DNA from: Blasia pusilla
Lineage: Eukaryota
Assembly (NCBI GenBank): GCA_050084515.1
Contig: CM114271.1
Location: forward strand, 7,440,001 to 7,504,000
Direction: 5' to 3'
DNA: 64,000 nucleotides
The number at the start of each line of letters is the position of its first letter. Position 1 is the stretch's first letter. Under the pieces are notes generated by a model. It worked only from the letters and a program-made list of their open reading frames with translations. It did no database searches and was not told where the DNA came from. Positions 1-64,000 of this stretch are shown one piece after another. The translations under genes and the position numbers were made by a program.

Positions 1-216
1 CATCGTGAATGTCTCGGCCACCTCTCGTCTCCTCACCGACCTCTGGATCTAAGGACTCTCCATTAGACCTTGCCATCAAAGTCTCAACAATCTGGCTCTC
101 CATAGCCAACAAGCCCAAATAGGCTGACGCATGCCATCCTTGCACCAACTCCTGATCACTCTCACCATACCAAGGAGCTCTAGTCATATCTCGCCGACTC
201 GGGCATGGGTTACGGC

Positions 217-2500
217 TCAAACCATCTGCATCTTGGTTGAGCATCCCAGGTCTATGCACCACCTGGAAGCCATACTCCTGCAACAAAAGAGCCCACCTCG
301 CAAGCTTCTTGTAAGCTTGTCAAACTCCATTAACCACTTAAGTGGCTGATGATCAGTAATGATGGTAAAGGGATTACCAAATAGATAACATCTAAAATGT
401 GCGACAGCCCATACTGCATCCAAGCACTCACCCTCATGCGAGCTATACTTTTCCTCTGCAGCGTTGTTCGAGCGACTAGCATAAGCCACCACAAACTCTC
501 TACCATCATCGTCATGCTGGGTGAGCACGGCTCCAAGCCCCAAAATGCTCCAATCGGTATGCAATTGGAAAGGACGCCCCGTGATCAGTCTCCTCAATAT
601 GGGCGCGGACGTCAATCTGTCATTGACCATGTGAAATGCTCTCTCTTGCTCATCCCCCTAGTGTCGCAACCCTCATGACCAAACGAGTGCCAAAGCGGAA
701 CATCGGAACATTAGCAGGCTCACGCTAAGATGGTTTGCGCGTTGGAGTGATCTCGAAGAAAAGACAAGAGACAGGACGCAAGCGAGGCTTTGCGTTTCAG
801 ATGTTGTGGTCGCGACGGAGAAACCTGGACCAAACGCGGAACAAGACTTGAAAGGAGTTGAGTCTAGAAAGTGGGTTGCCAAAGGAAGAATCCGGATCTG
901 GGACGCCACTAGCGTTTGAGAGTTTCCGACTGTACTTATGGCCATAACTTTTAGCGCCAAGATGCATTTGGATCGAACAAGAGTACGTTGGAAGACTTAT
1001 GGAAAGACGGTTCAAACGCACTAAAGATCTTTGCAAACGCATAAGCAGCGGCTGAGAAACAACCCGGAAACGACTGTAAGTAGAGCCGGGTTGAGGGCCA
1101 CAATGAAGGGCCCGACCCTCCTTTTCCAAAGGGAAAGGGGGGTTATTGGAGAACCCCAGAAGTACTAGTAAGGGGGAAGTCTCCAAGAGTGCTTAGAACT
1201 CGAACCCCACTTTGGGCGCCACGGGGCGGCTCAAGGGCATGGAACAGATCGAGAGTTTGGGGTTGGGTTGGAAAACCTGAACCAAGTCTATGGAGGTGAT
1301 TTTAGACATCCCTCTTGGATTTCACCCCGCGCCTCAATTACTTGGGTCTCGGTTTGGAACTCACATGAGGTCCGTTGAACAGTTGGGATTGCTAGGCGCG
1401 CAAGTGCCATTTTAGATTCCTAGACTAATCAGGAAGTCTGTTCCAAGTCTTGAAGGACTTGCCATGTGTTGGAAACTAGGAAGTAAGTAAGGTTGAGCTT
1501 GATGAGACGCCGAGTTGAGAACTCGGTTGGCTGGAACGCTGGTTGGCTCTGACCCGAATAAGGAGAGTGCGTGTTTGGGTGCAGATTGGCGATGAGATCG
1601 TGTCCTACTGAACGTACGCTTCCGCAATAATAAAGACTGACATTCAAGGAAAGTAGGGCGCGACACCTAGTGCCACTCCTGATCCACCTTGGTTATCAAG
1701 GTTAGGGGCTTCGCAATCGAACTGAAAACCTTGACATACCATCGATAGAAGTTCGCCAATCCCATGAATGCACAAACTTGACTCACATGTGTAGGTCGTG
1801 GAATGCGTGAAATAGCCTCTACCTTTGTCCACTGCACACTAAGTCCCCTTGGGTATATCGTATGACCCAAGTACTCAATCTGGCCAAAGAAGAACTTGCA
1901 CTTGCCAGGATGTAGCTTCAGCCCATGTAACTACAATGGTCGGAACACCTCCTCTAGATGTCTCTCATGCTCCTCAACGGTGGCGCTAAGGACTACGATG
2001 TCATTACTTTAACACCTAGCAAAATCCAGACCTACCAAGATCCTATCCATGATCCTCTGAAACTCAGCCGGGGTGTTCTTTAACCCGAATGGTAAGAACC
2101 GCCATTGGTACAAACAATCCTTCTCGTGAGGATCGATGCCCCAAAATGCCCTCTTCTACCTGTCCTCCAATCTAATAGGCAACTCATGGTTTCCGGCTCG
2201 CAAATCCAATGAACTAAAGACCTTTGCATGCCCAATCGCATCAAAGATCTCCTTAGGGATAGGCATGGCATACGTATCGGACTTCCTCTACCGATTGATA
2301 GGTCAGTAATCTCCACACATCCGCCTATCCGTCCAGTTGTCATGCACATCCTTCTTGGCGGGCATGACAGTGCACGTGGCAGATGCATACTCTCCATGCA
2401 ACATCTCCACTAGTCTTGCTCCAACCAAGTCCTGGCTCCTACTCTGAATCAGAGCCCTCTCCATGTCACTGTACTTGTTGGATCGTCGAAAGATCGGTGT
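217..2500 (-). pseudogene. RT-RNase H region of copy A, split by the solo LTR at 662-1665
   Basis: ORF pieces GRPFQLHTDWSILGLGAVLTQ...HFRCYLFGNPFTIITDHQPLKWL, GHTIYPRGL...FMGLANFYR and DRRMCGDY; contains stops and frameshifts. Confidence 0.9.
662..1665 (+). mobile_element. Solo LTR of the chromovirus family found at 19556-26897
   Basis: TGTCGC...CGACA ends, perfect 5-bp TSD CCTAG (657-661 and 1666-1670), reverse-complement similarity to the chromovirus LTRs. Confidence 0.93.
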
Positions 2501-2877
2501 GTCACTCGACAACTCAATGGGGATCCTTGGACCCTTTAGCGTACCCAAATCATGCATACTAAATGCAAAACAGCTCCTAGAACTCCTAAGGAACTGGTGT
2601 ATCTGGCGCTGCTCTCCTCCTATCAACTTAGGGCCCATATCTCGCTCCCAAGTCTCCATCGTGACTACAGTAGGACTCTCCGGCATGGGTGTCGGTTGTT
2701 GATATGGTGGAACCCCATCTCCGATAGTAGAACTCTCATCTCCACATGCAGTACCCAGAACCATACTCGATGCTGTGGCTATCATCTCTTGGTGTACCTG
2801 CAAAACATCCCAAGAAGTCCAAGGGTGTCTCTCCTGATCACCCCTAGTGTGTCGATCTCCTCGGGTCTCGCCCCCAG

Positions 2878-3871
2878 TGTCGCACCCCTTCTCTCCTTGA
2901 ATGTCAATCGTTATTGTTGCGGAATCGTACGTTCAGTAGGACACGATCTCATCGCCGATGTGCACTCAAACACACACTCTCGTTGGTCGGGTCTGGGCCA
3001 ACCAACGTTCCAACCCACCGAGTTCTCAACTTGGCGTCTCATCAAGCTCAACCTCCCTTACCTCCTAATTTCCAAAACATGGCAAGTCCTTCAAGACTTG
3101 GAACAGACTTCCTGATTAGTTCAGGAACCTAAAACGGCACTTGCGCGCCTAGCGATCCCTACTGTTCAATGGACCTCGTGTGAGTCCCAAACCGAGACCT
3201 TAGATAATTGAGTCGCGGGGTGAGGGATGTCTAAAATCGCCTCCATAGACTTGGTTCAGGTTTTCCAACCCAACCCCAAACTCTCGATCCGTTCCATGCC
3301 CTTGAGCCGCCCTGTGGCGCCCAAAGTGGGGTTTGAGTTCCAAGCACTCTTAGAGACCTTCCCCCTTCCTAGTACTTCTGGGGTTCTCCAATAACCCCCC
3401 TTTTGGAAAAGGAGGGTCGGGTCCTTCGTTGTGGGCCTCAACCCGACTCTACTTGCATTCGTTTCCGGGTTTTTTTCAGCCGCTGCTTATGTGTTTGCAA
3501 AGATCTTTAGTGCGTTTGAACCGTCTTTCTTTAAGTCTACCAACGCACCCTTGTTTGATCCAAATGAATCTTGGCGCTAAAAGTTATGGCCATAAATACA
3601 GTCGGAAACTCTCAAACGCTAGTGGCGTTCCGAATCGGGATTCTTCCTTTGGCAACCCACTTCCTAGACTCAACTCCTTTCAAGTCTTGTTCTGCGTTTG
3701 GTCCAGGTTTCTCAATCGCAACCATAACATCTAAAAAACGCGAAGCCTTGCTTGCGTCTCGTCTCTTGTCTCTCCTTTGAGACCACTCTAACGCGCAAAC
3801 CATCTTAGAGTGAGCCCGCTAATGTTTGGATGTTCCGCTTTGGCACTCGTTTGGTCATGAGGGTCGCGACA
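2878..3871 (-). mobile_element. Solo LTR of the same chromovirus family, opposite orientation
   Basis: TGTCGC...GCGACA ends, TSD CCCAG/CCCAA (4/5 match), direct similarity to 19556-20555. Confidence 0.92.
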
Positions 3872-3955
3872 CCCAACCACTGCCTCAACCGCCTCGGTAG
3901 GCATGGGGCTCACCAATGCAAAAGCTGTAATCTGTCGCATCCTCAAACGACGATG

Positions 3956-4925
3956 CTAAGCTACTCCTAAGCTGAAAATCCATGTCAAGCAGTTCACGTC
4001 CATTTCCTGACCCAAGACATGACGTCGTGATGCCTCTGATAGTGATGGTACTGCCATCACTCCTATGGGAAATCCCATCGCTTGCTCTCGCTCATCGGCG
4101 TTGGGCTCCACCAACCTCTGTACTTGGTCATTCCAAACCAAGCCAGGTCCGGCCTCCTTGAATGCATAGGAAGCGGTAAAACTCACCAATGTGGGAAAGG
4201 CTGCCCTTGGCCTGCCAATCATGTTGACCACAGTCAACGGCGGTTGATCATCTGGCCTCTTTGCCTGTGATCGATGGCGTGGATCCAATATAGAATCCAC
4301 CAACAAATTGGAGGGGTGCTCCACTCTCGCATATGCCCTCCGTAACACCTCATGTGGTACCAAGTTTGTCCACCAAAGACACAGGCGTTGTGCTCGTGAA
4401 CCCAGACTCGCCGCATCTAACAACAGTGCCGGGCCGATCCATATGCATACCTGATGTGCACTCGTCACCACGCGGGACCTCGAATTGCCCAAAATTGGCA
4501 CATTCTCCAAAATGTATGCTAGAGAACGAGGCTGATGCTCTTGTAAATGTTGCAAGATCCGCATTATCTCCCAAAACAACCTAGACCGAGTGTCAGCTAA
4601 CCCGCTACCTCATCCAACACTCGATTGGCCCTAATACGGCCAACAAGCAATGACCAAGTCTATGGTCCCTACCCGCTCCAAGTCTTGCGCCCCCAACAAT
4701 GAAATTTCCCTCGATAGGGAACTCTGGTAACCTTGAATGGCAGACACAGATAACAAGTTGGGGAAATGGAGGCGTAACAGCGCCACATGGTGAAGTGAAG
4801 CGCGCCTCACATCATCATCAATCTCCACATATAGGTACTGCTGCACGCGCACTCTAGCCTGCAAAATAGCAGCTAACATAATGCTGATCCCTCCAAAGAG
4901 ATCCAACACCCAAATACCCTTTTCT
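3956..4925 (-). pseudogene. DNMT3-like C5 cytosine methyltransferase domain inside pol, copy A
   Basis: Motif I VLDLFGGI (4886-4909), II YVEID, IV IDLVIACWPY* (decayed GWPCQ), VI YILENV, VIII LDAASLGSRAQR..WWTNL, IX EREQAMGFP, X RRHVLGQ, in linear (non-permuted) order. Confidence 0.88.
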
Positions 4926-5329
4926 GGGATGCACCACACAAACAGGGTGGTGTCCAAAGGGGTCATAGCAGCACTCCTGCCTACTTGGGGTTCCTCTAAC
5001 TTGTCACACTCTGGTGTAAACGTCTTGCTCCATGCGGTTTGCACATGCTCAGTGGCTAAGCGTCAAAGCTCCTCAGTCGAGCCCCAAAGTGGAACCTCTC
5101 CTCCACGGACTGATGCGGCTACTACGACACTCCTCTGCATATAAATGTCAAGAACGGGAGTATCCTTTGCATGGACATGTCCCTCAATCAAATCACTAGG
5201 CCAAGTGATGGCACTACTAAATGCTGCTAAGGTTGCCATCTCTCCTGGCCGTTGCTTGATCATTGAACCTATGAATCGAACGGGTAATGAGCTAAGGCGT
5301 CCATCACCTGATTTCCATCCTGGTCTGTA

Positions 5330-5727
5330 GGACGCAGACTCCTCCCAGGAATCCAGGGAGAACCCCATCGGATATAACACTGCTCCACCAACCAAGACGT
5401 CGTAGGACTCTTCATCAGTCACTATCGCCTTGGCTCGCACCACAGACTCATCTGTGGGATGTCCCGGGTAAATCCTCACCACGACCTCATGTTGGGTGAT
5501 ATACTGTGTGGTACTCGCTCTACCCAAGGATGTCTCTATCCAGAATGGCAACGCTCCACATCGGCTCTCGTCAAGCCCAATCCTCTGAATGACGCTTTTC
5601 CCAACATCAGGGGTTGCGCTCCTGAATCCAACAAGACGCATTGCGGACTAAAAGCTTTACCTTCGCGACTTACCAAGTGGAAGACCTCTCGTTGGTTATC
5701 CAGCAACACAACACCAGGAGAAGCCAT
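5330..5727 (-). pseudogene. Aspartic protease domain of copy A
   Basis: VLLDSGAQPLMLGK and downstream YDVLVGGAVL, split by a frameshift. Confidence 0.8.
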
Positions 5728-6044
5728 GACACACTCCTAGCAGCCGTAGCCTGCCATGAATCTGACGTGGACGGCCCGAGCATCCGCTCCAAGGGCAGGT
5801 CCATCACCTCCTCTGCAATCACCTCTGAACATGCTGCAAGAACTCCAACTCCACGCTCACATAGCGGAGCGGCCAGCCAAAAAGCCTTGATGGGCGTACC
5901 TCCCAACGTCATAACATCGGAAGCAGAAAATAAAGGAGCGCGGTACACAACGATGGCCGCCCCCAACAACGTGCTCGACACATGCCCCTCCTAAGCATCA
6001 ACAATAGGAGTCTCCGCACTTGCTTCTCCCATTGCCCTCTATGC

Positions 6045-7104
6045 CTACACACCAATAGCATCATCAACTCTCCAGGAACTCTGATTAGGACCCATCGATG
6101 GGGTTCTCATCGCCTCGGACAACCTGAAAGATTGAGGAAGCCTAGTCTGTTTCCTAGCTTCCCCTTGCTGTGGATCTAACTCTGCGGGTGCTCCACGCGT
6201 CACAACTGCGGTGGCCTCCATCTGGGCAACCCCGCACATCCAACCAAGATCCTCCACATCTGTGGCTACTCCATATGATGGTGATGCCACGGATCCGGGA
6301 TCGGGTATTCTCAATGCCATAGTGGCAATCTGCTCCTGTAGCTGATGTATCTTAGCAGCCATCCTAGCCTCATGCCCGACATCTCCCTCGACGTGTCTAG
6401 GTGGTGGGAATCTACCTCCTCCACGGGTAGCTCCACCATCCTGTTGGGCAACTCTAGCTCCTCGTCCCCCAACGGGACCACCACGTGCAAGATCTCTAAG
6501 CCCACCCGGACCGGCTACTCGCTCTAGTGCCCTCTCTGGCCCTCGGTCTAGACGTAACTCAGAATGTAAACTGAAACACCAAGCGCGTGTATAACCATAT
6601 TTTTGACAATAGTCACACTGATAACCTCCTGGTGCAACACCATCTCCTCCTCCATGTTGAGGCACACATCCATGAACCTGAAGAGTGCAATCACGCTGAT
6701 GATGGGCTCCACCACATGACCAACAAGTAATCATAGACGGCTGCTGCTGAAGCGCATATGAAGGTGCAAGTGTCTGTGGCATGGCCTCTTGATATCCTCC
6801 CTAAGCTCATGATGCCACAGTTGACCTATCTCGGAGTCCACATTGCTCCACAAGTGCTGCAGAAAATCGTGACTGCTCTCGCCCAAAACCCATGGTTGCT
6901 ACGCTCTCCTCTGCCATGTTGCGCTCAATATTCTCGGCGGTCCTAAAAATATCTCTCAACATAGGGAAGGTGTTCATATGAAGCACCCCCTCCTGCATCC
7001 ATGTCCGTAGGGTCCCGTCCAACATCGCGTACCATGAATGGATAGCGTGAGCCTCTATCACCTCCTGAGTGACGTTGATCAACCGCCGCAAGCAAGTGTA
7101 AGCA
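6045..7104 (-). pseudogene. gag (C-terminal part) of copy A
   Basis: CWSCGGAHHQRDC and CDYCQKYGYTRAWC zinc-knuckle-like motifs; AYTCLRRLINVTQ matches the gag of copy C. Confidence 0.8.
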
Positions 7105-10100
7105 AGTTAAGCCCTAAGTTCAACTTCTCCTTACATTTAATTGTGCTTTTGTGATTAGAGTGTGGAATCTAGGGTTACAATTCAATTGGAAGAAGTGAAG
7201 AAGAAATGGAGTGCACATTTGGATGATGTCAAGTCTCAGATGGAACGGCAAAACAAAACATTGGGGATACTAATGGAGATGGTTTCAAAGCTAGCAACGA
7301 GGGATGTGCCAACTACCACTACCGAAGCTCTTCCAATCCCATACACAGGATCTTTACCATCCATCTATGTTCATCCAATAATTCTGGAACCAAACATGGG
7401 TAAGATTTGTAACATTCCTTTTCACATGACATAGTTCTATGATTTTAAGTTCTTCTCAAAGTTGAAGTTTTAAGAAGTGATTATTGATTTCTGCACTTAC
7501 GTCAGGCTTTAGTAAATTCACATTTTTACACACCACACAACGAGGTTAGAGATTTTTTCACTTGGTGATCAGGTTTGAGTTTATCTCAAGTTTTAGGGCA
7601 TTTCTGTTTTTACACACAACACAACTAAGTTAGAGACTTGAATGCTTGATGATGTACATGAATTTATGTCAGGTTTTAGTATAGGCTTATTGACTTTTTT
7701 GAGTTAATTTTTTTGTTTAATTTTCTCCTTTTTGGTTTATGAGTTTACGTCAGGTTTTAGTATTGGTTTTATCACTTGGCAATTGACATTTTGAGAAGCC
7801 CATGTTTTGTGATTTCTGAATTTACGTGAGGATTAGAAAAGGTTTTAAAGGACTCAAGGAAATTGAGTTTGGATTGTCCCTACTTGGTGATATATCTTAA
7901 TTTACGTCAGCTTTTAGTATAGATTCATTAACTTTTCAGAGTTACATGTGTTAATTTCCTCCTTTTTGATATATGAATCTACAATAGGTTTTACTGTTGG
8001 TTCTGTCACTTCTCAATCCCTATTTTGAGAAGTCCTTGAATTCTGAATTCACTTGAGGTTTGGAACAACTTTAAATACTTTTTGAAATGAAGTTTGGAAT
8101 TAATTAGCTTTTTGAGTTATGAGTCTACATTAGGCAAGGTCTTCATACTACTCAGTCTTGCTGGACTTTTGAGAAACATATGCTAAGGGGATCATCTAAA
8201 ACAACATCAGGTTTTGGTATAAGTTCCCACACATTCGAGAGTTATGTTTGATGGGTATAAGTTCATCTGATTTTTTAGGTTTACGGCAGGTTCTAGATTT
8301 TCCAATTTTTGTGAATGAGCTCAACATTTGTTTTTATGTTGTTAAGGCATCCTTCAAATGAATCACTTGATAATTTTGGTTTTTTTTCATATATTTGGAT
8401 TCATTCTAGACACAATTGCTTGTCCAAATCACACCAATGGAGAGGTGAATGTGACTTTGAAAGAGGGGATTTCCATCGATGGTGATGAGGATGCTACCAC
8501 ACAATTCACACGTAAGAAAGCAATACCATGATCTTTGCTGTCAATTCACTTGATTTTTGGGTACAAAAATTTATCATGAGTGTGTAAGATACTACTGAGT
8601 ATTTTCATGTCCTTGAGTGCTAATTTGTTGTGCAACTTCTTGATGATCCTTACCCAAAGCCAATGGCAAGTTTTAAGAAAAGGTCTTTATCAAACAGTGG
8701 GGAGTATGCAACCACACGGACTACACGTAAGGACATAGCTTCCCATCACCAATAGCTATGAATTCTCAAGTTTATTGATTAAGTAGACAAGCTAGTTTTG
8801 TTGTGTTTAATTTTATATTGTTTGAATGTACAATTTTGGTCGTGTATAGAATGCCGAAGCGTGGACAACAAGCATATGCCTTCTCTCAAGAAGAAGTGGA
8901 AGCCCAAGCCTCATTCTGATGTACCTTGTGAACAAGAAAGTGAAACAAGATTAGGTTCATCTAAACAAAAAAAAAGGGTAAATTACTACTATGCTGCTTG
9001 GACTATTACGAGTCTGATTTATGGAACGTGACTGATATCAATTTTCTTGGACACTTCATTGAACGTGTAGGACTAGGGACATTCTCACATCATATATCGT
9101 TGTGGAGCTGGTCCTTCAAAGGTAACTCATAGTTCTTACCCATGTAGGTTGTGAGTCCAACTTCTTTATAGCTGAAACTACCATGATATATAAAAAATTG
9201 TCTTCGTTGTTGGTGTGGTGTGTTATAGTTACAAATGGGTGATCATGTCCTTCTCACTAAACCAAAGTTCACTAGGATGGTGCTTGGCTCCGGAATAATA
9301 TCAGGGTCTGGAGGCAAGGAAACATTCCATGGGAAGGACATCCCAAGGGGAATGGTACAGATCACTCTAACTGAAGTTTTGGATCCAGAGCATGAGTTGT
9401 GGCTGGCCAATAAAGAAGATGATCCGCCACAACTAACTTTTGCTAATGTCTTGGGATCGACCATGATTTGGCCAGAAATGCTTATGAGAAAGGCAATGCA
9501 TTAGATGAATTGGACTTCTTTGTTTTGGCCTATAAAAACCTCACAAAGATAGGGAACAATTTTGAATGCTTTTGTTCCTTATTTCAACTTTTGATTAGAA
9601 TCAAGCCCCTATGATTTCTATTTACTTCAGATGTGTGTATTCCTCTGCTAAATAAGAGACTAAGATTTTGTAAGGTTTGTCCATTGTTTTTGCTAAATGT
9701 CTTTATCAAGAATATAATTTAGTCTTGAATGAATAGATTGCTTACTTTAAGCTCTTGTATTGATGACTTTTGTTTTTCGGCATTCACGCCTTCTTTTGTC
9801 TTGCTGGATTTTTTGTTTACAAAAACTTCTCCTTCATTTATTGGTAGCATTGATAAATGTGAAATATTACACCCAAGTTCTATTTAAAATGATTCCATTA
9901 GTCATTACACAATGACCAAAGGAATCATATATTGTGCCCATAAAGCATAAAGTTAATGACTATATCAATCATATAGCAATCATTCCACAAGTCATTACTA
10001 AATTACCATAAAACATTCAATTACTCAATGAGAAATAAATGGACTACTCTTTGAGTCATTGTATGCCAAATTACCATTTCAATCACTTACATAGTCATAA

Positions 10101-10714
10101 TCCAATAACTCAACTAGTCATTATCCATCAATTTTATGACTTGAGCAGTCATTACTAGGCAACTCAATCATTCAATACCAACTTAATGAAAGACTACGCT
10201 AGTCATTTCAATCAATACGTGATTACTGCTCAAGTCATTCTCACATGATTATGAGTGGGCTTTGATCATATTTGACTCACTGCTAAATATTTTCGTATAC
10301 TTGTCAATATATCATTAGATGGCGTGGAATATTTTCCATTACTTCAACCCATATTTTCATTCATGACTAGGTTAGTTGTCATGTTATGACTCGAGAAAAA
10401 AATGACTACGTTTTATAAATGATCTTATTTTCCATGTCACTTAATAATGTGTTATACGCCAATTGCTTAAGCTGATATGGCATGTCCATGTCATATGATG
10501 ACGTATCATAATTACACATCATCATATGACATGGCAATCGCGATGAAATGAGTCATCCACATCAGCTTACTAAGAGACTTATATTAATCATTTGGCTAAA
10601 ATGACTTGGCTTTTGTGTCTCCACAAGTAACTAGTCATTTGTAGGCATTGATTGAGATATATAACTCAAACGAGTCATAAAAATCAATCATAAAACCAAG
10701 CTTTTCTTCTAGTG
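7105..10714 (+). mobile_element. 3' part of a CACTA/En-Spm DNA transposon
   Basis: Ends CTTTTCTTCTAGTG (reverse complement CACTAGAAGAAAAG), many AGTCAT/ATGACT subterminal repeats at 9900-10680, intron-split exons upstream. Left end not seen. Confidence 0.75.
9235..9504 (+). CDS. Last exon of a CACTA TnpA/TNP1-like accessory protein
   Basis: VLGSGII...FHGKDIPRGMVQITLTEVLDP...ANVLGSTMIWP resembles the C-terminus of En/Spm ORF2 (Transposase_23-like), preceded by an AG acceptor. Confidence 0.6.
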   Translation: MGDHVLLTKPKFTRMVLGSGIISGSGGKETFHGKDIPRGMVQITLTEVLDPEHELWLANKEDDPPQLTFANVLGSTMIWPEMLMRKAMH

Positions 10715-12855
10715 ATACGGAAGTGTTATGATGTTTTTGAGAAGCATTAGAAATCCGCACAAATAAAAAAGGTCGAAGCCTCCGACAACCCTTTGCTATT
10801 ATTCTTGCTTACAACATCCCAACTCGACCTGCTCAATTATGGAGTCAATTTTTTATCCCACTCATAGAGGATATCTTACATGAACGACGTGAGGTAATTC
10901 CTATTCCTACTTCCACGATAACAATTCTTATTTTATCCTTTTTCTTTTGGATTATTTCCCAAATCGTGGCCTTTATGCAGAAAACAGGGATTCTTGATCT
11001 TGCTCAAGACTCTTTAATTATTAACAATGCATTATTAGAGGTCCACGACCATTTGCAAGATCAAGGAAAATGATTATTTGATTTCCCGGATATGCCTTAC
11101 GCGGATTTCCAAGCTTCATCTTTATATTCGTATTTGGAAGCGGAAGAGCTCACGTATGATCGTAATGACTTACATGAACAAGCTAGGTTAGCAGAACAAA
11201 ATTTGAATGAAGGACAACGGTTGATTTGGGATGCTATATACGATAAACTTAATAGCATTATTGCTGGTGATATTTCTTCTGGTTCAAGATTATTCTTCAT
11301 TGACGGGCGTGGAAAAATTGGAAAAACCTCTTTACACAATCTACTTCTTGCAAGTGAAAGAGGTGCTGGAGGCGTAGCTTTAGCTGTTGCTTCATCGAGA
11401 ATAACTGCTTTGTTGTTAAATGGAGGACGCACTACACATTTACGTTTCAAGATTCCAATTAATGTAGATGAAAACTCCACTTGCAAGTAAGTATCTACTC
11501 ATTTCATGACTTTGTATTTCTTTTAATGTGGTAAAGAGAACACTTGCCCAACATACTAATATCTTTTGGTACGTTATTTTGTAGTTTACCTGTTAATAGC
11601 AAAGCTGCGCGCTTGATTCAAAAGGCTTGGCTTATAATATGGGATGAGGCACCGATGACTCATCGCCATGCATTTGAGGCTGTAAATCAATATTTTCAAG
11701 ATATCATGGGAGTGGTATCGGAAGACTTGAGGAATGTTCCGTTCGGTGGCAAATTAATGATCTTTGGTGGGAATTTTCGCCAAATATCACCTGTTGTTCG
11801 TCGTGGAGACTGTCTAAAAATTATTCAAGCTACATTAAAGATGTCATATTTATGGTCTCATGTGAGGGTAATGAAGCTTACAACGAATATGAGAGTTCAA
11901 AATTTAGAAGTGAACATACGTCTACAACAACAAGCTTTTGCAGATTGGCTATTGGAGGTTGGAGAGGGTCGTGTGCCTTCGGAATCTCACTTGGGAGAGG
12001 ATTTTATGCGATTTCCAAATGATATGGTGATCAAGAGTAAGAAGATAAGTGATCTTATTAACATCATCTATGGAAATGATTATGAAATGTTTTGTGACAT
12101 CAACTTTTTAAGAGATACAACAATTCTTACACCGAAAAATCGAGATGTTGATGACATCAATGCACAAGTGATGTCTCAATTCTATGGAGAGATAATATTG
12201 GTTCTCAAATAATTTTCATGTCACTTTCTTCACGAGTACTTGAATTATATTATGCAAAAAAATTAAAATCATCTCCTAAGATATGTTTGATCTATGTAGA
12301 AACGTACTTATCTTGGTGTTGATTCCGTTCTGGATGAGGGGATGAGTTATATCTATCCGACACAATTCTTAAATACGTGCTCACCGTCAGGTTTACCACC
12401 ACATCGTTTAAGCTTGAAAATTGGTGCACCTATAATGCTTTTACAAAACTTGAACGGTTCAAAGGGACAAGCCAATGGAACTTGATTGGTGATCCGTGGA
12501 TTCATGTGCAACATGTTATTGATGCCGAAATTATCACAGGCAAGAACATTGGAGACCGAGTCTTTATTCCACAAATTCCATTGATTGCATCAGACTCGGG
12601 TTTACATTTTGATTTACGTAGATTTCAATTTCCTATTCGTCCTGCTTTTGCTATGATTATCAATAAATCTCAAGGTCAAACCTTGAAAAAATAAGAATTT
12701 ACCTACTTACATCAGTATTTTCTCATGGTGAATTAAATGAAGTATTGTCAAGAGTAGGACAAAAAAAAGCAATCAATATAACAATAGGAAGTGATGCACT
12801 TTTAAATGAAAAAGGACACTTGAAAAGAAATGTGGCGTATAAAGAAATATTTTAA
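10715..12855 (+). pseudogene. Helitron Rep/Hel PIF1-like helicase fragment with introns
   Basis: FFIDGRGKIGKT (Walker A-like), LIIWDEAPM, FGGNFRQISPVV, QFPIRPAFAMIINKSQGQTL; GT..AG introns near 10894, 11487 and ~12200; stops present. Confidence 0.88.
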
Positions 12856-13697
12856 TGAAATAATTTTGAAAAATAACATTTCACACTAAATGTGGCATCT
12901 AAAAAATATTTTAGTGAAATAATTTTTTTCTTATTGATATTTTATACCCCTTATTGATTAACCTTACTAGTTATTACTCATGCATCCATATGCAAATCTC
13001 ATAGTTAAATGTAAGAAAAATTACAAGACATTATTTTTCAACACAACTACTTTAATATCACACTACCAAAATTCAGAAACAAGATTTCATCTCATGGTTC
13101 AATAATTATTCATTAATTATTTGGCCTCTAGCATGCTGCTCACTGATGTATGAGTTATTGGCGGACCTCTGAGAGTTATTGGCACTTGGCTCACTCTCCC
13201 TTACTGGTCCCAACTACTGATCTGACTACATTTCCGTACATTTCATGCAATTTTCACGTGAGGGAGCCCTGCCAAGTGCCAACACTATCCTCTAATCTCT
13301 TATCCATCATTGTGTTCTCTGGCGGATCCTCATTCGGTTGCCCTTGGATCTTCTTCTACTCCCTCTGCTTGTTCCCGGATGCAACTGGCCTTTTTCTGTA
13401 CATGGAATATGCTGACAATCCAAGCAACATTGATTAGGGAGCACCGGAATAGATCTCCGGAATTTGCACCCCTGCCAGCGAGCAGAAGGCGGCGTCGCTC
13501 GCCTCGCGCTGCGGCCCAGGTGATACCATAGCCACCTTTCACAAATCCTATGTTGAGACGTGAAACCGTGCCCATGCACATGCACGAAGCTGCACCGTAG
13601 AACAAGAGTGACTGTCTTTCCCGTCATCTAATGGATAAATGCTAACTCTTGGACTTCTGGGTATGACAACTTGCGAGTGGTGAACGCTAAGTGAGAC

Positions 13698-15466
13698 TTA
13701 GCGAGAAATCTGTCCTTCACTCAGGTCTCGCCTAATGTCGTCTATTACACGCCTGAGAACCTCGTGATGAATGGCAGGGTTGAGGTCCATGTAGTACTGG
13801 AAAAGTTCTTCCAATTCACATTGTTTGTCGAACAAACTCTCTTCTCGGATCATGTGCATCATGGAGCTCCTGAAATCGGAGTAGGGATCTGTAGAATGCT
13901 TGATGAGAACGTGACTTTCCTCACCAGCTAGTGCTGTTGGTGTCGGACAGACGTCACTGAAGCGCTTGGAGAGCGTCGGTCGCAGTTCACTGCACCACAA
14001 CTGGAACCGTCCGTGGCTTGCAGACATGTTGAAATTTTAGAAGTGTCGAGTTTGGTCCCCAAAGACGAGCAATCTGTCTCGCAGCTATCCTCGGAGTCCA
14101 GGACATTCTGCAATTCCTCATCAAAGGTCCTCTGGAGTGTACCAATTCCATGTTTCTTCGCAGGTATTTTATTCGTCTTCGGAGTACTATTCCCAAACCT
14201 CACCTTTTCATGACCGTTGGACGGTCTGAAAACATCCGTCGCTTTAGCACTAGGTTGCGATGGGGAGCTTGACGGGCGCGGTTTCTGGACCATAGCACGG
14301 CCGGTCGATCCGATGGAATCCGCCGACACGGGCCTTTGTTGCTGCTGTTTCAGAGCCCAGAGACCGGAGCCCCGTTCGGCAGGCTTCTCCTTACCATTCA
14401 CTTCAGCTTTCCGCGATGGAGGTCTATTGGTAGGCAGTAAATCTACTGTTACCTTATCGGGAGCATTCAAAATAACCTCGAGCCGGGAGGATCCCGAATC
14501 GACACTGAAGATATCTTCCTCCCTTTCATCGTTACGAGGAGTTATACTGTGGAGTTTTCCTCTTGGATTACTCTGAACATTCTCTCGTTGACGGATCTCC
14601 GCGTGCTGCTGCTGGGGCCTCTTACTGGCCAATCTTGAAGAAGGCCTTTCCATGATGGGAGCTGGCAACTCGCACTCGTTCTCAGAGGAGTACACTTCGG
14701 AGATGAAGTCGGAGGTTTCCACTTCCGAAGTTACAACGTTGGTCTTGCCGAGGCCTCCATCTTTTAGGGCAAACTCCGCGTTCAGCCGGAAACTGGCATG
14801 AGAGCTTGAAGGAGCATTAGGATTCCTGGTGGAACACGGAATAGATGAGGATTGCACTAGGGAGGATACAGCAGAGTCCCAAGTTCCGCGAATGAGCTTC
14901 ACACTCCGTCCAGATCTGCTAGAGCTCACGGATGAGGGCCTTTTGGAAAAGTTTTTGTAGCGAGGGCACTTATGTGTAGCATCGTACAAGATCTTAGGCC
15001 TGGGGGCGGTGTAGTGTAAAGGGGTGCCCATACTTACTGGAGCGGAACCCGGTCTGTGACGAACGGAAGGTTTATCACTGCCTTCCCAAGAACCAGAAGC
15101 GGATGCAGACGTGATGGGCCTACGTATCAAAGACGGATGAATATCAGCGTCGTATTCTTTCTTCTTCCTTTCCACGTACAGATCTTGACGTTGAATTCGT
15201 GAACACATCCCGCGTATATTATGGAGATGACTCAGTGCTTGGTATGGCAATTCCGAGTAGTTCAAATGTGTCAAATCTAGGGGATATTGACAGCGTCGCC
15301 TCTGCAACCGATTCTTGCTTAAAGTCTCCGCGGTTGGCTCATCTTTCCATATGGAGAAACCAGTGAAGCCGCTGTTCTTTACCTTGGCGACCTTCCTGAA
15401 CAGATTCTTCACCTCGGCCATCTCATCTTGCCAAATGAAAGGCCGACGTGTCCTGTTGGATCCCAT
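13698..15466 (-). CDS. OVATE family protein (OFP) with an apparent frameshift just before the OVATE domain
   Basis: 512-aa Ser-rich ORF (13928-15466) followed in another frame by IKHSTDPYSDFRSSMMHMI...ELEELFQYYMDLN...HHEVLRRVIDDI, the C-terminal OVATE signature. Confidence 0.85.
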
Positions 15467-17791
15467 TCTCCTCCCGATCTAATGGGGAATCAAATTTCAC
15501 ATCGACCAGCAGAAGGAACCAGAGGGCAGTGACTGTCTAGATCACACCATACAGATAGGGCTCTGACCCACCTCAGTACCTCGACTGTGGTCCTCTACAG
15601 CCTCAAATCGCCCTGCCGGTGGTGGCAAATCCCGCAAATTCTACTTAGTCGACGGAGATTATCTTCACATCTTCTCAGAGTCCCTCAACGCAATCGATCG
15701 TCCCGGATTTCATGTGCTGCCCGGGCAGAGAGCATCAACATTGTGCTTGATTGATACAGGCATCTATCATTCAGGAACTTAAACAAGACGTGTGAGCAAA
15801 CTCCTGTACCCTAGACTCAATGTACATTGTTGAGAGTCCGCCACATGACGCCAAATGCCGTGTTGCATACATCAGCGGCCGAGCGGCATAGGGCGGATGG
15901 TCGCAGAAGTACAACCCCCCAGTGCATACGCCGGGTAACCAATTTTGTGCTATGGTGCGGTGACCCAATCCACTGATATAGCCAACCTGCAAGTACGATG
16001 ATGGCAAACTTGGTTAGACTTGAACTGTCACGCAACAATCTCTTAAAGTTTCGACACTGTTCCAACTAAGGTTTGCCCTGAGTCCTCCAAGGCATTCCTT
16101 CAAACATCCATCTAAGTACAATTAATTACGCTCGTGCTGGTATATATTCTCTCTAAATCTCGAGGAGATGTTGTGAGTAATTTTTGGTTGTAGTAGCTAA
16201 AATCCAGCTCCTAGGAACTAGCGACAAATTGAACGTCATTGGATGTTGAAATAGAGAAGTAGATGTTCTTTTCTACCAATTTCGGGATCACGAAGCACTA
16301 ACATCACTACAACACGCACACATGTGCATGCCTAGTACATGCACATGCTATCATGAACATAATATTGTCTAACCTTAACTAGATTCCTTGTTCTCATAAC
16401 ACATTTAGATTCGGTGTAGACCGGATCTCGACTACAATGGGAAAGATGGTTCGAGACCAAGTTGTTTATTCATCCCCCAAGGTGAAATCAGAATTCGCCA
16501 CTTCGAGAGAAATTCACCTCCGACGTGCAATTCGGGGAAATCCGTACACAGTTTTCGCGTCCTATCACATTACTGCACGTACAACTAACATGAGTCTTCC
16601 TTCGATCTCTTGCATCCGTCCAATTCTTACTGTGGTAGATACTAGCGCCAATTACTTCCCAGGGTGGCTTAGCCCCAGCAATGAAATTAGTCGTCACTAA
16701 CTCTTTCTCGGTGTGCTCGGAAGATTCTCGATCGGAATAGCTGGGATAGGACCGAAAGCAAATGTCAGGTAGGAAAGACGCGATCAAGCCACAAATCGTT
16801 ATGAATCGCCATAAGCCCATTCTTGCTGAATGCGAAATGGTAACATTTCAGGTAAGAGTGTACCGGTGAGAATACCGTAATTAAATCCTTAGAAGAATTA
16901 AAACCTTCGCACAGATTTTAGAAATTTGTCGCATTTTCAAGCCCATCAGGCGATCAAGGGAGACCACGCAGAGGATTTGTACCCACTTCTATTGAGCTTG
17001 CACAATTCGGATTGTTCTTCTCATTCTAGGACCCCCATCTGTCCCCCCGCGTCTGCAATTGGTAAATCTCAAGGACAAGAAATTCTATAATCTCACCTTC
17101 GTAAACCCTCGTGCACATCAACAACAAAGCGCGCGGAGAAGATCAAGTGAATACAGAACGTATGCCGTTAGAGACGATTACAACGAGGACCTTCGTCTTG
17201 TAAGGGCCTCAAGTACCAACTAGTAACAAGCCGAATTCTCGCCTTGCGTGCTCACTGTCGTTTTATTCAGGATGATCCGGCAGCGCTCCAGAGTGATTCG
17301 TTTTTCGTGAATTTGTAATCTAGATGTATATCCAAAGCAGAGTCACATATATGCAAGTATCTCCGACTTTCTCGATGTGAGTTCAACAGCCACGGACTGT
17401 TTGTTCAGATCGCACGGCGAACGGGCAAGGGCGAGCGCTACGAGCCCTCTGCAACAGAATTAAGAACAATTGCGATCGTTACGTGAAGCCTGCCTGCCCA
17501 GGCCATTCCCGTTTGACAGCCTGGATGGTTGACACACTCCCGATCACTAGTTTCGACTCGACCGGCCCCATGCAAAATCTCATCGGCCTCATATATTCAA
17601 AGTTGCCTGTACCACTGTCTCTATTTAAATATTCACCAACTAGTAAGGTGCCAATGCATGGGAAATAGTGTTCATGTGCAGCTTTTAATCATACTCCACA
17701 CATTCATCACAATTATACTCCACACAAATCAAATTTTAAGCATTAAGAGTATTTGCAAATAAAAAACATTTTCCCATAATTCATATTATTA

Positions 17792-18211
17792 TCTATATTA
17801 TTATGAGAGATATTATTATGGAATAATGTTTTTTTGATTTGTAAACATTTTTATATAAACATATGATAATTGGATCCTAAAAAAATATTACGGATAAAAA
17901 TATTAATTTAAATGTGTGTACTATATCATATATTAAATTTTTGAATATTAAATTTTCAAACGTTTTATTATTATCCATGTATTGCACATGCATATTATCT
18001 ATACTATTATGGGAGAGTATTTTTTTGATTTATAAACACCTCTGCGTTTGACACGTGATAATTGGACATCAAAATAATGTTTCACATACTACGGGCAACG
18101 AGAAAAAATTTTGAATTTATGTGCAGCATCCTTAATCTCTTCCCTTCACGGGCTATACACTAGCTTTTCAAAAATAACTATTTCCCGTGCATCGCACAGG
18201 CACCTTACTAG
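17792..18211 (+). mobile_element. Two tandem non-autonomous mini-Helitrons
   Basis: Units start A|TCTATA at 17792 and 17998. The second ends with hairpin CCCGTGCATCGCACAGG then CTAG|T (18208-18211). The units are similar to each other. Confidence 0.65.
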
Positions 18212-19555
18212 TAATATAAATTACATATTAGTGGATGAATGAAAAATAGGTCAAGACAAGAATTTAGGGTTAGTGGGAATAACCACACCTCTGATTCAAT
18301 TAGAATCCAGGAGGAGGGAAGGCACTACTATAAGGATATAGATTCACATGTATCATATTTTTAAAGAAAACTAATGACACATTCAATATTATTAGTTAGC
18401 ACTAAATTGATCCTTAGAAATTGTAAGAAAAGGAATTTCCTAAGAACTTATAAATATTTTTAAATTAAAATTTTAAGTATAATTTTCATGTTTTAAATAT
18501 TAAAAAAGTGATAGATTTCATTTTTAAATAATACAGAGCTCTCCTAAATAATCTCACTCCATAAAAGTTTGAACTATTTCCATTCGGTTAAAATATCTCC
18601 AAGGGGACCGTCGAGGTTATATTAGTTCATTAGGGGGAACCTTAAGCAAAGTCTTCCAATTTCTGCTCTTCCTATCAACTTAACATCCACTAACTAAATT
18701 ATAGTTAATTTTAATCATTTTAATCATTTTCATCATTTCCTTTTTCCATTCAAATTCATTTTCTTTTCCCAAAATATGGAATATAATTTAAACTGATTAT
18801 TTTTTAAAAATAATCATATTTTAAAATTTAAATATAAATTTTATGTTCTTTAATCTTAGAAGAATAATAAAATTTTGTTGTTCTAAGTAATTCCACTCCT
18901 CACTTATAATTTGAATGATATTCTGTTCCCCTAAATAATTACATCCTTCCATAAAATTTAGAAAGTATCTACCTCTCCATTAAAATTTATTTTCCCTTCC
19001 CATCAAATATGAGTCAAGGAATAAAATTATATTTTTGGGCTATTTTTCTATTTCTCTTATTATTATTTGTTTATTCATACTTAGGATCATTCATTATAAA
19101 AGAAATTATTAATTAACAAAAGTATCTTCTTATTCCATTAAAATTATATTCTAATATGACCCGAGTGAAAAATCAAAGATTTTGTCATATTGTTGCTATT
19201 TTTCTTCATATTGTGCATATGGGGTCGTCCTTTATAATCAAGGTTGCATATGGAAAAAGTGTGTGTCGGTAGACATGTCCATGTCCACAGACACAAACTT
19301 ATGTCCGTGTGGGGCCGGGTACCCACACCCCGAGCCTGCATGCAGCCCGCACCCATTGCATGGCCCGCGGAAGGCGTGCAGGGCCGGCTTGGCCCCAATT
19401 GGTCAGGCTCAGGGCTACATAGGGCCAACACGGAGCCCGCCCAAACCTTGCATGCGAGCTTTGGGCAGGTCCTACGCGATAGGCTTTGGGCAGGCTCCAT
19501 GTGGGCTCGGGTGCAGACCGGGCATATCCATCCTATGGACGAACTTGTCCATATC

Positions 19556-20555
19556 TGTCGCGCCCCTACTCTCCTTGAACATCAATCTTTAGTGTTGCAG
19601 AAGCGTGCGTTCAGTAGGTCACGAACTCATCGCCGATCTGCACCCAAACACGCACTCTCGTTAGTCGGGTTTGGCCAACCGGCATTCCAACCCACCGAGT
19701 CCTAAACTCGGCGTCTCCTCAAGCTCAGCCTTCCTTAGTTCCTAGCTCCCAACACATGGCAAGTCCTCCAAGCCTTGGAACAGACTTCCTGGTTAGTCCA
19801 GGGATCTGAAACGGCACTTGCACGCCTAGCGATCCCAACTGTTCAACGGTCTCGTGTGAGTTCCGAACTGAGACCCAAGTAATTGAGTCGCGGCGTGAAA
19901 TCCAAGAGGGATGTCTAAAATCGCCTCAATGGACTTGGTGTAGGTTTTCCAACCCAACGCCCAAACTCGCGTTCCGTTCCATGCCCTTAAGCCGCCCCGC
20001 GGCGCCCAAAGTGGGGTTTGGGTTCCAAGCACTCTCGGAGACCTTCCCCCTTACTAGTACTTCTGGGGTTCTCCAATAACCCCTCCCCTTTGGGAAAAGA
20101 GGTTCGGCCCCTTCATTGTGGCCCTCAACCCGACTCCACTTGCAATCGTTTTCGGGTCGTATCTCGGCCGCTGCTTATGCGTTTGCAGCGATCTTTGTGT
20201 GTTTGAACCGGCTCTTCATAAGCTTTCCAACGCACTCTTATTTGCTCCAAACGCATCTCGGCGCTAAAAGTTATGGCCATAAATACAGTTGGAAACTCTC
20301 AAACGCAAGTGGCGTTCCAAATCCGGATCTTTCCTTTGGCAACCCACTTCCTAGACTCGACTTCTTTCAAGTCTCATTCCGCGTTTGGTCCAGGTTTCTG
20401 AGTCGCGACCATCACATCTGAAACGCGACTTCTCACTCGCGTCTCGTCTCTTGTCTCCTCTTTGAGACAACTCCAACGCGCAAACCATCTTAGCGTGAGC
20501 CCGATAATGTTCCGATGTTCCGCTTGGCACTTGTTTGGTCATGAGGGTCGCGACA
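19556..20555 (-). repeat. 3' LTR of the chromovirus
   Basis: TG...CA ends, adjacent to the PPT (minus-strand TGAAAGAGGGGTGAG). Confidence 0.95.
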
Positions 20556-21264
20556 CTCACCCCTCTTTCAGAGGTTGATGCCCTCATCAACGCAAACCTT
20601 TATTATGTCAAGTCTCCTGGGCAGCCTACCCCTTGACATTGAATTGCGTTCTGGTGGCTAACCCGCAATTCCTCTTAGTCTCTAGTTGTCGCTTTGCCCC
20701 ACTTAGAATTATTAGCCTCTCATCTTCGATAAACCTGGACTAGTTCCAAGGAACTAACCTATCAAATAAGCTAACTAAGTGTGCAACCTTAGACTCTTTC
20801 GACTCATTCTTGTAAACATCACACACTGTTTACCGGTCCACAAATCGTACTACTATTGGGTCGCTCTCGTATTCGACTTAGGCGCGTCACTAAGTTTACT
20901 TATGTGGCCACAAGTAAGATCACCCCAAGCCCCACGACAGACTTCAGCTGCCCCGCCGACGCTAGGGCGAGCCCAAGTGTAATCCAACACAAGGTCCTGT
21001 TCTAGGTGCTTATCCACATACGAGCTCTCACCTCAAATACTCCTTGTCTGTCCTCTTGTCGTACATTCTAAGTCTATGATGAACGACTCATAGCCATGCA
21101 CTACCACATACAAATTGCAATCAACACTGGTATCGAATCTCCAAATCCATACACTCCTTTATTGCAACACTAGCATATTCTAGTTAAAACGGCCTTCGGC
21201 CCAAGATTCCACTGATTACAAGTCATGTCTCTAGCTTCTCCTCGTACTAACGTATGTGCTTCGC

Positions 21265-24200
21265 TTGTGTTCTCTTGAAGTCACGCAATAATTCTTGCGC
21301 GTGTTCCAAATCCGCCTCCGCAATCCAAGTCGCCTCCTTCACATGGTAGCCCTTCTATTTTACCAAGTATTCATACTTGTTGGCCCGACGCCTCGAACGT
21401 AAGATGGTCTCCACCTCGAACTCCGGCTCCTCCTTTACGATGACCGGGTGCGGTCTCACCACTTGTCTCCGCTCGAAACGTCCATTATCTTGAAGGTATT
21501 TCTTCAACAATGACACATGAAAGGTCGGGTGAATCTTGAACTCGTCCGGCAGCCTCAACTTATACACATCCTCAAACGGGTTTGCCACAATCACATACGG
21601 TCCAAAGATACTTGGCGGGCGGCCATGAACAACTCTTTCGGAAGAGTGAGATTCTTCACATTCAACCACACTTGTTCTCCAACTTGGAATCGTACTTGGC
21701 GCCGACTCTTGTTAGCATGCTTAACGTACCTCATTTGAGCCTTTGCAAGACTTCGTCTCGCGCTCTCTTCGTTTCGCATCTCTACCAACAAACTTTTTCG
21801 CCGCCGCTTGTCGTGTTCGTGCCAATGTAGTACCCTTCGAAAGGGCTAGATCAAGAGGCCCTTCGGCTCGTCCATTTTCCAGAGAAACGGAGATTCTCCT
21901 ATTGCGAGAATCTTGGTCGAGTTGTAGCAAAGTATTCCGCCATGCTCACCACGACCCAATCGCATTGATCAAGATCGACATAATTCCTCAAGTATTGATT
22001 CACGATAGAGTTTACCTTTTCGATCTGTCCATCCGTCGTGGGTGGAAAGCCCGTCATCGAAACTCAGCTTGGTCTTAAACCTTCGAACAAGTGCTTCGAA
22101 AGCATCGGTAAACTTTGGATCCCGATCTGAAACAATGCTCCTCGGCAAACCATGAGCACGCCACCCGGCTATCGAGGAATAGTTGCGCCGTCATTATACG
22201 CCGTTCGTTGGAATCCACCGTCGGCACGAATCTCGCCAACTTGCTAAACCGATCAACAATCACAAGTATAGCGTTGTATCCCCAGATTCGGAAGACTCGT
22301 GATGAAATCCATACTCACACTTTGCAAGGGTCCTTCGGGATCGGCAAGGGATGCAGCAAGCCTTGTTTCTTATCATAAGAGACTCTATTCGCAAGCGGGT
22401 CACACATGGTCTTCACATATTGAGCAACATCCTCCTTCATGTTGGGCCAAAAGAACCGCCGAGCTGTAACGGCTAGCGAGATTTCTCTCCTTTATGTCCG
22501 CCAAGGGTCCGTCGTGACATTGGCTAACACCTTGGTTCGATTCCGCCTTGCCCTACATAGATCCTACTCTATTTGAACCTTAGTAAACCGTGCCTCAAAC
22601 TTATGTTGGCCACCTTCTCACCCCGCTTCAACTTCCTCGGTATTCCCCCGCTTGAGCATCCTTCATATATCCTTCACGAATCCTTCTCTCGAGATCTGTT
22701 TCCTTAAGGAACATTGCTCTCAAGACTGTGTCGTCGATGGCATGTGTTCCTCCTTGCGACTTTTAACGATCTGGAATCACATTATCTTTACGTGGCTTGT
22801 GGATCAACTCTACATCCATCAGCGCCAAGGTATCATGCCACCGCATGATTGTTTTGGTGTCACTCGATCCCGAGTCTCAAAATACTTGAGTGATATATTA
22901 TCGGTGAATATTCGAGTCTGTGGAGCCCTAGATAATGCCGCCACTTCCTCAAGCAATGTACCACCGCGAACAACTCTTTTCGTGAGTAGGCCATCTCCTT
23001 TCGGTGTCGCTAAGCTTCTTGCTCTCATATGCCACCGGTCTCCTTCTTGCACCAACATTTCTGCAAGAGAAATCACTAGCATCGGTATGCACTTGAACGG
23101 TTTGTCAAACTCGGCGGCTTTAACACTGGTTCTGCGATAGAATCTTCGCTTCACTCGGTTGAATCCTCATTAACTTCCTGGGTCCAAGTCGTGTTGGCAA
23201 ACTTTGCCGTCCAATCCGTGAGAGGTCTCACAATTCCGAAAAGTTTTTCACATAAGTACGATAAAATTGCACCGCACCTATGAACCTCCTCATCCCCTTT
23301 ACACGGTGGATGGGGTTCCCACTCGAAATCGCCTTTACCTTTTCCATGTCCGGGTGACGCCATCTCAGACCGACCACGTGACCCAAGAATTTGATCTTAC
23401 TCAAACCAAATTCGCTCTTCTCTACATTCACATACAGCTGATTTGCCCTTAGCTTAGACAAGACCGCTCTCACATGTCGAACATGCTCCTCTAGTGACTT
23501 CGAATAGATAAGTATATCATCGATATAGATGATAACATACTCATCCATTTCCTTGTGAAAAATGGAGTTCATCAATGTGGTGAACGTCGGAGGCGCGTTA
23601 CATAGACCGAAAGGCATAATTACAAACTCAAAGGAACCGTATCTCGTCCTGCACGCAGTCTTCTCCACATCTGCCTCGGCAATTCGAATCTGGTAATATC
23701 CTGACTTCAAGTCAATCCTACTGAAATATCTCGCGCCTGCCAGCCTATCAAAGAGATCATCTATCCTTGGAAGAGGATAATTGTTCCGAACCGTCACTTT
23801 GTTCAGTGCACGATAATCAACACACAACCTCATCTTTCCATCCTTCTTCTTTACAAAGAGAACAGGTGCTCCATAAGGTGACTTGCTAGTCCTAATGTAA
23901 CCCTTTTCCAAGAGCTCACTTAATTGCTTTTTCAACTCAAGAAGTTCCTCCTGATTCAACCTATATGGTGCTTTTGAAGGCGGTTGGGAACCGGGTATGA
24001 TTTCTATCTTATGATCTACGGCTCTATGCGGCGGCAATTCAGTCGGAAGCTCATTTGTCAAGACATCATCAAACTCTTGGACCACTTCCTGGAGTGGTTA
24101 TGGGATTCCCCTCGAGGCAGCGTCCTGATCTCTGCGTATACTTCTTGTAGCCTCCTCCACTTGTCTCATCAAGCAGAGAAATCCATCCTCCAACTTAGTC

Positions 24201-25762
24201 ATGCTCCTCCTTGTGATCGAGTTCACCAACTCCATCTTCGCTGGAACCTCACGGACCAACCGCACCTGTAACCGTTTGCCTTTTAGCAAGACGCTCAACC
24301 TCAATGGTCGGCGTCTTAACTCCACCTCATACGCATCTAGGAATGTATTCCCAAAACTCCGTCAATGCCGTCCATTTAGCATCAAAGTGAAATTCTCCTT
24401 CAACTCGAATACCCCGCATCCCTACTGTCAAACCCAAGACCAAATCAGAATTCCGATGAGACTTGCCTCCTGCAAATCCCACTCGAATGGGCTCGTCCGC
24501 CTTATAGGTAGACAGCCCCAGTTCCTTCACGATTCTCGGGCTTAGGAAGGAGTGCGAAGCACTTGTATCCACGAGCAACAACACATCGCGATCAGCAATC
24601 TTGGATCTTAGGTACACCAAATTGTGCGTCCTCTTGGTGACTTGAAGGGACGTCTCCATATCGCCCGCCAACATATGCTTAGCAGCAAACGCAATCATAC
24701 TCCCATTACTAACCTTCGGTTTCGAACACCCTTTCGACAGGTGCCCCGGTTCGCCACAATTGTAGCATACGACCTTGCCGTTCCCTGTCTTTGAGTGTTG
24801 TCCTCCTTTCGGCTTCGCATGAAGTTCCACTCGTTTTGCTGCCGCGGCAGACGACTCTCCTGGTTTGTGCTGGCCCCCACTCCAGCCTCTTTTGAACACC
24901 TCCTTATTTTTCGACTTCTTCGAAAAAACTTTTGACTCGAAGGGTTTCTGGGTTTGGACCTCATCGTCCCCAATCCGCTCCGCTAGCTTCAGAAGGTCCG
25001 CGCAGGTCTCTGGCAACGTCGGCATTCGGTAAAGGGCCTTCTCAGCGCTCGGCTTGAGTCCACTAATGAAGATAGCCTTCTTCGCGTGCTCATCCATCTT
25101 CGGACTAGAAGTCAGTTTCGCACTAAACTCCCTCACATACGCGCTTAAGGAACCACTCTGCCGCATCCGCACGCATTCCACCGTGTCACGCAATCCTTGG
25201 TACTCGGAGTGAACCGATCCCCAATCAACTCCTTGAACTCCTCCCAACTCAGAGGTGACTCATCGCCCGAGATATTCCTCTCGTTGAGCGGTCCACCATT
25301 GTAGAGCATGATCCTTCAGAAAGTAAGCTACTACCGTCACCTTGTCTGCTCGGCACCCTTCTCGCGCCTCGAAATGCCTGATTCGATTCCGTAAGTAAAT
25401 CCTTCACTTTCATGGCGCCCACTCCAGTAAATGGCGTGGGCGAGGTTCGTCTAGCGAGCTTTTGCCCTTTTCGGGTTTGAGTGGCCTCTAACTCGGCAAT
25501 CCGCTTTCTTTCTTTGGGACATCTGCTCCACCAACACCTTCAACAAGTCCAACGTCTGGCTTGACTCCGTCCTTTCCCCTGAGTTTGGGCCCACTGGCCC
25601 CGCGGAAGGAGTCGCCACTGGGACGTCCTCACGACTAGCGTTCAGCTCTTTGGGAGTCTCCGACTCCTCTATAGCTTCACGGTCCGGCATTGGTTCCTCT
25701 CTCGGTTCACGTCGCTTGATTCGGCGCTTCTTGGGTTGTTCTCCCTCGATCGCCATCTCCAA
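21265..25762 (-). pseudogene. Chromovirus gag-pol, fragmented by many small indels
   Basis: CYNCGEPGHLSKGC knuckle, LLVDTSAS protease, YIDDILIYS RT, IVDRFSK integrase, HPTFHVSLLK GPY/F module, EFEVETIL..YEYLVK chromodomain. Confidence 0.92.
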
Positions 25763-25891
25763 GCCAACTCACTCAGATCTCCTCCTCGTTTCTTGTGTCC
25801 CTCCTCGAGCGTCCGAGTCTAGCCGCTACCTTGAAATTTCCCAAGCGTCCGGCTGATCCCACGACCCCAAGTTCTCGCTCACCAAGGATAA

Positions 25892-25903
25892 GCTCTGATA
25901 CCA
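25892..25903 (-). promoter_or_regulatory. Primer binding site (tRNA-iMet)
   Basis: TGGTATCAGAGC on the minus strand, 2 nt inside the 5' LTR end. Confidence 0.93.
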
Positions 25904-25905
25904 CT

Positions 25906-26897
25906 TGTCGCGCCCCTACTCTCCTTGAACGTCAATCTTTAGTGTTGCGGAAGCGTGCGTTCAGTAGGTCACGAACTCATCGCCGATCTGCACCCAAACA
26001 CGCACTCTCGTTAGTCGGGTTTGGCCAACCGGCGTTCCAACCCACCGAGTCCTAAACTCGGCGTCTCCTCAAGCTCAGCCTTCCTTAGTTCCTAGCTCCC
26101 AACACATGGCAAGTCCTCCAAGCCTTGGAACAGACTTCTGGTTAGTCCAGGATCTCAAACGGCACTTGCACGCCTAGCGATCCCAACATTCAACGGTCTC
26201 GTGTGAGTTCGAACCGAGACCCAAGTAATTGAGTCGGCGTGAAATCCAAGAGGGATGTCTAAAATCGCCTCAATGGACTTGGTGTAGGTTTTCCAACCCA
26301 ACGCCCAAACTCGCGTTCCGTTCCATGCCCTTGCCGCCCCTTGGCGCCCAAAGTGGGGTTTGGGTTCCAAGCACTCTCGGAGACCTTCCCCCTTACTAGT
26401 ACTTCTGGGGTTCTCCAATAACCCCTCCCCTTTGGGAAAAGAGGTTCGGCCCCTTCATTGTGGCCCTCAACCCGACTCCACTTGCAATCGTTTTCGGGTC
26501 GTATCTCGGCCGCTGCTTATGCGTTTGCAGCGATCTTTGTGTGTTTGAACCGGCTCTTCATAAGCTTTCCAACGCACTCTTATTTGCTCCAAACGCATCT
26601 CGGCGCTAAAAGTTATGGCCATAAATACAGTTGGAAACTCTCAAACACAAGTGGCGTTCCAAATCCGGATCTTTCCTTTGGCAACCCACTTCCTAGACTC
26701 GACTTCTTTCAAGTCTCATTCCGCGTTTGGTCCAGGTTTCTGAGTCGCGACCATCACATCTGAAACGCGACTTCTCGCTCGCGTCTCTTCTCTTGTCTCC
26801 TCTTTGAGACATCTCCAACGCGCAAACCATCTTAGCGTGAGCCCGATAATGTTCCGATGTTCCGCTTGGCACTTGTTTGGTCATGAGGGTCGCGACA
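25906..26897 (-). repeat. 5' LTR of the chromovirus
   Basis: Direct repeat of 19556-20555, next to the PBS. Confidence 0.95.
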
Positions 26898-27745
26898 ATA
26901 TCCGTGGAACCTTGATTATAATATAGATATACTAGGGGATGATATTCAAATTGTAAAATGCTTCTAAACTAAGTCCTTATTTCCCTTATTGTCTCCCTTT
27001 AATCGTCAATGAACTCCCTCTCTTAAAATAACATGTATCAACACCATAAGAACCCTTAGAGGAGGGTTTCCTCTAACCCAATCCTCTTTTAACTAAATAG
27101 ATAAGTCAGCGCACAATTGCAAGGATTTATATGTATTAATAGGCTAGATTTTCTTGCTCAGGAAACCGCACCATGAGAGTGAAGAAAAGTTTGTGCAAAA
27201 CATCAAATTCCTTTATTACAAACCGTTTGCAAATTGTGAAGAAAAATTATGCAGTTTGCTCTCTACAAGCCAATTTCGACGGGTTCTTTCATTCATTTCA
27301 TCAATTTTGGCAGATTTCACGTCGATTTCTGTGTAGGAGTGGTCTGTGCTTCAATTGGAGCAGTAGAGAGCCTGAAATTACTTTTTTGTGAGTGAAATAT
27401 ATCGTCCGTCATGGAGTATTCCTCAGTAGCAATCACAGGGAAGAAGCTAGATAAGCAAACTTACAATGTCTGGAAGTTTTGCATGAAATAATTTCTCATG
27501 GGTCAAGAACTATGGGAGCTTGTTACAAGTGATGAGGCCAAGCCAGAAGATGACTCAACAGACTTGAATGTTCGCGTCTGGAACAAACGCGCAAGACAAG
27601 TAATCCGCTACATTTCAATAACGATCAGTTCGCTAATGATAGGTCACATTCAAGATGTTGATATTCCAAAGGAGATCTAAGATGGATTGGAAAAGCTGTT
27701 CCAGACATCTACAAAGGCCAGAAAGCTTCAATTGAAACAATAATT

Positions 27746-28382
27746 TGTCACGATTGTTAGGATAGATCGGTGGGATCTAGAAGAGCATCTTCACGAGTAG
27801 TGGAGATTAGGCCCAAGAGGTTGAGAATGACTTGTTGAGGCCACGGGAAACCTGAGAGAACAGGTTTCCCCTTTGTTTTGGCTCATTTGGAGCCATATAG
27901 AGAAACTTACTATTTCGAGTAAGTTTCCATATTGGGGATAGTTGAATTTCCACTTTGGGAAGTGGCCCTTGATCCACTACATCAAGAGCCAAGGAGGTGA
28001 TCTGCGAGCATAGGTTACCGTTGAGAGGGCTTGAGAGAGGGAAGGGGGTATACCTCCAAGAGAGGGAGCTTCAGAGCTCATTCTCTCTTTGTTGAACCTC
28101 TTGGCATAAGGCGGCGGAGCTATGGTCCCTTGCCTTGTGAGTGTAACCCAAGCCTCTCATTAGGAGAATGGGTTTGTTTGACATGAGAGAGAGTGCACAC
28201 CTTTGAGAGCTATGGTATGAGATGGTGTAGAGAGAGAGATTGGATCTTACTTTAATTGGAGATATTTTGGTACTTCTCGCCTCTATGTATGGATGACATG
28301 AGTTAGCATGGGATTGTGTGTGTTTGTGTGTGTGTTTGATGACAGCGATGTATGTTGTGTAGCAATGTGTATGCGCACGACA
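27746..28382 (+). mobile_element. Probable solo LTR (or deletion derivative) of the DNMT-Gypsy family, inside Copia gag
   Basis: TGTCACG...GCACGACA ends with AATT on both sides. The 5' part matches the start of copy C and the 3' end matches the end of copy B. Confidence 0.75.
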
Positions 28383-31300
28383 AATTGAACGAAGTGAGGA
28401 AAGGATCGTAGAGCATCAATGATTATATTTTGAGTATCAAACATATTGTTGATCAGTTTAATAGCATTGGAGTGACAGTAGAAGATGATGATCTAATTTT
28501 TTTCACTCTTCAAGGCCTTCCAAAGGATTGTAAGTCCTTTGAGACTTCTATCTTTGTGAGAGAGAAGTATCCAACCTTTCAAGAGTTAGTCCCTTTGTTA
28601 ATTAGTGAAGAGATGCGCCTAGTAGGCAGCGGTAGCTCGTATAGTCTGCATGAGAGTGCGCTATTTGCAGGTTATGGATCAAACAGAGGCAGGGATTGTG
28701 GCAAAAGCTTCCGTGGTCGTGGTGGATATCAATCATATGGAAGAAGAAGCACTCAATATAACGTCACTCAATCAACTACAAACCAATACCAAACACAATC
28801 ACAAGATGGTGATAGTGGAAACCGATGGGGTTGAGGTCAGCAGCATAGGGTCCCTAGATCTTGCAATTACTATGGGATAAAGGGTCATTATGCAAAGTTT
28901 TGTTTCAAGAAGAAGGCAGATATGAGAATAGGAGCCTTACAGCAACAAAACTATGTGGAGCAACAACACAAAGAGCAGTACCAAGAACAAAAACATTCAT
29001 AAACGGAGCATCTCTTGGTCATTACTCATCATATGGGAGCAACCATCAAGAAAGACTCGACAATAGATTGGTACATTGACTTTGGTGCATCAAATCACAT
29101 GACCTCACAAGCTAAATGGTTGAGTTGTTTGGACCCGGTGAAAGATCTTGCAATTGTGCTCACAGGAGATGACACTCAACATCATATCACGCATACCGAT
29201 AAAGTTCCAATAGCATCAGATGGTCTTTGTGCTCTTGGAAATATTCTCTATGTTCCTTCCATTGTAAGAAACATGATCTCTGTAGGATAGATAGTAAAAT
29301 AGGGTTATCAAGTGAAGTTTAACGCAGATGGTTGTTTCATTGATACAATGGATGACCAGACTACGATAGCCAAAGGAACTAGATCTGGAAGAATGTTCAA
29401 ATTAGATGTTTCTAAGCCAGAGATTCAAACAACAATGTATGGTCAAAGCGACCAACAAGTCCTAGATCTAAATGTGTGGCATAAAAGAATTGGACATATG
29501 AATCTTCAAAGATTATAGAGTCTTTCATCATCTAATATAGTAATACGACCTCCTAAATTAGTGAGTCCTGCTACGTTAGAGGTATGTCCTGCTTGCCAAT
29601 TTGGAAAACAAGCTAGATTTTCTTTTCCTAAGCAAGATAGAAGAGCATCCAGGATATTGGAGTTGATCCACAATGATGTGTGGACAGCATCATGACATAG
29701 CCTTAGTGGTTACCAGTACTTTGTTTCATTTATTGATGACTTCTCTAGGTATATATGGGTATACTTTCTGAAAGCCAAGTCAGAGGTATTCTCCGTGTCC
29801 CAAACATTCAAAGTTCTAGTAGAGACGCACACTAGAGAACACATTTTGAAATTGCGTTGTGATGGAGGAGGAGAGTATCTTTCAACAGAGTTTATTGACT
29901 ATTTACGTCAGAATGGCATCCAACATCAAGTGACTTGCCGTTACATTGCACAAAAAAATCAGTGGCTGAGAGGAAGAATCGACATATTGCTAAAGCGGCA
30001 TGAGCTATGCTGAATGAGAAGAACGTGCATTAGGTGTATGGGGCAGAGGCTGTAGCACGCGCAGTCTTCTTAATCAACCGAACTCCAACAGCAAAAGTTC
30101 ATGATAAAACTCCATTTGAATATTTCATAGGAAGTAAACTTGATTTTTCCTTCTTGAAAGTATTTGGTTGTATTTGTTATGCTGATGTTCCTTCTGAGAG
30201 ACGTCATAAATTAGACCCCAAGTCTGAAAGATGTATCTTTATTGGCTATGCTGATGGAACTAAGGGGTATAAGTACTACATTCCATTCTCTAAGCATCTT
30301 ATTATTAGTCGGGATGTTGTCTTTGATGAACTAAAGTCATAGTATGCTCCATCTGAGCCTATTCCACCCCTAAACTTGTCTGTTGAGGGGGAGAATATGA
30401 TTGTAAACCAACAGACATTGTCTTCAACTTCCCCAAGTACTAGTGCAGGATTAGGAGAGGTCCTAGATTCATCAGTTACATCTGTGAGTCCATGGACGGG
30501 AAGAGTACGTATTCAATCTGTTGACACTAGTCAAAGCTCGAGTTAGGTGTCAGAGGCATCTACCTCTGAACAACAACTTCTTAGATCAAGTAGAATTACA
30601 CATCCAGTTCATAGATTCATAAATGAAGGTTTCCTTGTGACACATCATGCATATATGATGACTACCCTTCAAGAACAGGAGCCGAGTTATTTTGAAGAAG
30701 TTGTAAGCAAAGTCGAATGGATTGAAGCTATGGAGGAAGAGCTCCACAGACATGGGAGCTGGTTGATATACCTTTTGGTAAGGAAATCTATTGGTTGCAA
30801 ATGGGTTTATAAAATCAAGCGTAATCAAGATGGTAAAATTAACAGATACAAAGCAAGATTGGTGGCTTAGGGCTTTGCACAAATATATGGCATCGATTAT
30901 GAGGAAACATTTAGCCTTGTTGCAAAGATGGCGACTACAAGAACAGTGGTTGCAATTGTAGTAAGTAAGAAGTGGAGATTACATCACATGGACGTCAAGA
31001 ATGCCTTCTTGAATGGAGGTCTATATGAGGAGATATATATAACTCAACCACCTAGATACGAGCATCCTAAGTTTCCATTTTGAGTATGCAGGTTGAAGAA
31101 AGCTCTATACGGGCTCAAACAAGCTCCAAGAGCTTGGTATGGCAAGATTACATACGTCCTACAAGAGTTGGGTTTTAGGGTATGTGATTCTGACTCCTCG
31201 TTATATATCTTGAGAGGACAAGATCATACGGTTCTCATTGTGTTGTATGTTGACGATCTCCTGATTATTGGGAGTATTGAAGAAATAGTACAACAAGTCA

Positions 31301-32129
31301 AGCTTAAGTTACAAGCAGAAATTGATATGAAGGACTTGGGAGAACTCCAGTACTTCTTTGGTATTGAGTTTATCAAGATTGGAGAAAACATGTGGTTACT
31401 ACAACGATAATATGCTCTTCATATGCTTTCAAAATATGGTATGACGGCTTGTAAGCGAATCTCTATACCGTTGGACCAGAGTGTGAAGCTAAGAGTGGAT
31501 GCAGGACAATTGCTTGCAGATTTTAATATGTACAAGCGCATGGTTGGAAGTTTGATCTATCTAACTATAACTAGACCAAATTCGAGCTATGTTGTCGGCC
31601 TAGTGAACCACTTTATGCAAGCATCTCGTCCGAGTTTTCAATTAAAGGGATTCACAGATGTTGATTGGGCAAGAAGCGTGTCTAATCGACACTCCACATC
31701 TGGTTATTCATTTACTTTGGGAAGCGTAGCTATAAGTTGGGCTTCAAAGAAGCAACAATCTATATTTGCTTTATCTTCAATAGAAGCTGAGTACAAAGGA
31801 GCAACCAATGCAGCATGTGAGGCAGTGTGGCTTCATCGATTACTTGTTGAGATTGGTGTTAATAACTAGGGACCTAGTATAATATATGCAGAAAATACTA
31901 GTAGCATCAAGCTTACTAATAACCTTGTGTTTCATGCTCGTACAAAGTATATTGAGGTGCACTATCATTTTATCAGAGAGAAAGTGCTCGCAAGAAAATT
32001 TGATTTTGTGTATATAGGTACAGATCAACAAATTGCTGACATCTTTACAAAGGCATTGTCTAGAGATAAGTTTGAGATGTTTAGAAATGATTTAGACGTT
32101 AGAGATATCGATATGAGCTTGAGGGGGAT

Positions 32130-32437
32130 TATTGAAGATTGAGTTATAGTCAAGCTCATGAGACACCTGAACTGCTACATTTGGTACTCACACAAAGTAG
32201 GGAAGCTTAATCTTGGTTAGTCAGTTAAGCGCGATCATCTTAACTAGGGTTAGTTAATCATAGTTAGTCTAACTCGAGACTATGGTTAAGGTTAGGGTTG
32301 CTTGTACATACCCTATATAATTGAGAAGGGGATCAACCTCCACTCATTCTGTCATTGCAAATTTTGTTCTCTATGGTGGTGTGTGAGTGTGAGAGCCATT
32401 TCCCACCAGTTATGCTTCTTTAGCAGTTTTTCCCACA
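32130..32437 (+). repeat. Copia 3' LTR (~310 bp)
   Basis: Follows the PPT and matches 54569-54879. Confidence 0.9.
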
Positions 32438-34869
32438 CGATTTTGACGGGTTTCATTTGTTTTATGAGCTTTTTGTTTTTTACAGACTCTGGCTAGATCT
32501 TATGGTTAGTTTTATTGTCTTATAATTTTTCAAATGCTGACGGTTTGCAAGATAAAAAAAAATTAAGACAAGACAAGCCTTGAAACCTATTAGATTCCGA
32601 CAAGTTGCATGTTTGAATGGATGGAATCTGGCTATTTTCTAGCATATGGATGCTTCATTTTTCTATATCATGTCTTGCAAGATGTCGTATTTCTCACAGG
32701 TTGCATGTCTGAATGGAATCTAAGATTTTCTTGCATTTCTCTACTTTGTCATATTTGAGTAGCCGATAGGCCGAGATCTATCGTGGATAGGGCGTGGGAG
32801 CCACTGGACTATCTTGAGTGTTACTTTGTCCCATGGTGTCGGATGAGGTTGAGGATAGGTCCATTGTGTCAAAAACGTCATTTTTGACAACTTTCTTGTT
32901 GAGGTCTTTCATAGCCGGGTGACTTGTTGACCAGGTCACCCACCCCTGGTAACTTGTGCGCACAGGTTACCAGGAGAAAAGCGATTTTTAGGGGAAGAGC
33001 CTTTTGGATCTTTCCAACCCTATATAAGGGAGGAAGATGGCTTTCCCAAGCCATCTATCCGTGAGAAAACAAAAAGTGACGAAATCACTGAAATCTTTAC
33101 AAAACTTAGAGATCCGTGCATCTAGTCCGTCTGTGTACGCTCACAGAAGAGCTTCGATGGAACCTAAACTAGAGATAACTCGACTGGGTGTGCCCTTTTA
33201 ACTACTCTTTATTTTTACATGAGAAAGATGTCAGGGGGCTGGTGGGAATGCATTGTTTGCAGGTAGGCAAGCGAGTTGCCTCGGTGGGGAGCTGTGGAGA
33301 TGCCGATTGACATTTTTTTGTTGGTCATTTTGTGTTCAGAAGGCCGTGCACGGAAGCACTGTCCATTTTTTGCAGATTTCTTTGGTGCACATTGACGCAA
33401 GACAGAAGCCGCATATAGCATGCGGTGTGGCATTGAGTGTACGCAAGCGGGTGTGTCGAGAAAGAGCAAGAAGAAGTTGCAGTCACCTTGAGGAGGTCGG
33501 CTAGGCCAGGTTAGGTTGTAGCCTCCTAGGGCATGTTTTAGGTCATTGTAGAGTTGCCGGGACCGGGAGTGAGGGTCGTCGGGAGGGCGGTGAGCACGGC
33601 CGCAAAACCACCCCCCCTGCAGTTTGGGAGGCGCCCCCCCCCCCCAACACTTGGGAGGCGTGCATAGGGTCGCTCGTCCCCCTTCTCTACACACGTGCAT
33701 AGGGATGTGGGCCAAGGGCCTGACGACCCCTCCCCCCCGCCCCACTTTTTGCGGACGTGGTCGGCGCCAACTTCGGGAGCGCCGTGGTTGGCGCCTCTCA
33801 CCCAATGTGGTAGCAGGATAGGGTGTACATCGTAGCGGTGAAGGAGACGTGGTAGCAGGGAAGGAGACGTAGTAGCGGTGCGGGCAACGTGGTAGACGGG
33901 CTGACATGGTTGAGTTCAGACAGAGTGGAGTAAGGTTACATGGCACGTTTGGGGATGGACGGAGAGGTGTGCGCGACGTGATGTTTTTCGGGCATGGTTG
34001 GGATTTGTGAGAGTTGCGATGGAGACATACACGTTGATGCTCACGGGAGGTTTGACGTGTGTGCGAGGAGATGGTTGTGCTACGGAGGTTGTCATGCCAC
34101 ACGTATGGAGTGGATGTTGACGGTGTAGTAGGTTGGTGGGCGTGATCAAGTTACCCATTCGAGTCCCTTTTCTCGCACTTATCTTCTGTGATTGAGAGTG
34201 CTAGGTATCGGGTGGTAGTTGGTGCTAGATGGATGCAGTGATGGTGACGAGTGTAGACTCTTTTCATGTGTAGCATGTTGGTCGATATACGGCGGTTGCC
34301 GAGTAGGGGTCGCATGTATGACCTGAGCGTGTCGATAGGTTAGGTGAGTTAGTAGGAGGCTCATGGTGAGCCTCAGTGTTTAGTGTGCGTGAGGTTGGGT
34401 GTGTCATCACGAGATTGATGTTAGCATAGGTGAGCTAGTGAGGAGTGTGGGAGACTCTTGGTGAGTCTGAGTGCTTGAGCGGGTGAGATAGGTCATCACG
34501 GTGTTCTTCCACGGTTCAAAAGAACAGGGTAGTGCGAGCAGTAGTAGTGGTGTGACACATAGTGGACTGAGATACCGAGGGGTTATGAGTGAGGAGCTAC
34601 CTCGACATCCATTCGTGGCTAGATCGTCATCACTAGACATTGGGTTTGGTGATGAGATTGCAGACACAGGCAGTATCACTTGGCACGAGATGGACGACAT
34701 GGGCCATCGGGGCATACGTCATTTCTCAGGGTGGGCACCATTGAATTAGATGATTTTATCCAGGATTTCGACAAGTGGTGCGACTTCCAAGAGATACAGA
34801 CCCCGACACGGTTCAACCCTTTCATGGCATGGAAAGGGTTGTTCTAGCACTTGGAGGGTCCTCCGATGG

Positions 34870-36126
34870 TGTGATACCCACAATTTTGTAATCTTGAAGA
34901 ATATATCTTTTTATTCAACGAAGACTCTTGTATAGTATGATTTTGATTATGATTATCTATTATTATGAAGAAGAATAAGTGAATCACCAAGCTCCCAAGA
35001 CAAGGCAGAGAGATGGAAGATCAAGGATTTGCCTTAGAGGAGAATCAAAAGCTGTAACGAAGTATAAAGGATCAACGTGAAGCTCAGCGAAGCTTAACAA
35101 AGTCTAACGAAGCTCAACTAAGCTCTATATACGAAGTACCTCGCTCTTGACCGAAGAGCGAAGCACGAAGAGCGAAGAGCGAAGCACGAAGAGCGAAGAG
35201 CGAAGCACGAAGAGCGAAGAGCGAAGCACGAAGAGCGAAGAGCGAAGCACAAAGACGAAGAAGAATGAAGAACTCCGTCCTGCGGAAATTTAGCGCAGCG
35301 AAGCTCCGCATGATTGTGATTCGAACCGACACATAGTTTAAACAATTAGACTAGGAAAGGGCGCGACCCTTTGTATCAAATTGGTAGTTAGAACAATTTT
35401 GTACCGCGGATTCACAGGGATCGTAGGAAAAGCTAAGAGAACCATAGATCTAGGTAGTTACAGATATTGAAGAGACACCAACTTCATCAAGAACGCTTCG
35501 CATCATAGAAACGCTCCTACTCTCGAGAATATTTAAGAAACAGGACAGAAGCTATCATTATCATTCGCTCATGACGTCCTTATGCTATAGGAATGGTCCG
35601 AGCAAGAGAGTTGTACCCTCTCGAGCTTGTATATACTTTAAAGTCTTCCAATTCTTGATGGAGTAGTAAAGCATTCATTCATTCATTCTGATGTGCGATG
35701 CTTATGTCTGAATACTCTTTTTGGGTCTGCCGAGTGAAGAGTGAATCAGGCGAACCTTTCTCATCAATGGAATAATCAACATAAAGTTGTATGAAATCTG
35801 TTTGACAGAGAGTAACCTGCCCCGACGGATTGAGTTCCGAAAGTAGGAGAAGCCAGTTTTATTGTTGAGGTCTCTGTGAGGTTCCGAGATGTCGAGAGAA
35901 CAAATTGCCTGAGCGTACTTTAAACTCCACTCGAGAGAATTGAAGAAGAAAACATAGGTACTAAAAAAGATCGGAAGATGTTACTGGAATACTACATTTG
36001 AATTACATAATCAATTACACTTTTACAACGTAATCATCACTTTATACTCTCTTTTCATCCAACAATGATCCTCTTGGGGATCGAACTCTACAATTGACTG
36101 TAAATCAAAAACACTTAGACATTACA
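34870..36126 (+). mobile_element. Solo LTR (~1.26 kb) related to the Athila-like family, inside copy B gag
   Basis: TGTGATACC...ATTACA ends, TSD GATGG/TATGG; the gag peptide LEGPPM/DDY rejoins across it. Confidence 0.88.
35153..35250 (+). repeat. 21-bp minisatellite (GAAGAGCGAAGAGCGAAGCAC) x ~4.7 inside the LTR
   Basis: Perfect tandem copies visible directly. Confidence 0.95.
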
Positions 36127-38664
36127 TATGGATGACTATATGGAGATTCAATCATTATATTTAGTAGAGATCGATGCCTGGAGGATGTATTAGGCTCTAG
36201 GGTATGTGTCCTCTAGTGGTCGCGAGGCATATGATGGGATCGTGAGAGGAGAGAGACCCACACCATCAACCCGGAGACTAGATGGAGAGGAGGGCAGTGA
36301 GATAGGTGATGTGGCAGAGACCTCTAGTGGTAGAAGGCCACCCAGCTTCAATCCCATAGTGGAGTTCTTCCAACAGTTGGGGAAGAGCTACCAGGGCGTA
36401 TGCACCAACAAGTTGAAGCGTCTATAAGATTTTCAGCGACGATCGGGTGAGAGTCTGAGAGAGACATTCACACGCATGAGGAGGCTGATCATTGCTACGT
36501 ACGAAGTGATTGAGGCGTAGTGAGTCTATTATTGGTATAGGGTTCTGGATTGAGAACTATGGAGGAGAGTCTGAGAGGCGGTGCTGATTCACACAGCGAA
36601 GCCCACATTGAAGGTGGTCTTTGAGTTTTCTGAGCGTATTGAGCTCAACATGAGTGAGGAGCAGGTAGTAACCGCCGGATTTTCTCGAGAGTCGACGGGT
36701 CCACGAGCGACGGTGACCCCACAGGTGCCACAGCGAGCACTAGTACCACGGGAGCAAGCCAGTGTCCCCAGAGAGTAGGCCCCGTACCGTGAGCCTATGA
36801 GGCAATGACCCGCACCTACATATGTTGCCCAACAGGGACCGATGTTGTCTTGTTGGACATGTGGAGGGGCCCATAGGCAAAGAGACTACACACAACATGG
36901 GAGAGGACCACGAGCGCTTATGATTGCGCAGGAGTCATAGAGGATGGCCCCACCAGAGTACCAATGTGATTATTGCCACTAATATGGTCACACTAGGGAT
37001 AGATGTTTTAACCTTCGTCCAAAGGCACGTCCAGAGGTAGGCTGAGGGCTTGGGGGCGGTCATCTTGGAGGAGGTCGGGGAGTTCTTCCTGGACGTGGTG
37101 GTAGAGGACCACCACCAGCCAGAGGAGATGGAGCAGGAGCACCAAAGCCGGCACTTCTTTCAAGCATCAATCAGTTGGACCAGAGGATTGCAACCATGAC
37201 GATGATGCAGCTCAAGGAAGGTAGGGAGCTACGAGCAGCTAGTGTGGCTCCAACTTCTACCTCTTACCCTCACCTGGGTGAGGATCTTGCTAGTATGGGG
37301 TTTATGTGTAGTGCAGCTCAGGTTGAGGTAGCTGCAGTGGTGACTCAAGGTGCTACGAGAGGCACCAAGCCATCGAGAGGTGGAGTTGAGATTTACCCAC
37401 CAGAGGGGACCGATGGGCGGCAGGCCAGGGTTCCACAGTCATTCACATTGTCGGAGGCATTACACACACCATCGATGGTGCCTTGACGACCAGCAGTGCC
37501 TACAGCTCAGTCAGGTACGTTGACGTCACAATAAGTTGGAGTGACAACTCCTATGCCGGCTTGAGTGGAGTCAGTGTCCACCATAGTGTTGGAGGTGGGC
37601 ACCAGAGTGAGTTAGACTCCGCTATTTTCCGCCATAGAGTTGGCGCCGTTGGGAGTTGGACCAGTTGAGGTGTTCCGGCTAGCCGCCACATTGTGCGAGC
37701 GTAGAGAGGTGACTGCTTCTTGTTCAAAGGTAGTTGAGGAGGTGGTGGATCGGACTTGCCCTTAGAGCCGGTGCTCGGGACATCCCCATAGAGTCATGGC
37801 ATGCGGCGGTGGCGAAGTTGGTAGATATGCCGGCTCAACCAGCCATAGAGCGAGCAGTGGTGACACTTGGAGTAGTGTTACTGGATAATCGAGCTGGAGT
37901 ATTTCGCTTGGTTAGTCCGACGGGGATAGTTTACCACCGGCAGCGTATCCTACTTCATTCGAGAGGGCAACCCTTGATGTTAGGGAAGGCGGCGTGTTTA
38001 GTGTTGGGGTTACGGAAGGCCAACATTGAGACTTGTCCCTTCCAGATACAGACCTCGATTGGGAGCGTGTCACCCACACAGTATATGACTCGACAGGAGA
38101 TAGTTGTCAGAGTCCAACCAGAGCATGCGACGGATAGTGCTATGGTGCGCACACGTGCGATTACAACACCAGTTGAGTCGTATGATGTGTTGATGGGGAG
38201 TATAGTGTTATCTTCCCTAGGATTCATCCTTGACTTCTAGGAGTGACCGTTGCTTATTGGCTAGGGTGGCGGTTAGTTGACGGGCAGATGAGTCAGTTAC
38301 CCATGCAGTTTGCGAGACAAGGTGGTTGAGTACGAGACGAGTCTGTGACCACGTTGGCAGCTTTTACAAGTAGTGTTAGTTGGCTAGGAGAGTTGTTGGA
38401 GGGGAACGCACATGCGGAGGATGTCCCAGTAACGGATAGTCCCACGGATAGACAGGCCATGGCGGATGTCTCTTCCCATGTTGGCAAGACCTCTTCACCA
38501 TTGTGGGGTACAACTCGAGAGCTATAGAGGATTGCCGACGACCTTGTCAGGCAAGCATGGAGTCATGCCTTTATCCCGAAGCAGCGAGAGTCAGGTGGCG
38601 ATCGGGTTCTTGGGTGGATACGTTCACCCCACTGGATACCACACCGATTGTGTGGCAGTGTCTA

Positions 38665-39645
38665 GAGGAGGGTGTTAGATCTCTTCAAAGGGATTAGCAC
38701 CGGATTGGATGCAATATTACAGGCTTGCATATGGGTGCATCAGTACCTTTATGTGGAGAGAGATGAGACCGTGCGGTGAGTATCATTGCGTCAAGTGGCG
38801 AGATTGCTCCAGAGGTATCCTGAGTTGTTTCCGGTATCTGCAGTACGTGGATATCATCATACACTACCCGCCAAAATCTCTTTGGTGGGGGCGCAGGATC
38901 TGGATAGAGTTGGCACCATTCATTTGGTGATTGTTGGATGGCCATGTCAAGGTCATTCATCAGCTGGCCGAGGATTTGGATTGCAGGATCTGAGGTGAAG
39001 GATGTTTTGGGAGATGCTACCAGTAGTACGGCACTTGCAGGAGAATCGGCATATTCTCCGGCATATATTTTGGAGAACTTTCCATTTTTGGGAGACACTC
39101 ATGCACGTGTGATGACGAGTGTGCATCAAGTGAGGTCTTGGTTGGGACCTACTCTGTTGCTAGATGCAGCGATAGTTGGATCACGCGCCCATCATCCATG
39201 ATTGTGGTGGACAAACCTGATACCATCAGAGGTATTGAGTCGAGTATACGATGGAGTCCAAAGAGCACCACATCTCACAATGGATGCTATTTTGGGCTCA
39301 GGACGTCAATCTCAAGTGGTGACGCAGGCTGATAAACCACCGTTGGCGATGGCCAATAGGGTGGGGGAGTTGAGGGTAGCCTTACCTACGTTCGTGAGCT
39401 TCCAAGCATCCCATGCCTTTTATCAAGGAGGTCCAGGCATGATTTGGGATGAGGTGACCCAAGCATTAGAGGAGCCTATAGCAGATGAGTGTGAGCGCGC
39501 TATGAGGTTTGCTACAGGTACTACAGCGGAGCCAAGTATGACTGAGGCATCCGAGAGACAGGTGTTGGGGCAGGTGATGGACCTCAACTGTCTCACATGG
39601 ATAGTCAACCTAGGTATGGCTAAGCAGAGATGGATGCGAGTGTAA
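38665..39645 (+). pseudogene. DNMT3-like C5 cytosine methyltransferase domain inside pol, copy B
   Basis: DLFKGIS (I), YVER (II), HLVIVGWPCQG (IV, catalytic Cys codon 38945-38947 intact), YILENF (VI), LDAAIVGSRAH..WWTNL (VIII), ECERAMRF (IX), RQVLGQ (X). Confidence 0.9.
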
Positions 39646-40014
39646 TCCATGCCGTCACGTCCACGAGTTGGACCATTGCCTACATGCTTTGTACATGCAT
39701 TGGCTAGGGGCGGGACGAGGAGAGATAGAGACCTGTGGACTTCTTGGGATGTCGTTCGAGTGGAGAGTGAGAAGGCTAGAGTAGCACATGTTCCTTTTTT
39801 GGATGTGGAGCATGGTGTAGGAGGTTAGAGTGGACTGGCTATTGTGCAGGTGGCTAGGGTTGCTACATAGCAACCAAAGCCGTAGGTTGCGTCATCTCCG
39901 AGTGAGGTCGCGATGGAGACTGGGGAGCCTATGATAGGTCTCAAGTTGATAGGAAGAGAACGACGGTGAGTTCATAGGTTTCTGAGAGGGCATATCAATT
40001 TTTTTGCCTTTAGT

Positions 40015-42760
40015 ATGAGAGACTTGGGTATATTGAAGGACCCTAGGATACGGATTGAGTTGGCTAGTGATACGCCAATCTTTCGTCAACCCTACAAGTA
40101 TTCTGATATGGAGCGAGCCCTGATTCAGAGCAAAAGTCAGGACTTGTTGGAGGTAGGACTTGTGGAGTTATCACATGGGGAGTATGCATCTGCCACAGTC
40201 ATGCCGGAAAAGAAGGATATGTATGGCAATTGGATGGATAGGCGGATGTGTGGAGATTACCGTCCTATCAATCGACAGACGAGGTCAGATCGGTACGCCA
40301 TCCTACTCGCGAGGAGATCTTTAATGTGGTAGGGCATGCAAAGATCTTCAATACTTTAGATCTCCGTAATGGCTATCATTAGCTTCCTATTAGGTTGGAG
40401 GAAAAGGAGAAGACAACATTCTGGGGGATAGATTGGTTCGGGAGAGATTGCTTGTATTAGTGGCGGTTCTTAACATTTGGGTTGAAGAACGCGCGTGCAG
40501 AGTTTCAAAGAGTGATGGATGGGATTTTGGCTGGCTTGGATTTTGTACGATGTTACATAGATGATATTCTTATCTTAAGTTCCACGGTTGAGGAGCATGA
40601 GCAACACCTGGAGGAGATATTTCGGCGATTGCAATTACATGGACTGAAGTTACATCCAGGCAAGTGCAGATTCTTTCAAGAGCAGATTGAGTACTTGGGA
40701 CACACCATATACCCGAGTGGGTTAGGCATTCAGCAGACAAAGGTAGAGGCTATTGCACAGATTCCATGCCCTACAGATGTGAGTCGAGTCCGACCATTTC
40801 AGGGACTGCCGAGCTTCTATTGACGGTATGTCAAGGGTTTGAGTGCAATATCAAAGTCTTTGACCTTGTTGACGAGACTTGATCAGGTTTGGTTGTGGGG
40901 AGATGATAAGGAGCGACCATTTCAAGAGCTCAAGGACAGGTTGACTTCCTCACCCATTTTACAGAGACCGGTTAGGGGTCGCCCATTCCAGTTACATACG
41001 GATTGGAGCATGTTGGGTCTAGGAGCAATGCTTACTCAGAGGGACGACGAGGAGAGGGAGTTTGTTGTGGCTTACGTGAGCCGATCAAACAACATTGCAG
41101 AGGCAAACTACAGCTCTTACGAGGGAGAGTGCTTGGCTGCAATGTGGGCCGTGGCACATTTTAGGTGCTATTTATTCAGCAACCCTTTCACACTTATCAC
41201 TGATCATCAGCCGTTGAGGTGGTTGATGGAGTCCGACAAGCTTACGGGAAAGCTTGCAAGATGGACTCTATTACTACATCAGTATGAGTTTGAGGTGGTT
41301 CATAGACCATGTCAGCTGAACCAAGATGCGGATGGGTTGAGTCGTAACTCATATCCGAGTCGGAGAGATGAGGAGATGGTGCCCGGTTGGCATGCATCTG
41401 CCTATCTTTGTTGGTTGAATATGGTAGGTCAGCCACAGGTGATGACTCCAGTGGTGGGGTTGGATGATGAGTCTTTGGGTCCGAAGGTCGAAGGTCAGTG
41501 AGGAGGCGACATGTGATCGTGATATCCATGACGACATGGAGGTTGTGGAGTTGTTGCGCATTGGCGTCATAGCGAGCATAGTGAGTACTAGGGAGCGGGA
41601 TCGGATCCTATAGAGAGCCATGAGGTTCAGGTGGGAGGGGACTCACATTTTTTGGGTATGGAGAAATGGTAGGATACGAGTGGTACCTCATCCTTCCCAT
41701 CGAGCACGTGAAGTGCGACATACCCATGAGGAGTTGGGGCATTTTGGAGTAAAGCGTACTTACAGCTTACTCCACGTTTAGTATTGGTGGCGCGGCATGC
41801 ATACTAGGGTAGAGCAGTTTGTGGCCAGATGTATGGTATGTGATAGAGTGCGAGCATCCTTCAATGCTCCCACTCCGCAGTTACATCCTTTGCCGATTAT
41901 GGATTTAGGTTATCGGTGGAGTTTAGACTTTGCGGGACCTTTGCCATTGACGAGGCATTATCACAGGTATGTGTTGGTCATGGTGGAGCATTTCTCCAAG
42001 TAGATAGAGTTGGTGGCACTACCGGACAAGGCGAGCAAGGGAAGAGCTTATGTGTTTCTAGATCGTGTGCTTAGTCACTTTGGTGCACCGGAGGAGGTGT
42101 TGATTGACCAGGGTACCGAGTTCAAGGGAGAGTTTCAGGCCTTGTGCGATCAGGCGCAGATAGATCACCACACCACATTGAGAGATCATCCTGCAGCGGA
42201 TGGGTTGGCAGAGAGAGTTGTACAAATAGTGAAGAGAGGATTGCGCAAGTATGGCTTGTGGCCAGGATAGTTGAGGGAGTGGGACCTACAGTTGCCATGG
42301 TTGGCTATGGGTTATCGCTTTAGTCAGCAGGCATCCTTGGAGTTATTTTCACCGTACTTTTTGCTCTTTGGGAGAGAGCCAGATTTACCTGCAGGTATTC
42401 TACGTGACATGCAAGAGATGTTAGATCTTGATGATCCAGATGTGTGGGTACAAGCGTGTTCTTAGAAAGCGGAGATTTTTTGTAGAGTTATGCTTGTGGC
42501 CTTTGAGAACTTAGCTATTGCTCAGCATAGAGATACATTGAGGTACGCGACCATTCGTGGAGGAGGTTATCGTCCAAGGATTAGGAGGTTTCATCTTGGA
42601 GATTACGTGTATTTATAGCAAGCGGTACCCACGACGCTAGATGTCACTGCAGGGCGCACGATCCTACGTGTGTGCGAGGTATTACCGACCGGAGTCCTCA
42701 TGTTGGAGGGACGGATGGTATGGTATGGAAGGATCATGTGCCCAATGGTACGCCATGTCA
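40015..42760 (+). pseudogene. RT, RNase H and integrase of copy B
   Basis: RRMCGDYRPIN, CYIDDILI, FQLHTDWS, HEELGHFG...CMVC, WSLDFAGP, DQGTEF, GLAERVV. Confidence 0.93.
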
Positions 42761-42821
42761 TCTTCCAAACGTAGACGGGATAGTGGATCCGAGCTTGGCA
42801 CTGGAAGCTGCATGCTTGAGG

Positions 42822-42957
42822 TGTATGTTATGCGGATCTACGAGGGATGCAGCCACCATGTTGGTATGTGATGGTTTTTCTCGAGGGTGGCATATGTCAT
42901 GTCTCGACCCCCCCTCTTGATGTATTTCCGATAGGACGATGGATGTGTCTGAGATGT
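42822..42957 (+). pseudogene. PHD finger at the integrase C-terminus of copy B
   Basis: CMLC...MLVCDGFSRGWHMSCLDPP-(frameshift in C run)-LDVFPIGRWMCLRC; C4HC3 spacing with one Cys lost. Confidence 0.85.
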
Positions 42958-43378
42958 ATAGAGGGTAGTAGGTCTTATGAGAGAGATGTGATATTTTCTA
43001 TCTGGAGTTAGGGGGATCCAACTGCCAGCTAGGGGGGCAGTTGTGTGATCTCCATGTATATGTATGAGTTGATTTCTATACATATGTGGATCTACCCGTG
43101 TGTGGGGAAGATCGGTGTTGTGTGGTGTAGATGTGACCAGCGATTTATGTTGTGCAACGATATGTATGCGCACGACAACTTTCAGATATATGTTATGTTC
43201 CTGTTTCTTTCAGTTTTTCAGTGATAATTTTTGAGAGAATCTTATAGTGGTCATGTCTAACAACATGTCTAATTCTAACGTTCTTCTCACATTCAACCTT
43301 CCTCTATCATGCAACCTGTCAGATCGCGACAGGTTGCATGTAAGGATGATGCCTTCTATTTAGTTCATTCTCTCTCTT

Positions 43379-43762
43379 CATTTGTTATGTCATCAGACTT
43401 CTGACGTCTACCAACTTGTCGGATTGTGACAGGTTGGTAGGCTGATTGCTTCTATTTTCCTCTTAGTTTTACCTTCTAGGCTTTCTTGTTGGCTTCCTTT
43501 ACTTCTCACATGTGTGTTTAAACAAAGTTTCCAAATACCCATCAGCCTCGTAAAGACTCTATGTACCCATTCCTAAGCCAACATTTTTAACTGATTCGTG
43601 GCCTCTAGGTCTTCTGAGTCATTGTTGACAAGATTGGAATCCTACACTTTCTACCAAACTCGCCAGCCTGTCAACCTGTCATCTTTTTCAACTCATCAGC
43701 CTACCAATCCGTCACAATCCGACAGGTTGGTAGACGTCAGAAGTCTGGTGACGTAACAAACG
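43379..43762. repeat. Foldback: ~68-bp inverted repeat arms (43379-43446 and 43695-43762)
   Basis: Arms are reverse complements with a handful of mismatches. Confidence 0.8.
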
Positions 43763-46700
43763 TTCATCTTTTTAAACATTGGTAAACAGTCTTACAGAGG
43801 AAGGAATTGAAAAAGATGACAGATAAATTCAAGATGTCATCTTTTTCAATTCCTTTAGCTCTAAGATTGTCATGAGTGAGAGAAAACATCCCATCTGTCA
43901 TTAGTGAAAGTATTGGGCTAGATCTAGTAGTTAGAGTGTATTTTGAACGGATTTGATTGGTTCTATTGTGAAAAAATCCCATCTGATGGATCTGCATTGA
44001 TCGGATGGGATTTTTCATGCATTGATGGATTAAGAGCCCTCATACCCAACATGGTGAGGGTGGGGTCTTAGATCAAGAGCCCATAATCTTTTCATCTATT
44101 TGAGAAGTCAAACCCTGAAGGGCATTGTAGTCTATTGACACCATAGTCCAAGTGTTTATTAGCATCTATTATTTTTGTGAAAATAGTTTTGTACTGATGA
44201 AATTCTCTCCATATGGTTATGCAACCATAATATACCCTTTGGCTGGTTTACCCTCTAGCTTACAGGACAATGTGATAAATTTTTGGCTTACATAGAAAGT
44301 GATGTAAGCATGTATAAAGTGGTCTTATTATGTCTACTTTTAGATCCAAGCCTGGAAAAACAAGGTTAGTTTATGCCCCAATTTGGTCAACTTGTTACTC
44401 TCTTCTAAATATTTCTTGCATTTGAAAGAGAGAAAAATATAAAGAAATGTCATGAAGTTTTGAAGACAGACAGCGAATTCTGCCCTTTTTTTTTTTAAGA
44501 GAGACTCTCCTCTTTTCCTCTCTCCTGCTAGAATACCAACCCCCATATTAAAGTAATTACAGATATTTCAAGAGGTTCCTACCTACGAAGAAGCGCTTCA
44601 AATCTCAAGAACTACTACAATCCAAGATAGTATTTAAATAATACCAACGTAGTTCATAGCATCATTCTTTTAAGATATCACTATGCTGTAGGAATGGTCC
44701 AAGCAAGAGAGAGTACCCTCTTGAGCTTGTAATTACATTGGAGCTTTCTTGTCTTTGATGGAGTAATAGAGCCTCTTCTCTTCATTCTATGCTTGACTCT
44801 CTTAGGTCTGCGGAGTGAGGAGAGGACTGTGATAGAACTCATTCAAGAAAGAATCATCAATAGGAGAGATGTATGAAATATGTCTGACAAAAAGTAACCT
44901 GCCATGATAGATTTAGTTCCACTAGTAGGATGAGCCGTCTCACTACTGAGTTCTCAATGAGATTCTTTCGTGTTCCAATGAGGTCCTATACAGAGAGTTC
45001 TTTCTTATTCTACTAGAGAAAATATTTTGAAGGAAACAATGGTACTTGTTACTGAGAGGATGTTGTGATTGATATCTCTATCCTAACAACAAACACATTC
45101 TCAGAATTCATGCATGTTTTTTACTATTCAAACTCTCTTTTCAGATAACTGTGATCTTCTTGGGGAACGAATTGCATATTCTTGATTGAAAGATCACGTT
45201 TTACCTTTCTTTGTACATTACAAAAGGATTTGAACATATCTTTATAAAGAAAGAAGTGCTTCATATCTCAAGAACCCCTTGAGTTTGCACCAATATTTAA
45301 AGATTATTACAGTATTTCGCATCATCATTCTCTTAAGATGTTGTTATGTTGTAGGAATGATCCGAGCATTGAGAAAGGAGAACCCTCTTAGGCTTGTAAC
45401 TGTATTGAGTCCCTCATGTCTTTGATGGAACAAATGTCTCCCCTTTCTTCAATCTAATGTGCGGAGTGTATGCATGATCTTATGGGGTCTACAGAGAGAA
45501 GAAAGGTTGGTTCTTGAATTCAATCAAGAAAGAATAGACAGTGAGGGAGATGTATGAAATTTGTTAGAGAGAGAGTAATCTACCTCGATGGATTAAATTC
45601 CGATAGTAGGTTGAGCCATCGATTCACTATGTTATGTATGACGTCCGTTCTTGGTTAATCGAGATCCAGATCATGAGAGGTTATTATTTGTTCCACTTGA
45701 GAAGTTACTCTTAGGGAAATTAACATATTTGGTACTTAGTGAAGTCTTTCCTGTTTCTTCGTTTCCTACATTATTGAGAAACTTAATGAATTGTTCTTTT
45801 TTATTACAAACTTCTCTTTTCAAGAAATTGTGATCTTCTTGGGGAACAAACTATATACTATTTGATCAAAAGATTATAATTTCCATTCTCTTGTACAATA
45901 CATATAGAGTTGAGAATTTTTGGCGCCGCTGCCAGAGACTACACGCTTATCTGAAGAAAGAAGAGGTAGAGGTAGTGGGGTTTGGCGGAGACGAATTAGG
46001 AAGAAAATTTTGTTCAACCCCCAAACGTACAATTGGTGTTGACAGAGGAACATCTGCTCTCCCTAGCTCGTCCTCTTAGGTAGTGGATTGGGGAGTCTGA
46101 ACCGAACTCTTTTGCAGAGTGAGTGTTGAGGACAATAGAAAGATTACTCCATCTAGTGAGAGAACCTGCTACAAGGAGGTGTCCAACCCATGCACGTCAG
46201 TTCTACTAGGTGATGACCTGCTACTTCTATTTATGGGAGGAAGATCTTGAGCGGAGAGTGCAAGCGCAGTGAAGAACAACTAGATTGTTTATTTTGTAAT
46301 CCTCATGGAATGTTTCTTAGTGAATTGTCTGTGTGTGCAAGCAATAATAATAGATCTGTGGATTACCTATGGAGTTAGATTGACCGTCTCAAAATTAGCA
46401 AGTTAAGAGATGGAACAAACATCGAGGAGAGAACACATCTTAGAAGCCACCAAGAATTGCACTCAATCCTCGACCACGAGTAAGATCTAGAAGGAGGGAC
46501 GGAAGCACGTCTCCTCGTGTCTCTATCTCATCTTTGCGAGGGCCCAAGGCAGACAAGGAATTGACTTAGAACCCATTTGGGGAATCCAAAGATGAAGCAC
46601 CCCCGTAACCGCCAAAGTGAGAACCGCTACCTCCGCCCTCTTAAAGAGTTAGCCCAAGGCTTGACGAAGAAAAGAGTCTGCACATGGCTAACATGAGAAA

Positions 46701-47959
46701 AATGTTGCTAAGGTATCCCACCTTTGCGGGGAGTCGACGAGATGAGGTAGAAAACTTTGTGTTGGAATTCACTAATGTAGCCAGAGCCAATGGGGAAGGG
46801 TTAGAAGAATAACTGCTAAGAGTCTCTCTGGGGTTACTTAAGAAAAGAGCGCGCCAATGGTACGACGATCTTGATGCAGAGACCAAGGAACTTGGAATTT
46901 GGTGCTATAAGCCTTCATGCATACGTTTAGAGATCTAGAGTTTCAGGACTCGCTCCTCTTGGAGCTCCAAGACTTGAAAAGAAAGAAGAAAGAAACTCTG
47001 AGAGAGTATTTTTGAAGGTTCTGTAGCTTGGTCAAAAAGCTTGAACATACCACAATCTTACAATTGGTGGATTGGTTTTTCTCGGGCTTATCAAAGGGGG
47101 TGGATTGATATTGTCGCTGAGGACAACGCGACTCTTTAGAAGTCATGATTGTGTCCGCTGAAGCTTATGAGGCTTTAGAGAAGTGTGGAAAAATCAGGCG
47201 TAGATGTCATCATCGGAGGAAATCTTCGCGATCAAGCTCACCATCTGAAGACTCTTCATCTTCTAAATCGATTGAATCATTTTCAATGAGTTCTAGCAAG
47301 GAAACCAATTCCTTGAAAGAGTGCAAGACTAAGGGGAAGAAGGGGGACAAGTCAAAGAAAATTGCTTCATTCTTTGGCACCAGTTGCACAGCAAAGAGTG
47401 CCCGAAACTAAAGGCAGAAATCGGTGAGTCCTGCACGCAGACCCAAACAGGATGGAGGGAAATCTACCATCAAAGAGCTCTCCAAAAAAATGGCGGAGCT
47501 CAAGGTACACTTACTTGCACAAAAAGATCCTAGGAGGAGGCTGGGACTAATGCGACCTAACATCTGTTGTAGCTCGTTCGGAACTCAAGGACACACAACA
47601 TCATAGTGTAATTTCCACAAGGATTTTCGTTGGGTCCAAAACAAACCAACAATAGAAGATGGATGGTTTGAAGCTAAGCTATGGGAAGGGTGCTATGCCA
47701 TACCCAATCCCACCATCCCCTGAATTAGATACGTATCTCCGAAATTTGGGGAACAGAGATCCCTCACACAGATTATGGGGCCGGCAACTTTCACACCATT
47801 GATAAAGAGGAACAGTTGCTATAATTGTGGGGCTCCTAATCATTGGGCCAATAATTTTCCCAATCCAAAGAGGCCGGTAGGGTTGAATCCTCTATGTGGT
47901 AATTGCAAGGAAGGAGGTCATACGGCAGTGGAGTGCCCCGAACCTAAGGTTCCATGACT

Positions 47960-49194
47960 TGTAATTTACAAGAATAATAGAAAATGGTCTTTTTAATGAA
48001 CAATGTGAAGTTTGATCCCCAAGAGATCACTATCATCTGAAAAGAGAGTTTAAAATGTTCATTATCATGTAGAAATTATCGAGATGGGTATATGAGTCAA
48101 ATAAACACATTCATCATGACATTCTCTCCTCAACAAGTACCAAGGTTTCATTCAATTTATCCTCTCTAGTGGAATAGGAAGAATGCTCTAGCAGACCCTC
48201 ACTCAACACAAAAGAACCTCACAGAGATCTCAACAGTGAGATGGCTCTTCCTAATCTTAGAACTCAATCCGTTATGGTAGGCTACTCTTTGTCAAACAGA
48301 TTTCATACATCTCTCTATTAATCATTCTTTTGGTAAAGGCTTCTCTCCAAATCCGCTTCTCACTTTGCAGACCCAAGAAAATCATTCATAGACACCGCAA
48401 ATTAGAGTAAAGAGAGGAGGTTTTTTATTCCATCAAGAACAAGAAGGCTTCAAAGTGTTAACAAGCTTGAGAGGGTACTTCTCCCTTGCTCGGACCATTC
48501 CAAGATCATAAGGATGTCGTAAAAGAATGATGCTATGAACTACTTTGATGGTCTTTAAATACTCTCTCAAACAATATTGGTGCTAGTAATCTGCAGCGCT
48601 TCTTGACAAGTAGACACCTCTTGGGATCTTTTAACTACTTTGATCTACGATTCTCTTTTCTTTTCCTATGACCCTTAGGAATCTGTTGGCACTAATTGCC
48701 CTACCTTCCTATCTACTCGAAAGCGATATGTCTGTTCCTAGCCTAACTACTCTAACGATGTGTCGCTTGCAATCGCGGACAGTCCTCTCTTGGTTACAAA
48801 GTTCTTTGCATCTTTGTTCTTCCTTGACTGGTGAAGTGCTTCGCTCCTCTTCTTCGGTGCTTTGTCTTCAAGTACTTGGTTGTCTCATGCTTCGCCATCT
48901 TTAACAGCCTTCTTTGCTAAGACACATAGGTCTTCATTCTTGGTCTTGAGATTTCGCTGGTTCATTTCCCTCTCCTCCAAGGCAAGTCCTTGATTTTTCT
49001 ATCTCTCTGCCTTATCCCAGGAGCTTTCTAATCGATCCTAAAAATCCTCCTTCCTTGATTACACCAAATTGATAGTGAAGAACTTCCTTTATATAAAATC
49101 TTTACTTCCATGCAGTCTTCAGTCTTCATTCTTGAAGACTTATGTACTCCTTTTACAAAAAATTGGTCCTATCTTGAAAATTGGAGGTATCACA
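47960..49194 (-). mobile_element. Solo LTR of the Athila-like family, antisense in gag
   Basis: TGTAAT...GTATCACA ends, TSD TGACT/CGACT, reverse complement of 50356-51575. Confidence 0.88.
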
Positions 49195-49568
49195 CGACTA
49201 CTTGTCAAGTATGTCTCCACCCGCCCCCTCAGCCAGAGGGGAAGAGTGAAGTCAACGTCTTGCTGGTCAGAATTGAGGAAGTGGTGTTGCCAAGAGTTGA
49301 GAAGACGGTCGGTATCAACAAAGAGGACCCCGTTCAAGGGTCCATTAAGGGGGAATCCTCGTAATAGCCAATGGCCTTGCTAGAAGAGGTCTTTTCGGTG
49401 GATGCCTGTGCAAGTAAAAAGAAGGATAGATGGGTCACAAAGACCGTTAGGAGAAAAGAGTCCATGAAGGGGAAGGCATAACCCTTTCGTATGGGAAAAG
49501 TGATCCTCAAAGGCGATGTCGACCCTGCGTTCGATTGGAACCATACAAATGATTTTCATCAGGATGTG

Positions 49569-50179
49569 GGAGGAGCGGTAAGAGGAGAGGAAGAGAGGAG
49601 AGAGGAGAGAGGAAGATATTGGCAACCCCTAAGGCTCTTTTGGTTTGAAGAGAGTTTCCCATTGGTTGAAGAGGGATTTCGACCGGTTGGAGAGACGAAA
49701 GTTTTGACCAATTGAAAAGGAAATTTTTTTCCAAAAATATTGTGGAAAAAAATTTGATGGTGAATATGAAATTTTTTTTTTAAAATTAATTTTTTTTATC
49801 TTTTCAACCCGTCGGAATCCGATGGGTTGCAAATTTTTTTGGTTTTTTTCTTTTTGGTTAAGGAAATTTTTTCATTTTTTTGGGTTTTCTTAACATTTGC
49901 AACCCGTCGGAATGCGACACGTTGCAAACGTTAAAAAACCCAAAAAAATGAAAATTTTCCTGAACCAGAAAAACAAAAACCAAGAAATTGCAATCCGTCA
50001 GATTCCAACATGTTGCACTAAGTTTCATCTCTTCAAAAAAAATCTCCAAAAAAATTACTCACTTATTATCCATAATCTTCATATTTTTTTAAGAGAGTTT
50101 TGGTTTTTTTCCCCTTTTGTGCCTTTTTTTTTAAGAGAGACTCTTCTCTCTTCCGCTATCTTGCCTGAATACCAGCCCC
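49569..50179. mobile_element. Non-autonomous Mutator-like element (~610 bp)
   Basis: Perfect CAGGATGTG(G) 9-10-bp TSD (49560 and 50180), G-rich termini, internal CAACCCGTCGGA/TCCGA..GTTG palindromes; the host gag rejoins across it. Confidence 0.78.
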
Positions 50180-50355
50180 CAGGATGTGGAGGAAGAAGTA
50201 CAAAGTCAAGTATAGGAAGACCATTCCCGAAGATCTTTGATGAAGGGGAAGGACCACGAAGAGCCACAGGTGACGGCCCCAATGACTTTGCCCCTTATTC
50301 TAGAAGCCTACGATCTGTTGAAGGACATAGCAGCAATCGGAGCCAACATCTCATT

Positions 50356-53300
50356 TGTGATACCTCCAATTTTTAGAATTTCAAGGATATGCTCAATTTT
50401 GTAAATAAAGGAGTACAATAGTCTTCAAGAATGAAGACTGAAGACTATATGGCAAGAAAGTTTGTATAGAAAGGGAGTCTTCAATATTATTTTGGTGTAA
50501 TGGAAGAATGAGGAGTATTGGAATTGATTATGAAGATCCTAGGATAAGGCAAAGAGATAGAAAATCAAGGACTTGCCTTGGAGGAGAGGGAAATGAGCTA
50601 ACAAAGTTTGAAGACCAAGAACAAAGCTCGGTAAAGACGGCGAAGCACGATAAAGCCAAGTACTTGGTAACGAAGTACTTGGAGCAAAGACAAAGAACAA
50701 AGTACCTCGAACAAGGACGAGGAGAAAAGTGCTTCGTCAGTTAAGGAAGACGAGGAGGTCAAGACTTCGCAATGAAGGTAGGATTGTCCGCGATTTCAAG
50801 CGGCACACCGTTACAGTAGTTAGGCTAAGAGAGCTAAGACCTGCGGATTCCTAGAGATCATAGGAAGAGTTAAGAGAACCGTAGATTTAATTAGTTAAAA
50901 GATCCCAAGAGGGGCCTACTTAGCAAGAAGCGCTTTAGATCTTTGGTACAGACACCGTTTGATCGGCTATTTAAAGATCATCAAAGTAGTTTCTAGTATC
51001 ATTCTCTTACAACATCCTTATGCTATAGGAATGGTCCGAGCAAGGTAGTAGTGCCCTCGCGCGATTGTAAACACTTTGAAGCTTTCTTGTTCTTGACGGA
51101 ATAGCTGAGACCTCCTTTCTTTACTGTGATGTGCGATGTGTATATGCCTAATCTTCTTGGGTAAGCAGAGTGAGGAGTGGATTGGGAGAACAGTTTTTAC
51201 CAAAACAATAATCAATTGCAAGATGTGAGAAATATTTTTGATAGAGAGTAGCTTGCCGGGACACATTGAGTTCCAAGAGTATGAAGAGCTGTCTCACTGT
51301 TGAGATCTCTGCGAGGTTCTTTGGTGTTGAGTGAGGATCTACGTGAGCATTCGTCCTATTCCACTTGAGAGGACCGATGGAAGGAAATCTTGGTACTTAT
51401 TAAAAGAAGAATGACATGATGAATGTTTGAATCCGACTTGTATACACATATTTTTTACTTTTACATGATAACAAACATATTAAACTCTCTTTTCAGATAA
51501 TAGTGATCTTCTTGGGGATCGAACTTCACACTTATTCATTAAATAGATCATTTTCTATTATCCTTGTACATTACATATAGTACCAAATTCTTTGCGCCGC
51601 TGCCAGGGATGACAAGATTAGATGAGGAGAGAGAGAAAGAGGGTTATGGGTGAAGCAAGCAAGAAGGAAGGAGCCTCCCTACATCCCATACCATGCCACT
51701 TAGTGTTAATAGAAGAACACTTGTTGTCTCTAGTTATCCGCCTTTGGCAGTGGAGTGCTGAAGATAATAATCCCTTGCTGCGCAAGTCTTAGCAAAGATA
51801 GAGCAATTAATTAGTCTTGTCAAGGAACCTATGGCCAAAAGGTGTTCCGTCCACAAATGTCAGCTGCACTTGGTGATGACTCGGTACTTTTGTTCATGGG
51901 AGGAAGTCCTGGCAACATGGTTGCCCAAAAACGGACAAGTCCTTCCTTAGGATGGACATGGACGGACATGTATGGACAAGTCTCGACATGTCCACGGACA
52001 TGTGTCCCAAAAGGTGGGACCCACACTTTTAGTCCATGATGGAAGGCAAGGCAAGGATGAGAGGAGCAATGAGGAAGGAGGGAGTGGAGGTGGAGGGAGG
52101 AAGGAATGGGGGAGTATGAAACACAATGACAAGTAAGGGGAATGAGAAATAAGGGAAATGTGGGGCCATACGGACAAGTCATTCCATAGGACTGACATAA
52201 ATCCACGGACATGGACATGTCCACGGACACGAACTTTATCCACATGCATCCTTGCTTGGCTGCTAGATTGCGAGCATAACCCCATAGAAATTGAGAAGAG
52301 CTAATTGTCCATCCATGGAGTTGCATTTTATAACAATCTTCGGTGAGCAACCAAGATCTGGAACCTCGTGGGGTACCCATGGACGAAGACCGACCATCAG
52401 CTCAGAATCAGAGAGTTGATCGTAGGAACAAGCAGCAAGAGGAACATCCATCCTAGAAACCACCAGGAGTAGCTCCTACTCCTTGTCCTCTTGCAAAGCT
52501 GAAGAGCAAGAAGAGGGACGGAAGTGCTTCACCCCGCACCTCCCCCGTACCTTCAAGGTTAGAGGATGACACAACTTGGAATCCCTTTGGGGATTTGGGG
52601 TATGAGGTACCTACAAGGCCACCGAAGCCTGAACCTATAACTCCCCCTTCACGAAGAACCAGCCGAATACCTAACGGCCAGACACATCAGATGGCCAACA
52701 TTAGGAAAATGCTGTTGAGATATCCCACTTTTGCGGGAGGTTGGAGAGATGATGTGGAAATTTTTGTGCTTGAATTTACCCATGTTATTAAGGCTAATGG
52801 GGAAGGTTCGGAGGAAGAGTTGTTACGGGTCTTTCCAGGTGTGTTGAAGAAACGAGCTACCAGATGGTATGACGGGCTTGAGGTCGATGCCAAAGAGACT
52901 TGGAAGCGGGTCTTGCAAGCCTTCCTACATGAGTTTCGGGACTTGGAGTTCGAGGACCGGCTCCTAACAAAGCTTCGCGACTTGAGGAGGAGGAAGAAGG
53001 AGACCCTGAGGGAGTACACTCAGAGGTTCGAAAGCTTGGTGAATAAATTAAAGCACACCACCACTTCCCAATTGGTGGATTGGTGTGTGTCAAGACTATC
53101 AAAAGAAATGGACCGGTACTGCCGACGGGGCCAACGAGATTTGCAAGAAGGAGTCAATGTGTCCGCAGAAGTATACAAAGCCTCCGAGAAATCCCGAAAA
53201 ACACAAAGACAGCACCATCAACCGCGAGGGTCTTCGCGGACAAGTTCCTTGTCCAAGGATGAAGCGTCCTCCATAGACACCGGATCTTCAACAGACAGTA

Positions 53301-54419
53301 TAAGTGAGTCCTAAGATTTTGGGGAAGACTCCAAAGCTTGTAAAAGAGGAAAGAAAAGCACCATAAGAGTTCCTCAGGGCGTGGGAGAAAAACCAAGTCA
53401 ACAAAGCATGTTAGTTGGAAGTTTATGAGTCTTGCATGCAAGCCAGCAAGGGATGCAAGGAAGTCTACCATTGAGGAATTAACAAAACAAATGGGTGAAT
53501 TAAAAGTGCATCTAGTGGCCCAAAAGGAGCCTTGAAGAAGACCAAGTCTGATGAGACCAAACATGTGGTGCAATGCCTAAGGAAACCAAGGGCATACTGC
53601 GTAGGAATGTCATCTTCAAAGATATATTTTTTTGTTTCAAGAGGACTCAACCCTTGAAGATGGGTGGTACGAAGTGGAGCAATGAGAGGGGTGCTTTGCA
53701 ATCCAAATCGTGGCAATACCTAATCCCGTCCAAAATTGGATTCCAAGGTACATGCCCCCAAAGTATGGTGAATAAAGACCTCTACGGCAGATCATGGGAC
53801 CCTCAACCATCACTCCACGTATCAAAAGGAATTGCTGCTCCAATTGTGGAGCAGCATATCACTAGGCGAATAATTGTCGAAAACCGAAGAGACCAGTGGG
53901 GTTGAATCCCTTGTGTGGAAACTATAAGAAAGGAGGGTATACCGTGGTGGAGTGTCTAGAACCAAAGGTTACTCGGTTGCTGGTGAAGTATGTGGCCACC
54001 CCAACAGCACAAGTTAAGGCCAAGAATGAGGTGAATGTTCAACTAGTACGTGTGGAGAAGATATCTTCTCCGAAAGCGTGTAAAAAGGTTACCATACATG
54101 AGGAGGAGCCCGAAAGAAAGAAGATAGAAGAGTCTTTGGACTAGCCCAAAGAACTCTTGAGCGAAGTCCTTGCGATGACCACGAGGTCGAAAACAAAGCA
54201 TGTCGCAAAGACTAAGACAAAGGATACTTCTTCATCCTCACGCAACAACAAAGACTCACAGAAGAGGAATGAACACTTCCGTGCAGGAAAAGCCATCGTG
54301 AAGGGGGATGTGGACCTAGCCTTTGACCAAAACCATCCTAAGTATTTTCATCACGATGTCGAAGAACGGGTTTGTGCCCAAGTCAACAAGGATCACGCAC
54401 AAGGTTTTGGATTACAAGA
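50356..54419 (+). mobile_element. Athila-like Gypsy fragment 2: 5' LTR 50356-51575, PBS-like site, decayed gag
   Basis: TGTGATACC...ATTACA LTR, TGCGCCGCTGCCAGGGA at ~51593, 239-aa gag ORF 52595-53314 paralogous to fragment 1. Confidence 0.82.
51916..52254. mobile_element. hAT-like MITE, second copy
   Basis: Both ends match those of the 19239/26914 element (inverted), GGACATG repeats, absent from the paralogous leader near 46240; TSD degraded. Confidence 0.6.
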
Positions 54420-54568
54420 TGTGATACCTCCAATTTTGAAAATTTTGAGGATAGGACCAATTTTGTATAAAAGGAGTACAGAAGTCTTCAGGAATGAAGA
54501 TTGAAGACAATATGGAAGTAAAGATTGTATATAAAGAAAGTTCTTCACTATCATTTTGGTGTAATTGA
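54420..54568 (+). repeat. Start of another Athila-like LTR, cut by the Copia insertion
   Basis: TGTGATACCTCCAATTTT start, same as 50356. Confidence 0.8.
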
Positions 54569-57146
54569 TATTGAAGATTGAGTTACAATCAAGCTCATGA
54601 GACATCTGAACTGCTACATTTGGTTCTCACACGAAGTAGGGAAGCTTAATCTTGGTTAGTTAGTTAAGCACGATTATCTTAACTAGGGTTAGTTAATCAT
54701 AGTTAGTCTAACTTGAGACTATGGTTAAGGTTAGGATTAGGATTTCTTGTACATATCCTATATGATCAAGAAGGGGACCAGCCTCCACTCATTCTCTCAT
54801 TGCAAAATTTTTTTCTCCATGGTGGTGTGTAAGTGTGAGCCGTTTTCCACCAATTATGCTTCTGTAGCAATTTTCTACATGGTATCAGAGCGATAGGTGA
54901 ACATCACTTGAAATTCTTGGTGTTTGAGGAGAGAAGAGAGGCATGAGAAGGCACGATTTCAATTTGGTAGAAGGAAATTTTGTTTAGAGGTCAGTGGGTG
55001 CAAATTTCAAGTGGAGCTTTGACGATGATAAAACTTTGGAGGAATTTTTTAGGGATTTCCCGATCAATTTAGCCATATAGTTCTGTTTGTTGTAGAGCTG
55101 ATCAAGAGCTTTCCAACGCATCCAAAATCGATCGATTTTGACATTCTGGGCTCTTGCAGTAGCAATTTCAGTGTAGGAAAGTGCAATTAATGAAGAAAAG
55201 TTTTGCAGTTGGCACTCTACATGCTAATTTTGACTAGTTCTTTCATATAGTTAATCAATTTTGGAAAATTTTAGGTCAAATGTTGTGTAGGAGTGGTCTA
55301 TGCTTCAATTGGAGAGTGGAGAGTCTAAAATTACATTTTTGTGAGTGAAATCGTTCGTCATGGAGTATTTCCTCAACAGCAATCATAGGCGAGAAGCTAG
55401 ATAAGCAGAATTACAATATCTGGAAGTTTTGCATGAAACAATTTCTCATAGGTATGGGAGCTTGTCATAGGTGATGAGGCCAAGCCAGAAGGTGACTCAA
55501 CAGACTTGAATGTTCGTGCTTGGAACCAACGCGCAAGGCAAGTGATCCAGTATATTTCAAGAACGATCGGTTGGCCAATGATAGGTAACATTTAAGATGT
55601 TGATACTTTGAAGGAGGCATGGGATGCATTGGAAAAGTTGTTCCAGACATCTATAAAGGCCTGAAATCTTCAATTGAAGCAGCAATTGAACAAAGTGAGG
55701 AAAGGATTGCAGAGCATCAATAATTATATTTTGAGTATCAGACATATTGTTGATTAGTTGAATAGCATTGGAGTGACAGTAGAAGATGATGACCTGATTT
55801 TGTTCACTCTTCAAGGCCTTTCAAAGGATTACAAGTCCTTTGAGATCTCTATCTCAGTAAGAGAAATATCCAACCTTTCAAGAGTTAGTTCCACTGTTAA
55901 TCAATGAAGAGATGCGCCTAATAGGCAGCGGTAGCTCGTCTAGTCTACAAGAGAGTGCGCTATTTGTACGTTATGGATCAAACAGAGGCAAGGGTCACGG
56001 TAGAAGCTTCCGTGGTTGTGGTGGATATCAAACATATGGAGGAGGAGACACTCAATATAATGTCACTCAATCGACTATGAATCAATTTCAAACATAATCA
56101 CAAGGTTGTGATAGTAGAATTTAACCATTGGGGTTAAGGTCATCAGTAGAGGGTCCCTGGATCTTGCAATTACTGTGAGATAAATCGTGACTATGCAAAG
56201 TTTTGTTTCAAGAAGAAGGTAGATATGAGAATAGGAGCCTTATAACAACAAAATTATGTGGAGCAACAATACCAAGGGCACTACAAAGAACAACAACATT
56301 TACAAATTGAGCATCTCTTGGTCATGACTAATCATATGGGAGCAATTGTCAAGAAAGACTCGACAATAGATTGGTAAATTGACTCTGGTGCATCAAATCA
56401 CATGACCTCACAAGCTAAATTTTTCAGTAGTATGGAGCCAGTGAAAGATCTTGCAATTATGCTTATAGGAGATGACTCTCAGTATCATATCACGCATACC
56501 GATAAAGTTCCAATAGCATCAGATGGTCTTTGTGCTCTTGGAAATTTTCTCTATGTTCCTACCATTGCAAGAACTTGATCTATGTAAGACACATAGTAGA
56601 ACAGGGTTATCAAGTGAAGTTTAACATATATGGTTGTTTCATTGAAACAATGGATGACCAGACTATGATAATCAAAGGAACTAGATCTGGCAGAATATTC
56701 AAATTAGATGTTTCTATGCCAGAGATTCAAACAATAATGTATGGTCAAACTGGCCAACAAATCACATATCTAAATGTGTGGCATAAAAGAATTCGACATA
56801 TGAATCTTCAAAGATTACAAAGTCTTTCATCATCTAATCTAGTAATAGGAATTCATAAATTAGCGAGTCCTGCTACGTTAGAGGTATGTCCTTCTTGCCT
56901 ATTTGGAAAAAAAACTACGTTTCCTTTTCCAAAGCAAGATAGAAGAACATCCAAGATATTGGAGTTGATTCGCAGTGATGTGTGGACATCATTACAACAT
57001 AGTCTAAATGGTTGGCAATACTTTGTTTCATTTATTGATGACTTCTCTAGGTATATATGGGTATACTTTCTGAAAGCCAAGTCAAAGGTATTCTCAATGT
57101 TCCAAACATTCAGAGTTCTAGTAGAGAAGTAGACTAGAGAATACAT
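54569..57146 (+). mobile_element. Ty1/Copia copy 2 (5' LTR 54569-54879, PBS, gag-PR-start of integrase), 3'-truncated
   Basis: PBS TGGTATCAGAGC at 54880-54891; colinear with copy 1; WHKRIRH...FIDDFSRYIWVYFLK. Confidence 0.92.
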
Positions 57147-60100
57147 GGTCACGTCCTTTAGGATAGATCGGTGAGATCTAGTAGAGCGTCTTCAAGAGTA
57201 GTGGAGGACAGGCCTGGATAGTCCTTTTGGGTCTGCAACGTGAAAAGTGAAATCAGACAAACCTTTCTCATCAATGGAATAATCAATATGGAGTTGTATG
57301 AAATCTGTTTGACAGAGAGTAGCCTGCCAAGACGGATTGGGTTCCGAAAGTAGGAGAAGCCAACCTTCTTGTTGAGATCTCTGTGAGGTTCCTAGATGCC
57401 GAGAGAACAAATTGCCTGAGCGTGATTTAAATTCCACTAGAGAGAATTGAAGAAGAAAACATGGGTACGAAGAAAGATCGGAAAATGTTACTGGAATACT
57501 ACATTTGAATTACATAATCAACCACACTACTTTTACAACATAATCATCACTTTATCCTCTCTTTTCATCCAACAATGATCCTCTAAAAATGACTGTAAAT
57601 TAGAAACACTTGTACATTACAGGATGTATACCCCTCCCCTCTCCCAAGCTCTCTCCATGGTAACCTATTCTCCCAAGTCACCTCTTTGGCTCTTGACGTG
57701 ATGTAGGAGGTCAAGGGCCACTTACCAAAAATAGAAATTTGATCATATACTAAAAATGGTACTTACCTAAAATAGTAAGTTTCTCAATATGGCTCCAAGT
57801 GAGCCAAAACGAAGAGAAAACCTGCTCTTTCAAGTTTCTCGGGGCCTCAGTAGGTTATCCTCGACCTCCTAGGCCGAAGCTCTTCATTCTTCTTTCTTCA
57901 CTCTCTTCGTGCTTCGCATAAGAGCAAAGTACTAACTTCTTTTATTCTGTAGGCTTCGTTATAGAGCGAAGTACTTCGTGTACAGAGCTTTGTTGAGCTT
58001 TGCTAAGCTTCGTTAAGCTTTGTTAAGCTTTGTTAAGCTTTGCGTTGGTCCTTTATACTTCGTTACTGCTTTTGCTTCTCCTCTAAGGCAAATCCTTGAT
58101 CTTCCATCTCTCTGCCTTGTCTTAGGAGCTTCGTGATTCACTTGAATCTTACTCTTTCTTCTCCATAATCGTATATAATAATAAAAACCATAATGTACAA
58201 GAGTCTTTGTTCAATAAAAAGATAAATTTCTTCCGAAGTACAAAATTGTGGGTATCACATATCCCAAGGAGAGAGAGCTTGAGAGCTCATTCTCTCTTTG
58301 TTGAACCTCTTGGCATGAGGCGGCAGAGCTATGTTCCCTTGCCTTGTGAGTGTAACCCAAGCCTCTCATTAGGAGAGTGGGTTTGGTTTGACATGAGAGA
58401 GAGTGCACACCTTTGAGAGTTATGGTGTGAGATGGTATAGAGAGAGATTGGATCTTACTTTAGAAAAAGAGAGAATGAGAGAATGCGAGAATGCGAGAGT
58501 GAGAGAGCTTCATGGGGGAGCTCGCTGGTCACTCGCTGTTTTTGCAGGTTGGTGACCGTGTTCCTCATTCAATGGCTCATGGGAGTGCTCATCGGAGCAA
58601 GGGTTGCTTGGATTGTTCTTTGCATTTGTCAATTTTTGTGTGGAGGAATGGCGCGCGGAAGCGCTGCCCAATTTCTGATAGGGATTGAGTATGGGGGTGG
58701 GTTGCCCCATGCCGGTGCTTTCAAGAGCACCATGTCGCTTTCTGATTTGCAATTTTATAGGTTTTACATTTTTGTTGGGAGGAATCAGCGCGAAAGCGCT
58801 GCCGAATTTTGTGTAGGAGAAAGAAACATTGGTCTTTACGACAGTCCCCGTCAGTTTTTACTAGAATGTCCAATTCTAAATATTTTTACATACTAGCATA
58901 GATCGTGAAGCTCTGCACGCTATGCAACAAACAATGCGCAATTTGAAGTTGCGAGAAAAAAGTTATGATCAATCTTGCAAAACTACCAGTGCTAGGCGAT
59001 TTTTAGGGTTAAATTATGCAAACCCTAAACCAGCCGCCACACCGGCGGCGGCCGTCACCGTCATAGTCACCGTCAACCATCAACCTTCACCGTCAATGGT
59101 CAACCATCACAGTCACCGTTCGGCCATCACCATCAAAGGTCAATGGTCCACCGTCCGTTGTCCACCCTTGGTTGCCATTGCCGCCGTTACAGAGTGGAGG
59201 GTCTTCCACAACGTTCGTTGATTCTCGGACTTGCGTCGCCATCACGTACTTTGTTTTGGCCGCCACCATCATCAACCTGTGATGGCATATGACCTCCCGT
59301 TATAGTGTTTGAGTTTTGATTTCTTGCTGCTATGTTGTGATTGGTAGCCGCTCAACGACGATCGGGTACCGTGCCGTGACGCCCGTAGCCGCAACGCGCC
59401 GCCGATTTCCGCGCCTTGCCGCTCCTGGCCGCACTGCACCATCTTGATCACGGAGCCGCTCCAGCATTGTGGAGCAGAGTGTGGATTTATTGTTGATTGA
59501 GGAGGGTATGCCGCCGAGTGCCGCATCCCATCATCGAGGGCCGTGCCGTTCAGAGCCGCCGCGCGCCGCAACGCCGCACCGTTCCGCTGGAACTGCACCG
59601 TCTATCGAGGAGTTTTGAGCAACGTCAATACGGGAGGAGTATGACTTGCTGATTGGAGGAGTTGTCTCCACGACCGAGTTGGGGTCGAGATTCGCAGTTG
59701 CTGAGGAGCGACATCGACATGTGTTCAGGTTACACATTCTGGTCCTTTACCCTGCACGTGTGAGGGATTCTGGGATTTTGGTAGTTTATTTGGGGATATT
59801 GGGTGTGTGGATGCTGAGAGCATCATTTATGTATGTGATTTAGGGGACATAGACATATGTGGGATGTCCAGAGTTGAGGGTAGGTTGTCGATGAGATGAT
59901 AGCCTGGTCGATTTGCCGCACCACGCCGCTTATTGCCGCACGTTACATGTCTCGGGGAGGGAGAGTGTAGATCGAGGGCCGCATGTTTGGGATGAGTGAT
60001 TGAGGGATTACTCATGAGGCAAGAGTGATCGGGTGAGAAGGGCATGAGGGTCATCACGACATTGGTTTGGGACTTTGAGAGGCGAGGTGGTGAACCCGAG

Positions 60101-61078
60101 AGTAGCTCTAGAGGTTTTACGCGGAGTGGCGTGAGGTTCCGAGGGTCTTCACTTCAGGGACCACCTCGATCTCCTTGTGTGTCATCGTCAGACAAGGGGA
60201 GGGTGTAGAGGAATTTGTGAGCACATCGCCACACATTGTGAGTGGTCCTACCCGTTGGGCGTACGAGATGGACAACCGGGATAGAGGACCACGTAGGTTT
60301 TCAGGTGCAGTAGATACAATTGAGTTGCATGATTTCATAGCAGAGTTTAGGAGTTGGTGCGACTCCCAGCGGGCCAGGAACTCTAGAGAGTTTAACCCGT
60401 TTACAGCATGGAACGGTATGTTCCAGTATTTAGAGGGGGCACCCATGGACGATTACCATGAGTTTTCCCACAGATATGCCCAGGAGATTGAGGCATGGCG
60501 ACTCTACTACGACCCACACTATGTGTCATGGACGGAGCCGTTCCTAGATAAAGAGGAGGAGTCACAAGAGGCTACTTCCTCTTCCACAAGTGATGTTTTA
60601 GGAGGGGTCATTTGCACTGGAGCAGTTGCACCGTCTAGTCGGGTTCGTCCCAGGTTCAACCCCGTGGTTGAGTTCTTTGCTAAGTTGAGGGCGAGCTACC
60701 AACGGCTACGGACAGAAAAGTTGCGGAGCATCCACAACTTCCACAGGCGCCCGGGTGAGAGTTTACGTGAGGCTTACACTCGCTTGCGCCGGTTGATCAA
60801 CGTCACTCAGGGGATGACATAGGCTCAGGCTATACAGTACGCGATGTTGGACCAGATCTTGCGGCCACGGGTGCGGGAGGGGGTGCTTCTTATGAACACC
60901 TCCCCTACGTTGAGAGATGTTTTTAGGACCGCCAAGAACATTGAGCGCAACATGGCGGAGGAGAGCGTAGCCACCATGGGTTCTAGGCGAGAGCAGTCAC
61001 GATTGGTTGCACCACCTGTGCAACAACGTGGACTCTAAGATAGGTCAACTGTGGCACCACGAGCTCAGGGAGGATACC
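57147..61078 (+). mobile_element. DNMT-Gypsy family copy C: 5' terminus, long leader and N-terminal gag only
   Basis: Start matches 27746. gag MDNRDRGPRRFSG...YLEGAPMDDY...REAYTRLRRLINVTQ matches copies A and B. Contains a rearranged foreign LTR (57210-58259). Confidence 0.82.
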
Positions 61079-61079
61079 G

Positions 61080-62345
61080 GAAGTCCACACGAAAGATAGG
61101 CAAAGGAAACATCACAAGTAAGCGGCTCTTGCTCCGATGAGCACTCAAGGTTTGAGAGTTCACATGTGCCTTCGGGAATTTCTCCGATGATGAGGTTGCT
61201 TGATACATTGAGAGTTGAATCAAAGTGCCAACATCATCGGGGATGTTGCCATTGAAAGAATTCTTGCTCAAGTCAAGATACATACAGAAGACCGATGAGG
61301 TTGCCAATGTTTCTTGGACTTTGCCCACTCAAGGCATTGTGACTTAAGTTCAGAGTCTGCATTTGATGCCAATTGACACTCTGAGAGAGCAATCCAACTA
61401 TGGTGCCAGTGAATCTATTCCGTTGCAAATTTAGCTCCACGACTCCCAACAACTATATCAGAGAATAGGGTGTTTCACCCATGAGCTGATTTTCACTCAC
61501 ATCCAGGTGAGAAAGATTGCTCAGGTTTCCTAGCCTATCAAGCAAGGGGCATGAGAGTTGATTCCCCGTCAAGATGAGCTTCACCAAGTTTCCTATATTA
61601 TCGAGATCTGGAGGAATAGTCCCAGTGAAATGATTGTATGCTTGGTTCAAACCTTGCAGCTTGTGGGCCTCCCCCAACTAGGCAAGAATAGAACCCGTGA
61701 GTCTACTATTTGAAAAGTCCAACCTCATGAGGTTGGTAAGCCTGGCGAGCTCCGCTCAAACAGGTCCCATGAATTGATTGCACGCCAAGATCAACTCCAC
61801 AACCACAACACAGACTCCCATCTGAGGAGGGATTTTTCCCAATAGATTTTTGTAAGAGAGGTTGAGCATTCCGTGATGCTGGATGAATCTTGACACTGGA
61901 ATAGCAATTGCTTGAAAATCTGCGCATATCGTACTTGGAATAGGAACAAATAGCTTATTGTTGGAGACCATCAAATAGTCCAAGTTCATGAGCTGCCCTA
62001 TCCCGGCAGGTATGGGGCCAATGAGTGTGTCCGACTACAAAAGAATGGGTCTATCCAGCCTGTTACGGCTAAAAAAAATTGCTGCAATTAGAAGAGACTC
62101 CCGGAGCATTAAGGAATGGCACCTAGGAATCCATTCGCATAAAAATCGAGCTCTGCGAGTGTAGTGAGGTGAGTGAGAGTGCAAGAGAGGAACCTATCAA
62201 AGTAGAATGGAAATATTGAGCCCATTAACCCTAACTTGTCTAGAGAAGATGCCACACAAAATAGAAACCTGTCCGGATCATCAACTTCCCTCTTGAACTC
62301 CAACAGCAGCAGCACGAGAGCATTGGATTCACAATAGCATTGCAT
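61080..62345 (-). pseudogene. LRR receptor-like kinase ectodomain fragment, EMS1/EXS-like
   Basis: Plant LRRs plus the island-like stretch ICADFQAIAIPVSRFIQHHGMLNLSY and KLQGLNQAYN...LVKLILTGN, as I recall them from EMS1; stops, frameshifts, no TM or kinase domain. Confidence 0.8.
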
Positions 62346-64000
62346 TCACGCCGCACGCGCAACCCAAGATATTACAACCATAGATGGATGCACCAAGATT
62401 TTTTTGATGAGTGAATAACAAGAAAGGACCAAAGAAAGGAGCTTCATTGCACAAAAATTTTAGAGGACAATCTAGCCACAGAACAAAGGCAATAATCCAA
62501 ATCCAAATCTGTACAAATGGTGGTAGCAATCCTACGTACCCAAGCACATAAGTTTCTTGCACAATACGGAGAGGACCAGATAAAGAGGATCCCTTCATCA
62601 CACATTCCATTGGACAATGCAGCCGCACTACAAATTGAAGCACCAACTGAAGCACCAAACTAAAAATCCTTCGAAACGTGGCCATTATCATACGTACCCA
62701 ACCTGAAAACGGATGGGATCTCCCCCAAGCACGAACACTTCCGCAGAAACATAAGGCCCTCTAGCAATCCCACTTTGTGCAACCCTACAAGAAGGCAAAC
62801 TATTCCCGAGACCAAGAAGAAGCACCTAAACCTGGCGAAATCCGAGAGAACATTCCCTCCCTCCCGAAAATCTAATCCCCAACCCCAAATCTGGTCTGCC
62901 TTGCAAAGACGCACACTAATTTCCACAACACTCAAGCGATAGTTCCCACAATCTTTGAGGACCTAGATAGGCAGAATCTGCAAAGCTCCAACTCCCACAC
63001 CCTAAACAACCACTATGTACCTACGCACTCAAGCTGTTGTGGCACATGAGCAGCAAACACGATTGGATTTGCATCATCACTAGGGGACGAAGGGAGGTAG
63101 TAGAACAAGCGGCTATAACATAATAGCTCTAGCGGACGAAGGCAGGTAGTAGCACAAGCGGCTACAAGAGTGGGGAAAAAAGACGACAAGCTAGCACCTG
63201 CAAAGAGCATAAGGTGCCGACATTGCACATTAGCCGGCAATAACAAGTACCTACAATCTACAAAGATTACTCACATGAGCTCGATCATTCCGTGACTGCT
63301 ACGAAGAACCGATGGCTACTGGCGAGAAGAGATGAGGGAATAGACGCACACTATCGCACACACCACACACATCTAACACACACACCACACATTTTTTTCC
63401 ACATCAAATTATGGGAGGAAAAGGCATTCCCCTTCCCAAATAAGTGGGCCTCCGGATCCTTAATCCACAGATTTTGATTCTTAGTAAAAGAATCCCACAT
63501 CACATTCATTCAAGAAAACACCAACATCCTCCCACGGAAAAGGGTGTTTTTGCGTGCGGTGAGATTTCCTATTCATATGATAATAATTTAATTTTAGTCA
63601 TTATAAAAATAAAATATTTTTTAATCATGAATTAAATTTTTAGTTCCAAACTTTTACAACTGCTGGTGCAACTAGTAGTACTACTCTGCAACTTCTAGTA
63701 CTACGGTTATATATTCCATGTCATTCTATAAATTAAACAAATTAAAATTCGTATTTGAATATATTAAAATTTTATACACTCTTCATACTTTTAATGATGT
63801 TTTACAACTAGGTTTGACTAACTTTAGTTTTTACGAGATCAAAGTAGTTGTAAATAAGACACGTCATTTTTTGAGTTTAGTTTATAATAAAATATTTATT
63901 TTTAATTTTTAATTATTCAAAAAAATTTGCCACATCAATTTTTTCTTGTCCATCTTAGTTTTATTCTAGAACTAAATTTTTACATGTTGGAACTTTTAGC

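What the first reader, a model, noticed from the sequence alone, without database searches (positions are those of the whole stretch)
38665..39645. Second, diverged copy keeps the MTase at the same position with the catalytic PCQ intact
Copy B is on the opposite strand, clearly diverged from A at the nucleotide level and decayed independently, yet it has the same domain at the same place with GWPCQG and ILEN. Motif residues are visibly better conserved than the flanking linkers. This implies the domain was carried through rounds of retrotransposition under selection. The lesions in A and B are largely complementary (A keeps motif I and ENV, B keeps PC), so an ancestral enzyme can be reconstructed.
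Basis: partly seen in the sequence, partly recalled or inferred. Interest (0 to 1): 0.88.

Follow-up and report, generated by a model that had tools for sequence, protein, structure and literature searches.

The report
Dead retrotransposon copies carrying DNMT3 domain
These are two long-dead, independently decayed copies of a plant jumping gene that carries its own DNA-methylating enzyme; selection kept the enzyme part while the family was active, but this kind of element has already been described.

Summary
Window 38663-39645 (+) is the DNMT3-like C5 cytosine methyltransferase domain of a decayed Ty3/gypsy element, copy B. Its order is gag, PR, DNMT, RT, RNase H, INT, PHD. Copy A (minus strand, about 7100 to 1) has the same domain at the same place (4960-3941).

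The two copies differ far more at silent than at replacement sites in the DNMT (pN 0.27, pS 0.73; dN/dS about 0.03-0.23, with dS saturated). They share none of their stops or frame breaks, have no flank homology, and carry different nested insertions. They are therefore separate old insertions of a family whose DNMT was under purifying selection. It was less constrained than RT and RNase H and more constrained than gag, PR and the linkers.

The modelled fold and the best solved-structure matches are DNMT3A/B/C. Close relatives with the same PR-DNMT-RT order are annotated ORFs in Marchantia, Calypogeia, Sphagnum and Riccia. RNA reads of the same species label show transcribed relatives reading through motif IV.

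Gypsy-DNMT3 elements were described in Klebsormidium in 2018, so this is a new member of a known kind. Two copies only 55% identical cannot yield a trustworthy ancestor, and that step is referred.

The parts
34731..34886 (+). Copy B: N-terminal gag fragment (aa 18-69 of Marchantia P0124, 71% identity)
   Evidence: tblastn
34887..36127 (.). Nested insertion of unrelated repeats that splits the gag of B; its parts recur at 57214-57621, 57954-58259, 48214-48774 and 50843-51533
36128..37744 (+). Copy B: gag with two CCHC-like knuckles; 14 stops in the aligned gag codons
37794..38237 (+). Copy B: aspartic protease region (aa 584-732 of P0124)
38246..38662 (+). Copy B: PR-DNMT linker; poorly conserved (34% aa identity to A)
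38663..39645 (+). Copy B: DNMT3-like C5 methyltransferase domain (the finding). Motif I at about 38672, GWPCQG at 38936-38953, frame change at 39032/39034, ILEN at 39067-39078, stops at 38777, 38996 and 39199
39925..40823 (+). Copy B: reverse transcriptase (Pfam RVT_1, 83.9 bits)
40824..41393 (+). Copy B: RNase H (Pfam RT_RNaseH, 111 bits)
41518..42738 (+). Copy B: integrase (Integrase_H2C2 51.4 bits, rve 44.6 bits)
42822..42917 (+). Copy B: PHD finger after the integrase. It scores 17.3 bits here, below the cut-off; relatives P0144 and P0147 score 50.4 and 41.6 bits at the same place
5736..7100 (-). Copy A: gag, from about aa 175 of the reference; nothing recognisable further upstream
4961..5605 (-). 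Copy A: protease and PR-DNMT linker, in the same frame as the DNMT
3941..4960 (-). Copy A: DNMT3-like domain in one frame with stops at 4633, 4612 and 3958. Motif I and ENV are kept; the catalytic Cys-Gln is lost
2877..3872 (.). Solo LTR of another gypsy family, inserted in A between DNMT and RT; TG..CA ends and a near-perfect 5-bp target duplication
1676..2665 (-). Copy A: reverse transcriptase (RVT_1, 64.7 bits)
661..1666 (.). Second solo LTR of the same other family, in opposite orientation, inserted in the RNase H region of A; 5-bp target duplication
167..654 (-). Copy A: RNase H; the element runs off the start of the window
60181..61095 (+). Copy C: a third gag fragment of the family (2 stops in 305 codons), 85% identical in DNA to the gag of A over 311 nt; no DNMT within the window

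Best explanation
A and B are two separate, old, dead insertions of one family of Ty3/gypsy LTR retrotransposons of land plants. The single polyprotein of this family carries a DNMT3-type C5 cytosine methyltransferase catalytic domain between the protease and the reverse transcriptase, and a PHD finger after the integrase.

Shown here: the identity and position of the domain, the purifying selection on it while the two lineages were active, and the independent decay of each copy after insertion. That decay is mostly C-to-T and G-to-A, as expected for silenced, methylated DNA.

Inferred: in live copies the domain is made as part of Pol. It then methylates cytosines (probably CG, as DNMT3 does) on the element's new cDNA or on the freshly integrated copy. 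This would change how the host chromatin machinery treats the new insertion. The PHD finger probably steers integration by reading histone tails.

Neither copy in this window can make an active enzyme. A has lost the catalytic cysteine and has three stops. B has three stops and a frame change between motifs IV and VI.
For: Architecture. Pfam and tblastn place gag, PR, DNMT, RT, RNase H, INT and PHD collinearly in B, and gag to RNase H in A. In A one frame runs from PR through the DNMT to RT, apart from a nested solo LTR.

DNMT3 identity. A scores 33 bits on PF00145. All 25 PDB sequence matches are DNMT3A, 3B or 3C. The AlphaFold2 model has pLDDT 79 and pTM 0.83. Every chain listed by Foldseek (ranks 1-49) is DNMT3A, 3B or 3C, with target TM about 0.75-0.79 for the isolated catalytic-domain chains.

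Selection. Over 319 DNMT codons pN is 0.273 and pS 0.726. dN/dS is 0.13 by NG86 (bootstrap 0.08-0.23), 0.23 by LWL85 and 0.03 by ML. dN by region: RT 0.17, RNase H 0.20, DNMT 0.34, PR 0.45, gag 0.55, PR-DNMT linker 0.71.

Neutral phase. Stop counts (12 in 1436 aligned codons in A; 23 in 1631 in B) give roughly 0.06-0.07 and 0.10-0.12 substitutions per site of neutral decay. Their sum is about the whole dN of RT.

Conserved columns. A and B each keep 37 of 40 family-conserved columns. W, P, C, Q of motif IV and E, N of motif VI are at least 90% conserved in 31 sequences.

Independence. None of the 6 DNMT stops, nor B's DNMT frame change, is shared. No flank similarity was found. A holds two solo LTRs with target duplications, and B holds a different insertion in gag.

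Family. The same PR-DNMT-RT order is seen in Marchantia P0127, Closterium P0153 and metagenome protein P0136. 16 of the 33 longer homologues are Marchantia polymorpha ORFs.

Same pattern in relatives. In 561 pairs of metagenome copies, median dN/dS is 0.63 at dS 0.05-0.2, 0.51 at dS 0.2-0.5 and 0.15 at dS above 1.

Decay spectrum. Against paralogous WGS reads, B has A or T where the reads have G or C at 153 places, against 48 the other way.

Transcription of relatives. In three stranded RNA runs of the same species label, reads cover 38922-38956 (motif IV). Their loose ends continue in frame with family-like residues, and nearly all have the first mate on the minus strand.
Against: Silent sites between A and B are saturated (pS 0.64-0.80). 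The ratio is therefore imprecise, YN00 failed in 5 of 6 regions, and only the direction is safe.

Codons were paired through tblastn against Marchantia proteins, which favours amino-acid matches.

No LTRs or target-site duplications of A or B were found. Only a weak 165-nt similarity exists (32581-32745 against 43310-43477; score 28.5 against a shuffle maximum of 19.5). Separate insertion therefore rests on indirect evidence.

The tree does not show whether A and B are distinct old lineages or sisters. The AU test does not reject them as one clade (p = 0.58), and both have long end branches.

Enzyme activity is not shown for any Gypsy-DNMT3. The 2018 yeast assay of the Klebsormidium domain was inconclusive (PMC5890265, section 10).

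The RNA reads come from related copies, not demonstrably from A or B.
Confidence: 0.88

Rival explanations
1. A and B are the two arms of an old inverted segmental duplication of a single insertion. All their differences arose neutrally in place.
For: They lie 33 kb apart in opposite orientation in one window. No LTRs or target duplications were found to prove separate insertion.
Against: Neutral divergence predicts pN about equal to pS and uniform identity along the element. Observed pN is 0.15-0.46 against pS 0.64-0.80. Identity ranges from not alignable in gag to 75.6% in RNase H. No lesion is shared, flanks show no similarity, and the nested insertions differ.
Confidence: 0.02
2. The domain is conserved, but not as a DNA methyltransferase acting on the element's own DNA. 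It might methylate RNA, serve as a folded spacer needed for polyprotein processing, or bind and interfere with host DNMT3 partners.
For: The Klebsormidium Gypsy DNMT3 domain gave no methylation in yeast, though the authors call that result inconclusive (PMC5890265, section 10). The same paper raises RNA methylation for the LINE-borne DNMT (section 11). The purifying selection measured here does not say which activity is selected.
Against: The catalytic signature is at least 90% conserved in 31 sequences: Pro-Cys-Gln of motif IV and Glu-Asn of motif VI. B and A each keep 37 of 40 conserved columns. The fold matches DNA-bound DNMT3A/B structures. A mere spacer would not need these residues.
Confidence: 0.12
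3. The methyltransferase is a pseudogene of the host DNMT3 that happens to lie between transposon fragments, or an assembly chimera.
For: The closest solved structures are host enzymes, DNMT3A and DNMT3B.
Against: The same junctions (PR-DNMT and DNMT-RT) occur in A, in B, in Marchantia ORFs and in metagenome loci. In A the domain is in frame with PR and RT. Pfam reported no PWWP or ADD domain in the three frames of B's element or in A's DNMT and its translated flanks, and there are no introns.
Confidence: 0.01
4. The low dN/dS is an artefact of saturation and protein-guided alignment, and the domain drifted freely.
For: dS is saturated, and the codon pairing was protein-guided.
Against: Raw proportions need no correction: pN is 0.27 against pS 0.73. 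In the linker, aligned the same way, pN is 0.46 and aa identity 34%. Family-conserved columns are kept 34 of 40 against 142 of 285 for the rest. Independent pairs of metagenome copies show the same fall of dN/dS with depth.
Confidence: 0.03

Closest known systems
KnitGypsy-Dnmt3 of Klebsormidium nitens (de Mendoza et al. 2018, PMC5890265; sections 9-11 read, figures and supplements not seen)
   Same: An LTR Gypsy retrotransposon with an intronless, non-rearranged DNMT3-type domain inside the Pol polyprotein. Key residues are conserved and the DNMT is under purifying selection (they report Ka/Ks below 0.2; here about 0.13 between A and B).
   Different: The host is a land plant, not a charophyte alga. 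The place of the DNMT within Pol in KnitGypsy-Dnmt3 is in a figure I could not see. Their element is said to have DIRS-like repeats, whereas metagenome relatives of the window's family have plain direct LTRs of about 310-340 nt. No K. nitens sequence was on hand, so common descent was not tested.
Annotated but, as far as my searches show, undescribed ORFs of liverworts and mosses (Marchantia polymorpha Mp_4g09160, Mp_8g17980, MARPO_0091s0058; Calypogeia fissa; Sphagnum; Riccia sorocarpa)
   Same: They share the gag-PR-DNMT(-RT-RNase H) order, are 55-61% identical to A in the DNMT, and sit in the same 99%-supported clade in the DNMT tree.
   Different: Several of those have an open DNMT reading frame, whereas the window's copies are broken. 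A and B sit on long branches at the base of that clade.
Green-algal Gypsy polyproteins with the order RT, RNase H, DNMT, INT, PHD (metagenome P0144 and P0147; Monoraphidium MNEG_11595; Cymbomonas CYMTET_8324)
   Same: Homologous DNMT3-like domain (35-38% identity to A) and the same integrase plus PHD finger tail.
   Different: The DNMT sits between RNase H and integrase, not between protease and RT. These form a separate clade in the DNMT tree. The domain order was checked by Pfam only for P0144 and P0147.
SymbioDIRS-Dnmt3 of Symbiodinium (PMC5890265)
   Same: A retrotransposon-borne DNMT3 domain; this one was shown to methylate CG de novo in yeast.
   Different: It is a DIRS element with a tyrosine recombinase, in a dinoflagellate host, and the authors treat it as an independent capture.
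Host DNMT3A/3B catalytic domain (e.g. PDB 6brr, 7v0e, 8tdr)
   Same: Same fold and motif order. The best sequence and fold matches are to these.
   Different: Only 18-21% identity, and no PWWP or ADD reader domains. The domain is embedded in a transposon polyprotein.

Membership tests
Gypsy-DNMT3 retrotransposons (type: KnitGypsy-Dnmt3) | Ty3/gypsy Pol domains in the order PR, RT, RNase H, INT | tested here: met
   Pfam RVT_1, RT_RNaseH, Integrase_H2C2 and rve in B; RVT_1 in A; collinear tblastn to Marchantia polyproteins.
Gypsy-DNMT3 retrotransposons (type: KnitGypsy-Dnmt3) | Non-rearranged DNMT3-type domain inside the polyprotein reading frame, without introns | tested here: met
   In A one frame runs from PR through DNMT to RT. 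The motif order aligns to DNMT3A from motif I to motif X. The position is the same in B.
Gypsy-DNMT3 retrotransposons (type: KnitGypsy-Dnmt3) | Purifying selection on the DNMT among copies | tested here: met
   pN 0.273 against pS 0.726; dN/dS 0.03-0.23 depending on method, with dS saturated.
Gypsy-DNMT3 retrotransposons (type: KnitGypsy-Dnmt3) | Terminal repeat structure (described as DIRS-like for the K. nitens element) | tested here: inconclusive
   No terminal repeats were found for A or B. Relatives L006, L067 and L074 have plain direct repeats of 307-342 nt about 8.5-8.7 kb apart, and L044 has one of 159 nt about 9.7 kb apart.
Gypsy-DNMT3 retrotransposons (type: KnitGypsy-Dnmt3) | Common descent with the K. 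nitens elements | not tested
C5 cytosine DNA methyltransferase, DNMT3 type (Pfam PF00145) | Profile match above the curated threshold | tested here: met
   A scores 33.0 bits against a cut-off of 22. B's first piece scores 20.9 bits, just below, and B's second piece alone matches nothing.
C5 cytosine DNA methylase, DNMT3 type (Pfam PF00145) | Catalytic Pro-Cys of motif IV and Glu-Asn-Val of motif VI | tested here: inconclusive
   The family keeps them in at least 90% of 31 sequences. B has PCQ and EN, then Phe. A has ENV but Tyr plus a stop in place of Cys-Gln. Each copy is therefore individually defective.
C5 cytosine DNA methyltransferase, DNMT3 type (Pfam PF00145) | DNMT3 catalytic fold | tested here: met
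   Model pLDDT 79, pTM 0.83. All listed Foldseek matches are DNMT3A/B/C, E about 1e-15; target TM about 0.75-0.79 for the catalytic-domain chains.
C5 cytosine DNA methyltransferase, DNMT3 type (Pfam PF00145) | N-terminal PWWP and ADD reader domains of host DNMT3 | tested here: not met
   Pfam reported no such domain in the three frames of B's element (36001-43300) or in A's DNMT and its translated flanks. Only the catalytic domain is present, so it is not a host-type full-length DNMT3.
C5 cytosine DNA methyltransferase, DNMT3 type (Pfam PF00145) | Methyl transfer to cytosine in DNA | not testable with these tools
   This needs an enzyme assay. The published assay of the Klebsormidium domain was inconclusive (PMC5890265, section 10).

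The most novel reading that the evidence does not exclude
Ty3/gypsy elements with a DNMT3 domain and an integrase-PHD tail may be an old, plant-wide lineage rather than a curiosity of the Klebsormidium lineage. A PR-DNMT-RT form is found in liverworts, Sphagnum mosses, a Closterium alga and this large-genome land plant, where relatives are still transcribed. An RT-RNase H-DNMT-INT form is found in green algae. On this reading the methyltransferase was either captured once before these groups split and later moved within Pol, or captured twice by the same PHD-bearing lineage. Transposon-borne de novo methyltransferases could then add to the methylomes of land plants that carry live copies.
Probability: 0.35. 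Interest if true: 0.55.

Novelty: new member of a known kind. Interest (0 to 1): 0.3.

Why it matters
Cytosine methylation is the main way plants silence transposons, so a transposon that carries its own de novo methyltransferase is a paradox. It has been studied in one alga and in dinoflagellates only.

The window adds no new principle. It does show, together with the named liverwort and moss ORFs, that the same arrangement lived on in land plants. There it split into deep lineages under selection on the enzyme domain, and it is still transcribed in this species.

That offers tractable hosts, Marchantia above all, for testing what the enzyme does for the element. In the one published assay of a Gypsy-DNMT3 this remained open.

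Tried and rejected
Terminal repeats of A and B. blastn of the flanks and a local alignment with shuffled controls gave only a weak 165-nt similarity for B. The 3' end of A is outside the window.

Whole genome. None is held, so there was no census of copies and no dating by LTRs.

Sequencing-run index: no RNA holder listed, and only small shares of words in seven DNA rows. These shares were not used as evidence. Checking B's lesions against reads failed because depth over 38196-38683 and 39172-39903 is only about 1-5 and most laid reads come from paralogues.

Tree. The free tree puts A and B as successive basal branches. The AU test does not reject them as one clade (p = 0.58), so no claim is made on whether they are distinct ancient lineages.

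YN00 failed in 5 of 6 regions because of saturation.

Rfam found nothing in the window. The Atlas search with the 516-aa ORF at 13928-15478 gave no score above 0.77.

Literature. Searches for a description of these elements in bryophytes found none. They did find general mentions of Gypsy-DNMT3 in streptophytes (PMC12344493 and bioRxiv 10.64898/2026.05.21.726589; passages only). Supplements were closed. Those of PMC5890265 may show the domain order of KnitGypsy-Dnmt3 and whether land-plant copies were seen.

Considered and rejected: host DNMT3 pseudogene, segmental duplicate, and alignment artefact (see the rival explanations).

Full report
**What is at the coordinates.** Window 38663-39645 (+) encodes a C5 cytosine methyltransferase domain.
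- The landmarks are VLDLF from 38672, GWPCQG at 38936-38953, ILEN at 39067-39078, a C-terminal motif X region, and a stop at 39643-39645.
- Motifs IV and VI lie in different frames; the frame changes at 39032/39034.
- There are three in-frame stops, at 38777, 38996 and 39199.
- Pfam PF00145 matches the first piece at 20.9 bits, just under the 22-bit cut-off, because the domain is split.

**The element around it (copy B).** Pfam on the three forward frames of 36001-43300 and tblastn with Marchantia polyproteins give a collinear Ty3/gypsy element:
- gag: 34731-34886, then 36128-37744 after a 1.24-kb nested insertion;
- protease: 37794-38237;
- a poorly conserved linker;
- DNMT;
- RT: 39925-40823;
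- RNase H: to 41393;
- integrase: 41518-42738;
- a PHD finger: 42822-42917.

**Copy A.** The partner lies on the minus strand from about 7100 to the window's start.
- Its DNMT (4960-3941) reads in one frame with three stops, at 4633, 4612 and 3958. The same frame continues from the protease into RT.
- It scores 33 bits on PF00145. It matches only DNMT3A, 3B and 3C among solved structures (25 of 25 distinct sequences; best E 1.5e-6).
- A model of it, with X at the stops and a 31-row alignment, has pLDDT 79 and pTM 0.83. Every chain listed by Foldseek is a DNMT3A, 3B or 3C chain, with target TM about 0.75-0.79 for the isolated catalytic-domain chains.
- A keeps the motif I glycines and ENV but has lost the catalytic Cys-Gln. 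B keeps PCQ and EN.
- A is interrupted by two roughly 1-kb solo LTRs of another gypsy family (3872-2877 and 1666-661). They lie in opposite orientations, with TG..CA ends and 5-bp target duplications.

**Separate insertions or a duplicate?**
- DNA identity between A and B is uneven: 64.0% in the DNMT, 73.2% in RT, 75.6% in RNase H, one 196-nt match at 67% upstream of the DNMT, and nothing in the flanks.
- Codons were paired through the Marchantia reference. In every region silent sites are near saturation (pS 0.64-0.80) while replacement sites are not (pN 0.15-0.46).
- None of the six DNMT stops, nor B's DNMT frame change, is shared. The nested insertions also differ.
- A neutral duplicate would give pN about equal to pS and shared lesions, so that reading is excluded.
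- LTRs and target duplications of A and B were not found, so there is no direct target-site proof of separate insertion.

**Selection on the DNMT.**
- Over 319 codons, dN is 0.34 and dS is above 1.5. dN/dS is 0.13 by NG86 (bootstrap 0.08-0.23), 0.23 by LWL85 and 0.03 by ML. YN00 failed from saturation.
- dN by region: RT 0.17, RNase H 0.20, DNMT 0.34, PR 0.45, gag 0.55, PR-DNMT linker 0.71.
- Stop counts give a rough length of the neutral, post-insertion phase: 0.06-0.07 substitutions per site in A (12 stops in 1436 aligned codons) and 0.10-0.12 in B (23 in 1631).
- Their sum about equals the whole dN of RT. By inference, roughly half of the DNMT's dN is post-mortem decay, and the ratio during the active phase was lower still.
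- At the 40 columns that are at least 90% conserved in the family alignment, A and B each keep 37. They agree with each other at 34 of 40, against 142 of 285 elsewhere in the domain (p = 1.6e-5).

**Relatives.**
- The DNMT of A finds 143 proteins of similar length (E up to 1e-3; best 4.8e-126; about 60% identity). It also finds 33 longer ones, 16 of them Marchantia polymorpha ORFs. Others come from Calypogeia fissa, Sphagnum, Riccia sorocarpa, Marchantia paleacea and a Closterium alga, and most of the rest from unnamed metagenome contigs.
- Marchantia P0127, Closterium P0153 and P0136 have the order PR or N-terminus, then DNMT, then RT.
- A more distant set (35-38% identity; P0144 and P0147) has RT, RNase H, DNMT, INT, PHD. 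Its relatives include Monoraphidium and Cymbomonas proteins.
- In a DNMT tree of 52 rows, A and B are long branches (0.44 and 0.42) at the base of a 99%-supported clade of 26 that holds all the named liverwort and moss copies. The AU test does not reject A plus B as one clade (p = 0.58). Whether they are sisters or older lineages stays open.

**Metagenome copies.**
- Eighty loci were fetched. Of the 34 that cover the domain in one piece, 3 have no stop and the rest have 1 to 11.
- Among their 561 pairs, median dN/dS falls from 0.63 (dS 0.05-0.2) to 0.51 (dS 0.2-0.5) and 0.15 (dS above 1). A further 95 pairs are saturated.
- This is the pattern expected when young differences are post-mortem and deep ones were filtered by selection, and A against B belongs to the deep class.
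- Three of 30 loci examined (L006, L067, L074) have plain direct repeats of 307-342 nt, about 8.5-8.7 kb apart, around the DNMT. L044 has one of 159 nt about 9.7 kb apart. The family therefore has ordinary short LTRs.

**Reads of the same species label.**
- Of 2807 WGS reads laid on 36000-43300, 110 are at least 99% alike and 2697 are 95-99% alike. 1656 fit only in part, so most come from paralogues.
- Summed over the two read-direction columns, depth is about 46-129 over RT, RNase H and most of the integrase (40148-42099), about 13-21 over the first half of the DNMT (38684-39171), and 1-5 over its second half. This fits the faster evolution of the DNMT.
- B has A or T where these reads have G or C at 153 places, against 48 the other way. 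Its decay is therefore mostly C-to-T and G-to-A, the signature of deamination in methylated DNA.
- Three RNA runs give 69, 50 and 87 reads, nearly all with the first mate on the minus strand. In most stranded libraries that means sense RNA.
- Reads over 38922-38956 (motif IV) carry loose ends on both sides. Read by eye, these continue the frame with residues typical of the family. Related DNMT-bearing copies are thus transcribed in this species; nothing shows that A or B is.

**How it most likely works.**
- Shown: a DNMT3-type catalytic domain, without the PWWP and ADD reader domains of host DNMT3, is translated as part of the element's single polyprotein between PR and RT. It was kept by selection.
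- Inferred from DNMT3 biochemistry and from the arguments of de Mendoza et al. 2018 (PMC5890265, section 11): it methylates the new cDNA or the fresh insertion. That could make the element look like resident methylated DNA, or shape local chromatin.
- Also inferred: the PHD finger after the integrase would read histone tails to steer integration, as chromodomains do in chromoviruses (argument in PMC6673714, passage read).
- Activity of a Gypsy-borne DNMT3 has not been demonstrated. The one published assay was inconclusive (PMC5890265, section 10).

**Comparison and novelty.**
- Gypsy retrotransposons with an in-frame DNMT3 domain under purifying selection (Ka/Ks below 0.2) were described in Klebsormidium nitens in 2018. 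Later papers speak of Gypsy-DNMT3 in streptophytes (PMC12344493; bioRxiv 10.64898/2026.05.21.726589; passages only).
- My six searches found no description of the liverwort and moss copies or of the two domain orders. Supplements were closed and most subscription journals are not in the library.
- The window's copies are a new member of a known kind, and both are dead.

**What was left out.** It would in any case be unsound from two sequences that are 55% identical with saturated silent sites.

Noticed in passing
window 19556-26897: A full-length copy of a different Ty3/gypsy family, with CCHC gag, PR and RT on the minus strand. Its two roughly 1-kb LTRs are 98.8% identical, have TG..CA ends and a 5-bp target duplication, so it is a young insertion. 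The two solo LTRs inside copy A (87-88% identical to these) belong to the same family.
   Followed up: partly
relatives P0144, P0147 (metagenome), P0196 (Monoraphidium), P0231 (Cymbomonas) against P0127 (Marchantia), P0153 (Closterium): There are two placements of the homologous DNMT3 domain in Gypsy polyproteins that share an integrase-PHD tail. It lies between RNase H and integrase in the green-algal set, and between protease and RT in the liverwort, moss and window set. The domain order was checked by Pfam only for P0144, P0147, P0127, P0153 and P0136.
   Followed up: partly
window 60181-61095 (+): A third gag fragment of the same family (copy C) has only 2 stops in 305 codons and is 85% identical in DNA to the gag of A over 311 nt. 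It belongs to A's sublineage, not B's. The rest of the element is not recognisable before the window ends.
   Followed up: partly
window 10741-12694 (+): Broken PIF1-like helicase ORFs (Pfam PIF1, 132.8 and 67.3 bits), as carried by Helitron transposons.
   Followed up: no
window 13698-15478 (-): A probable host gene. A 516-aa open frame is followed, in another frame, by an Ovate transcriptional-repressor domain (54.3 bits). From recall, this is a plant-specific family.
   Followed up: no
window 28412-28834 and 31411-31869 (+): Fragments resembling a Copia-type element. The first matches Pfam Retrotran_gag_2 (31.3 bits). The second looks like the C-terminal part of a Copia RT by eye but has no Pfam match.
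   Followed up: no
window 36000-43300, reads of run X13: Against paralogous reads, copy B shows 153 places with A or T where the reads have G or C, against 48 the reverse and 59 transversions. CpG observed/expected is 0.54-0.69 in A and B, against 1.01 in the young gypsy at 20000-26000. This fits long-term methylation-driven decay of the old copies.
   Followed up: partly
window 43381-43446 and 43695-43760: A 66-nt inverted repeat (92% identical) just downstream of copy B's PHD region. It overlaps the weak candidate for B's 3' terminal repeat, and its meaning is unknown.
   Followed up: no

Follow-up and report, generated by a model that had tools for sequence, protein, structure and literature searches.

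The element at positions 32,747 to 43,177 (+) of the window, the 64,000-nucleotide stretch of Blasia pusilla DNA analysed here (contig CM114271.1), is a dead member of an abundant Ty3/Gypsy lineage, Gypsy-DNMT3, and kin of KnitGypsy-Dnmt3. The insertion itself is an ordinary dead copy; the lineage, which carries a PHD finger on its integrase together with its own DNA methyltransferase (DNMT), spans green algae to land plants. The explanation that we consider best, and hold with slightly more belief than doubt, is that of a silenced, decayed copy from a high-copy Gypsy-DNMT3 lineage with split terminal repeats, in which PHD and DNMT are separate, uncoupled modules. The domain order is gag–PR–DNMT3-like–RT–RH–INT–PHD, and the element was annotated as follows.

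32,747–43,177 (+): decayed Gypsy-DNMT3-PHD element, entire, with TGTC...GACA ends and a 4-bp target duplication, ACTT
32,747–33,218 (+): probable 5′ terminal repeat unit A of a split A-coding-B-A-B repeat, placed from contigs of other copies
34,690–37,100 (+): gag, broken, with two degenerate zinc knuckles (~36,851–37,006), from tblastn to Marchantia Mp_4g09160 (P0008) and translation
34,870–36,126 (+): foreign solo-LTR-like insertion inside gag, TG...CA, with a near-perfect 5-bp duplication, matching the repeat family at 57,214–58,259
37,794–38,237 (+): aspartic-protease region, broken (tblastn, 53% to P0008 584–732)
38,672–39,640 (+): DNMT3-like C5 methyltransferase (PF00145), unpermuted, dead (stops, frame break, motif VIII damaged)
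39,868–39,876 (+): in-frame TAG-CAA-CCA between DNMT and RT, probable readthrough signal (34 of 39 loci)
39,925–41,370 (+): reverse transcriptase and RNase H, broken (PF00078, PF17917, PF17919)
41,569–42,821 (+): integrase with H2C2, core, helical linker and C-terminal beta-barrel, 6 stops and a frame break near 42,712 (PF17921, PF00665)
42,822–42,957 (+): PHD finger closing the Pol ORF, with Cys4 replaced by Phe and a frame break in a C-run (PF00628, homologues)
43,031–43,177 (+): polypurine-tract-like run, then terminal repeat unit B (~43,039–43,177), aligned with B1/B2 of loci L006, L011, L014 and L048

The PHD finger was found exactly where the earlier note had placed it. For the repaired translation, the frame break that lies in the C-run near 42,905–42,915 was bridged by an X; PF00628 then matched at 33.5 bits (E 4.4e-8, model positions 1–47 of 47, cut-off 24), while the N-terminal frame alone gave 23.1 bits (E 7.6e-5), slightly below the cut-off. 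A PDB search with the finger returned 62 matching sequences, and all 60 listed were PHD proteins. Ligand positions are C1 42,822, C2 42,831, C3 42,867, His 42,891, C5 42,900, C6 42,946 and C7 42,955–42,957, with Trp at 42,940. The proposed C4HC3 finger is a PHD, but its ligand set is incomplete in the window copy: the fourth Cys (42,876) is Phe, where 164 of 167 parsed family PHDs have Cys. The matching region of Marchantia Mp_7g09570 is 66% identical to the window PHD. Sequencing error as the origin of the PHD was ruled out by the homologues. The ORF terminates about 16 codons past the finger. As had been claimed, the PHD occupies the place of the chromodomain in chromoviruses, and a Pfam search of the integrase and PHD pieces gave no chromodomain (PF00385). 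Assignment of the element to the chromoviruses was ruled out on the same result.

The integrase frame of the window copy contains 6 stops, and the breaks near 42,712 and 42,905–42,915 leave just the C-terminal end of the PHD in that frame. At the first break 471 of 997 WGS reads from other copies had a different length, and at the second 485 of 658, so the frame breaks are lesions of the window copy. In intact copies the PHD is in frame with the integrase, as the earlier note required: an integrase-only query recovered it in the same ORF in 42 of the 44 homologues with at least 60 residues past the barrel, among the matches listed (120 of 300), and single ORFs such as P0302 read PR-DNMT-RT-RH-INT-PHD.

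PHD matches among proteins of relatives numbered 209, and 167 were parsed fully for residue counts. Asp follows C3 in 157 of the 167; at His-2, 160 have Gly and not one has an aromatic residue; the P-x-G-x-W motif keeps its Pro in 148 and its Gly in 141. His-2 is presumably the cage Trp position of ING-type fingers. Residues of the H3 A1/R2 pocket are conserved from chlorophytes to land plants. The conserved Asp has been tied to H3R2, and methyl-lysine (methyl-K4) reading to an aromatic cage (Lallous 2011, PMC3214078). The PDB matches listed include PHF12, CHD4, DPF3, BHC80, KDM5A/B, AIRE, ATXR5, BAZ2A and UHRF1; ING, BPTF and TAF3 were absent among the 60. EHD3, apparently described as an H3K4me1 reader, is also among the matches and counts against strict K4me0 reading. 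A structural model of the relative P0127 (87 sequences, mean pLDDT 77.6, ~90 over the finger) contained the integrase helices, the beta-barrel and the PHD. Its whole-chain matches include Ty3 and PFV integrases, and the modelled PHD superposed on BAZ2A/B, UHRF1, ATXR5, BHC80 and DPF2/3 at an rmsd of 0.5–1.3 Å. Both the residues (Asp after C3, no cage) and the nearest solved structures fit the H3-tail reader type that had been suggested, and a PHD lacking an aromatic cage suggests a reader of unmodified H3.

An acidic residue precedes C1 in 107 of the 167 family PHDs and is absent from the closest clade, including the window copy, so K4 sensing may be weak there. This absence favours a rival reading that we consider unlikely, in which the PHD serves as a general anchor to nucleosomes, or caps the integrase structurally, and does not favour any chromatin state. 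The same reading gains from the UHRF1 PHD, which depends on H3R2 and tolerates K4 methylation (PMC3214078), and from the description of the PHD as a common accessory domain of many Chlamydomonas transposons; it has against it the 107 fingers that keep the acid typical of K4me0 readers and the conservation of the A1/R2 pocket from chlorophytes to land plants. We consider it reasonably likely that the PHD binds the free, unmodified N-terminus of H3, tethers the integration complex and biases insertion away from H3K4me3 promoters. The finger would contact H3 A1/R2, with no methyl-lysine cage, and thereby anchor the integrase to nucleosomes.

Assignment of the element to Ty3/Gypsy was based on the PR-RT-RH-INT order, a Ty3-like integrase and the D-D(35)-E residues, located at 41,926/42,106/42,211. 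Searched against the PDB, the family profile gave Ty3-G Gag-Pol as best match (E 9.8e-59). The gag is interrupted by the 1.26-kb foreign insertion. A Pfam search of the protease region of the window copy gave no match, and the Asp_protease profile matched in the relatives P0302 and P0155. In relatives, a conserved N-C-A-P-C-H-L-P motif closes the integrase barrel before the PHD linker (42,750–42,770); it is degenerate in the window copy and may bind an extra zinc.

The 5′ end of the element was inferred at 32,747, with 32,827 as the alternative; these are the only two ACTT|TGTC sites within the 64-kb window. At the other border, WGS depth falls past 43,177 from ~1,950 to 48, and 967 loose ends continue into mixed sequence (agreement 0.36). 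No classical 5′/3′ LTR pair was found in the window, and relatives have split A/B repeats. Loci L014, L035, L036, L044 and L048 terminate in B-A-B repeats, with a 5′ A also visible in L036 and L048; A units are likewise present in relatives. The window copy has the A-coding-B form, as do L011, L016, L017 and L039, and both A-to-B and B-to-A junctions occur in reads of other copies. Unit A was placed on the basis of contigs of other copies that run leftward from B (43,040) into sequence like 33,195–33,216. Termini of the TGTC...GACA type are shared by the L006/L048 group; L011, L039 and L048 have 4-bp duplications.

The window is repeat-rich plant-type DNA. Its other features were annotated as follows.

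1–7,103 (−): second, divergent DNMT-Gypsy copy, gag-PR-DNMT-RT-RH, which exits the window before the integrase
659–1,665 and 2,878–3,871: two solo LTRs of the chromodomain Gypsy family, inside the second DNMT-Gypsy copy
~11,300–12,500 (+): helicase-like remnant, labelled by eye from the translation
19,556–26,897 (−): young chromodomain Gypsy (PF00385), 1-kb LTRs 98% identical, 5-bp duplication ATATC
27,746–28,382 (+): solo terminal-repeat unit with TGTC...GACA ends and an AATT duplication, belonging to a sister subfamily
29,700–32,140 (+): Copia remnant
43,240–44,030: short inverted-repeat element flanking the 3′ end of the Gypsy-DNMT3 element, with motifs that recur left of the 5′ end
52,457–54,500 (+): another Gypsy gag (PF03732)
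60,283–61,095 (+): another gag piece of the DNMT-Gypsy family, the third in the window (51% identity to Marchantia P0008), not followed by Pol within the window

The chromodomain Gypsy has ordinary paired LTRs and is ~27% identical to the PHD element in RT and integrase.

Copy number was estimated from WGS reads. At a likeness of at least 85% the family accounted for 65,368 of 12.43 million reads (0.53%), 96 of them 99% alike, and a depth near 950 from 1,966 Mb of WGS works out at ~480 copies for each Gb of the genome. In two RNA runs the family was matched by 1,436 and 1,615 reads; most had the orientation expected of sense transcripts, and most were under 95% alike and so came from other copies. 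CpG o/e was 0.64 over 36,130–43,177 versus 1.0 in the young chromovirus of the window, and differences between the window and the reads were dominated by cytosine-deamination types; both are consistent with long methylation of the window copy by the host.

The DNMT domain matched PF00145 at 22.7 bits (cut-off 22). Its motifs (I 38,675; IV, WPCQ, 38,939; VI 39,067; X 39,568) follow the order I-IV-VI-VIII-X, and the family DNMT profile matched DNMT3A/3B best in the PDB, then DRM2. The window DNMT is 60–65% identical to Marchantia and Calypogeia proteins and 38% identical to Klebsormidium (K. nitens) KFL_009030040. An intronless, unpermuted Dnmt3-like domain thus lies in a Gypsy polyprotein region, as in Gypsy-DNMT3. 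Among 122 family DNMT representatives, the Pro preceding the catalytic Cys of motif IV is Glu in 67 (GWEC type). In viral contigs, one weak DNMT match and no relative of the integrase were found.

DNMT and Pol of the window element are in the same frame and are split by a stop conserved in the branch, not joined in one ORF. The TAG at 39,868 is followed by CAA-CCA, and a stop followed by CARYYA is a consensus readthrough signal (PMC5397192). Of the 39 loci with a DNMT-RT linker, 34 carry, at the corresponding position and in the RT frame, a stop of the form TAR-YAR-YY. As a control, 542 decay stops inside domains were inspected: the TAR-YAR-YY context occurred in 8 and CARYYA in 0. Exact CARYYA was present in the window and in the divergent loci L027, L040, L041 and L052, and most of the 34 stop loci form one subfamily, in which CAACCC departs from the consensus by a single base. 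In Marchantia and Calypogeia, gag-PR-DNMT proteins stop 97–99 residues past motif X, which resembles the stop at codon 99–100. The stop motif is absent in 5 of the 39 loci (TAC in L019; none in L036–38 and L053), the second DNMT-Gypsy copy of the window has a sense codon at this position, and DNMT and RT share one ORF in K. nitens P0353, P0302 and P0311. From the fused ORFs, the loci without the motif and the sense codon in the second copy it follows that the probable readthrough is branch-specific. Near the TAG, the frame of the window copy holds four further stops, which were read as decay. TAG-CAA-CCA itself is probably a leaky stop with readthrough into Pol.

In the land-plant branch it is very likely that DNMT is made and packaged at the Gag level and that RT-RH-INT-PHD arises from occasional readthrough. 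Most ribosomes would halt after DNMT, giving the enzyme Gag-level abundance, and a rarer Pol made by readthrough would carry the PHD. With DNMT upstream of the leaky stop and PHD downstream, the two probably act at different steps. A more tentative proposal, to which we give a little less than even credence, is that the abundant DNMT works mainly in the particle on new cDNA, before and independently of PHD-guided integration. Methylation of the cDNA would then take place in the particle, apart from the integration step; an idea of this kind was raised for DIRS elements (PMC5890265).

It is quite improbable, in our judgement, that the DNMT does not mark the new copy at all and instead acts on RNA or on the DNA of the host, or serves as a nucleic-acid-binding factor in packaging or against silencing. 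On this reading the stop would be a true terminator and Pol would come from a separate or spliced RNA. Such a role would agree with the behaviour of the KnitGypsy-Dnmt3 DNMT in yeast, where no methylation was obtained, a result that the authors regard as inconclusive (PMC5890265), with the GWEC form of motif IV in about half of the relatives, and with RNA reads that were several-fold deeper on RT-INT-PHD than on gag-DNMT. The step in RNA depth can, however, arise because reads of divergent copies are recruited more readily where the sequence is conserved, in Pol; most reads were under 95% alike. No intron-like joint across the stop was present among the joints listed. All of the 122 family DNMTs keep the catalytic Cys, and the six post-stop bases fit the readthrough consensus in divergent subfamilies.

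The co-occurrence of PHD and DNMT, for which the earlier note had proposed a survey, was near-constant. A DNMT query gave 54 metagenome loci, of which 20 reach the integrase C-terminus and 4 of these are cut by the contig end; where there was room, the PHD was present in 16 of 16 (13 distinct). Proteins with DNMT and a complete integrase and room, drawn from the best 150 of 435 DNMT representatives (E under 1e-30), had the PHD in 46 of 49 cases. Among the long INT-PHD matches listed (n = 120), 91 had the DNMT in the same ORF and 22 others begin immediately upstream of RT, which is where a second ORF should start. Six long ORFs retain the PHD and lack the DNMT; five of them were placed in the tree described below, nested in clade B.

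Two domain orders were distinguished. Type A, with DNMT before RT, was found in the window, Marchantia, K. nitens KFL_009030040 and the single ORF P0302, and Calypogeia proteins match both halves of a type A element. Type B, RH-DNMT-INT-PHD-tail, was found in Chlamydomonas, Pleodorina, Tetrabaena, Haematococcus and a partial Volvox protein; RH-DNMT-INT-PHD was the commonest form among the relatives surveyed. A quick tree of RT-RH-INT, computed under LG+G4 with SH-aLRT as the sole support measure and a long outgroup, kept 75 rows from 122 proteins, with one in three of the unnamed type-B rows retained. It set clade B apart with support 100, and the five DNMT-less PHD ORFs fell in two places inside B. 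A DNMT tree (43 rows) also split A from B at 100 and put the window with Marchantia and K. nitens; the type-A group comprised 10 rows (SH-aLRT 100), including KFL_009030040. Both trees were built without host DNMT3 sequences. KFL_009030040 is cut before the PHD region, but across 361 residues its integrase shares 79% identity with the PHD-bearing KFL_005000010, so the published K. nitens family probably has a PHD too; we infer that KFL_009030040 belongs to the copies of PMC5890265.

In clade-B relatives (P0373, P0016, P0184, L051 and others) the PHD is followed by ~330 residues with a Tudor-like stretch and a degenerate amino-methyltransferase-like domain. The Tudor match was weak (P0186), and Atlas leads were all under 0.9, with N6_Mtase at 0.79. 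Two PHD-less members retain this tail. Among closely related dead copies, pN/pS was 1.22 for the PHD, 0.70 for the C-part of the integrase and 0.41 for the DNMT; these values, which give no support for selection on the PHD, are uninformative on account of post-insertion decay and one misframed row.

The earlier note had likened the PHD to the ADD domain of animal DNMT3 and envisaged a single unit that reads and then writes. As a coupled model this would have the PHD take a DNMT-containing integration complex to H3K4-unmethylated chromatin and have the DNMT methylate the new insertion or its flanks at that site, with the PHD in the role of ADD; we regard it as improbable. The near-constant co-occurrence (46 of 49), the split of both the DNMT and the Pol trees into clades A and B, and a PHD without a cage all accord with it, and in clade B, where RH-DNMT-INT-PHD sets the DNMT directly before the integrase, coupling would be possible above all. 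In the window's branch, however, the conserved stop separates the DNMT from RT, and ~1,000 residues lie between DNMT and PHD, with RT-RH-INT intervening. The PHD also occurs without the DNMT in two separate places within clade B and is missing in 3 of 49 DNMT+INT proteins. The stop, the gap and the DNMT-less PHD elements go against both the ADD analogy and the single unit, and two uncoupled modules are favoured over one read-and-write unit.

A broader version of the coupled idea, which we hold to be similarly doubtful, is that one ancient lineage, from chlorophytes to land plants, rebuilt from separate parts the logic by which DNMT3 reads unmethylated H3K4 and then methylates. If so, the fused chlorophyte DNMT-integrase-PHD with its methyltransferase-like tail would methylate at the insertion site, and the land-plant branch, having shifted its DNMT to the Gag side of a leaky stop, would load its particles with a de novo methyltransferase at the capsid level, so that new copies arrive pre-methylated. 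The family, at ~0.5% of host DNA, could then supply de novo methylation to the host.

A Gypsy-DNMT3 with split repeats has been published for K. nitens (de Mendoza et al. 2018, PMC5890265). KnitGypsy-Dnmt3 resembles the family described here in its Gypsy Pol with an unpermuted, intronless Dnmt3-like domain and in its DIRS-like split repeats, seen here in relatives; it differs in that the K. nitens protein has DNMT and RT in one ORF, whereas the window's branch has the conserved stop, and in the high copy number that the family reaches in the host here (0.53% of WGS reads). The running text of that paper contains no mention of a PHD, of land-plant or chlorophyte members or of readthrough, and its Fig. 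4c may show a PHD. EpiLTRs are LTR retrotransposons that likewise join a chromatin reader and a cytosine DNMT in one element (Fernandez-Moreno et al., bioRxiv 10.64898/2026.05.21.726589). They read chromatin with a chromodomain, and their DNMT is sister to DNMT4, with a DAM in addition, in contrast to the PHD and DNMT3-like domain of the window element, and their authors consider the acquisition separate from that of Gypsy-DNMT3; the preprint, in the portion available, does not mention PHD as a domain. Should the clade-B tail be real, the combination of DNMT3, PHD and a second methyltransferase would parallel EpiLTRs.

Chromoviruses share with the family a histone reader at the integrase C-terminus for which integration targeting is the proposed role; that reader is a chromodomain, and in the window element it is a PHD. 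As an accessory domain of retroelements the PHD has been called widespread (CR1-like LINEs, REM1, Chlamys), and in the accounts available it is not described there as fused to a Gypsy integrase with DNMT3 (PMC6673714, PMC8557442). Phygy and Selgy are, like the present family, non-chromovirus Gypsy elements of seed-free plants with a 4-bp TSD, and the mean length of Phygy, 8.6 kb, is close to that of family locus L011 (8,640 bp). The TSD of Phygy is NCGN, unlike ACTT, AATT, TACA, ATTA and AATC here (0 of 5 NCGN); Selgy differs in its length of ~5 kb, and no extra domain is given for Selgy or Phygy in the parts consulted (Neumann 2019, PMC6317226). Assignment to Phygy was ruled out by the TSD. 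A link to PHD-bearing Gypsy elements of lycophytes, put forward in the earlier note, could not be confirmed: the accessible text and supplements of Neumann 2019 contain no PHD, and the literature searched was silent.

The pairing of PHD and DNMT that the note had called unusual is real and is less singular than the note had it, given the published Gypsy-DNMT3 (PMC5890265), the K. nitens copies that appear to bear a PHD, and the preprint on chromodomain and DNMT. Three features were not found in print: a PHD throughout the family, a distribution that extends from chlorophytes to land plants with two domain orders, and the stop that probably uncouples writer from reader. The literature searched, in which subscription papers, figures, Repbase and preprint supplements were incompletely covered, gave no account of the readthrough site, the PHD-DNMT3 pairing or the chlorophyte domain order.

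Why retrotransposons keep a silencing enzyme has been posed as an open question (PMC5890265). The family makes this question testable in two model organisms that have members, Marchantia and Chlamydomonas, and offers natural contrasts: DNMT before RT or before the integrase, a leaky stop or a fused ORF, and a PHD retained with or without a DNMT. From the stop, DNMT is predicted at Gag-level abundance, which points to methylation of cDNA in the particle, and an integrase ending in a PHD would be a histone-reading alternative to the chromodomain for target choice.
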